Below, piece by piece: positions 1 to 64,000 of a stretch of 64,000 bases of DNA. A model generated the notes under the pieces. That model was given only the letters and a program-made list of their open reading frames with translations, was not told the origin of the DNA and ran no database searches. Origin of the DNA: Macrostomum lignano (Eukaryota); assembly GCA_002269645.1 (NCBI GenBank), contig NIVC01000042.1:62001-126000 (forward strand). Reading direction: 5' to 3'. Numbering within the stretch: position 1 is the first letter of the stretch; each line of letters opens with the position of its first letter. Made by a program: the position numbers and the translations under genes.

Positions 1-681
1 TTACTGGGCTGTGTGATCTATTGCTGAGCTGTATGACCGATTGCTGAGCTGTGTGACTGATTGCTGAGCTGTGTGACCGATTGCTGAGCTGTGTGACCGA
101 TTGCTGAGCTGTGTGTCTGACTGCTGAGTTGTGTGACTGATTGCTGAGCTGTGTGACCGATTGCTGAGCTGTGTGACCGGTTGCTGAGCTGTGTGACCGA
201 TTGCTGAGCTGTATGACCGATTGCTGAGCTGTGTGACTGATTGCTGAGCTGTGTGACCGATTGCTGAGCTGTGTGACCGATTGCTGAGCTGTGTGACTGA
301 TTGCTGAGCTGTTGTGACCGATTGCTTAGCTGTGTGACCGATTGCTGAGCTGTGTGACCGATTACTGGGCTGTGTGACCGATTGCTGAGCTGTGTGACCG
401 ATTGCTGAGCTGTGTGACCGATTGCTGAGCTGTGTGACCGATTACTGGGCTGTGTGACCGATTGCTGAGCTGTGTGACCGATTGCTGAGCTGTGTGACCG
501 ATTGCTGAGCTGTGTGACTGATTGCTGAGCTGTTGTGACCGATTGCTGAGCTGTGTGACCGATTGCTGAGCTGTGTGACCGATTACTGGGCTGTTGTGAC
601 CGATTGCTGAGCTGTGTGACCGATTGCTGAGCTGTGTGATCTATTGCTGAGCTGTGTGACCGACTGCCAACTGTGTGACCG
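1..681. repeat. 20-bp minisatellite GATTGCTGAGCTGTGTGACC (~34 copies), ENTPD intron
   Basis: Direct inspection. Confidence 0.95.
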
Positions 682-749
682 AATCGATCTCAGTTCTCAG
701 CAGTTCCACCCACCGCCACCCAAACGCCCCCCCCCCCCCCTGCTCTCAG

Positions 750-3700
750 ATCCGTGAACGCCTCTAAAGCTAAAGCCGTTCTCTCGGATGCCCGGAAAAT
801 TCTGCGGCCGGACGGCAGCGGCGGCTTCCACTTTGAAGTCGGCGGCGTGCGCATCCTTGAAGGTGACGAGGAGGCGCGCGCCGGCTGGCTGGCCGTCAAC
901 TTCCTTAAAGGCGGATTCGGCGACCTGCCTGCGCGGGAGGCGGCGCAGAACGCCGGTTCGACCGCCAATCCGCCGCCAGATCTGCCAGCAACCTTCGGGA
1001 GCCTCGACCTTGGCGACGGCAGCGTCCAGGTCGCCTTCGAGTCGCCGCCGGACTCGCCGCCCGACTCGCCGGACACGCAACCGCTGACTGTCTATGGCCG
1101 CACCAGGCGGGTCTACGCGCACAGCTTCGGCTGCTACGGACTCGGCGCGGCCCAGCGGCGAGCCATCGGCCGGGCCATCGCCGACGCAGGATATGACGAT
1201 GGCAAACCCGTGGATTTTCCCTGCTGGCAGCTGGGTTACTCGGACAAGGTGCGACAGGAGCTCCGGTATCCCGTGCCATCCCTGGTCCCTTATCTCCCCA
1301 GGCTATTCTCACAACCCATCCCCATCCCTATGCCTCACACCATACCACACCATGCAATACCAATACCACACCAATACCACACCATGCCACACCAATACCA
1401 CACCATGCCACACCAATACCACACCATGCCACACCAATACCACACCACGCCACACCAATACCACACCATGCCACACGAATACCACACCATGCCACACCAA
1501 TACCAAACCATGCCACACCAATACCACACCATGCCACACCATGCCACACCAATACCACACCATGCCACACCAATACCACACCATGCCACACCATGCCACA
1601 CCAATACCACACTAATACCACACCATGCCACACCAATACCACACCATGCCACACCATGCCACACCAATACCACACCATGCCACACCATGCCACACCAGTA
1701 CCACACCATGCCACACCAATACCACACCATGCCACACCATGCCACACCAATACCACACTAATACCACACCATGCCACACCAATACCACACCATGCCACAC
1801 CAATACCACACCATGCCACACCATGCCACACCAATACCACACTAATACCACACCATGCCACACCAATACCACACTAATACCACACCATGCCACACCATGC
1901 CACACCAATACCACACCAATACCACACCAATACCACACCATACCACACCAATACCACACCAATACCACACCATGCCACACCAATACCACACCATGCCACA
2001 CCAATACCACACCATGCCACACCAATACCACACCATGCCACACCAATACCACACCATGCCACACCAATACCACACCATGCCACACCATGCCACACCAATA
2101 CCACACTAATACCACACCATGCCACACCAATACCACACCATGCCACACCAATACCACACCATGCCACACCATGCCACACCAGTACCACACCATGCCACAC
2201 CAATACCACACCAATACCACACCATGCCACACCAATACCACACTAATACCACACCATGCCACACCATGCCACACCATGCCACACCAATACCACACCATGC
2301 CACACCAATACCACACCAATACCACACCAGTGCCACACCAATACCACACCATGCAACACCAATACCACACCAATACCACACCAGTGCCACACCAATACCA
2401 CACCATACCACGCCAATGCCACACCATATCACACCAATACCACATCAATACCACACCAATACCACCCAAATGCCACACCAATACCACCCCAATGCCACAC
2501 CAATACCACACCATACCACCCCAATGCCACACCATACCACCCCAATGCCACACCATACTACCCCAATGCCACACCATACTACCCCTATGCCACACCAATA
2601 CCACCCCAATGCCACACCAATACCACACCAATACCACACCAATACCACACCAATACCACCCCAATGCCACACCAATACCACACCAATACCACACCAATAC
2701 CACCCCAATGCCACACCAATACCACATCAATACCACACCAATACCACCCCAATGCCACAGCAATACCACACCAATACCACACACCCACACCGCAGGTACG
2801 CGCCAGCGAGGTGTTCGTCCCCCCCTGCTCGGACGGCCTGTTCACCGTGCCGGCCGCAAAGGCGGATGCCCGCTTCCTCGTCTCCGGCAGCGGCGACGCC
2901 TCCCGCTGCCGCCTGCTGGCCGCCAGGTTCTTCAACTCGCTGTGCAACCAAACCAGCTGCTCCTTCAACAATGTCTACCAGCCCGACCCAGTCGGTAAAT
3001 TTGTCGCCTTCTCCGGCTTCTATCACGTCGCCGATTTCTTCAATTTGACGGCGAACCGTCGGGCGGCCAGCCGGCCCAGCGCCAACCTCACCGAGGTGTC
3101 CATCCTGGTGGACAGCTTCTGCAGCCGGTCGTATCGACCATCGGGCAGCGTGTCCGAGGCCAGGCTGAGGTGGCTCTGCTTTGATGGCATCTTCGTGGAG
3201 AGCCTCCTGCGGGGACTGGGATTCAACGACTCCAACTGGAGCAATATTGAGTTTCTTGATAAGGTAAGGACTGGTTGAAGACATTGGGTTGACGAAATTG
3301 GAATCGATGACGTAGAAGAAAAGAGTAGAGGACATTCTGGAGGTGAGAGTTGAGGACATTGTGGAGGTGGGAGTTGAGGACATTGTGGAGGTGGGAGTTG
3401 AGGACATTGTGGAGGTGGGAGTTGATGACATTGTGGAGGTGAGAGTTGAGGACATTGTGGAGGTGGGAGTTGATGACATTGTGGAGGTGAGAGTTGAGGA
3501 CATTGTGGAGGTGGGAGTTGAGGACATTGTGGAGGTGGGAGTTGATGACATTGTGGAGGTGAGAGTTGAGGACATTCTGGAGGTGAGAGTTGAGGACATT
3601 GTGGAGGTGAGAGTTGAGGACATTGTGGAGGTGGGAGTTGATGACATTGTGGAGGTGAGAGTTGAGGACATTGTGGAGGTGAGAGTTGAGGACATTGTGG

Positions 3701-4368
3701 AGGTGAGAGTTGAGGACATTGTGGAGGTGAGAGTTGAGGACATTGTGGAGGTGAGAGTTGAGGACATTGTGGAGGTGAGAGTTGAGGACATTGTGGAGGT
3801 GAGAGTTGAGGACATTGTGGAGGTGAGAGTTGAGGACATTCTGGAGGTGAGAGTTGAGGACATTGTGGAGGTGAGAGTTGAGGACATTCTGGAGGTGAGA
3901 GTTGAGGACATTGTGGAGGTGAGAGTTGAGGACATTGTGGAGGTGAGAGTTGAGGACATTGTGGAGGTGAGAGTTGAGGACAGGAAGACCCTTAAACATT
4001 AATTTCTCTCAAAATCCATTGCCATCGCATTCAATTTTTTCAGATCCCAACGTACCGAGCAGAAGGCAAAGCTGTGGTAATCACCTGAACGATAAATAAT
4101 GTTATGATTTTTGCAAGGCTTATGAATCCCCAATATGTCTCTCAAATCCCCGCAGACCCGAACCGACAACAAGTTGGCCTGGCCGCTGGGCTACATGATC
4201 CTGCAGTCGGCCAGCAGTCCCACCGAAGGCCTGATCTGGGCGGTGCCACTGCCTCTGTTCATCTGCCTGATTGTGCTGTTCGTTCTGCTGCTAGCGTTGG
4301 CGGTTCTGTTTGCCTGCATCGCCCTGCGAACTAGCAGAGGAAAGCGCAAAGGATACAAGCCCTTCTAA
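750..4368 (+). CDS. ENTPD: Ectonucleoside triphosphate diphosphohydrolase (GDA1/CD39 apyrase), 3' part only; exons 750-1248, 2796-3263, 4156-4368; ACR1/ACR2 exons lie upstream of the window
   Basis: The spliced translation shows ACR3 (ILEGDEEARAGWLAVNFL), ACR4 (TFGSLDLGDGSVQVAF), VYAHSFGCYG, CSFNNVYQP..GKFVAFSGFY, ACR5 (AWPLGYM) and a C-terminal TM helix. GT/AG sites are phase-compatible. Confidence 0.9.
1336..2785. repeat. Composite 10/11-bp repeat (CACCATGCCA / CACCAATACCA), ENTPD intron
   Basis: Direct inspection; source of the long MPHQYHT-type ORFs. Confidence 0.95.
3328..3982. repeat. 24-bp minisatellite GTGGAGGTGAGAGTTGAGGACATT (~27 copies), ENTPD intron
   Basis: Direct inspection. 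Confidence 0.95.
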
Positions 4369-4487
4369 TGCCCGCCTTACAGACAACTCACTGCTTCAAA
4401 TAGGAGGACTTTGCACTTCCGAAATCCCCGATAATGCGCCGGGGGTTGTCATGAAATCAGGCCCTGAACCCCACGGCACAGGGTGTG

Positions 4488-4850
4488 TTTTTTTTTTTAG
4501 AGACAGGGGGCTGTGTGCACCCTGGCGCACTTTAAGCGACATAGGCACACAACCGGCGAGAGGCATTACTGCCCATTCCACCGACTCCCCTGAGCAGGCA
4601 TACAAGCGCGCGGATACGTACGCAGGCACACACTCACACAGGAGTGTACAGCGGCCCTAACTTTATATTATCGTTAGGCATGTACACTTCACTGCGCCTT
4701 GGGGGGTTGGCTCTCAAGGCCGTTAATTGCACGAGCAGAGCCAAGCCGAGATTCCAATTCAGCCCCAAATTAATGTGACTGCACTTGGAATCGAGCCTGG
4801 GTCGCTGGCACACCAGAGCAGCTGCGCTACCGCTGGGCTACGGCCCCCCT
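4488..4850 (-). mobile_element. Intact tRNA-derived SINE (~360 bp)
   Basis: On the - strand the head GGGGCCG-TAGCCCAGCGG (A box)...GGCTCGATTCC (B box) is followed by ~280 bp of body and an A11 tail (T 4488-4498). Flanked by the direct repeat CACAGGGTGTG at 4477-4487 and 4851-4861. Confidence 0.85.
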
Positions 4851-5460
4851 CACAGGGTGTGTCGGCTAACTGACGACGCTGTGCCAGCTCAGGCGTCAGC
4901 GGAATGGGCATTACCCGACTTTCTTAGAAATGAGCTTGGAGGCTGTTGGGGAGCCTGTAGCTGGCGTGCAGCTCTGGTTTCACCATAGACAGATTCTATT
5001 TAGAATTCCTAATTAGCTCTGGACATGAAAACTAACATCTAGAAAGATTACCTGATTCTCATTTTCGTTTGAAATTTAATTTTATCGTAATATTATTTCG
5101 TCATAAAATGGTTATTTTTTTATTTCAATTTAGCATAGCATCCGTCTTTCAATGTGAACTCAGCTAATTAATTATGTTAATGAGTCGATCGTGACTTTAA
5201 CTTCTGGTTTTGTTTCTTTGGTGTGAGGAGTTCAAGTGCGCATTGTACCGCATGTCTAGATATTATTTTCTAATAACCTAGCTAATGTCAAATCCCCGCT
5301 TGGCCTTCGCGCGTGTCACAATTCTAACAGATGTTCCGCATGTGCCGCCTATTTTGCTGTCCTTTTTCACACGCTTTTGTTATAATGCGATATATTCATA
5401 CATATTTATTTTCCTTGGTCTTGGTGGTTGCAGCTGGTGCCCAAGAATACTGTTTTCTCA

Positions 5461-5780
<320 letters not shown>

Positions 5781-6393
5781 CAGCCCAATGCTCCAATGCT
5801 GTTTAAGCTGTCATAGAGCAGCCATCACTTCAACTCCTTGGTATCGCCCGCTTCCTTAACAATCCCGCTATAGCGCTTGTCACAAAGACTCCATCAATTA
5901 AATAAATGCCAATTGCAATGTTACTAATTAAAAAATAAAACAGAGACTCGTGCGTTTAAACTGAGAATATAATAATTAATTAACATTACGGTGTTTTTGG
6001 CGCCTATCGTGTTGTGTTATTTCTGGCGCAGCGGAAGTTCGGTTCGGTGAAATTCCAAAGAAATTTTTTATTGTTTGGATTTGTTAAAAATATTATTTAA
6101 AACTAAGACTTTTGTCTTAAAAATGTGGTAAATTATTGGGTAATGTAATGAATAAAATATAAATCTATTTGTTATAGTAATGTATATTTTAGAAATTCTG
6201 TTATAAATGTTATGATTTATCATTTTAAAAGATTAAAGTCTAGTCTACGAGATTTAGACATGGTCATCACTTGTTACGAACATGACGATGTAAGTTAAAA
6301 CTGTTTTGTGTTAAAAAAGTATTTTAATCAAACTTAAGATTTTTGATGGTTCGCTTTTGGTGCTGAAATAGTTCAATAAAAATGATGATTCGT

Positions 6394-10222
<3,829 letters not shown>

Positions 10223-10463
10223 ATTTAATATTTAAATATTTTCAATATTTGTAGAGAAGCTAAGCCTGCAGACAAGAAATTTAACTGTTTTTGGACTCGG
10301 CACTCATATTTATCCACTCACTCGCGAAACCCTAGGGCTCGCAGAGCAGCTCTCTTCTTTCTCTCCTTTTTCTGTCAACAGCAGCTGCTATTGGTCGGGG
10401 CTCTACAAAGCAAAAGGTAACTTTTTCTCTTTGCCTCACTACGATCTAGCCTGCAAAATAGAG

Positions 10464-13191
10464 ACCTAAGACACAGGGGCACTCACCTAGGAGACAGGGC
10501 ACTCACCTAGTACACAGGGGCACTCACCTAGTACACAGGGGCACTCACCTAAGACACAGGGGCACTCACCTGAGACACAGGGGCACTCACCTAAGACACA
10601 GGGGTACTCACCTAAGACACAGGGGCGCTCACCTAAGAGACAGGGGCACTCACCTAAGAGACAGGGGCACTCACCTGAAAAGACAGGGGCACTCACCTAA
10701 GACACAGGGGCACTCACCTAAGACACAGGGGCACTCACCTAAGAGACAGGGGCACTCACTTGAGAAACAGGGGCACTCACCTAAGAGACAGGGGCACTCA
10801 CCCGAGAGACAGGGGCACTCACCTGAGACACGGGGGCGCCCACCTAAGACACAGGGGCACTCAACTAAGACACAGGGGCACTCACCTAAGACACAGGGGC
10901 ACTCACCTAAGACACAGGGGCACTCACCTAAGAGACAGGGGCACTCACCTAAGACACAGGGGCACTCACCTAAGACACAGGGGCACTCACCTAAGAGACA
11001 GGGGCACTCACCTAAGACACAGGGGCACTCACCTAAGAGACAGGGGCACTCACCTGAGACACGGGGGCGCCCACCTAAGACACAGCGGCACTCACTTAAG
11101 ACACAGGGGCACTCACCTAAGAGACAGGGGCACTCACCTGAGAGACAGGGGCACTCACCTGAGACACGGGGGCGCCCACCTAAGAGACAGGGGCACTCAC
11201 CTGAGACACAGGGGCACTCACCTAAGAGCCAGGGGCACTCACCTAAGAGACAGGGGCACTCACCTGAGAGACAGGGGCACTCACCTAAGACACGGGGGCG
11301 CCCACCTAAGACACAGGGGCACTCAACTAAGACACGAGGCGCCCACCTAAGACACAGAGGAACTCACCTAAGAGACAGGGGCACTCACCTAAGAGACAGG
11401 GGCACTCACCTAAGACACAGGGGCACTCACCTAAGACACAGGGGCACTCACCTAAGACACAGGGACACTCACCTGAGAGACAGGGGCACTCACCTAAGAG
11501 ACATGAACACTCAACTAAGAGTCAAGGGCACTCACCTAAGACACAGGGGCACTCACCTAAGACACGGGGGCGCCCACCTAAGACTCAGGGGCACTCACCT
11601 AAGAGACAGGGGCACTTACCTAAGACACAGGGGCACTCACCTAAGACACAGGGGCACTCACCTAAGAGACAGGGGCACTGACCTAAGACACAGGGGCACT
11701 CACCTAAGAGACAGGGGCACTCACCTAAGACACAGGGGCACTCACCTAAGACACAGGGGCACTCACCTAAGAGACAGGGGCACTCACCTAAGAGACAGGG
11801 GCACTCACCTAGGAGACAGGGACACTCACCTAAGACACAGGGGCACTCACCTAAGAGACAGGGGCACTCACCTGAGAGACAGGGGCACTCACCTAAGACA
11901 CAGGGGCACTCACCTAAGACACAGGGGCACTCACCTAAGACACAGGGGCACTCACCTAAGACACAGGGGCACTCACTTGAGAGACAGGGGCACTCACCTA
12001 AGAGACAGGGGCACTCACCTGAGAGACAGGGGCACTCACCTAAGAGACAGGGGCACTCACTTGAGTAACAGGGGCACTCACCTAAGAGACAGGGGCACTC
12101 ACCTGAGAGACAGGAGCACTCACCTAAGACACAGGGGCACTCACCTAAGACACAGGGGCACTCACCTGAGAGACAGGGGCACTCACCTAAGAGACAGGGG
12201 CACTCACCTGAGAGACAGGGGCACTCACCTAAGAGACAGGGGCACTCACCTGAGAGACAGGGGCACTCACCTGAGAGACAGGGGCACTCACCTAAGAGAC
12301 AGGGGCACTCACCTGAGAGACAGGGGCACTCACCTAAGAGACAGGGGCACTCACTTGAGAAACAGGGGCACTCACCTAAGAGACAGGGGCACTCACCTGA
12401 GAGACAGGGGCACTCACCTGAGAGACAGGGGCACTCACCTGAGAGACAGGGGCACTCACCTAAGAGACAGGGGCACTCACCTGAGAGACAGGGGCACTCA
12501 CCTAAGACACAGGGGCACTCACCTAAGACACAGGGGCACTCACCTAAGACACAGGGGCACTCACCTAAGACACAGGGGCACTCACTTAAGACACAGGGGC
12601 ACTCACCTGAGAGACAGGGGCACTCACCTAAGAGACAGGGGCACTCACCTAAGACACAGGGGCACTCACGTAAGACACGGGGGCACTCACCTAAGAGACA
12701 GGGGCACTCACCTGAGACACGGGGGCACTCACCTAAGACACGGGGCGCCCACCTAAGACACATATGCATTCACCTAAGACACGGGGCGCCCACCTAAGAC
12801 ACAGAGGCACTCAACTAAGACACGAGGCGCCCACCTAAGACACAGGGGCACTCAACTAAGACACAGGGGCACTCACCTAAGAGACAGGGGCACTCACCTG
12901 AGACACAGGGGCACTCACCTAAGAGACAGGGGCACTCACCTGAGACACGGGGGCGCCCACCTAAGACACAGGGGCACTCACTTAAGACACAGAGGCACTC
13001 ACCTAAGAGACAAGGGCACTCACCTAAGACACAGAGGCACTCACCTAAGACACAGAGGCACTCACCTAAGAGACAAGGGCACTCACCTGAGAGACAGGGG
13101 CACTCACCTGAGACACGGGGGCGCCCACCTAAGACACAGGGGCACTCACCTAAGACACGGGGCGCCCACCTAAGACACAGAGGCACTCACC
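10464..13191. repeat. 21-bp minisatellite A(C/G)ACAGGGGCACTCACCT(A/G)AG (~130 copies)
   Basis: Direct inspection; the - strand unit reads GTGAGTGCCCCTGT(G/C)TCT(T/C)AG. Confidence 0.97.
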
Positions 13192-14104
13192 CATCTATAG
13201 AAATCAATAACTGGGCTTAACCTAACAACACGTCAGTCAGATACTCAACTACCTTTTCAAAGGTATTCAGTCAGACCCCGCTAACCCTGATAGACAGCCT
13301 ACCAGAATCCATCAGTTCTGCAACATTTTCTGTTTACCGTGAGGCCCAAATCGGCAGCAATTTTATAAAATTATTTTAGCCTTCAGTCGGCCTCGAACTC
13401 GGCCCGATTCTGAGCACGACATCCACCCCTCTCCTAGCTACCGTCTGTCTGTTTCACTCGGTCTGTCTGTCCGTCTGTTTCTGTGGCCCGACACCCCAAA
13501 ACCCCCCTGGTCACAATGGGCCAAAAATTTCTAGCTAATATTAAAGAATTCTTTTCTCTCGCTACGCAGCAACATCAATAAAGAAATGCAAGAAAAAGGA
13601 GATGAAGAAGAAAGGAGAGCTCGGCAAGCGCAGCGCGGCAATTAAAAAATCGCTGGGGCCCCGAGCTCAAACTCTGCTCTTGCTTAGCCCGGCTGCCTGA
13701 GCCTGCCTGCTTCAGGCTGGTTGCTTTTGGCAAAGCCATATTGTGCTGGCTTCTTCACTTTGTTTGCTGCGTTATCGACCGAACAGAGAGTGCGAATGCG
13801 AAGGCAGCCCACCCCCCCCCGACTTGCTCTCGGAAAACCGCGCCACCTGTGCACTTTCGGGTCGCCGTCTGGGTGGAGAAAAATCGTGAACAGCAGCTGC
13901 ATGAGAAGGACGCTACAGATGCATTAGCGAAATAGCTGATGTTTGCCTTTTTAGCACTAATAACACGAGAGAAGTGAGGTTTTACCATAGACAGTCTGGG
14001 TCGAGACAGTTCCTTCTAGAAAAAGTAAACTCTACACAGGCAGCTGAATTGCAACTTGGCTTGTTTGCCCGTCTTTTCGAGGTAGCATGGAGTGGAATTG
14101 TGTG

Positions 14105-14770
14105 GGGTAGAATTACTCTCTGGGCTAGAACTACTCTCTGGGGTAGAACTACTCTCTGGGGTAGAACTACTCTCTGGGGTAGAATTACTCTCTGGGGTAG
14201 AATTACTCTCTGGGGTAGAACTACTCTCTGGGGTAGAACTACTCTCTGGGGTAGAACTACTCTCTGGGGTAGCATTACTCTCTGGGGTAGCATTACTCTC
14301 TGGGGTAGCATTACTCTCTGGGGTAGCATTACTCTCTGGGGTAGCATTACTCTCTGGAGTAGCATTACTCTCTGGGGTAGCATTACTCTCTGGAGTAGCA
14401 TTACTCTCTGGGGTAGCATTACTCTCTGGGGTAGCATTACTCTCTGGAGTAGCATTACTCTCTGGGGTAGCATTACTCTCTGGGGTAGCATTACTCTCTG
14501 GGGTAGCATTACTCTCTGGGGTAGCATTACTCTCTGGGGTAGCATTACTCTCTGGGGTAGCATTACTCTCTGGGGTAGCATTACTCTCTGGGGTAGCATT
14601 ACTCTCTGGGGTAGAACTACTCTCTGGGGTAGCATTACTCTCTGGGGTAGCATTACTCTCTGGGGTAGCATTACTCTCTGGGGTAGCATTACTCTCTGGG
14701 GTAGCATTACTCTCTGGGGTAGAACTACTCTCTGGGGTAGCATTACTCTCTGGGGTAGAACTACTCTCTG
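14105..14770. repeat. 18-bp minisatellite GGGGTAGCATTACTCTCT
   Basis: Direct inspection. Confidence 0.95.
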
Positions 14771-15174
14771 AGGGTAGTACTACTCTCAGCTTGGGTTAAC
14801 TAGTACATGTACATGAATATCAGCAACTTCTCGAACACGATGTGACTTCATTTTTCACATTTAATTGGAATCTAGAAACGTAATAACTATTATGCTATAA
14901 AGTTGACTAATTTATACGTGCCAAAGAATAACGTAGTCATTGCACCATATGCTAATGAATTCAGACAGATCAGCACCTGCCCGCGTGCCAAGTATTCTAT
15001 TTTTAACTCTTTGTCTCAACTCCATGAAGATGAGCAGGAGTTCTTTTAATAAAAGCTTGATTGTTATTATACTCGTAGCTAACTTTTATGACCAAAACTG
15101 ATCGTCTGAACATTATTTTGCTGGTCAGTTGATTTCAGTTTGTTTTTCTGTATATCATTTTATGTAAGATGCTG

Positions 15175-15998
15175 AGCACCCCAAGGATTGAGCACTCCAA
15201 TGATTGAGCACTCTAAAGAATTGAGGATTGAGCACTCCAATGATTGAGTACTCTAAAGGATTGAGGATTGAGCACTCCAAGGATTGGGCACTCCGATGAT
15301 TGGGCACTCAAAGAATTGAGCACTCTAAGGATTAAGCACTTAAAGGATTAAGCACTTAAAGGATTGAGCACTCCAGGGATTAAGCACTCAGAGGATTGAG
15401 CACTCATAGGATTGAGCACTCCAGGGATTAAGCACTCAGAGGATTGAACACTCAGAGGATTGAGCACTCCAGGGATTAAGCACTCAGAGGATTGAGCACT
15501 CAGAGGATTGAGCACTCCAGGGATTGAGCACTCCTGGGATTGAGCACTCAGAGGATTGAGCACTCAGAGGATTGACCACTCAGAGGATTGAGCACTCTAA
15601 GGATTAAGCACTTAAAGGATTAAGCACTTAAAGGATTAAGCACTTAAAGGATTAAGCACTTAAAGGATTGAGCACTCCAGGGATTAAGCACTCAGAGGAT
15701 TGAGCACTCATAGGATTGAGCACTCCAGGGATTAAGCACTCAGAGGATTGAGCACTCAGAGGATTGAGCACTCCAGGGATTGAGCACTCCTGGGATTGAG
15801 CACTCAGAGGATTGAGCACTCAGAGGATTGAGCACTCAGAGGATTGAGCACTCCAGGGATTGAGCACTCCTGGGATTGAGCACTCAGAGGATTGAGCACT
15901 CAGAGGATTGACCACTCAGAGGATTGACCACTCAGAGGATTGAGCACTCCAGGGATTGAGTACTCAGAGGATTGAGCACTCAGAGGATTGAGCACTCC
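15175..15998. repeat. 16-bp minisatellite GGATTGAGCACTC(AGA/CAG) with higher-order structure
   Basis: Direct inspection; variant CACTCATAGG recurs at 15401 and 15705. Confidence 0.93.
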
Positions 15999-16387
15999 AC
16001 CTTATATGGAGTGCCTTAGATTAGGATAGCGCTTTAGGACTGAGCAATCTAAGGAAGGAGCAGATCTTTATTAAGGACATGATGAACTTTTAGCAACCTC
16101 ATAAATTGAGCCACTTTTCAAAATGTCATTCATTCATTTAGCCCGCTATTCACCTCTGAGGCCGATAAATCAGGAATGACAGAATCAAACCCTTTAACAT
16201 AAAAAAGAATTTTCATATCTTTGAAAAAAATATTCTCTTTTTTTCAAGTCGGCATCTCTATTTGAAGCCTTGTGCTCAGATTTTTGTCTTCAATAGGAAA
16301 AGCAACTGGACTTTAAGAGTGTTAATAAAAATGGTAAACAGAGCGTTTTTCAGATTGGGACAAAATTCTGCTTAAACCAGAGAGTTT

Positions 16388-18100
16388 TTAGTTGGTTCCT
16401 CCCGTCTCTGCGCTCTTGTTTTTGTCGGCAGCTGCCAGCTTGTCATCTGTGCTGTAGCCCGGCATCATGGTCTTGTGCGAGTGGCGCTCCGCCTCCAGCA
16501 GCGCCTCCTTCTGTCGGAGCGTCTCCACCCGCAGCGGGTCGATCAGCCTGTCCATGTACTCCGGATCGCTGAAGTAGTTCATGTTCGGCAGGCGCTCCGT
16601 AGTCTGCTGAAAGTCCTTGCGGCCTCTGTAGGTCTTGTTCTTGCAGGCCCGGCGGAACAGGGTCGGCTGGTAGTTGATGCAGTTGCCGAAGGATGACGTG
16701 TACAGACCCTCGCTCTCTCGCTTGCCCGCCATCCAGGCGCTTCTTGGCACGTCCGCAATCATGTCCATGAGGCCGGTGTGGTCTGTAGGGTTGGTTGGTT
16801 GGGTTGTTGATTAGTTAATTCGTTGGCTAGTTTCTTTGTTGGTTTCTTGGTTTGTTGGTTTGTTGGTTTGTTGGTTTGTTGGTTAGGTGGTTTGTTGGTT
16901 TGTTGGTTAGGTGGTTTGTTGGTTTGTTGGTTTGTTGGTTTGCTGGTTTGTTGGTTTGCTGGTTTGTTGGTTAGGTGGTTTTTTGGTTTGTTGGTTTGTT
17001 GGTTTGTTGGTTTGTTGGTTTGTTGGTTAGGTGGTTTGTTGGTTTCTTGGTTTGTTGGTTTGTTGGTTTGTTGGTTTGTTGGTTAGGTGGTTTGTTGGTT
17101 TGTTGGTTTGTTGGTTAGTTGGTTTGTTGGTTTCTTGGTTTGTTGGTTTGTTGGTTAGGTGGTTTTTTGGTTTGTTGGTTTGTTGGTTTGTTGGTTTGTT
17201 GGTTTGTTGGTTTGTTGGTTTGTTGGTTTGTTGGTTTGTTGGTTTGTTGATTTGTTGGTTTGTTGGTTTGTTAGTTTGTTGATTTGTTGGTTTGTTGGTT
17301 TGTTGGTTTGTTGAGTTGTTGGTTTGTTGGTTTGTTGGTTTGTTGGTTTGTTGGTTTGTTGATTTGTTGGTTTGTTGGTTTGTTGATTTGTTGGTTAGTT
17401 GGTTCGTTAGTCAGTTGTTTATGTGGTTAGTTGGTTAGTTAGTTTGTTGGTTTGTTGTTTGTTTGTTTGTTTGTCTGTTTGTCTGTTGGCTTGCTTGCTT
17501 GCACATGCATGTATAGGCTGTACCTTGGGTCAGCAGCTCTCACTAGCAACACTAACACTAGCTATATTCGGACACTCATTCGTGCCCTGAACCTCAAGTC
17601 ATTGCTCAATTGAGTCAAGTGCTCTCAGTCTCACTCACACGTCTGCCAGTCCTCCAGCAGGCCGCCGCAAGGACCGTCAAGGACAACATCGGCCAGGGCG
17701 CCGCGGCCCAGTCCGAAGCGCTGGCACATGTAGAACAGCTTCGTGTTGTCGGGCGTCCATTCGTTAAAGGAAATCCTCGCCTTGACACCTTTGGCGTCGT
17801 GCACTTTACGCTGCTTGTACTCGGGAAAGTAGCCCTCTAGGATTTTGTTGAAGCTGCCGATCACAGACCGACTGACTCCGCGCACCTCGAAGATGCAGCA
17901 GCGCAGAACTCGGCCGCAGATCTTTCTTGAGCACATTCGGTTCTGTACGAAGAACAGGCAGCCAGTCTGGGTGCACGCGGCCCGAACCCGGGAGTCGCCA
18001 ATCATCTGCAGGGTCTTGTCATTGATGGGAGCGAGGTAGGCCTCTCTGTACCTGTACTCTCGGTACATGTCGCTTGGCAAGTCTTCAAAACGTTGCACCG
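16388..18100 (-). CDS. Hypothetical protein; exons 18100-17639 and 16782-16388; 274 aa if it starts at ATG 18068
   Basis: Two non-repetitive GC-rich ORFs join in frame through donor GTGAGT (17638) and acceptor CCTACAG (16783), phase 1. There is a T-rich acceptor at 18101. No family recognised. Confidence 0.7.
16790..17490. repeat. 8-bp repeat TTGGTTTG, intron of the orphan gene
   Basis: Direct inspection. Confidence 0.95.
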
Positions 18101-18436
18101 CTTTGAAACAAAAAACCGCTCAGACGCTCAGAGGTTCTGAAGTCGCTTCGTTATGGTCTAGGTGAGGTAGCTTAGGGTGGAACTTGGGCCACAGACATCC
18201 GGTTGTTGCTTGCAGTCTACAAGTGTACTTTTGCAACCAGCTTTGGCACTATATTCTTATATAACGTTATTTATTGTAAATTTTCCATAAAAACATTTCC
18301 TTCTAAAATTCGCTACTATAAGTAGAGTGTTCAGGTTATTCTGTTGCTATATGCTTTACAGAAACGCGTTGAAAAGCCACTTGGAGAACCGCTGATCCAT
18401 TGCTTACAGTTATTTTTAAAATTTTTCGTATAGAGA

Positions 18437-18865
18437 TGGAGAGTGACAGATGCAGAGTGACAAATGACGAGCGGCAGATGCAAAGTGATGGATGCAGAGT
18501 GACAGATATAGAGTGACAGTTACGAAATGACAGATACAGAGTGTCAGATACAGAGTGCCAGATACGGAGTGACAGATACAGAGTGACGGATACAGAGTGG
18601 CAGATACGGAGTGACAGATACAGAGTGACGGATATAGAGTGACGGGTACAGAGTGACGGATACAGAGTGACAGATACGGAGTGATAGATACAGAGTGACA
18701 GATATAGAGTGACGGATACAGAGTGACGGGTACAGAGTGACGGATACAGAGTGACAGATACAGAGTGACAGATATAGAGTGACGGATACAGAGTGACAGA
18801 TGAAAGGCGGCAAATACAGAGTGACAGATTGCAGAGTGACAATTGGAGAGTGACAGAAGGATTAC
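18437..18865. repeat. 14-bp minisatellite GAGTGACAGATACA
   Basis: Direct inspection. Confidence 0.9.
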
Positions 18866-19279
18866 GGAGAATGATTGAAGTCATAGGTGAGGACAGGAGA
18901 CAGATAGGCAGACAGAGTGGCTGAGCAAGTGATCCCAATCCACAGCACTTTAAATGCTATCAAGTTGCCTATCTGATATCCTCCGATATCAGAATTTCAA
19001 ATCACAGCTGTTTGATGAAGCTGCTGAGAGAACAGGCAACCCTAAAAAGATGAAGAGGACAGTCAGAGGAAGCTGAGTTTTTGAAAGAGACTCGTGCAGT
19101 CTCTGCAGCTGCAACAAAGTTGGATTGTGTGGGTGAGCTCTTCTGGCAGGTGGGGTGCATTGAACTATTTGCAGTTTCTGTTAGGAATAGAATGGTTTGA
19201 TTTTTAATAATAGACAGAGATTCAGTGTAAACAGGTGCAGGGACGTTGAGAAGGCCTTGACTAGAAGGAACCCGCACCA

Positions 19280-19648
19280 GGGTGTGAGAGGGGTGTGAGA
19301 TGGGAGAGGGTGTGAGATGCTGTGAGATGCTGTGAGAGGGTGGTAGATGGAGGGAAAGGGTGAGAGAGGGTGGTAGAGGCTGGAAGGTGGAAGAGGGTAG
19401 AAGAGGGTGGAAGAAGGTGGGAAAGGGTGGGAGAGGGTGGGAGAGGGTAGAAGATGGTGGGAGAGGGTGGGAGAGAGTGAAAGAGGGTGGGAGAGGGTGT
19501 GAGAGGTTTGGAGAGGGTGGGAGAGAGTGGAGATTATGGGAAAGGGTGGGATAGGATGGGAGAGTGTGAGAGAGGATGGGAGAGGATGGGAGAGTGTGGG
19601 ATTGGGTAGGAGAGTGTGGGAGAGGATAAGAGAGGATGGGGGAGGTCA
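19280..19648. repeat. Degenerate 10-bp G-rich repeat GGGAGAGGGT
   Basis: Direct inspection. Confidence 0.85.
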
Positions 19649-20344
19649 AGTTGTCGATCCGTGAAAAAGCTTAACTTACTTTTCCATATTTCTGTAGGAA
19701 TTAAGGAACCCAGAGCAGCCTGTAATGATAAATCTTGTTGTTGAGTGCGAAGTCCGATTCCAGTCCAGTTCGGCTACGCAAAGGTCCCTGGCAGGTGACG
19801 GATTTAACTGCGGCTGCATCAGAAATTAAATCTGTATAAATCCGTGCTAGCGGGCTGGGCCAGCTGTCTCCCGGAACGGAAAGATGGGGTAGAGAGAGGT
19901 GAGAGAGACATTCAGGCAAGAATTTTCTGCTGACTTCCTGATTACAGACAGGCGGAGAGTGCTGGACCCTCAGCCTCTTTAGCCTAAAGACGCCTTCAGT
20001 TCCCCACTCAGAGGATGAAGCTGTCAAGCAGAATAGGATAAATCTTCTCATATTTTGCAGCAAAGCGGGGTCCGGGCTCGAATCCTTCGGAGAAGAGAAG
20101 GTGAGAAAATTTGAGCAGCCCCCGTCTTTCCATCTTGTTAATTAGCCGGACTAAAACCGTTGTCGGAACTTGTCATGAGAAAATCCTTTTTGTATTTATT
20201 GAGCCAGGGAGGGCTGTGCTGAGCTAATTACCAGACAGAGAACTCGAGGTGCCGGTGCAGTCCGTGCCGTTTCCCGCTGGTCAGAATTTTTCTATATTTT
20301 TTATTCCTTTCGTCATTTCGGATTCACACTCAGTCTAATTTGGT

Positions 20345-21110
20345 TAGGGTGGGAGAGGGTGGGAGAGGGTGCGAGAGGGTGTGAGAGGGTTGGAGAGGGT
20401 GGGATAGGGTGGGAGAGGGTGGGAGAGGGTTGGAGAGGGTGGGATAGGGTGGGAGAGGGTGGGAGAGGATGGGAGAGGATGGGAGAGGATGGGAGAGGAT
20501 TGGAGAGGATGGGAGAGGGTTGGAAAGGGTGGGAGAGGATGGGAGAGGATGGGAGAGGATTGGAGAGGATGGGAGAGGGTTGGAAAGGGTGGGAGAGGGT
20601 GGGAGGGGATGGGAGAGGATGGGAGAGGATGGGAGAGGGTTGGAAAGGGTGGGAGAGGGTGGGAGGGGATGGGAGAGGATGGGAGAGGATGGGAGAGGGT
20701 TGGAAAGGGTGGGAGAGGGTGGGAGAGGATGGGAGAGGGTGGGAAAGGATGGGAGAGGGTGGGAGAGGGTGGGAGAGGGTGGGAGAGGATGGGAGAGGGT
20801 GGGAGAGGGTGGGAGAGGGTGGGATAGGGTTGGAAAGAGTGGGAGAGGGTGGGAGGGGATGGGAGAGGATGGGAGAGGGTGGGAAAGGATGGGAGAGGGT
20901 GGGAGAGGGTGGGAGAGGGTGGGATAGGGTTGGAAAGGGTGAGAGAGGGTGGGAAAGGATGGGAGAGGGTGGGAGAGGGTGGGAGAGGGTGGGATAGGGT
21001 TGGAAAGGGTGAGAGAGGGTGGGAGGGGATGGGAGAGGATGGGAGAGGATGGGAGAGGATGGGAGAGGATGGGAGAGGGTGGGAGAGGATGGGAGAGGAT
21101 GGGAGAGGAT
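20345..21110. repeat. 10-bp G-rich repeat GGGAGAGG(G/A)T
   Basis: Direct inspection. Confidence 0.95.
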
Positions 21111-21667
21111 GCAGTGTTGCTGGCAGATCATTCAAACCAGGTGGCCATTAATTGCCAGTACAATTGCTGCATAGCAGGGTGCACTTCACCAAGGCAACCA
21201 AACAATACCCTTCACCAACACGAGCTTATCAGATCAGCGGCCTCGATGCCATAAATATGCATTCGAGATGACTATCAGTTTTTTCATAATGCCTTGACTT
21301 TTCCTTTCAGCCGATTATGAACTGAAGTAGGCAATCTATCTAGCAATTTTCGGATGGGTCATTGCTAAATATGTGTCACGCAGGTGCGAGTCAGTTGCTA
21401 GGGCACCACCAGCCGGTGGGGGTAATTTTCGAAAGCAGGAGAAATGCAATTGGAAACAAAGCCAAGCTCAAGCCGCGACGCGAACATTAATGACCCTGTT
21501 GACATTTCTGAAAAAAACACAATTTTCCTTTCTTTTATAAGGCAAAAATGAGGAAATTTATCCCAAAGAACAGGTCTGAAATTTGACTCCAGATTGACGA
21601 ATTCCTCTGGACTATCATGATATGGGAGACGGGAGATAACTGGGACTGAGACTGGGACTGAGACTGG

Positions 21668-22335
21668 GAGCGGGAGAGAGCGGGAGAGAGCGGGAGAGAG
21701 CGGGGAGAGCGGGGGAGAGCGGGGGAGAGCGGGAGAGAGCGGGAGAGAGCGCGAGAGAGCGGGGGAGAGCGGGGGAGAGCGGGAGAGAGCGGGAGAGAGC
21801 GCGAGAGAGCGGGGAGAGCGGGGGAGAGCGGGGGAGAGCGGGAGAGAGCGGGAGAGAGCGCGAGAGAGCGGGGGAGAGCGGGGGAGAGCGGGAGAGAGCG
21901 GGGGAGAGCGGGAGAGAGCGGGAGAGAGCGGGAGAGAGCGGGAGAGAGCGGGAGAGAGCGGGAGAGAGCGGGAGAGAGCGGGAGAGAGCGCGAGAGAGCG
22001 GGGGAGAGCGGGGGAGAGCGGGAGAGAGCGCGAGAGAGCGGGGGAGAGCGGGGGAGAGCGGGAGAGAGCGGGAGAGAGCGCGAGAGAGCGGGGGAGAGCG
22101 CGAGAGAGCGCGAGAGAGCGGGGGAGAGCGGGAGAGAGCGGGGGAGAGCGGGAGAGGGCGGGAGAGAGCGGGAGAGAGCGGGAGAGAGCGGGAGAGAGAG
22201 CGGGAGAGAGCGGGAGAGAGCGGGAGAGAGCGGGAGAGAGCGGGAGAGAGCGGGAGAGAGCGGGAGAGAGCGGGAGAGAGCGGGAGAGCGCGGAAAAGAG
22301 CGGGAGAGAGCGGGAGAGAGTGGGAGAGAGTGGGA
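21668..22335. repeat. 10-bp repeat GGGAGAGAGC
   Basis: Direct inspection. Confidence 0.95.
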
Positions 22336-23371
22336 AGAGGCCAGATGACGCATTAAACGAGTATGATAAAAATAAATTTTGAACAAGGAAGTTAGACAGC
22401 AGTAACAGTAAGCAGGAGCTAGGGGTCTGGATCTGAGAGAGCGTTTGCTCTGAGGTTTAAAGTCAGAAAATTTCTGCAATCTAACGTCGATGTCATTCTA
22501 CTTCCCTGAGCAAAGCAGTCAGGGCTGCAACGCGAGTCGCTCAAAGGTTAATAAATGCCTCATTTGAGGTCGCTAAACTCATCTTTCAATTCTCCACCCT
22601 TTGATTTTCAATCTTATACACCACCAGTCTGCATTGAAGATTCTCAATTACAAGTGTAGTCAGAGATTTAACATCAGCTAATGATGCAATCAATATGTGA
22701 TAGTGTTTGGGGCCCATGACTCTACAGGGAAATGATGCAAGCACCCTTCTGTACATGCGGGCCTAAACTTGAAAGCAATTATTCAGTGACCCCTGCATGG
22801 ATGAATTCAAGAGAACCCGAATGCTCTGTATGGCACAGTGTGTAATTGCCTTAACTCCCGCATGCGAAATTAACCTCCCAAAAGCATTGCAACACCTGTT
22901 CTTGTACTGGCTACACGAATCAGCTTTCACTGCTAAAATATTGTATGAGTACGCAAGCCCTAATTGAATGTGTTTTCTCCCGGTCAGATGTGTCTCATAA
23001 AAATTATTAATTCATAATTATTAATCTTCGAAATTGAAGGAGTTAAAATTGCAATGATTTATTCCAACAATTTTGGGTGTGCCGCATTAATATATTTGCA
23101 TTGATAAAATTACTGAACCCGGAAATATAAGCTCGACATTGATGAGGAACGGAGAGAACTCCCAGACTCCCCCAGTCCAATAGCGCAAAGAGCTCGTGCT
23201 CAAATGCCAACCAATGAGATTCGAGCCGCATCTGCCGCAACCCCTCCACCCACCCATCTCACTTCCCCTATAGCTGGGCCCACGCGGAGCGTCTACGGAC
23301 CTCGCCCAGTTCCCTTCCCATCGACTCAAAGGCTTACAGTCTGCAGATCATCGATAATCCCCCCTCTCAGC

Positions 23372-26300
23372 ATGGCCTTCTCCCCGCTGCAGTCATTTGC
23401 TCACCCCAGTTCTTCTCTGAGTGAAAATGTCGGAATTGGCGACAGAGAATCCTGCACTGCTGGCGTGGCGACCAGCGGCAGCGACAGCGGTGGCGGCATC
23501 GGCGGCAGCCAGGTGAGACCAATGTGTGCTCAAAATCTTTTTTATGATTCCTTGGAGCTGTTGTTTAGTTTTGCTAGGATATGGTGGGAGCCTGCTTCAC
23601 TGTAGCAGATTTTTAGACAGCGGCTAAGTGCTAAATCTCAAGCTGCTGTGATTTACAATCTGAATAGCCAACCCGTTAGAATTAGTCGGGAATATCTTTG
23701 GAAACGTAGACCTTCTTGAATTGTACAGGAATTCTCGAACAGTTGCATTTTTTGGAAATTATTAATTCTTGGAAAGCAAGAATTCTCGGAAAGTAAGATT
23801 TCTTAACAGTATGATTTCTTAGAAAGTATGATTTCTTAGAAAGTATTAATTCTCGGAAAAGCATCTGAATTCTTGGAAAATATGACTTCTTGGAAAGTAC
23901 GACTTCTTAGAAAGCTGCGCTGGAATCGTTGAACGTTTTAATCTTAATGTTAAATTCTCGAAAAGCTTGAATTGTTGAATAGATAAAGTTCTTTCAGGTT
24001 AGAATTGATAGCAAGTGAAAGTATAGTGAAAGTTTAAATTCTTCAAAAGCGCGAACTAACTCAATCTTTAATCTTCTTGCAGAGTCCGTTCTCGCTTCAA
24101 CCGCCGCAGCTGCCGCCACCGCCGCCGCCTCCCGCAGTGTACCCGGACGCCAGCGGTCACCACTTCGTCAGCCTCTACGGTCCGGCGGCGTACGCGGCAG
24201 CCGCCCAGTCTCGGATTCTGTCCAGCCTGCAGGGGGGCAGCGGCGGCGGCGGCGTCGGTGTCGGAGGCGGCGGGGAAGTTGTCGGAGGCAGCAACTATGG
24301 GCCGGCGGCGGCTGCCACCCAGGGCTACGCCGGGCACATGGCGGCCGCAGCCGCTGCAGCTGCACCTTGGCGAGGCGGCGGTGGAGGACCCGGTGGCCAC
24401 CCGGGATATCCGGGATGTTACGAGACCGCCTGGCACCCAGCCGCGGCCTACGCCTACGCCAGCAAGTGAGGATTTGCAATACGTCTCTTTTCTAGCGTAT
24501 TCAAATTTATGTTCGAGCTCATCTAATTTAATCTAATCTGATCTAATCTAATCTAATCTAATCTAATCTAATTTAATCTAATCTAATCTAGTCTAGTCTA
24601 ATCTAATCTAATCTAATCTAATCTAATCTAATCTAATCTAATCTAATCTCATCTCATCTCATCTCATCTCATCTCATCTCATCTCATCTAAACTGCATTG
24701 CTGCAAAACTTATTGATTAAGAATTGTAATTGCATGCTGTTTTGCTCTCCGTCCATTGGCCTAGAGCTCCTAGCCAATCAAAATCAACCGGCGTGAGGTG
24801 GCTGCTCAGTGCTATAGGGTAGGGGTAGAAAGATGCATAGCTAAACAGCCAATCCCGTTCAACCTGCCACCCACCACAGCCCAATTCACGATCTGAATGG
24901 TCAGCGACGCAAGAATGCTACTAGAGAGAGCACGGCCACGCTCAAGGCCTGGCTCGGCGAGCACAAGAGCAATCCCTATCCGACCAAAGGCGAGAAAATC
25001 ATGTTGGCCATCATCACCAAGATGACGCTCACTCAGGTGTCAACCTGGTTTGCCAACGCTCGCCGCCGATTGAAGAAGGAGAATAAGATGACCTGGAGTG
25101 AGAGGAACTCGCAGGCTGAGGCTCGCGAGCCCGAGGACGAGGACGAGGAGGACGAAGACGGAGGAAGCGTCGGAGGGAGGAACGACCGCTACTGCGGCGT
25201 CGCGGACAGCTGCGGTGAGTTGAGATTCTACTAGGGTGAGATTCTACTAGGGTGAGATTCTACTAGGGTGAGATTCTACTAGGGTGAGATTCTACTAGGG
25301 TGAGATTCTACTAGGGTGAGATTCTACTAGGGTGAGATTCTACTAGGGTGAGATTCTACTAGGGTGAGATTCTACTAGGGTGAGATTCTACTAGGGTGAG
25401 ATTCTACTAGGGTGAGATTCTACTAGGGTGAGATTCTACTAGGGTGAGATTCTACTAGGGTGAGATTCTACTAGGGTGAGATTCTACTAGGGTGAGATTC
25501 TACTAGGGTGAGATTCTACTAGGGTGAGATTCTACTAGGGTGAGATTCTACTAGGGTGAGATTCTACTAGGGTGAGATTCTACTAGGGTGAGATTCTACT
25601 AGGGTGAGATTCTACTAGGGTGAGATTCTACTAGGGTGAGATTCTACTAGGGTGAGATTCTACTAGGGTGAGATTCTACTAGGGTGAGATTCTACTAGGG
25701 TGAGATTCTACTAGGGTGAGATTCTACTAGGGTGAGATTCTACTAGGGTGAGATTCTACTAGGGTGAGATTCTACTAGGGTGAGATTCTACTAGGGTGAG
25801 ATTCTACTAGGGTGAGATTCTACTAGGGTGAGATTCTACTAGGGTGAGATTCTACTAGGGTGAGATTCTACTAGGGTGAGATTCTACTAGGGTGAGATTC
25901 TACTAGGGTGAGATTCTACTAGGGTGAGATTCTACTAGGGTGAGATTCTACTAGGGTGAGATTCTACCAGGGTGAGATTCTACTGGGGTGAGATTCTACT
26001 AGGCCAACGATCACCCGCAGGCGGCCTGCCGGTCAAGTCGGACGCCAAGCGGCCCTACGCCGCCATCGCCACCGTCGGGGAGGCGGATGTCGATAAGGAC
26101 GTGGCCGACAATGCCGGGACGGACGAGACGCCGATTGGCGCTGGCGACTTCGGCCGTCCAAAAATCTGGTCTCTGGCCGGCGCGGCGGCGTCGGTGCCGG
26201 ATTTGTCGGTCGCCGATTTGTCGCCGCCGCCACCGTCAGCCAAGCAGCCCCGGTTTTGCCCGGCTGCAACCGCTACGACGTCGGGTGCCACCGCCGCCGC

Positions 26301-26571
26301 CGCCGCCGCTGCCGCCGCCGCTGCTGCCGCCGCCGCCGCCGCTCACGCCGCCGGCAGTCTTGGCGACTATCCAGCAGCTTTCCCCTCGACTGCTGACTGT
26401 CTGGGGCAACTGCATCAGCATCAGCATCATCAGCAGCAGCAGCATCAGCACTACCTGCAGCATCATTACCAGCCTCATCAGCCAGGCCAGCTGCAGCATC
26501 ATCACGTGACCGGTGGCGGCGGCGGAGTCGGTCACCACGGATTGCTGAGATGCGACCAAACCTCGCTCTAA
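23372..26571 (+). CDS. Irx: Iroquois-class TALE homeobox transcription factor, ~469 aa; exons 23372-23512, 24083-24465, 24880-25214, 26021-26571
   Basis: Homeodomain [64 protein letters not shown], followed by an acidic stretch, IRO box RPKIWSLA, a 17-Ala run and a Q/H-rich tract. Splice phases are consistent. Exon 1 is less certain. Confidence 0.95.
24525..24690. repeat. (AATCT)n/(ATCTC)n pentamer repeat, Irx intron 2
   Basis: Direct inspection. Confidence 0.9.
25221..26002. repeat. 16-bp near-perfect minisatellite GGGTGAGATTCTACTA (~48 copies) filling Irx intron 3
   Basis: Direct inspection. Confidence 0.97.
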
Positions 26572-26966
26572 CAAGAGCTTAAATTCTGTTTTTTTTCATG
26601 GTTGATCAACTGAGATCGTTTTGCATGATTGTGTGTCGGTTAAATCTAAGTTAACTGACTTGTCAACAATAGCATATTTCTTACGGAAAACTGTGTACGC
26701 TCGTAAATCCTATGTTCATTGCATCCTGTGGTGTCGTGTTGCTGCAGCCTATTGGTGACACTCAATTTCTATTAGGCTCCAACTGTTGCCGCATGTTTTA
26801 TTGAACTGTTCATCTTGTGCTGGAGTTGGGAACTGCTTTGCTGGCGCACAGGAATTATTAATAATTTAATTGTTTTGTCGGCACCGAAATAATTAACAAT
26901 ACACTGGCACTGATTTGGTGTCTTTATTGAATTGCAACTTCTCATTGTTTGCTTACTCTTGTCTCC

Positions 26967-27530
26967 GCTACCTCCTCTACTTCCTCTACCTCCTCTACCT
27001 CCTCTACCTCCTCTACCTCCTCTACTTCCTCTACCTCCGCTACCTCCTCTACCTCCTCTACCTCCTCTACTTCCTCTACTTCCTCTACCTCCTCTACCTC
27101 CTCTACCTCCTCTACCTCCTCTACCTCCTCTACCTCCTCTACCTCCTCTACCTCCTCTACCTCCTCTACCTCCTCTACCTCCTCTACCTCCTCTACCTCC
27201 TCTACCTCCTCTACCTCCTCTACCTCTGCTACCTCCTTTACCTCCGCTACCTACCGGACCTCCTCTACCTCCGCTACCTACCGGACCTCCTCTACCTCCG
27301 CTACCTTCTCTACCCTGTCTCTTCTACCTACCCTACCTCCTTTGCCTCCACTAGCTACCCTACATACGGCACCTACCCTACCTCTGGTACCTACCCTACC
27401 TCCTCTACCTACCCTTACCTCCAGTACCTACCCTTACCTCCGCTACCTACCCTTACCTCCAGTAACTACCCTACCTTCACTACCTACCCTACAAACGGTA
27501 CCTACCCTACTTCCGGTACCTACACTACTT
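26967..27530. repeat. 9-bp pyrimidine-rich repeat CCTCTACCT with degenerate tail
   Basis: Direct inspection. Confidence 0.92.
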
Positions 27531-28159
27531 CTTCAATGATAAACCGGCTTATTGTAATAAGACTGGGAGTATTTTTGCCTGACTCGAGCCGACCCCCCGA
27601 CCGGACGCGCCTGAGCAGAAGACATTCAGCTCAGCGCAGCGCTGAATCAGAAAAATCGGAAAATAGTGAATAACGCAATTGAGCCCCCCCCCCCAATATC
27701 CAATTTCTACTTGAATGAGTTCCACTTCACCCCAGCACTGTCAGATTTTATTAGAGTCAGCCTCCCGTTAGGTCGGCCTTTTAATGCACAACTCGACAGG
27801 ATCCATTGCTATGCTACGTTAATTGGCAGGCTATCAGGTGGGAGCGGGTCCTCCACCCACTGTGAGATCCCCGCCCTCCCTGGGGCCAGCCGGATATGAG
27901 ACTACAATGGATTGGGCCGGGGGTGGCAGCACTACAAAGGAGAATGAGAGAGGGAGAGAGGAGGAGAGCTGGACACGCGACACGAGATGCTGTGTTCCTG
28001 GTCTGTTGGCCTGTCCGTCTGTCTGCATGTCTTTACGAGCGTATAGGCCCAAGGCAATACTGGCTTATTAGTCTCACTCACTGGGCAGAGATGGAAGAGA
28101 GAGATGGATCAGTGGGACGGGAGATACGAGTAAGAGATGGAAATTAGAGAAAATAGAAA

Positions 28160-28921
28160 AGAGACAAGAGAGACAATAGAGACTCCAGACAGATATGAGA
28201 GAGACAAGACATACACCAGACAGACACGAGAGAGGCGGCACCGGAGAGACACGAGAGAAACACCAGACAAACACGAGAGAGACACCAGACAGACACAATA
28301 GAGACACCATAAAGACACGAGAGAGACACCAGACAGACACGAGAGAGACACCAGGCAGACACGAGAGAGACGCTAGACAGATATGAGAGAGACAAGAGAG
28401 ACACAAGACAGACACAAGAGAGACACCAGACAGACACAAGAGAGACACCAGACAGACACGAGAGAGACACCATAAAGACACGAGAGAGACACCAGACAGA
28501 CACGAGAGAGACACCATAAAGACACGAGAGAGACACCATAAAGACACGAGAGACACCAGGCAGACACGAGAGAGACACCAGGCAGACACGAGAGAGACAC
28601 CAGGCAGACACGAGAGAGACACCAGGCAGACACGAGAGAGACACCAGGCAGACACGAGAGAGACACCAGGCAGACACGAGAGAGACACCAGGCAGACATG
28701 AGAGAGACACCAGACAGACACAAGAGAGACACCAGACAGACACAAGAGAGACACCAGACAGACACGAGAGAGACACCATAAAGACACGAGAGAGACACCA
28801 GACAGACACGAGAGAGACACCATAAAGACACGAGAGAGACACCAGGCAGACACGAGAGAGACACCAGGCAGACACGAGAGAGACACCAGGCAGACACGAG
28901 AGAGACACCAGGCAGACACGA
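28160..28921. repeat. 22-bp minisatellite CACGAGAGAGACACCAG(G/A)CAGA
   Basis: Direct inspection. Confidence 0.93.
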
Positions 28922-29522
28922 GTTTAGTTGCTGCTTCAATTGGAAAAAGGACAGAATGAAAAAACGAATGGAATGGATGATTCCAGACAAGTCGCCTCCA
29001 CTTCGCATGGCAGTCCATCCTCGCCATTGCTGCTTGAAGTCTCTTCTAAAAGCAGAAGACAGTGTCACGCCTGAGTGTCCGCCCGCCACGAGTTCCTATT
29101 TGCCCAGAGCCACTGCCGCCCTTCCCCAGGGGCCCGGAACGGCCGCTGGTCAAGAGCACGTGTCTCGCCCTGCTCAATTTCACAACTCTTCCGAGAGCGT
29201 TGCTGCTCCTAGTAGGGAAGAGGAAAGCAGAAGAAAGAGGGCTGCTATTGATCCATAGGATAAGATCGATGATGATAGATTAGTTGACACCGACCTCTGC
29301 TCTCTGCGTTGGCCCTTTTAACCAGAGTTCAAGAAACACTTATGCTAATGACTGAACTGCAGCTGGGGATAAATATTTGGAGTTTGGATCGATTTGTGTT
29401 CTGCTAACTCAGCCCCCCCCCCCCCGCTGTGTCTGCTCCCCTCGATTGTGCTGTGTCCTGCTTTCTAATATTTGAGCATTCATGTTATTTTTGCTATTAA
29501 TAATTTATTAAGTTTCTCGTGT

Positions 29523-30330
29523 AGAGTGAGATTGTCAGGGGTGAGATTCTCGGTTGATTCTCACAACAAAGAAGGAAATGGTCAGGGGTGAGATTCTCGG
29601 TTGATTCTCACAACAGAGAGGGAGATTGTCAGGGGTGAGATTCTCGGCTGATTTTCACAGATAATAGGTAGATTTTCAGGGGTGAGATTCTCGGTGATTC
29701 TTACGGATAATAGGGAGATTGTCAGGGGTGAGATTCTCGGTCGATTCTCACAGACAATCGGGAGATTGTCAGGGTCGAGATTCTCGGTTGATTTTCACAA
29801 CAAAGAGGGAAATGGTCAGGGGTGAGATTCTCGGTTGATTCTCACAACAGAGAGGGAGATTGTCAGGGGTGAGATTCTCGGTTGATTCTCACAACAGAGA
29901 GGGAGATTGTCAGGGGTGAGATTCTCGATGATTCTTACGGATAATAGGGAGATTGTCAGGGGTGAGATTCTCGGTCGATTCTCACAGACAATCGGGAGAT
30001 TGTCAGGGTCGAGATTCTCGGTTGATTTTCACAACAAAGAGGGAAATGGTCAGGGGTGAGATTCTCGGTGGAATCTGACAGATAATAGGGAGATTCTCAG
30101 GAGTGAGATTCTCAGTTGGTTATCATAGATATTAGGGAGATTGTCAGGGTCGAGATTCTCGGTTGATTTTCGCAACAGAGAGCGAAATTGTCAGTGGTGA
30201 GATTCTCGGTTGATTCTCACAGATAATAGGGAGATTGTCAGGGATGAGATTCTTAGTGATTCTCACAGCGGAAGGGGATATTATCAGGGGTGAGACTCTC
30301 GGTTGATTCTCACAGCGGAGGGGGATACGT
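29523..30330. repeat. ~47-bp minisatellite CAGGGGTGAGATTCTCGGTTGATTCTCACAACAGAGAGGGAGATTGT
   Basis: Direct inspection; ~234-bp higher-order period. Confidence 0.9.
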
Positions 30331-31404
30331 CAGGCAGCTAAATGTGTCAATTTTCACACAACTCGCCACTCAAAGTAGAATAAGTCCCCAGCTGCAGTTC
30401 ACAGTGACTATACCGGTAACTTCCACAGACTAAATCTAGGTGAGCACAGCACCCTGCACCTTATCCCAAATCATTCGAGCAGAAAGTCAAAAGACTCTGC
30501 TGGGTCTTACACGGGAAGACAGCACTTCTCCACTGTCAATGTTTGCCAAACTGCAGGCCTCAAATCCTATATTAGGGATCGGCCTGGTGTCCCGGCGACT
30601 CCAGCTCTTTATTTGTCCATCAACCCTCTAGAGCGCGGCATTCGAACCTTAGCGACAAAATTTTCAATAAAGAGAGCCGCTCGTTTTTGGCCTCCCAAAA
30701 TCCCCTCGGGTCAATAAATATTCCTCCCCTTCCTCGATCGTGTTTGCAGAACTGAGTCGCCATTAGGCTTCATTTTCCTGACCGGAGACTCCATATTCAA
30801 GCCTATGCGGGGATGGATGTTAAAAAACTGGGCTCAGGTTACCTACATGATTTTGAGGGGCGCAGACTTCGAATGCTGAGATTGCCCCAACCTCCCAATT
30901 TCTCCCATATATAAAAGAATCAGAAATCAAGACGGGTTGGGACAAGACAAGTCAGAAAGCGATTTTGAGTTCTACTTGACTTGAGCCAACAAGTTTCTTT
31001 CTAATGCTCATCTTTGTCCATCAGAAACCCGGGGGGGGGGGGGAGAGGGAGGGAGAGAGGGAGAGAGAATGTCAAGACAGCATCCTACTGTCCGTTCCTC
31101 CGTCATCCCTGACCCTGAGATAATTAACCTCGGACAGCCACCCCGTGCTCCTCTGGCTCCGTCCGGATAGATTATAACTAGATTAGGCTTAATCTGTCCA
31201 ACCCGGCCAGATATTGATTGGAAATTTGAGTCCAACTGTCCAGCAGCACTTATTAACTATTGAAGCGGCGCTGCGGATCCCTTGGTGCAAGGGGGGTGCT
31301 GGTGGGAGCAGGACGGAACTGATCGGGGGAGAAATTAATGAATATTAATATTTTCTGAGAAGATCTGGCCAATTTTAAAAAAATAGCTTTGTCAAATATT
31401 TCAC

Positions 31405-32160
31405 AGGCACACTAGCACAAGGACGCACAGGCACAAGGACACAGGCACAAGAACACAGGCACAAGAACACAGGCACAAGAACACAGGCACAAGAACACAG
31501 ACACAAGCACACAGACACAAGCACAGACACAAGCACACAGGCACAAGCACACAGGCACAAGCACACAGGCACAAGCACACAGACACAAGCACACAGACAC
31601 AAGCACACAGACACAAGCACACAGGCACAAGAACACAGACACAAGAACACAGGCACAAGAACACAGACACAAGCACACAGACACAAGCACAGACACAAGC
31701 ACACAGGCACAAGCACACAGGCACAAGCACACAGACACAAGCACACAGGCACAAGCACACAGGCACAAGCACACAGGCACAAGCACACAGACACAAGCAC
31801 ATAGACACAAGGACACAGACACAAGCACACAGGCACAAGCACACAGGCACAAGCACACAGACACAAGCACACAGGCACAAGCACACAGGCACAAGAACAC
31901 AGGCACAAGGACGCACAGGCACAAGCAACACAGGCACAAGGACGCACAGGCACAAGGACGCACAGGCACAAGCACACAGGCACAAGCACACAGACACAAG
32001 CACACAGGCACAAGCACACAGACACAAGCACACAGGCACAAGCACACAGGCACAAGCACACAGACACAAGCACACAGGCACAGCACACAGGCGCAAGCAC
32101 ACAGGCACAAGCACACAGGCACAAGCACACAGGCACAAGCACACAGACACAAGCACACAG
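31405..32160. repeat. 14-bp minisatellite ACACAG(G/A)CACAAGC
   Basis: Direct inspection. Confidence 0.95.
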
Positions 32161-32626
32161 GAATAAGCGCGCATCTTCGGTAGGGTCCAGTGGAAACGAG
32201 AGCAATAATATTTGTTCATGCATGACATCCGGAGTCACCCATTAAATCACAAACACTCAGAGCCTGTTAACACTGCAGTCAAATGAGCAGTTAAACCGAA
32301 TGACTGAGGATGTACAAGGTGACGAATAATTAAGTGCAAACCATGCAATCACTCAAAATTGGCCTCGTTCCGATGGCGAGCTGTTCGACCGAGAGACGTA
32401 GGCCAGTCCCGTTTGGTACTGTATTGGATTTGAAATGGAGACGGCAAACGTATTATATACGTATTCCCACTGACACCTGAGCACGCGCTAACACAGGGTG
32501 TACATCGGCCCTGACTGTCTCATCATCGTCCAGGCATGTACACTCTCTGTGCCTTGGGGTTGGCACGACTAGCCTCTTTCCCCCTCGCTTAACCCTTCCC
32601 GAGTACCCTTGCCCCTATCTTTCCCT

Positions 32627-32761
32627 AGCTGCGCTCTGATTGGCTAGAATAGTTAAACTTCAACATCTGCAAGCTGCGCTCTGATTGGCTAGAATAGTTA
32701 AACTTCCACATCTGCAAGCTGCGCTCTGATTGGCTAGAATAGTTAAACTTCAACACCTGCA
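32627..32761. repeat. Three copies of a 45-bp unit containing CTGATTGGCTA (reverse CCAAT box)
   Basis: Direct inspection. Confidence 0.9.
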
Positions 32762-33317
32762 AGCTGCCCGGCAAGCAAATCTACAACTCAATTTTTTTCT
32801 GTCCCATGCGTGAGAACGGGGCAGTAGCCGCGGATTGCAGGAGATGGAGATTTCAGCGGTATGTTTGCCAGCAGCAGCAGCAGCAGCAGCAGCCAAGGGC
32901 CGTGGGAACGATCCTGGCAGTGGGAGGAGGGCGGAGGGGAGGCCCCCCGGGGGTCAAAGATTAAGACACGACTTTTGCATTTGCTGCTTCAATCAGTTCG
33001 AGCGGCTGTTGTGGCGGGTGGCTGCCTCACCCAGACGCAAATGGCAGATTATTGAGTCCCCAATCCCCTCCACTGCCTTCTGCAAAATCATTATGCGAAT
33101 TCCGCGATTAAGCCAACACGGAAGACACGGAATATGAAATGGCTCCGAGGAACAGAGTATTCTCAACTCGATCTTAATGCATGCACAAATCTGAATTCGT
33201 TTGAGGGGCAAAAAGATGAAAGTAAAGACATTTACACTCGTAATCCTGTTATGAGATGGGCTCTGATTGTAATACGACTACAGCGTGTAATACACTACAC
33301 CACTTTCATTTTGTAAT

Positions 33318-33467
33318 ACAACGCTTTCAGTTTGTAATAGGGCTCTTTCAGTTTGTAATAAGGCTCTTTCAGTTTGTAATACGGCGCCTACAGTTTGTAA
33401 TACGGCGCCTACAGTTTGTAATACGGCGCCTACAGTTTGTAATACGGCGCCTACAGTTTGTAATACG
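33318..33467. repeat. 21-bp minisatellite CAGTTTGTAATACGGCGCCTA (~7 copies)
   Basis: Direct inspection. Confidence 0.9.
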
Positions 33468-34901
33468 CTCCCACCGTATGGCATTGCTATTACAAATAAA
33501 TCGTACTGCGTTAAGCTGTAAAGCTTATGAATCTAAAGCAAAATAGCTCGCGGTACTTATTATCAATAAGATATTTCGCGAGAAAAGCTAATTTTTTAGT
33601 TAGGCTTAAGCTAGGCTAGTTTGCAAGTTGGAATCGCAAAAGTTCAGCCTTCTGTAGTAACAGTGAGAAGATATAAATTTATTTCCAGCAGCCACTATTG
33701 GAATTGGCCGGGGAGATATCGAGAGAGTCGATGGTGACAGAGGAGGCTGAGGCAGCGGCAATGAGCCCCCACACACAGTGCGAGTCAATTATTCAGAGAG
33801 CAACCAAATACAGCTTGTTCAATGCGCGGAATAGACAGAGTGAGACAACTAAGCTCACAATCTGCTAAGAAAGACTCAAAGCGACTTAGCTGCTATAGTA
33901 GTCAGTGGGATCTCTGTATAGTTTTGTCTCTGTATAGTACCGGAGCCGCGGTCTATGCGTAGCGCCGCTCCTCTCTGCCTTGAAAACGCGCCCTGATTAA
34001 TAATTAATTAGGACGGATTGATCACATGCCTGCGCAATAATAGCATTTGCTGCTGGTCCCATTTGCGGGAGCGCGCTTGTGGGGATAAGACAACAAGAAG
34101 TCAGTTACACTAGTTTGGTATTGTAGTATTATGCCGCTTGAATAAATGGCTAAAAAACTGGCTGATTAGAGTGCCTAACTACATATGTATGTATATGCGG
34201 TACGTATACAGGTAATTGTGGGCTCAGCCGTCTCAATTCTGTATTGAAGACCATCCCGGCCTGTCCACCTTGTAAGGGGTAGCTTTTCATTTTAATTATC
34301 AATCTACTGCAAGGTATACATCTGGCTAACTGTAAATTGACATCGTTACTGGAATCATTACTGGAATTTTCAAAATTTACGCACGCCAGCACTCACGTCA
34401 CTCACACACAAAGCATATGGTGAATGCGGCGCCTGTCTGCAGCTTGCTTTTTTAACATTCGACTTCGGACCTCCTCTTAGTATGTGTGTGAGTGCTTGCT
34501 TGCGTGCGTAAATTTTGCAAATCTAATGCTATACATGTGGCAACGTTGTGTGAAAACTTTGTCAACATTGGTTGCAAATGACAAAACTAAGTTACGTTTT
34601 AAATCAGCAGGCGCGTTACGTGAGCCACCCTGTATATGCGCGCATTTTCACATATGTACGTTACAAATATCCTTTAATTTTTGTCTTTAATTTCAGCATC
34701 GGCACACTGCAGGGACGATTTACGATTTAAAACGATTTTAAGACGATTTAAAAGGCCGCCCCCTCTTTTTGCCATGGCTGAACTTGCATATACTGCATGT
34801 AAGGGGAATCGTATAGCAATTTTGGGCTAATTATTTACAGCTTATTTTCGGCCAACCCAATTGAAGTTGGGCCAATCCGCCCGGGATAGCCTCCCCTACT
34901 T

Positions 34902-34924
34902 AAAAAATCCTGGATCCGCCACTG
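34902..34924 (-). mobile_element. Isolated hAT-type terminus (rc CAGTGGCGGATCCAGGATTTTTT)
   Basis: Resembles a common invertebrate hAT/MITE end. No partner TIR or TSD found. Confidence 0.3.
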
Positions 34925-35865
34925 GTTTTAGTAGATTAAAATATCAATAAGGATTTTTCCTGACTCGATTCCAGGACATGCTTATGCATGAGATATGAAG
35001 AATCAGAATTAGCCAATAAAAAAATCAGTATAACAAATTACATTCTAAAACAGCAGGCTTCAAATGAAATTATTCAGGCTTTTTAATTCCTAAATAAAAT
35101 TTTTATTAAAAATGGAATTTATGTACTTCAATTCTCCACCTCTGAATTTTGGAGCACTTTGCAAAATGGTCACTGCTGGTTCTGAAATCAGAATCGACAA
35201 TAAAAAAAACCCAATGACAAACCAAAACCAATGGGGAACTAATAAAACCAATAAGAATTAATAAGTTAATTCATTAATTTTTAAGACTTTTACAACAATG
35301 CCAATGTCAATGCCCAATGGATTCAGTTTTCAGAATACGGAGCTCAACGGGTTACGTTCTCGTGAGCCAAACTAACAAATATTAGCTAGAAACCACTTAA
35401 TTAAAGGTCAGTAGAATAACAATCCCTAGACTTTAGATAAAAATGTTAAACTCATTTAATTATAGCTAACAGACAATCTTTATCCCTAGATGCAACTCAT
35501 TTGTTGGTAAGCTTTCAATTTTATGATAGTTATAGTAATTTAATCTAATTTAAGGCGGCAAACTGATAGGAAAACAAAGCGTATAGTATAGTGTAGAATA
35601 GTTATTGCTAGATTGCTAACTTTAAACTTTATTAAAGTTATTTCTGTGGTGTCGTTTTCGTGTCTTGTACGTTTAAATTCTACTACTGTCATGTAAATAT
35701 TTGTGATTGTATATTAATTTGCAGTTTTTGTCTTCTGTTCTGTGAGAAAATAGACTGGAGAAAGTTAATGATAGACTAGCCGCTTGCTTTGATTTAGCGT
35801 TTACAATTCGCGCACGATTTTCTTAACATATAGGCCTAAACCTAGCAAATATCTGTGAATCTTTG

Positions 35866-38158
35866 ATGGCTGCCAATGCACAGAGAAAAAGGCGAATTGC
35901 TGTTCTTGGTAGCAAATCAGTAGGTAAGTAAAAGTTGTACTGAAATAGATTTTTTGCCAGTTTGTCTTTGATTTTGGTTTTTTAAATTTGTGTAAAAAAA
36001 TTGAAGTACCAAAATTAGCAATTATAACTTCAAATATATAGAAGCCTTTTTAATATATAAATTAGAATGGCTTGGTCATTGACATAGAATGATAAGGCAA
36101 GGGCCTAGCTAGACCTATCCCTATGCAGAATCTCCCAAATTTAAATTTGCCATCAAACTGTTTTAGCAAAAAACTGCAGCTTAGTTGACTAGTTGCAACT
36201 TATTGCAAATTATTTTACTTTAATAATTAGTTTAATCTTTTAGTTTTGTCTTTTACTTTTAGATTTTTATTTGCTTTTACTTTTCCTCCTTTTAAGGCCC
36301 CTACTTCATTGCCTTGCAGCACTTTTTTCCTTTTTGCCTTTTTCATATTCAGGAATCAATTTTGCAACTTACTTGGCCAATAGAAGATAGGTTTAGCCTT
36401 TTTATCTATAACTCAATTGGCTAATTAGTGTTGTTTATATATAGGTCTAAAATAATCTTGAATTCAATTGAATATAGCCAACCAATCAATAGTTAATCAA
36501 TAGAGGTTGGACAAGATTGAAATCTTTGGGTGGGATCAGGATTGGGAATAATTTTTTTCTTGGGATCTTGATCAGGATTGGGATTCAGGAATCAGGATTA
36601 GGTCTTTTTGTATATTATAGTTCATAGGTCAATATAAAGTTAAACAAAATTGAGCAAAAATGTCAAGATCATAAGTAAAACACAGCAAAATTGATGCAAA
36701 GTTTTGTAAACAACAAAATAATAATATAATGAGTACAGGTTAAAAAAATACATTCAAGTAATCACTAATTCTATAAATTTTTAATCAAAAGATGTGTTCC
36801 CAATTCTTGTGTTTTTTTAGGGTCAGGATCCTGGTCCTGTGGTCCGAATCCAATTTTCTTCCAACTAATCCATAAGTTTTACCCCATCTTCAATCATACA
36901 ATATGTATATTACATCAAAAATCTCTTTTGCTTTAGTCCCCTGGGACTTAAGTGCTCCTCTTGCATTGAAAATAAAAAATCTCAACTTTAGCCCCTACAA
37001 CTCCATTCATACAATAGACATGATGTCAAAAATCTCTATTGCTTCAGTCCCTAAAACTAGGGACTTAAGAGTAACCATCATAAAACCTTTGAAACTAGCA
37101 AGAGTCATTGATTTACTATTGTTCTAACCTCTTAAAAACCATTAAATTAAGGCTCTAATGATCTTTTAAGTCTCAGCTATGTAGCAGCAAATATTACTAG
37201 ATATAAAAAATACCTCCATACAAGCTATCTGTAACTTCCCATAGCCATATTCATAGCTATGGCAGAAACAAATATTAAAAATATACCTTAATGATTTATA
37301 GCTACTTTTGTCAGAATTCTTCACAACTTTGTATGTAGGGTCAAGTTTCAAGCCAGAGCGTAGTAATGTTAGTGATTAGTGATTAATGGGCCATGGTATC
37401 TCTCTCACACAGGAAAGAGCAGCCTGACTATGCGGTTCACACAGAACACTTTCTCAGAGATGTACGTTCCAACCATTGAGGACACGCTCAGCAAGGAGGT
37501 CACTTTCCGTGGCCAAAGATATGTGCTGGAAATCACAGACACTGCTGGTCAGGAGTCTGGGTCGCCAGCCTCATCCGCCCAGACTCTCAACGTCGACGGC
37601 TGGGTTCTGGTGTTCTCCACCGCCAACAGAAAGTCGTTTGAGTATCTGCGCACAGTGAGGAACTGCCTACTGGAGAGCACAGGCCACCGGACCCTGCCAA
37701 TGGTGCTCGTTGGCAACAAGGTGGACCTGGCAGCCAATGACAGGACGGTGGGCTCGGATGAGGTGACTCGACTGGCCCAGGAGTGGCAGTGCCCTGCTGT
37801 ACTCACCTCCGCGAAAACTAATCAGGTTTGTTGCTTCGTCAGATACCTGCTAAACTTTAACTTCTGTGTCTCTCGATTCCCGGTGCTTCAGCCAGCCCGC
37901 CGCCCTCCCACTTCCCGGCGCTTCAGCCAGCCCGCCACCCTCCCACTTTCCGGCGCTTCAGCCAGCCCGCCACCCTCCCACTTCCCGGCGCTTCAGCCCG
38001 CCACCCTCCCACTCTCCCATTTCTCGATGCTTCAGGCTATAATTGAAATTCGCACCGACGCATTGCAGAACGTTCAAGAAGTGTTTGACAAGTGCCTGTA
38101 CGAGGTGGAGAAGCTGAACGGCAACATTAAGCAAGAGCGCAACTGTTGCATATCGTAG
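35866..38158 (+). CDS. Rheb: Rheb-like small GTPase, 186 aa; exons 35866-35923, 37413-37825, 38069-38158
   Basis: RRIAVLGSKSVGKSSLT (G1), PTIE, DTAGQ, LVGNKVD, TSAK and CAAX CCIS*. Introns fall within the G of GKS and after NQ, positions I recall also occurring in vertebrate RHEB. Confidence 0.82.
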
Positions 38159-38341
38159 GTGATTAGGAGAACAAAAAAAATTTCCTTCTGCACTGCCATC
38201 GACATACAAAAGTCAGAGACGCGAGGACCGTTCCTTCCTGTTTTGCATATCGTAGGTGATTAGGAGAACAAAATAATTTTCCTTCTGCACTGCCATCAAC
38301 ATACAAAAGTCACAGAGACGCGAGGACCGTTCCTTCCTGTT
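38146..38341. repeat. ~97-bp tandem duplication spanning the Rheb stop codon and proximal 3' UTR
   Basis: 38146-38242 is nearly identical to 38243-38341. Confidence 0.9.
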
Positions 38342-39029
38342 ATTTTTGTCCATCTTCAGATGCCAAAAATTCCTTTTCTGACTTCAGTGTCGGCTGATTC
38401 TGTTAATTTCTTTTTTATTTTTAAACCCCCACTGGATAGACGCTAAGCTTGTCTAGACTTTTGTCTTTACTTTACATTTTTCATTATGGATAGAGATTGT
38501 ATTTTTTTCAAACTTGTACATAGTTCATCCAGTATATACTGTTTTTTGTTTTATTTTTTGTTCTTTTCGCCCATTAAGTCGATTTCTTTTTAAACAAACT
38601 GCTTGCTTTCACTAATCAGGGACAACTTCAGACGAATGCGCTGTGTTCAATAATTATACTCGTATATATCAGTACTGATCCACATTACTGCAAACAATGT
38701 AGTTGCAATTTATTGTTTATCACGGTTTTGTTGTCTGAATAATAACTATTTAGTTATATTATTGTTGTCTGAATCAATAACTATTTAGTTATATTATTTT
38801 TTGACATTACTTATACATGTAGTTGCTGTTTTTTCCTAATCTGGTGCTTGTAATTACTATCAGACATAAATATATACTGCTAGTTAAACCGTTCGTATAA
38901 CAGTTCAGGCCTTCATTATTTTTAAGATTAAAATAAATTCTGAATTTTTAAAGTGTTATTCGAGTTCGATTAAATTGCATAAAAGTAATGGCCATATAAG
39001 GTCTAAGCTGCCGGACTTTAACCTTAAAC

Positions 39030-39165
39030 TAGCTGACTGTCAAATGGCTGACAGTCAAATGGATGGCAGTCAAATAGCTGACAGTCGAATGGCTGACAGT
39101 CAAATAGCTGACAGTCAAATGGGTGACAGTCAAATAGCTGACAGTCAAATGAATGACATTCAAAT
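39030..39165. repeat. 15-bp repeat AGCTGACAGTCAAAT
   Basis: Direct inspection. Confidence 0.85.
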
Positions 39166-39966
39166 GACCATATAAAACAAGCTACAGTCAGCTGGAACAG
39201 AGATAACAAAATAATAAAAGCTAAGCTGTGCTATAGGGGACTGTGGGGTACGTCAGAAACTAATCAGATATTATCAGGCGACCTGCAGTGCCATTTAAAC
39301 GAACCCTAAAAACCGCGACACCAACAGGTTTTGAATTTTGTTTGACTACGAGTATTTAAAAAACCGGACAAACAAAGCAGCTCAGTGCTCAGCAACAGTA
39401 TATTCTTGCAAACGAACTTGATACGTTTGCCTTAATTTAAGTGGGATAAAAAACAGTAATAAGAGCTGCCATTCAATGCGACAATATAACAACATAAAGC
39501 GCCTCTAACACGGATATATAAGACACAACACAAACTGGTTTATTAATAATACAAATTAATGAAAATGAAAAAGCGTACAGGTGCGGACATTGCTAAATAA
39601 TTTATATTTAATTAATAACGAAACTAAAGATAGAAAATGGTGTAATAAGAACAAGATACATGCAATCGATACGCTACTACTAGAAACAGTTATACATGCA
39701 TGGCACTTACTACACTACTGACCAGTAGACAGCGAGGGAAATTATGAGAACAAAAAGTTGGATAAATACACAACGAATTAACCATTCACGATTTCAATAA
39801 CCAGCGATATTAAACAGCTGATAGAAGCAAAAATTTTTTTCGGAGTAATGAATGTACACGCACAAGATCATCTTGATTAGCCAGTAGGAACAATAAGCAA
39901 AACAGAAACATTGCGATAAAAGCAGTTTCTTGTCTTTCAAGTTTTTTTCAATTGAGAGCTTCGCGC

Positions 39967-42900
39967 CTAGACTTTGCTAGGGGTTGCCTGCTGCTGCTGC
40001 TGCTGCGGAGGCTGTCCATGGACCAGCGGCTCCTGCATTGTGTCCGGATAGGCGCTCAGGTCCAGGGTGAACACGCGTGATACCAGACAGCTATTGTCAT
40101 TGTCCGGACAGATACCAATTAAAGCGTCAGATCGGCCGTAGAATTCTTCTTTAAGCGAGATGACAATAACTTGGCACTGGGTGGAGGCGTACTCCTTGAT
40201 GAAGGAGGCCACCTTGCCTGCCGGGAGACAGAGCGGTATATGTTACTCAGATTAGGTAAACAGCTGGAGTAACTATTGCATTAGTTTACACGAAAATGCC
40301 TCGTCATCTTATTAGTACTTTACTGTAAGGTAAACGGCCGGAGCAACTATGGCGTTGCTTTAATAGAATAGTGCTTCGCCGTCTTATTAGTTAAACAAAT
40401 TGGGTAAACTCTCATATAATTAGTACACAGAGCACTACTAACCAATATTAGTGTTGTCAAGAGCCGCGTCAACCTCGTCCAGGAAGAAGAACGGAGCCGG
40501 ATTATACTTGTGCATAGCGAATAGTAGAGCCAATGAGGCCAGGGTTTTCTCGCCGCCAGACAGGGAGTCCATCTGTTGGAAACGTTTGCCAGGCGCAACG
40601 CATTGGAACTGCACCTCGTCTAGGTAGGGCTCTTCCATGTTGCTAGGCAGCAAGGAGGCCTGGGCGCCGGAGTTGCGGCTGAGAGATTTGTACAGCGGAT
40701 CGATGCTGTCCGCCAGGCTATTGAAGCAGGTCATAAATCGTTCGTAGCGGCGACGCTTGATGCTTTCGAATGTGGCTTTGGCCCGTTTGGCTTTCTTGCG
40801 CGCCTCCTCGAAGCCGAGTTCGGTTTCTCGCAGCTCGGCCTCTACGGTGGTCAGCTTGTCGCTGGCCCGGAGATTCGGCACGCCGGCAAAATTCTGCAGC
40901 TGCGCGCCCAGCGTGTCCACCTGGGGTTGGTTGCATGTGAATGCTTCTTATTGGCCTTTATTGTACACCTTAGCATCAGGTGACCCTGAATCTTATAACA
41001 CTGAACCTGGATACTAACAAGCGACCCAGGATATCCTAAAAAGCGACCCTGGATTGTAATAAGCGACCCTGGATTGTAATAAGCGACCCTGGATTGTAAT
41101 AAGCGACCCTGGATTGTAATAAGCGACCCTGGATTGTAATAAGCGACCCTGGATTGTAATAAGCGACCCTGGATCCTAATAAGCGACCCTGGATCCTAAA
41201 AAGCGACCCTCGATCCTAACAAGCGACCCTGGATCGTAATAGCGACCCTGGATCCTAAAAGTGACTTTAGATCTTAAGAAGTAGCCCTGGATCCTAACAA
41301 GCGATCCTGGATCTTAAAAAGCGACCCTTGGTCCCAACAAGCGACCCTAAATCCTAACAAGCGACCATGGATCCTAACAAGCATCCCTGGATTCTAATAA
41401 GCGACCAGAAGACCCTGGATCTTAATAAGTGATCCTGGACTGGATTAATTATACTATATAATTTATTATAATTATAATAAGCAAAACTGGATCCTAAAAA
41501 GCGACCCTGGATCTTAATAAGCGATCCTGGACCTTAATAAGCGACCCTGGACCCCAATTAGCGATCATAGAAGATTATAATAAGCAACACTGGATCCTAA
41601 AAAGCGATCTGAGATCGTAATTACGCAATCCTCGCAAGGGAACCTGCAGCCCTTCAAGCGGAATAAGCAAATAAACAGCAAGTGATATACTGAGCCACCA
41701 GCTCGCACCTCTTTCCTGAGACTGTCGGCTTTAGACTGGATAACTTTGGGATCTTCAAATTTGCGCAACGATTTGTCCAGGCCGCGAAAATCAATAACGA
41801 TGCCCTCCTCCTTGGCGTAAATAGTCTGGGACTCGGCCTGCACATTCTCCTCGTCGTATTCGTCTTCGATGTCGTCCATCGAGCCCTGGCGCAACGGCAG
41901 CTCAAGACCGTCCATCTTGGCCTGACGAAGCAGCGAATGCCGTTGAGAGCGCTTGGTCTCTAGGCGAGATTCGCACTGGGTGAGCTCCTTCTGGCATCGG
42001 GTGATCTCCTTTTGTTTTAGGCCGAGACGGCGGCGAACTTCGCCTGTGGAAGATGGGGGCCAGTGCAATTGCTTGCTTTGATTTGAGTGTCAAGAATGCA
42101 TTTTCACATCGCCCTGTCAACCATATCTCATCACTAATAGCTGACTCACTAATATTTATCTCTATCTCATCTCAGCTCATCAATTTTATCTCATCCCCAT
42201 GTCACTAATCTTATCTCATTCCAATCTCATTTCTCACCCCATTAATCTCATCTCATCTCACCTCACCAATTTCATCTCAACTTACCAATCTCAACTCACC
42301 CCACCAATCTTATCTCACCCCAAAAATCTCATCTCACCCTAGAAATCGTATCTCACCTTAAAATCTCATTTCACCCCCCCCCAAGTTCATGTCACACAAC
42401 AATCTTATGGTGGATATGGACACCCCCTTAAGAACTCACCAAACTCTTCCTCGAGCTTCTCCAGCTGAGACCGGCTGGTCTTGAGCTTAGACTCGCTAGT
42501 CTTCTTCTTCGCCTCCTCCTGTTCAATCTGCTCTTTGAGTTTCTGCTCCTCAGCTCGCAGAGACTCCATCTGTCCCCGTTCCTCTTGCAGAAGCTCCTCC
42601 CAGCGCCTGATAGCGGCCTCGGTGTCGCGGGACCGCTCGTACTCCAGCTGGTTAGTGAGCTTCTGGATCTGCTGCTGATACTCCATGCGACGCTTGTCCC
42701 GGTCTTGGGCCACCTGCCAACGAAGATGGGGTTGGAGGCAAAGTAGCTGATGTACTTTGGTACCTGTCACTTTTGTTATGGGCACCCATTAATAATCATA
42801 ACAATGATTTAAAAGAGGGCTGTGGGCAACCCTGGCGCAAACGCCTTCAGCTGATGAGAATTCAGCGCAGACTGCAGTGTAGAACTCGGGCACTCACCCT

Positions 42901-45900
42901 GAGCTCCCGCTCCTCGTACAGACGAATATTATCAACGCCAATCTGTGCGCAGAAGTCGCGAAACACGGTGTCCTCAACGCCGTTGAGTTTCTCTCTCTCG
43001 GCCTCGATCAGATTGTGAATCTGCTGCATTCGAATCTGCAGTTTGGCGGCTTCGCCATCGATCTTGTTCAGCTCGCCGCCCATGTCGGTCAAATCGGCCT
43101 CGTTCGACTGTTTCAGCTTTTGCTCCTGATTTAGTAGTTAATAAATAACAGGCAAAAAGCTGATAAGCTACTTTCAGTAGTCTGAATTTATAAGAAAATA
43201 AAAAAGTAAAAATACAATAGACTAAGTAAGTTTCTTACCTAAATATTTTGCTAATTGTAAGATTTACAATGGATTCCTAGATGTACTTTTAGAATAAAAA
43301 GAACAGAACTAAAAATCATGTTATTTAGGCAAAAGCAAACACAAAAATGCAAAATTAAACTTTGTTTTGAGCCGCAACAATACCTCAACAACTATTCAAT
43401 CAATGATAAACTGAAAAATGATTGATTTGATTCCTGTCTTTGAAAAACTTTCTTAGCAGACAAAATACTTACCTCTGCGTCCTATAAATATAATACGTTA
43501 AAAATAATAAGTAAGATATGGTAAGTAAGTATCTGCAATTACTTAAAAAGGAAAGTATTCGAAATAAAAACATATTCTCGACTGCAACTCCTACGCTTAT
43601 ATTTCTACAGCAGCCCAGAGCTGCTAGCCAATCACCGCAGAGTGAACTACAGCCCAGAGCTGCTAGCCAATCACCGCAGAGTGAACTACAGCCCAGAGCT
43701 GCTAGCCAATCACCGCAGAGTGAACTACAGCCCAAGGCTGCTAACCAATCACTGCAGAGTGAACTACAGCCCAGAGCTGCTAGCCAATCACCGCAGAGTG
43801 AACTACAGCCCAGAGCTGCTACCCAATCACGGCAGAGTGAACTACAGCTCATGGCTGCTAGCTAATCACAGCAGGGTGAACTGCAGCTCATGTCTGCTAG
43901 CCAATCACAGCAGGGTGAACTGCAGCTCATGGCTGCTAGCCAATCACAGCAGAGTGAACTGCAGCTCATGTCTGCTAGCCAATCACAGCAGAGTGAACTG
44001 CAGCTCAGAGCTGCTAGTTAATCACGGCAGTGAACTGCAGCTTATGGCTGCTACTCAATCACGGCAGAGTGAACTGCAGCTTATGGCTGCTACCCAATCA
44101 CGGCAGAGTGAACTGCAGCTTATGGCTGCTATCCAATCACGGCAGAGTGAACTGCAGCTTAGATTTCTCACACAGCTCATTTCCATTCACCGATCTCAAC
44201 TTGAGATTCTCAAGACTTGATTATCGATTTTAGGAAGAGACACGGCATGAAGAATAGTGTTGATGAGCTCAAGCAAGCGATTTCAGTCCAATCAAAATTA
44301 TTAAAAATCAATAGGCCGTTTCCAACAGCAACTCACGGTGGTGTCCCGATCCTTCTCTGTATACTTCAGCCGGGTCTCCAGGCCCTGAATAGACGACTGA
44401 ACATTCTTCAATTCGGCCTCCTTCCTTTTAATCTTCATCAAATCTTTGAGCTCGGCCTGCAGCTTCTCTTTCTTGTTCTTCAGATTGGCCACCTGTTTCT
44501 CGTCCCATCGTCTGGCCCTGGCGCGCAGCTCGCTGGCTCCGCCGCTGATGACTCCGCTCTTCTGGAACAGGGTGCCATCCAGGCTGACGGTCTTCTTTCT
44601 CCCACCAGTCTTGTAGGCCACGTAGCGAGCGTCCTCGACTGTTTCGCAGACCAGCGCGTTGCCGCAGGCGAATTGCAGCGCCTTCTTAATGGTCGGCGGA
44701 TCAAAGTGAATCACGTCGATCACCAGGTGGACATTCTCTGGCGATTTAATTCCGCGAAGCTTCTCGTCTATAGGAGCCACGTCCAGGTAGTCTAACGGCA
44801 GGAAGGTCTCGGGCTCGAGTCGCTGCTCCTTCATGTAGGTGATGCAGTCTTTGGCCGTGCTCTCGGAGTCGACCACGATCGCGTCCATGTACTTGCCGAG
44901 CACCTGTCAGGGCAGTGGTTTTATTGCGGTTGTTAATTAAGCTTAGAGTATAGTACTTAGCCTAGCAGGTTAAGCAGATTCGGTCACGGTTAGCACACAG
45001 CCGTTTAAGCTCTAAAGCTGTAGTAGAAATTCTAAGTGAGAAGTTATGGCCCTTGCAATCTTATAATTCATGCATCCCAACTGTACAATCCAGCTAATCC
45101 CAACACTGTACAATCCGGCTAATCCCAACACTGTACAATCCGGCTAATCCCAACACTGTACAATCCAGCGAATCCCAATACTGTACAATCCAGCATCCAG
45201 CTAATCCCAACACTGTACAATCCAGCTAATCTCAATACTGTACAATCCAGCTAATCCCAACACTGTACAATCCAGCTAATCTCAATACTGTACAATCCAG
45301 CTAATCCCAACACTGTACAATTCAGCTAATCCCAAAACTGTACAATCCAGCTAATCCCAACACTGTACAATCCAGCTAATCCCAACACTGTACAATCCAG
45401 CATCCAGCTAATCTCAATACTGTACAATCCAGCTAATCCCAATACTGTACAATCCAGCTAATCCCTATACTGTACAACCAGCTAATCCAATACTGTACAA
45501 TCCAGCTAATCCCTATACTGTACAATCCAGCTAATCCCTATACTGTACAATCCAGCATCCAGCTAATCCCAATACTGTAAAATTCAGCTAATCCCAATAC
45601 TGTACAATCCAGCTAATCCCAATACTGTACAATCCAGCTAATCCCTATACTGTACAATCCAGCTAATCCCAATACTGTACAATCCAGCTAATCCCAATAC
45701 TGTACAATCCAGCTAATCCCTACACTGTACAATCCAGCTAATCCCTATACTGTACAATCCAGCTAATCCCAATACTGTACAATCCAGCTAATCCCTATAC
45801 TGTACAATCCAGCTAATCCCTATACTGTACAATCCAGCATCCAGCTAATCCCAATACTGTAAAATTCAGCTAATCCCAATACTGTACAATCCAGCTAATC

Positions 45901-48900
45901 CCAATACTGTACAATCCAGCTAATCCCAATACTGTACAATCCAGCTAATCCCAATACTGTACAATCCAGCTAATCCCAATATTGAACAATACTGTACAAT
46001 CCAGCTAATTCCAATACTGCATAATCCAGCTAATCCCAATGCGACGAAATCCCATGCTCACCTTAGTAATAGCCACCTGATATTTCCGATGCGAAGGCTC
46101 GCACATTTCCAACAGCCGGCCAGACACGCTGGGAAACAGTCGCTTAAGATTTTCGATAAGTTCGCGCTTACGCTGAGCCCTGGAGCTTTCGGTTCGCTCA
46201 ACACTGGCATCGCCAAGCTGCCTGTCAATTTCGGCCAGCTCCTGTTGAAGCTTCTCCAGCCGTTCATTAGCCGTGTTGATCTCCTCAGTGAGGCGCTCGG
46301 CCAGCTGCCTGAGCTCGTGAATCTGCTGCCTAGAGGACGATATGTACTCTTCTAGTTTGGATAGGCGCTTCTGATTCTCGCTTAGCTCGGTCTCTTTGCG
46401 CTTGTAGGAGCTCACAATGTCGTTCTTGTGGCGAACCTGATAGTGCGAGAGATGCAGGAGCTTTACTTTGATTGTCTATAGCTAACTCTGAGAGCCACTC
46501 TAACCTGAACCTGTTTGAACCTGAACCTTCAGTGACAGCTGCTAAATCTATCAGGATCTATCAGACAGCTGCTAAATCTATCAGGATCTATCAGACAGCT
46601 GCTAAATCTATCAGGATCTATCAGACAGATGCTAAATCTATCAGGATCTATCAGACAGCTGCTAAATCTATCAGGATCTATCAGACAGCTGCTAAATCTA
46701 TCAGGATCTATCAGACAGATGCTAAATCTATCAGGATCTATGAGACAGCTGCTAAATCTATCAGGATCTATCAGACAGCTGCTAAATCTATCAGGATCTA
46801 TCAGACAGATGCTAAATCTATCAGGATCTATCAGACAGCTGCTAAATCTACCAGGATCTATCAGACAGCTGCTAAATCTATCAGGATCTATCAGACAGCT
46901 GCTAAATCTACCAGGATCTATCAGACAGCTGCTAAATCTATCAGGATCTATCAGACAGCTGCCAAACCCCTTAGACTCCTTCAGTCAGTGTCTGTTGGCA
47001 CTGCAAGCACGAACCATAGCATCGTAGCTGTCCTTGTCTTCCCTGTACTCTCTCTCGTGATCGTCCAGCCGAGCCTGAATGCCGGCAGTCTCAATGGCCA
47101 CCTGCTGTTTAAGCCGATTGTACTCTTGCACCTGAGAATCGGCCAGCTGCAGATCTTTGCCCTGGCTAACGTACTGCTGGCTCTGCCTCTGCTCCCAGTC
47201 GTCTCGCAGGCTTTGCACTTTACGCAATTCGGCTTCGAGATGGCTGGTCTCCTGCACGTGAGCAGTGTTGGCTAGGCGAGCGTTCTCCAGTGACTTCTTG
47301 CAGTCGTTGCACTTGTCCTGGGTTGCGTTTGATGGCGGGGTGGTGAAGCTAAAATTCAAAATCCTTGTCACGGAAATTCTCCATCTTGACCCCGAAATAA
47401 AGTTCCCACCCCATCACGAAAATTCCCCATCACACGGCATCACTGCACGGAAATTCCCCATCATGACGATTGACGAGATTCCATTGCCGGCACGGACATT
47501 CCCGGCCTCGATCCAGCAATTCCCTATCTCAATCCCAAAGCCACCCATTATGTCCCTAAAATGTCACATCCCTACCACAGAAAATCGCTTTTGTGATCCC
47601 TACCCGAAATTCCCCACCGCAAGCAAGATCATCAGCCTCAAGTAGTATCAAACCTGCAAATGCCGCATTCTCTCCTTGCAGCGTATGTGATCCGGTTTCT
47701 TTTTGTTAATCTTGAACTCGGCTTTCTTTATCTCCTGCTCCAGCTGGCCGGCTTCGCGCTGCAGTTTTGCCTGCTCCTTCTTCTTGGCTTTCATTTCTTC
47801 TTCGATTTCGGCTCGAGCTGCGTGCTCTTTCTGGAAATTTGAGTAAAGAAAACAAATTAGTTATGGTGCTGCAATCAGTGAGACTCAGTCCCCAATGGTG
47901 CTGCAATCAGTGAGACTCACTCCCCAATGTTGCTGCAATCAGTGAGACTCAGTCCCCAATGGTGCTGCACTGCAATCAGTGAGACTCAGTCCCCAATGGT
48001 GCTGCAATCAGTGAGACTCAGTCCCCAATGGTGCTGCACTGCAATCAGTGAGACTCAGTCCCCAATGGTGCTGCAATCAGTGAGACTCAGTCCCCAATAA
48101 TGCTGCAATCAGTGAGACTCACTCCCCAATAATGCTGCAATCAGTGAGACTCAGTCCCCAATAATGCTGCAATCAGTGAGGGTACTCAGTCCCCAATAAT
48201 GCTGCAATCAGTGAGACTCACTCCCCAATAATGCTGCAATCAGTGAGACTCACTCCCCAATAATGCTGCAATCAGTGAGACTCACTCCCCAATAATGCTG
48301 CAATCAGTGAGACTCACTCCCCAATAATGCTGCAATCAGTGAGACTCACTCCCCAACAGTCCCCAATATCAGAAGGCAAACAGAGTCGCACCTGCAAGTT
48401 CTTCTCCTTGCTCTCTAATTCGCCTTTCACTGTGCGAATCTCCTGCTCATTATAGTAGAGCTTGAACTGCATCAGGTCCATCTGCTTGGCGGAGTATTCC
48501 TGCTTCAATCGTTTGAATTTCTCCGCTTCCTCTTTCTCCATTTTGGCTTCCTTCCGCTCGGCAACCATGCCTTTCTTCTTGTTGTACGTAGTCTGCGTCT
48601 CCAGCTCGGCCTGCGGCATTTTATTGGAGTGGGGGCGAATTTCATGTCTTTGTTTAGCTTGTAAAACAATAAGATTTTACAAAATAGACTCATTACTGAT
48701 TGATTTAGTGTGAATAACCATCGGTTCAATAATTCAAAAGTTGCATCATTTATCAGGAATTCCTTTTATTACTGATTCCCCGTCGTTTCCTAACCCCTTG
48801 TTTCTTCTTACCCCTTCATTCCCAATTCCCCTCCATTTTTTATTCTCCTAACTTTATTCCCGATTCCCCCATTTTTTATCCCCCCTTCATCCCGGCGATT

Positions 48901-51900
48901 CCCCATTTTTTATCCCCCCTTCATCCCGGCGATTCCCCATTTTTTGTCCCCCCTTCATCCCGGCGATTCCCCATTTTTTATCCCCCCTTCATCCCGGCGA
49001 TTCCCCATTTTTTATCCCCCCCTTCATCCCGGCGATTCCCCATTTTTTATCCCTTCCTTCATCCCGGCGATTCCCCATTTTTTATCCCCCCTTCATCCCC
49101 GCGATTCCCCATTTTTTATCCCCCCTTCATCCCGGCGATTCCCCATTTTTTATCCCCCCTTCATCCCGGCGATTCCCCATTTTTTATCCCCCCTTCATCC
49201 CGGCGATTCCCCATTTTTTATCCCCTCTTCATCCCGGCGATTCCCCATTTTTTATCCCCCCTTCATCCCGGCGATTCCCCATTTTTTATCCCCCCCTTCA
49301 TCCCGGCGATTCCCCATTTTTTATCCCCCCTTCATCCCGGCGATTCCCCATTTTTTATCCCCCCTTCATCCCGGCGATTCCTCATTTTTTATCCCCCCCC
49401 CCTTCATCCCGGCGATTCCCCATTTTTTATCCCCTCTTCATCCCCGCGATTCCCCATTTTTTATCCCCTCTTCATCCCCGCGATTCCCCATTTTTTATCC
49501 CCCCTTCATCCCCGATTCCCTATTTTTTATCCCTCCTTCATCCCCGCGATTCCCCATTTTTATCCCTCCCAACTCCCGATTCCTTCATTTTATTAAGAAA
49601 AGCTTAGGTTACAAATTGCAAAAAGCACTTTCCGAAAGCTCACCTGCTCCATCTCGGCCTTGGCATTATCGTACTCCTCCTTCAGTTCGATACTTTTGCT
49701 TAACTCTTCGAGCATCTGGCAGCGCTCTTTGGGATTTTTCAGGGCGATAGCCTCGACCGCGCCCTGGAATACTAAGAAATTCTTGCCTTTCATAAAGATC
49801 TGGATTTTTTCCAACGCGGCGGAGTACTCTTCAGCGCGAACCGTCTGCGGAAAATAAGAAAAAAATGATGCAAAACACGTGTGCTGATGACGATTTTATC
49901 ACTGGCAGTATATGACTCTATAATCTTTAAAGAGCCCTTGTAAATGGGTCGTTGCTTACCCTCTCTTTGGGGTCTTTAAGAAGGTCGCTGCCCACCCCAC
50001 CACCCTCTCAGTCCTCAGCTTGGCCGCTGCTCACCCCACCACCCTCTCAGTCCTCAGCTTGGCCGCTGCTCACCCCACCACCCTCTCAGTCCTCAGCTTG
50101 GCCGCTGCTCACCCCACCACCCTCTCAGTCCTCAGCTTGGCCGCTGCCCACCCCACCACCCTCTCAGTCCTCAGCTTGGCCGCTGCTCACCCCACCACCC
50201 TCTCAGTCCTCAGCTTGGCCGCTGCTCACCCCACCACCCTCTCAGTCCTCAGCTTGGCCGCTGCTCACCCCACCACCCTCTCGGTGCTCAGCTTGGCCGC
50301 TGCTCACCCCAGCTTCAGCTTGGCCGCTGCTCACCCCAGCTTCAGCTTGGCGTTGGCCGCTGTTCACCCGTGCCTATCAATCCAGAGCTTAACATTTCTG
50401 ATGCTTCTCTTTACCCTTCATAGACCCTCACCGAATTGTTAATTTTGTACTCAGACGTGTTGCCGTGGATGTGCCTGGAGAATCGAGTCTCTTGCTTGTC
50501 CTCGGACTCGTACACGACGGCCACAAAAGCGGATTTGGCTACGGGACGTTCAACAACGGCGCCGTGGATTAGCTCGCTAAGCTTCTTCACGCGTAGGTGG
50601 CGAGTCTGGTCGCCGAGCACGAAGGAGAGAGCGTCCATGAGGTTGGACTTGCCTGCGTGTGCGAAATACACAGCAGAATTAGGTGCAGTTTTCATGGATT
50701 AGTCTATGGCTAAAGCTGGTGTTGGAGCTTAGAGTAGGATGTGAATGGGAAGACTGAGCAAAAAGACAATAATTGTGATTGAGTGATATCGGTAGCAGAA
50801 AAAATTGCAGCTCACTGTAGTTGTGACAAAGCAGATCACAGGAATGTATGAAAATATAACAATATAGTCATCAACCATCATATCATTAATCAATCCGTCA
50901 ACCTATACTAAATGTATAATACTTGTCTACCTGTCTAGGTCTGGGCAACAGACTACAGACTGAAATTATTGCAAAACATTGCAAATTGTTCAAGGATTGT
51001 ACCAATAAAATTTCTTTTGTCTACTTTAATCCTAATTCCAAAATGTACTAAATATAAGAAAAATGATTTTCTCCATTGTTTTCAATAAGAGGCTAGAAAA
51101 GGTCAATATCTTGATTGATTGATTTGTAATTCCAATTGAGATTAAGTTATAAGTTCTCTGTTTTCACTATATAAGCCTCAATATTGGCTATATACAAGAG
51201 AAAAGAAAATGCTAAATAGCTATATTCTGCCCTAGGCTGACTAGCAAACTGCATAGATAATTGCTATTTTTAGATTTCACTCAACTTAATTCCTTTACTC
51301 ACTTAACAGGCTAGGTCTAAGGTCCTAGGTTCAAGTATGCCTCCCAATAGACAATTAAAATTGAATTCATTTATTTATAGCTTATACCTTGACTAATTGG
51401 AGCATTTCTAATTAGGACCTAATTAGCATTAAGCAATATATACTTAATGAATTTTTTGCTATATTGCTTAAGTCAATAAATAAATTTGATTTATAAAAAA
51501 CTACTTTGAATAATATTATTCTTATCAGTATGGGATATTTTAATATAGCTATTTTTAGATTTATCTTTAAATAAACTAAAACATACTATAAATTAATCTA
51601 ATATTCCTTTTGCACCAAATATAACAATTTTTAAATAGGTTAATAGATCTATAAAAAGAAAAATAAAGCAAAAAATTATTGAAAAAAAATGTAATATGCA
51701 ATTCATATAAAAATACTATTATTAAAATAAATAATAATTAATTTTTTATTTGTTTTTTTGTTATAAGCAGTGATAAATTATACTTATTATTTTTGTAACT
51801 ACAAGAGTTGGTGTAATTCTTGTTTATACATTTTTAACTATTGTTTACTATTCTTTCTAAGCCAAACTTTCATATAGAGTTCTGTTTATAACCCTATTGG

Positions 51901-54900
51901 AATAAGTTTCAAAAATCTGCGGACGCACGACACGGGTGCCAAAATTGTACCCTCAAAAGCAGGACGCGACACCAAATTTTGTTGACTGGGGGGCAGCGAC
52001 GTGCAATGCAACACCAATGTCTGTTGACCAAATGACTGGGAGGGGAGGACGAGGATGCCACAGCAGCCACATTGCAATTGACAATTCTCATTCTGCTATT
52101 CACTCCCAACACCAAGACCATGGGGCGAGGGATGAAAGTATTCCTTTTAATTTTGCAGAAAAAGAAATGAAATCTGGGTTTTTTTTTCGCCAGAGATAAG
52201 GTGCGAAATCGCACCTTGTGCCAAATTTCAAGGTGCGATTTTAAGGCTCAGAGTGCAATTTCTCTTGAGTCTTGTTTAGAATGTGAGGGTTTCACGAGAG
52301 ATATTCAGACAGACATTCGAAACGATCGTCTGTAACTTTAAACAAAATTGACCCGCTTCAACCATCTTTTTGGCAAATACTTACGCAAGTGTTGGGCGTC
52401 GAATAAGCTTTAATTTATTAACTGAAGTAAAAATCCTTCTGACATACATTGATTTAAAAATTGCTTAGCAACACTAGCTCTGATTAGAAATCGCTTTACT
52501 GTTGACTAAAATTGTTTTGATCGTAGCAGCCTAAAAGCAGATACTGGATTTAAAAATGCTTCGATTTACTCTATACGCATGTCTCAGCTTTAAAATGACA
52601 CCTCAGGCGTCGCAAAAGACAGCTTTGATGCTGAGATATTCGACACTAAACATGCATTGCTTTGCGCAATCTCACATTTAGAAATTTCACTGATTTTTTG
52701 TCGATATTTGTGCAGTTGCCGTGTCCTTGTTTTTCATCAGAAACTTGTCAAATTCTAGTCATGTCCAGTTTAAACCTGGACTTCTCTTAAACTGTCTTAA
52801 GTATTTGATTTTTAATGATTCCTGCCTTTATATTGCATAGATTGTACCTGAGTCAGTGAGTCTGTGAGTGTACATTTGTACATATGGCAACCAATCATGA
52901 CTTTTTCACCGCTTTGCGGTTCAAATAAATATACGAGTGTACGAGAAACATGTTCCAACTGTTATTGAGAGAAATTGACGTCGCGTTTATTAACAGTCAG
53001 TGGCAATTAATATGAAGCAAATAGTTTATTGTTATGTTTTTACTTTTTTTGCGTGGCAATTCTGCTATCCAAATCGGAATGAGGTAAGCGGTGGGAATAA
53101 AATAAAAAGGAAGAATTTTTTCTACTGTTGTTGCAACCCAATAGCTATATGTACTTCAAACTTTTTAGATTGAACAGGCAATTTCTAATGTACTGCTAAG
53201 CTTTCCAATCCCTACGGACTACAGTAGCAGTTCTTAACTTTTTTTCTGTCTTGACTTCTAGACTCGGAATTCGGAACGACCTAAGGAGCCGCATGAAAAT
53301 ATTTAATTGGATAAAGATATTTTCTAAAAACAGCTCAAGTTGTGACACATCTTCTTCTCACCTCAGTCCATCAACTGCTGCTCCTTCTGAGACCAAAGTG
53401 ATCGTGAAAGTAAAACAGATCAGTTTAGATCCCATGGCCATGAATACAACCATTTCAATTGTGAACCTGCTTCGCTTACAAGTACGAGCACTAGCCTTCC
53501 ATTTGATGCCATTAGCTCACTTAACTCTGAAATAGTTCAAGGACGGTTCCAAATGTTGAGATCTGACATAGAAGCAGTCCAATTTGTGGAAATTTATCAA
53601 CTGGACTCCATGAATCACTCCAATGAAAGGCGGCGAATAGCTGCAGAATGCGTAAACAAGTTTAAGTGAGTCACAAAAACCCCATTTACTGTAACTACAT
53701 ACACTTGTACGTTAGCAAGGCTCCATGCGATGGTTAATAAATGGAGAAGTAGACAAGCATCTGAACAAATATTGAATAAAAATCAGTGAAGTTTCCGAAT
53801 GTGAGTTTGAGCAAAGCAATGTTTAGTGTCGAATATCTCAGCATCAAAACTGTCTTTTGCAATGCCTGAGGTGTCATTTTAAAGCTGAGACATGCGTATA
53901 GACATGACTAGAATTTGACAAGATTCTGATGAAAAACAAGGACATGGCAACTGCACAAATATCGACAAAAAATCAGTGAAATTTCTGAATGTGAGATTGC
54001 GCAAAGCAATGCATGTTTAGTGTCGAATATCTCAGCATCAAAGCTGTCTTTTGCGACGCCTGAGGTGTCATTTTAAAGCTGAGACATGCGTATAGAGTAA
54101 ATCGAAGCATTTTTAAATCCAGTATCTGCTTTTAGGCTGCTACGATCAAAACAATTTTAGTCAACAGTAAAGCGATTTCTAATCAGAGCTAGTGTTGCTA
54201 AGCAATTTTTAAATCAATGTATGTCAGAAGGATTTTTACTTCAGTTAATAAATTAAAGCTTATTCGACGCCCAACACTTGCGTAAGTATTTGCCAAAAAG
54301 ATGGTTGAAGCGGGTCAATTTTGTTTGAAGTTACAGACAATCATTTTGAATGTCTGTCTGAATGGGTCTCCCTAAAACACGCCCCGCACTGCCCTGCAGC
54401 GCTACACATTAAAACAAATTGGACTATAACTAAAGACACTTCAGAATGCGTTTTCTGTTAAGCTTCAAGTTTTTATTAAATTTAGTTTTTTTACTTTGAA
54501 ATATAAAATTCTGTGAACAATAAGTGATATTAATAATAATATTAATAAAATAATAATATTATAATTTAATAATGAAAACGAGAATATAAAAAATAATAAT
54601 ATTTAAAAAAATAAATAAGGATATTTATTCCATTACTATTTTAACTTTTCCTTGCAATCAAATACTGCATTGACAAAAAATGTTATAATGTGTAGCAGTT
54701 CGGGGCCCGGTGTGGGGCGTGTTTTAGGGAGCCTTTGTCTGAATATCTCTCGTGAAACCCTCACATTGCTCACATTTCAGACAACTGGGAATGTATATTT
54801 TAATATCTTACATAAGGCTATAGCTATAGGCTATATCGCCTATATGACTTAATAGGATTTAAAGAGTTATTTTGTTTCATATTTTAAGGCAGTGCATAAA

Positions 54901-56071
54901 AAATAGCTTAAGCATGGTTAAGCCTTTAAAGAAAAATGGTTATAAGACCGCACCTAAACCGCACCTACTTTTTTAATTTCAGGGTGCGATTTTAAAATTT
55001 AGGGTGCATACGCACACTCTGCGCACAAAAAAAAACCCTGAATGAAATTTAAAAGCAATAAACAGTAAAACAACAAAGGTACAACACTTAGAAAAACAGT
55101 GCACACATTGTAACTAACAAGTAACATTTCTAAAAATTATATTTGAAGTATTAGTTACTAACTTTACCATCAAAATAAAAAAGAACAATTCAAGAACTAG
55201 TTATTATCAAACATGTTTGAAACATTTAAGTACTAAGAAACAACTGTGAACATATTATAATGAAACACAGTTTGCAAGGTTTTGGCTATAGATCCAGGCC
55301 GCAACGCGACACATGACGACGCCAGCCGCCAAGTTGCTACACTGTCATGTCAGTCGCACAACGCGACGCATGATGACACCAGGTTTCCACAGTGTCGCAC
55401 AATGCGACACTAAGAGAATCCGAAAATGTGACGGACAGTCATCCACGTTTTGTCAACTTATTCCAATAGGGGTTTATAATTGATATTTTAGTCAGTATAA
55501 ATGTTGTCTTCCTAAAAATAGCCATAGCATAGCACCAACACAACACAACACAACATCCAATCACATACATGCCCAACATCTATCCAACCCATCTAAACCA
55601 AATGGGTGAAATGGTTGCTAGCCAAGGGCAAGGTAGGCGTAAGTTGCAAGATGCAAAAATGCAAAAAATAAAAAATTGGGGGAAGAAAGAAAGAAAAGAG
55701 AGGGAAAAGAGAGAGAGGGGAAAGAGGAGAGAGAAAGAGAGAAAGAAGACAAGAAGTCATATATAAAGTGAAAATTAAGTCACAATCAGCAGGAACTAAT
55801 TTGTAAATCTCGACAAAACTAAGTTACACTGGACGGGTGAAATTTTGAGGTTAGGCAGGTATGTCCAATCAGTAGGCCAAGTTATAACTAATCAGTAGAC
55901 AGTAGGCAAAAATAACTTGCATTTAATAATTCTTACTAACTACAACTACAAGTGCATACCTGATCCATTAGGACCAATAACAGATGTGAAGTCCTTGAAA
56001 GGGCCAATAATCTGAAAACCCTTATAGGATTTAAAGTTCTCGATTTCGATTCTTTGTAGACGTCCAACCAT
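39967..56071 (-). CDS. SMC1: Structural maintenance of chromosomes protein 1 (cohesin), 1246 aa; exons 56071-55960, 50652-50432, 49844-49644, 48610-48392, 47830-47654, 47317-47015, 46436-46062, 44903-44337, 43125-42898, 42713-42440, 42043-41709, 40920-40443, 40217-39967
   Basis: ENFKSY, Walker [23 protein letters not shown], hinge ([31 protein letters not shown]), signature LSGGEKT and Walker [10 protein letters not shown]. The 13 exons sum to 3741 nt in frame. Confidence 0.97.
41015..41620. repeat. 20-bp minisatellite AAGCGACCCTGGAT(TG/CC)TAAT, SMC1 intron 11
   Basis: Direct inspection. Confidence 0.9.
43608..44160. repeat. 39-bp minisatellite containing TAGCCAATCA, SMC1 intron 8
   Basis: Direct inspection. 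Confidence 0.92.
45078..46040. repeat. 25-bp minisatellite TACTGTACAATCCAGCTAATCCCAA, SMC1 intron 7
   Basis: Direct inspection. Confidence 0.95.
46532..46964. repeat. 30-bp minisatellite CAGCTGCTAAATCTATCAGGATCTATCAGA, SMC1 intron 6
   Basis: Direct inspection. Confidence 0.95.
47865..48357. repeat. 32-bp minisatellite TGCTGCAATCAGTGAGACTCA(G/C)TCCCCAAT(GG/AA), SMC1 intron 4
   Basis: Direct inspection. Confidence 0.95.
48860..49565. repeat. ~33-35-bp minisatellite CCCCCTTCATCCCGGCGATTCCCCATTTTTTAT, SMC1 intron 3
   Basis: Direct inspection. Confidence 0.95.
49985..50362. repeat. 39-bp minisatellite GCCGCTGCTCACCCCACCACCCTCTCAGTCCTCAGCTTG, SMC1 intron 2
   Basis: Direct inspection. Confidence 0.95.
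53079..53669 (+). pseudogene. Gene 5' fragment inside the fold-back element: ATG-AG | intron 53084-53261 | exon 53262-53665 with apparent frameshift near 53390 | donor GTGAGT
   Basis: Donor GTAAGC (53084) and acceptor Yn-CTAG (53261) join ATG 53079 in frame to the 53251-53535 ORF. A second frame is open for 92 codons from 53391 and ends just past donor GTGAGT at 53666. Confidence 0.5.
54364..54735. mobile_element. 372-bp MITE, Mutator-like (innermost insertion)
   Basis: TIR core CTCCCTAAAACACGCCCC; 9-bp TSD TGTCTGAAT (54355-54363, 54736-54744). The homologous left arm has a single copy of this 9-mer and no insertion. Confidence 0.8.
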
Positions 56072-56532
56072 TTTTTGGAACAAATTCTTAAACAATATTG
56101 TACTGTTGTCTTGAACCACAAAAGCTATTTTGAGATTAAACTTTAAATACAAAACATTCTACAACATAAAAGCTATTTATCACTAAACACAGCAATTCTG
56201 AATATAGCAGAGTACTTCGTTAACTGACAAAAACTACAATGCGGCGACGAAGACGGCCTATAAGAGTCTGAGAGACAGACTTTTAGGTTCGGGCCAGCGG
56301 CGGCGTTATTAGTTTAAAATAAATCAAAAGAAGAAGAGATTTAAAATGTGGTATGTTTAGATTAACAAATTTAAAACTATTAATAGCTAAATAAAGTATT
56401 TGGCTTCGCATACTGTTCTTTTGACTCTCAAAATAAACAGGATAATTGATTACTAGAACGAATAAAAAACACGGTAAATTATGTAACGATTATTTTGCAT
56501 TCTTTGCAATAAACCCATTAGGACTACTCAAC

Positions 56533-56909
56533 CACCGGCGGGGACGAGGGATAGCATTGCTTCAGGGCGCCAAAATATTGCACTTTTAGCGCCACAATGA
56601 GGGCATGGGGTGCCAATATGAGTGCGTGCGGCGCTATAAACTGAGTGCCGGTCTATGGCGCCAGAACGAGTGCCGCGACGCCAAAATGAGTGCCTGCGGC
56701 GCTAAATTTGGTGCTTGCGAAAGGCCCAAAATGAGTAAATGCCAAGCCAAAATTCGTGTCTGCTGTCTGCGAGCCAAATGAGTGTCCACGGCGCCAAAAT
56801 GAGCTGGGGCTAACAACACCGCGATTATCATGTAGGAATATAGTGTACCGCGTCGTACAATTCTTGATTTTGTCCCCCCCCCACCATAAAATTCATTGCA
56901 ATGCCCCTG
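56533..56909. mobile_element. Possible degenerate hAT-like MITE with internal GGCGCCAAAATGAG-type repeats
   Basis: Ends CACCGGC.. and (rc) CAGGGGC..; flanks TACTCAAC / TACTCAAT (7/8 match). CACCGGCGGGGA recurs near 63974. Confidence 0.4.
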
Positions 56910-57446
56910 TACTCAATCATCGATGAACAACGAGTTCGTGTTAGACAAATGGGAATAAAGCAACCATTGAATATAATCTCATCTGGTAATAATCCTTTAT
57001 TAAGCCATTGGCACTTAAGCCAACACGTTAAAAACATTGAGACGTCATTTAAACGGGCACGGTAAATGTACGCGTGTAAAATATAAAATACTCTTTTTTT
57101 CTGTTAAAAAAATTCTAGCTGTCAACTTTCTGTACTTTACTTACACCTTAAATTGAACTGCAGGTATGGCTAAGGGTAAAATCGCAACCTCTCCGAGTTT
57201 AATTGCGCTTCTAGCTTACTACTACATACACGTGTAGTACATTTCAGTGCACTTACGGGCAATCATTATACATGGATGCTAGCGTTCATGCTTGCCCTTC
57301 ATGTGCAATATTTATTATAAACAGATTTTTTTGTAAATAAAAATTTATGCATACACGAAATATAAAAGAAAGGTACAGGAAACCTAATATCTTGCGATCA
57401 TGCTTCCAGGTCTGAAAGATTCATTCGTATCGTATAGCGAAGCTTA

Positions 57447-60400
57447 TCAACAAGCTGTCAGTCTGCATGGACGCCAGGCACTGGCGGCGTCGCTAACGCA
57501 GCCGGTCAGCTTGGCGATCACCGCGCGTACATTGAGCAGCCGGTTAGCCAAGCGGGCGGCGGGGTACACCAGAGACATGTAGCTCAGCACCAGCACAAAA
57601 CAGGGCCAACCGTCAATGCTTTCTCGATCGGGCACGGTCACTTTCACCAGAAAGTCGACCAAACCGGTGAGCAGATTGGCAACTAGAAAGTACATCAGGC
57701 CGACTACGTCCACCTGACGCAGGTGGATTGGAGCCATGCGGAAGCCGCTGAGGTTTTGCGGCTCAGTCATGAGTAGCCTATAAGCAGCCGGCGAGGAAGT
57801 AGAGCTACTTTAATGTGCATTTAAGCCATTCGTACCTTACTTTAGACGAATGAGTATTTTTAAGCCACAACTCCCATCCCAGTTTTTGGATGGGACTCCT
57901 CAAATCTCACTCCGGTTCTTGGATGGGACTCCTTAAATCCCAACCCGGTTCTTGGGTGGGACTCCTTAAATCCCAACCCGGTTCTTGGGTGGGACTCCTT
58001 AAATCCCAACCCGGTTCTTGGGTGGGACTCCATAAATCTCACTCGATCCGGTTCTTGGATGGGACTCCTTAAATCTCACTCCGGTTCTTGTATGGGACTC
58101 CTCAAATCTCACTCTGGTTCTTGATGGGACTCCTTAAATCTCACTCCGGTTCTTGGATGGGACTCCTTAAATCTCACTCCGGTTCTTGGATGGGACTCCT
58201 CAAATCTCACTCCGGTTCCTGGATGGGACTCCTCAAATCTCACTCCGGTTCTTGGATGGGACTCCTCAAATCTCACTCGGTTCTTGATGGGACTCCTTAA
58301 ATATCACTCCTGTTCCTGGATGGGACTCCTTAAATCTCAATCCGGTTCTTGGATGGGACTCCTTAAATCTCACTCCGGTTCCTGGATGGGACTCCTCAAA
58401 TCTCACTCCGGTTCTGGTTCCTACTTGAGCAGTCATTGACTTGTACACGCCCTGACTTTCTCCTCGTCAGGCATCTGCATGCATGCGTTGGGGTGGGGGC
58501 GGCTGCTAGGCTAAAGAAAACAAAAATACACATGGGAAGCTCACTTCGCCGCCATCATCAGCCAGACGTTAATATGCGCGAATGCTGAAAACGCGGCAAT
58601 CCAAGCCGCATAGCTCGGATTCAGCAGGCGCCTGGACTCCGGCAGCAGCAGCTGAGGCAGGCAGCCCAGCAGCACGCGGTACAGCAGGCAGCCGGCCAGC
58701 AGGCTCGCCACACGGCCAAGCAGCCGACGCATCGCGACTGCTTGACGTTGGGGGTCGGCGCCGAGCTCCAATTGCTTGGCGCAGGCGCCGGTCCACCGGC
58801 CCAGCTGCAGGCCCACCAGGTACAGCGTGGGGATGCCGAGCATCGAGCAGATGCCCTCCCGATTGGCGCCGAACAGGCTGGCGCGATTGTACGGCTCCAG
58901 CTGGCCAGGTGCCAGGACGTATCCGGCAATGCCGGCTGAGGCCAGCAGAGTCTCGTGACCGGCGCCAGCCAGCAGCGCGGCCAGCAGCGGAGACATCCGA
59001 TCCGGCAGGATGTACAGCTCCAGCGCTGTGCCGCCCAGCTTGGCCACGGCCAGAGTGTAGAAAGCGTTCCAGTGCACGCCGTACTCGTGCCAGGACTCCT
59101 CGTACACGGTCTGGTCTAGCGCAATGTCTATGGCAACTGAGATGGACTTGACTAAGCCGCAGAATGCCAATAGAATGAACTGGGCGCCCGCTTTCTTCAT
59201 TGCGGCAGATCTAAGGCGAGGAAGAGCTGCGTCTGATGGTTCATAGGCTGGCTACACTTTTGAAATGCTGTACAATTTTTGCGTCTTGAAATGATAAAGT
59301 CAAGCGTCTGCAGTGCGGGGTATCATCAATGTTGAATGTCAGCAGTGTGTGATGTCAGTAGTGTGGAATGTCTGTAGTGTTGAATGTCAGTAGTGTGGAA
59401 TGTCAGTAGTGTGGAATGTCAGTAGTGTGGAATGTCAGTAGTGTGGAATGTCAGTAGTGTGGAATGTCAGCAGTGCGGCCTGAGAAACCAGTCTCAGTCT
59501 GCAAACGTACGTGCAATTACAATTTTAGCAGTGTGACGCACCTGTTGACCTCAATCTTCGCTCTAGTCGCCGTCGGGCCCAGCGATCCAATGCAGACTAC
59601 AAAGCAGCCCAAACCGACGTCCATGAGCGCCGTGCCGAAGCTGTCCGCTTTGCTGAAGTCGTTTCGCCAGCACGGCTGGTCCCTGGCAAAGATGCACACG
59701 GCGGTGGACAGGTACACTATCGAGCGGTACACCGTCTGGAAATCGTTGGTAGGCGGTCGGTTGGACTGTTCGACGCTAGAAGCTTGCGTTGAAGTTGAGG
59801 GAGGCGGCTTGTCCAGCATTCCACCGCGACTGCGCCGACGCCTGAGTCGTTTGTGCAGGCAGCAGGCGGCTGAGGCGAGGCAGCAGAAGGCGTCAAATTG
59901 GAGCACGAATCTTGTGTAGAGCGCATACGGATAGTCCAACACGCAGGCCAGGAAAGGCACCACCAGGATCAAGAACTGGACCGGGTGCGCCAAACTGGAA
60001 ATGGAGCAAAAATTTTAAGGCTTTTTCTCAACTTGGAACTAAGTACGACCGGCGACATTCCACCGTTCACGGGTACTAAGCAGGTTAAAGCTACATCCCT
60101 ACCGGTCTCTAAGCCATTCGAAGCTATATCCCTACCGGTCTCTAAGCCTTTCGAAGCTACATCCCTACCGGTCTCTAAGCCATTCGAAGCTACATCCCTA
60201 CCGGTCTCTAAGCCATTCGAAGCTTATATCCCTACCGGTCTCTAAGCCATTCGAAGCTATATCCCTACCGGTCTCTAAGCCTTTCGAAGCTACATCCCTA
60301 CCGGTCTCTAAGCCATTCGAAGCTACATCCCCACCGGTCTCAAAGCAATTCGAAGCTACATCCCCACCGGTCTCTAAGCCTTTCGAAGCTACATCCCTAC

Positions 60401-60705
60401 CGGTCTCTAAGCCATTCGAAGCTACATCCCTACCAATCTCTAAGCAGGCCGCCACAATTTAGATCCCACCAACAGAAGCCGATCCCCGATTTGATCTTCT
60501 ACCTGCTCAGCTTCAGCAAACGCCAACAGCAGCTTCTGGCAGCGGCGTACTCCAGAGAATAGATGAGCAGCACAGAAGCGGTGAGGGCCGACGTGGCCAG
60601 AAAGGTCTCATAGTACAGTGACCGGGTCGGGTTCCTGTGCAGCTCGATGCTGAACGGATTTCGGGGCTCGTACTGCTCGGCGAAGAACCTCCATACGGCT
60701 TCCAT
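57447..60705 (-). CDS. PIGW: GPI inositol acyltransferase PIG-W/GWT1, 550 aa; exons 60705-60503, 59994-59542, 59210-58545, 57777-57447
   Basis: Motifs FG..LMDVGLGCFV, EYGVHWNAFYTL, ANREGICSMLG, SRRLLNPSY..W and MYFLVANLLTGLV, with multiple TM segments. Phase-2 introns join all exons in frame. Confidence 0.92.
57885..58412. repeat. 33-bp minisatellite GGGACTCCTTAAATCTCACTCCGGTTCTTGGAT, PIGW intron 3
   Basis: Direct inspection. Confidence 0.93.
59340..59472. repeat. 16-bp repeat AGTAGTGTGGAATGTC, PIGW intron 2
   Basis: Direct inspection. Confidence 0.88.
60088..60445. repeat. 33-bp minisatellite GAAGCTACATCCCTACCGGTCTCTAAGCCATTC, PIGW intron 1
   Basis: Direct inspection. Confidence 0.93.
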
Positions 60706-61129
60706 AGCCTAATGTATACACGCCTAAACCGGAGCTATTCGGGCTGAGACAAGTCCAACCTCTATGGAAAGATATATTTAATTGCATATCATATTGTTTT
60801 TAAGACTCAAATGTGATCGATCTTGGTCATAGACAAAATTTTGCCAACTTACGAGCTAAAATAGAGTGTATACGCTCATACTGGGAGCAAAAAAGACGAT
60901 TGGAACAAAGACGGATTACAATAACTAGTTGATGAGGCGCTGTTGTCAATAGAAATTTTTTTTTGATCCAGTCCAAAAAGCCTAAAAGAGCAGGGCTTCT
61001 GGATGGCCGCATCACAAGATGGCAGGCAAAAATGAAACGAAAGAGACAAAAGCGAGACCGAGTAAAGACAGACGGATAGGAGAGAAAATGGAGAAAAGAT
61101 GGAGAAAAGGCGGAAGAGAAGGGAGAGAG

Positions 61130-61335
61130 AAGGGGGCAGGAAAAGGAGAGAGTGAAGGGAGAAGGGGAGAGAGAAAGGTTTAGAGAGCGGGAAAGAGAGG
61201 GGACAGCGAAGGGAGAGAGGGAGACAGAGGGGAGAGAGGGAGAGAAAGGGGATAGGGAGAGAGGGAGAGAGGGGAGAGAGGGGAGAGAGGGAGAGAGGGG
61301 AGAGAGGGAGAGAAAGGGGATAGAGAGAGAGGGGA
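61130..61335. repeat. GA-rich low-complexity tract
   Basis: Direct inspection. Confidence 0.8.
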
Positions 61336-61876
61336 GCGAGAACAGCAAGGCTTAAAACTTGGCAAAGCAGATGTTGTCTACTCACCCAAGATCAATCAAG
61401 CGAGCCCCTAGCTCGTACTGTTGTTTGGCACAGTAAATTTGCTATGCATTAATTTTGTCAAGATATCTCAACTGAGCCAAAAAGCGTTCATATGCATGTA
61501 GTATCTACAAAAAATAGATAAAGCCAGGGCATTAAAAAAGAATTTTAGTAATGAAGCTCTTAAAGTCACCCGTACCCGATCCAGCTGAAGGTAATTGAAC
61601 TCGCTTCAAATCTGATAGCCGAAGCGAGTGATAAGCCAAGGTGGGCCGAGCAGCTTTAGTGTGCGCAATGAGTGGACGAAAATCAAAGCATAGACAGTCG
61701 CTTTTCGTAGCTCATTTCATTTGTACACGATTTCTTCTCCATTCTAATTATTTCTCAAGTTTGTGCTTACAAGTAAACTATATTTACGCTCATATTCAAC
61801 CTAATATGATGAGCTAACCATACTACTGGTTACGAGTAGAAACCTGAATGCGTCGAAATTCATGTTTATTACAGAG

Positions 61877-62414
<538 letters not shown>

Positions 62415-64000
62415 CTCGCTGCCTGCAGCTCCCACACCAGCTTTCGTGACCAAGCATGCAAGCGTTTGCCACTTCTGCTCCGAACAGAACAAATCGGCAC
62501 AGAATTCGACTGCGCATCTAAACTATAAAATCGCATGCCGAGCAGACACAGAGAACTGATAAAAGAGATACTGCAGCAGCAGCGGCAGCAGCAGCAGCAA
62601 GGAGAGACAGAGAGAGCAGCCAAGATAGCGACTGAAACAAAAAATTGGCCACTTCCTCTTCCGCTGCAATCTTCTAGTCAAACGGCAGCCGGCAATTATT
62701 TTATCTGGGCTATACGCTGTAATTAGCCTCTTCTTCCCTGCTTCCCCCTTTGCCCGCAGTCTCCTCGGTCCCCGGCTCTTTGCCTCGCTGCTCGACGGGC
62801 GGTCCTGGCGGCGGGAGGGATGAAGAGGATTCTGCTTGGATATATCGACATCTACTCGTTCTCAAACTTCTCAACCTCCCTCCCTCCCCGCTGCGCGAGC
62901 GATTTGTCAGACTCTTTGCCTTTTGCAGAGCTTCGAGCTTATCTAGCATGGAGACAGGGAGATAAACGACTCTTCAATATGTTCGCCTCCCGCATTCTTC
63001 GTGCGCACATGCAGCTTTCGTGCTCTGCTCTGCTCAAATTTTATGCATGCAACTGTCAAAAACTTCTTATATCTACTTGTTTGACAATGATCCGTGTCAA
63101 ATGGATGATCCATTAATTAGAAAAAAATAGAAGTTTTGCTAATTCCGAAAATTTGCATGCAACAAGTTGATGACCTAGGTGCATGGCATACAGGGGCCAT
63201 GGCATCTCAGAGTCATGTCAACGCCTCATGTCAACGGACGCTGTGCGGGAGCATGACTTGTGAGCTGCAGCATTTAAACATGTGCAGTCAAGTGAAACTC
63301 TCAGCATCTCCTACCCCTCATCTGTCCGTTTCCGCTATAATATCAGAGGCATTTTCATTTAAGATGGCTATACACAAAATCTTAATTGTGGGTTATCATT
63401 TTCGTGAGAAAATAAATGGTTTCTGATGACATTGTATAGCCTATAGAATTGAAAAACGAACAGGAGTGTTGAATATACTGCGCCACAGACGGTCAGTGGA
63501 GCAGAGAGTGAGGCTGTGCATATCTGCATTCTGCATGCTCTGCATCGCATATGGCTTCCAGCTGTGTGACAGTTCTGCCCATGTCTTTTGTCAAAGTGTT
63601 TTTAGCTTGCAAGAGCTGCTGCTGCACTCATAACTGTTAAAGAACTGCTACTACAGATCAACAGAGAGTTGAAAAAATAGCTGTCACAATACACTAGCTA
63701 TATACGAGTATATTACTGTATATAGTCGTACAATGGTATTCGAAATGTTGAAATCTCTTCACTTTACTGAGCGTGGGAGCATATACTCGTATATATTTGA
63801 GCACGGTCAGCACCCGCAGCTCTCATCATTTCATCGTTCTATCGCGTAAACGCATATCAAGTATAGTTATTCAACTAATGTATATGCATTACTTAATATA
63901 ATATTGCTTTTTCGAAGCCAATGGAGATATCAATGAGTTACTTTGGAAGGGAAAATTAAATTAACCCCAACTGCACCGGCGGGGAGGGGCAGCTGACTCC

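Follow-up and report, generated by a model that had tools for sequence, protein, structure and literature searches.

Intron 1 of the SMC1 gene holds a block of about 3.6 kb in which small non-coding cut-and-paste transposons lie one inside another. How many independent insertions built this block, and is each of its layers a transposon in its own right? The first-pass annotation had described a four-level nest, and all of its coordinates and sequence strings were present as given in the window (the whole stretch of DNA that was analyzed, 64 kb). Our preferred reading, to which we assign a probability of about 80%, is that at least three independent cut-and-paste insertions occurred, by TIR transposons that have no coding capacity and come from three families unrelated to one another, and that the long inverted duplication in the block is internal structure of one of them. 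The features behind this reading were observed directly, namely TIRs and TSDs, an empty site for the innermost element, and the absence of coding capacity.

The intron lies on the reverse strand (50653..55959, 5,307 nt, GT..AG, phase 1). The coding sequence of exon 1 (56071..55960) is followed by the GT donor, and the AG acceptor (50654-50653) precedes exon 2, which begins at 50652. The spliced exon 1+2 peptide matched Pfam SMC_N without a break over the junction (E = 2.8e-29). These boundaries and the continuous match confirm the earlier placement of the block in SMC1 intron 1. The nest contributes 3,588 nt (~68% of the intron), which means that transposons account for about two thirds of its length. 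SMC1 is an animal cohesin gene, and the best match to its hinge was only 67-68% identical.

TIRs and TSDs of the three elements

The outer element (L1, 51892-55471) has a perfect 17-bp TIR, CCCTATTGGAATAAGTT, with 17/17 positions paired, and an exact 8-bp TSD, GTTTATAA, at 51884..51891 and 55472..55479. Its flanks are identical at the 8-bp length only. The left part of L1 (274 bp, 51892..52165) opens with the TIR and includes a GC-rich subterminal region with CGACAC/GCGACA motifs, while the right part (423 bp, 55049..55471) closes with the 17-bp TIR. Without its inserts, the parent element measures 274+8+423 = 705 bp.

The second element (L2, 52174-55040) sits between exact 8-bp copies of L1 sequence, AATGAAAT, at 52166..52173 and 55041..55048. 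Its TIR (CTGGGTTTTTTTTT versus CAGGGTTTTTTTTT) pairs at 13 of 14 positions, and reaches ~22 nt with gapped alignment. The left end (106 bp, 52174..52279) starts with CTGGG and a run of nine T, and carries the hexamer GGTGCG at 52200(+), 52210(-), and 52232(+), the first two of which make a palindrome. The right end (273 bp, 54768..55040) terminates in a run of nine A followed by CCCTG, and has GGTGCG/CGCACC at 54949, 54960, and 54983. The right tip therefore reads the canonical CAGGG, and the left tip CTGGG. Each subterminal zone thus has three copies of GGTGCG, not all in the same orientation, and the two zones of ~90 nt together hold 6 of the 18 sites in the whole window. Without its insert, L2 measures 106+273 = 379 bp.

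The innermost element (L4, 54364..54735) is a MITE of 372 bp and 29% GC, flanked by an exact 9-bp TSD, TGTCTGAAT, at 54355..54363 and 54736..54744, the left copy being sequence of the right arm of the inverted duplication (L3). The TIR core, CTCCCTAAAACACGCCCC, is paired at 18/18 positions and reaches ~51 nt at 82% when extended; the outermost 4 nt of L4 are unpaired. A single strand of L4 folds as a hairpin (z = -8.9). The left arm of L3 contains a paralogous empty site at 52303-52311, where ATTCAGACA is the reverse complement of TGTCTGAAT. Read on its reverse strand, this arm runs ...GAATGTCTGTCTGAAT|ATCTC, with a single TGTCTGAAT and uninterrupted flanks. The comparison of the two arms supports the view that L4 inserted after the arms existed, and a filled and an empty site at a single locus give a neat, textbook-style proof of insertion.

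The whole window was scanned for exact 8- or 9-bp TSDs immediately adjoining a 12-nt TIR in which no more than one position was mismatched. The scan returned L1, L2, and two trivial palindromes within the L3 arms; L4 was missed because its first 4 nt are unpaired. Block-shuffled windows gave a mean of 0.01 such hits (100 shuffles), clearly indicating that the TIR/TSD geometry of L1, L2, and L4 is far beyond chance. The TSD length has a unique, exact solution for each (8, 8, and 9 bp, respectively), the TIR strings occur within the window only at these element ends, and the three TIRs are mutually unrelated.

Much of the first-pass annotation is borne out by these results. The block does consist of nested non-autonomous DNA transposons, judged by TIRs, exact TSDs, and lack of coding capacity; the three TSDs are exact, as claimed, and the parent elements have the proposed sizes of ~0.7 kb and ~0.4 kb. 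The description of L2 as hAT-like agrees with its 8-bp TSD, TIR length, and subterminal repeats, and L4 is indeed a MITE absent from the left arm of L3, where the site is uninterrupted. The proposed minimum of two transposase types can be raised, since mutually unrelated TIRs and TSDs of 8, 8, and 9 bp point to three.

Coding capacity and searches for relatives

None of the layers encodes a protein or transposase. When nine of the nest's ORFs were joined through X spacers and compared with 5.8 billion proteins, there was no match at E <= 0.01, and a six-frame Pfam scan of the L3 center gave no credible match. The longest stop-free frame of this center (92 codons) had one marginal, patchy HMMER match (E = 5e-4) among 1.84 billion representatives. 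With no transposase in any layer, the movement of each would have depended on an enzyme encoded elsewhere and acting in trans.

A second copy of any layer was not detected in the 64-kb window, either by blastn with eight pieces of the nest or by TIR searches allowing up to 3 mismatches. The sole extra matches fell in AT-rich low-complexity sequence (6742-6790). It is their structure alone that suggests that the layers belong to repeat families. Exact-match scans of public collections gave only unrelated or chance matches. In metagenomes, the 18-mer of the L4 TIR identified 23 loci, most of them from a few samples. We rejected these as relatives of L4, as they represent another high-copy repeat. 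The 18-mer lies inside that repeat, conserved sequence continues to its left and right, and the resemblance to L4 ends with the 18 nt. The L1 TIR 17-mer had 48 matches in prokaryotic genomes (unrelated bacterial MAGs), which we judged to be chance, the number being about the estimated expectation for a random 17-mer in 596 Gb. Viral scans gave 0, 2, and 0 matches, and the two were lone 17-mer matches, also judged to be chance. A literature search by terminal sequence returned primer coincidences only. Rfam and tRNA scans of the whole window were both empty, making an origin from a SINE or a tRNA less likely.

The inverted duplication and the history of the block

L3 (52280-54767) is a genuine fold-back, with 486-bp arms around a center of about 1 kb. 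Without L4 and one copy of its TSD, L3 measures 2,107 bp, and its arms have 486 nt each and are identical at 479/486 positions (98.6%, 7 differences, no indels). The left arm (52280..52765) is uninterrupted at the L4 target site. The unique center (991 bp, 52766..53756) matched no protein family and resembled nothing else in the window, and is followed by a partial tandem duplicate (53757..53902) of the right-arm segment 53947-54096, to which it is 86-96% identical. The right arm itself is divided by L4 into an inner part of 463 bp (53901..54363, 98.5% complementary to 52303-52765) and an outer part of 23 bp (54745..54767), and the identity of the arms is 100% over their outermost 32 nt. At the arm tips, the flanks of L3 were non-identical at every length from 2 to 10 bp. 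The inverted repeat did not extend into the flanks, where the alignment score equaled the shuffle mean, but ended abruptly. Compared with long-TIR/fold-back transposons, L3 has the long inverted arms and no TSD at their tips, and it is therefore at most a putative insertion.

This result is at odds with a true four-level nest, in which L3 would be an independent long-TIR or fold-back transposon inserted in a 379-bp L2. Such an origin would agree with the sharp boundaries and near-identity of the 486-bp arms, and also with the MITE-like size of L2 without L3. A mobile element of its own, of a kind that inserts with no TSD, is still conceivable for L3, but its flanks differ from AAA|TTT, which is the target of Spy. 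Spy is a TSD-less transposon group (PMC4455052). Had L3 made a TSD that later decayed, eight or nine point changes would be needed, which is implausible given such similar arms. In addition, the arms do not consist of short tandem repeats, unlike those of Drosophila FB elements. We consider independent insertion of L3 unlikely. The observations support three insertions and one inverted duplication rather than four levels, and L3 is more likely internal structure of L2, either cargo or internal rearrangement. The first-pass annotation had offered this itself as a caveat, and with no TSD at L3 the caveat turns out to be the better reading.

A composite can be mobilized as a unit, and the nesting order therefore need not equal the order of events at the SMC1 locus. 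The recent serial insertion that the first-pass annotation read from the exact TSDs is only one candidate history. L2 with L3 and L4, or L1 together with everything inside it, might have been assembled elsewhere and then transposed here. We regard this history as possible, though doubtful. Every enclosing layer has intact TIRs and an exact TSD and would still be mobilizable when loaded, and the sequence gives no order of outer versus inner events. There is no direct counter-evidence, but large cargo in a small element probably lowers mobility, as would be expected for 3.6 kb within a 705-bp element, and no second composite copy was seen in the 64-kb window. It is extremely improbable that the pattern reflects chance similarity or an assembly artifact, for example a chimeric palindromic long read that created L3. 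Long-read assemblies do sometimes contain artificial palindromes, but the arms of L3 differ at 7 sites, flank a unique 991-bp center, and carry L4 on one side only, and three exact TSDs abut TIRs where 0.01 would be expected.

In the reading with three insertions, which we prefer, the 705-bp L1 with its CCC...GGG tips would have landed in the AT-rich intron 1 of SMC1 and duplicated 8 bp. The hAT-like L2, with ends of 106 and 273 bp, would have landed within L1, again duplicating 8 bp, and would have carried the 2.1-kb inverted duplication L3 (486-bp arms, ~1-kb center) as cargo or as an internal rearrangement. The 372-bp MITE would later have entered L3 in its right arm, with a duplication of 9 bp. 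In each case, the enzyme acting in trans would presumably bind the TIR and the subterminal repeats, excise the element, and join it across staggered target cuts, with the TSD arising by gap repair of these cuts.

The block is of little importance beyond annotation. It indicates that at least three distinct DNA-transposase activities are, or were until recently, present in the genome, and it provides clean exemplar copies with exact ends for the repeat library of the source species. We infer that the block has no function for SMC1. Two separate ideas that go further are, in our opinion, a long shot: that L1 represents an uncatalogued TIR lineage, combining piggyBac-like CCC...GGG tips with an 8-bp hAT-like nTnnnnAn TSD, and that the near-perfect 486-bp hairpin of L3 in SMC1 pre-mRNA could yield intronic double-stranded RNA or small RNAs. 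Speculatively, a hairpin of this length within the intron might influence how the RNA is processed.

Comparison with known transposon groups

The termini of L1 did not fit any superfamily that we checked, in agreement with the earlier remark that none could be named with confidence. hAT elements have a terminal tip of the YARNG/CAG type; the TSD GTTTATAA fits nTnnnnAn, and the tip CCCTA does not fit YARNG. L1 starts with CCC and finishes with GGG, resembling the 5'-CC..GG-3' tip signature of piggyBac/IS1380, but piggyBac has a 4-bp TSD (PMC10045372) of the sequence TTAA (PMC2874221). As the TSD of L1 is unambiguously 8 bp and TTAA does not abut either tip, we rejected L1 as a piggyBac element despite its termini.

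L2 resembles non-autonomous hAT elements (Ds-like derivatives and hAT MITEs) in its 8-bp TSD, its 14-nt TIR, the CAGGG tip at its right end, and its subterminal repeats, which occur in both orientations and have a different layout at each end. The autonomous models for such elements are Hermes, Ac, and Tol2. L2 differs in having no transposase, in its left tip CTGGG, in its 2.1-kb internal inverted duplication, and in a TSD that matches only half of the nTnnnnAn target preference. The 8-bp TSD and a TIR in the range of 5-27 bp both agree with the published description of hAT elements (PMC2874221). In Hermes, the left end has the STR1/STR2 repeats, and subterminal repeats are short and differently arranged at the two ends (PMC10368747). 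The asymmetric short repeats of L2 follow this model, and the palindromic pair near its left tip is like STR1/STR2. For assignment to hAT, the Repbase rule requires that termini align at positions 1-11, with 1 mismatch allowed, with those of a catalogued hAT element of equal TSD length (PMC4455052); an autonomous partner with a hAT transposase would serve as well. TSD, TIR, and subterminal repeats together suggest that L2 is hAT-like.

L4 resembles the 9-bp-TSD MITEs associated with MuDR/Mutator, Merlin, or AcademH: it is a 372-bp, AT-rich element that encodes nothing, folds into a strong hairpin, and has a TIR of ~50 nt and an exact 9-bp TSD. Published TSD ranges are 4-10 bp for MuDR and 9-10 bp for AcademH (PMC10045372), and 8-9 bp for Merlin (PMC10045372, PMC8101967), and the 9-bp TSD of L4 is compatible with all three alike and does not discriminate between them.

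As a whole, the block is real but ordinary genome clutter. Like the nested transposon clusters in introns and intergenic DNA of plants and animals, it has younger elements within older ones, each with its own TSD. It is unusual compared with such clusters in two respects only: every demonstrable layer is a class II non-autonomous element, and the gene that hosts the block is an essential cohesin gene.

Nested elements within SMC1 intron 1

The window consists of eukaryotic (animal) DNA, rich in minisatellites, and carries an SMC1 gene on its minus strand. The hinge exon (44301-44903, minus strand) matches proteins bearing PF06470, although the top match in the protein collection is just 67-68% identical. 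Exon 1 (minus strand) runs from an ATG at 56071 to 55960, encodes a peptide that includes ...GPNGSG and adjoins a GTATGC donor, while exon 2 (minus strand) starts at 50652 and is preceded by CACGCAG. Because the peptide spliced from the two exons gave a single unbroken SMC_N match (E = 2.8e-29) and the boundaries carry this donor and acceptor, intron 1 was placed at 50653-55959 (minus strand; 5,307 nt). The nest of transposons at 51884-55479 lies entirely within this intron and makes up about 68% of its length. No other assembly of the locus turned up when the protein of a nearby ORF was looked up by exact match.

Elsewhere in the window, fragments of neighbouring genes match a GDA1/CD39 nucleoside phosphatase (754-1300, plus strand), a ZIP zinc transporter (6911-8032, minus), a Ras-family GTPase (37379-38158, plus) and GWT1 (PIG-W; 58541-59200, minus). 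Minisatellite arrays are unusually dense, both in SMC1 introns (47867-50351) and in many other stretches, for example 1300-4000, 10760-13186, 13974-14799, 20313-21135, 26915-29089, 31375-32238 and 61801-62623. Their units include 32 bp (15 copies), 34 bp (20.6 copies) and 39 bp (8.4 copies), and they yield long spurious ORFs in every frame. A long trinucleotide microsatellite occupies about 9630-10000; it is (TAC)n across the stretch read (9643-9720), with a short (CTG)n run before it, and repeat ORFs suggest that the microsatellite extends to about 10000.

Three insertions and a fold-back

We denote the layers of the nest L1 to L4, from outermost to innermost. L1 (51892-55471) has a perfect 17-nt terminal inverted repeat (TIR), CCCTATTGGAATAAGTT, and GTTTATAA on both flanks. 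L2 (52174-55040) ends in CTGGGT9 and CAGGGT9, which agree at 13 of 14 positions, or over about 22 nt with two gaps, and has AATGAAAT on both flanks. L4 (54364-54735) is flanked on both sides by TGTCTGAAT. Each element has identical flanks at one target-site duplication (TSD) length only (8, 8 and 9 bp, respectively), the sole exception being a trivial 3-bp AAT coincidence at L2. The coordinates and sequences of the layers in the first-pass annotation were accurate to the base.

A window-wide scan for exact 8- or 9-bp direct repeats adjoining 12-nt TIRs, in which one mismatch was allowed, returned L1, L2 and two trivial palindromes within the L3 arms; 100 locally shuffled windows gave a mean of 0.01 hits. 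L4 was missed because its first 4 nt are unpaired. Its 18-nt TIR core occurs in the window only at its own two ends, with 0.03 occurrences expected. The strongest evidence for L4 insertion is its empty target: in the left arm of L3, paralogous to the right arm, the site is uninterrupted and holds a single TGTCTGAAT.

L3 (52280-54767) is a real fold-back, with a 991-bp unique centre between arms that, minus L4 and one TSD copy, are exactly 486 nt each and differ by 7 substitutions and no indels. Only the right arm has a partial tandem duplicate of a segment of about 150 bp (53947-54096), located at 53757-53902 and 86-96% identical. Four of the seven arm differences cluster at arm positions 39-59 (52318-52338 versus 54316-54336), about 30 nt or less from the L4 insertion point.

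The first-pass annotation had counted four nested insertions, with the caveat that L3 might be internal to L2. An independent insertion of L3 is improbable: its flanks contain no direct repeat at any length from 2 to 10 bp, and inverted similarity ends abruptly, with none past 52280 and 54767, where the flank alignment score equals the shuffle mean. Loss of a TSD to point mutation is not credible, since the two arms have kept full identity over their outermost 32 nt. It is more economical to read L3 as an inverted duplication internal to the L2 element, or as cargo within it, a reading that the caveat had allowed. The earlier interpretation holds for the most part, with a level count one too high; the defensible count for the nest is three insertions plus one inverted duplication. 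Compatible with this reading is the tentative possibility that part of the composite was put together at another site and then transposed in one piece, in favour of which the enclosing layers retain intact ends. The sole firm ordering is that L4 arrived later than the L3 arms.

At the right L3/L2 junction (54760-54776), there are two tandem copies of the 8-mer CTCACATT with one G between; the first forms the final 8 nt of the arm, and the other occupies 54769-54776 in the L2 flank. The arrangement may be a trace left by the joining of the inverted duplication.

Coding capacity, proposed mobilization and the search for further copies

None of 9 ORFs from the nest matched any of 5.8 billion proteins, and the longest open frame (53391-53666) gave one marginal, patchy match among 1.84 billion representatives. 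Scanning the L3 centre against Pfam in all six frames returned nothing credible, and neither the Rfam nor the tRNA scan, each run on the entire window, gave a hit. All layers are without coding capacity and therefore non-autonomous.

DDE cut-and-paste transposition is the established basis for the mechanism that we propose. Transposases encoded elsewhere would bind the TIR and subterminal repeats of each element and excise it, the element 3' ends would be joined to target DNA cut with a stagger of 8 or 9 bp, and repair of the resulting gaps would produce the TSDs. As the three TIRs are unrelated, three enzyme specificities would be involved.

No second copy of any layer was found within the window. 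Exact matches to the L4 18-mer in public collections belong to a different repeat that carries it internally (...GGCGTGGCTGAC-CTCCCTAAAACACGCCCC-TCCCCATATGTGTTAC...), a high-copy repeat of another organism at 23 metagenome loci (mostly Ga0049107, Ga0049108, Ga0209786 and Ga0209678) with no similarity to L4 past the 18-mer. Exact 17-mer matches in prokaryotes were about as numerous as estimated for chance, and exact-match scans of viral contigs gave nothing meaningful.

Comparison with known transposon families

Nested non-autonomous DNA transposons in introns are commonplace, which limits the novelty of the nest; what is new here is probably only element families of known kinds, uncatalogued. 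Repbase classes such elements by aligning their termini with catalogued families (PMC4455052). Judged by its features, L4 is a classic MITE (372 bp, 29% GC, a TIR of about 50 nt, hairpin fold z = -8.9); its 9-bp TSD suits MuDR (4-10 bp), Merlin (8-9 bp) and AcademH (9-10 bp) alike and does not discriminate among them. The 8-bp TSD of L1 fits the hAT target pattern nTnnnnAn, but its CCCTA tip departs from the hAT tip pattern YARNG. Its CCC...GGG tips are similar to those of piggyBac, an assignment excluded by the lack of TTAA adjoining either tip.

L2 fits the description of a hAT element in that its TSD is 8 bp and its TIR falls in the hAT range of 5-27 bp (PMC2874221). One of its tips is CAGGG, the other CTGGG. 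Its subterminal regions (52224-52257 and 54975-55008) also share a 34-nt direct, not inverted, repeat that is 82% identical and includes GGTGCGA. Each L2 end has three GGTGCG repeats in mixed orientation within about 60-90 nt of the tip, and these six are one third of the 18 in the 64-kb window. In Hermes, whose ends are asymmetric, the left end carries the quasi-palindromic STR1/STR2 bound by BED domains (PMC10368747). By analogy, the palindromic GGTGCG pair at the left end of L2 (GGTGCGAAATCGCACC) recalls STR1/STR2, as does the asymmetry of the L2 ends that of Hermes.
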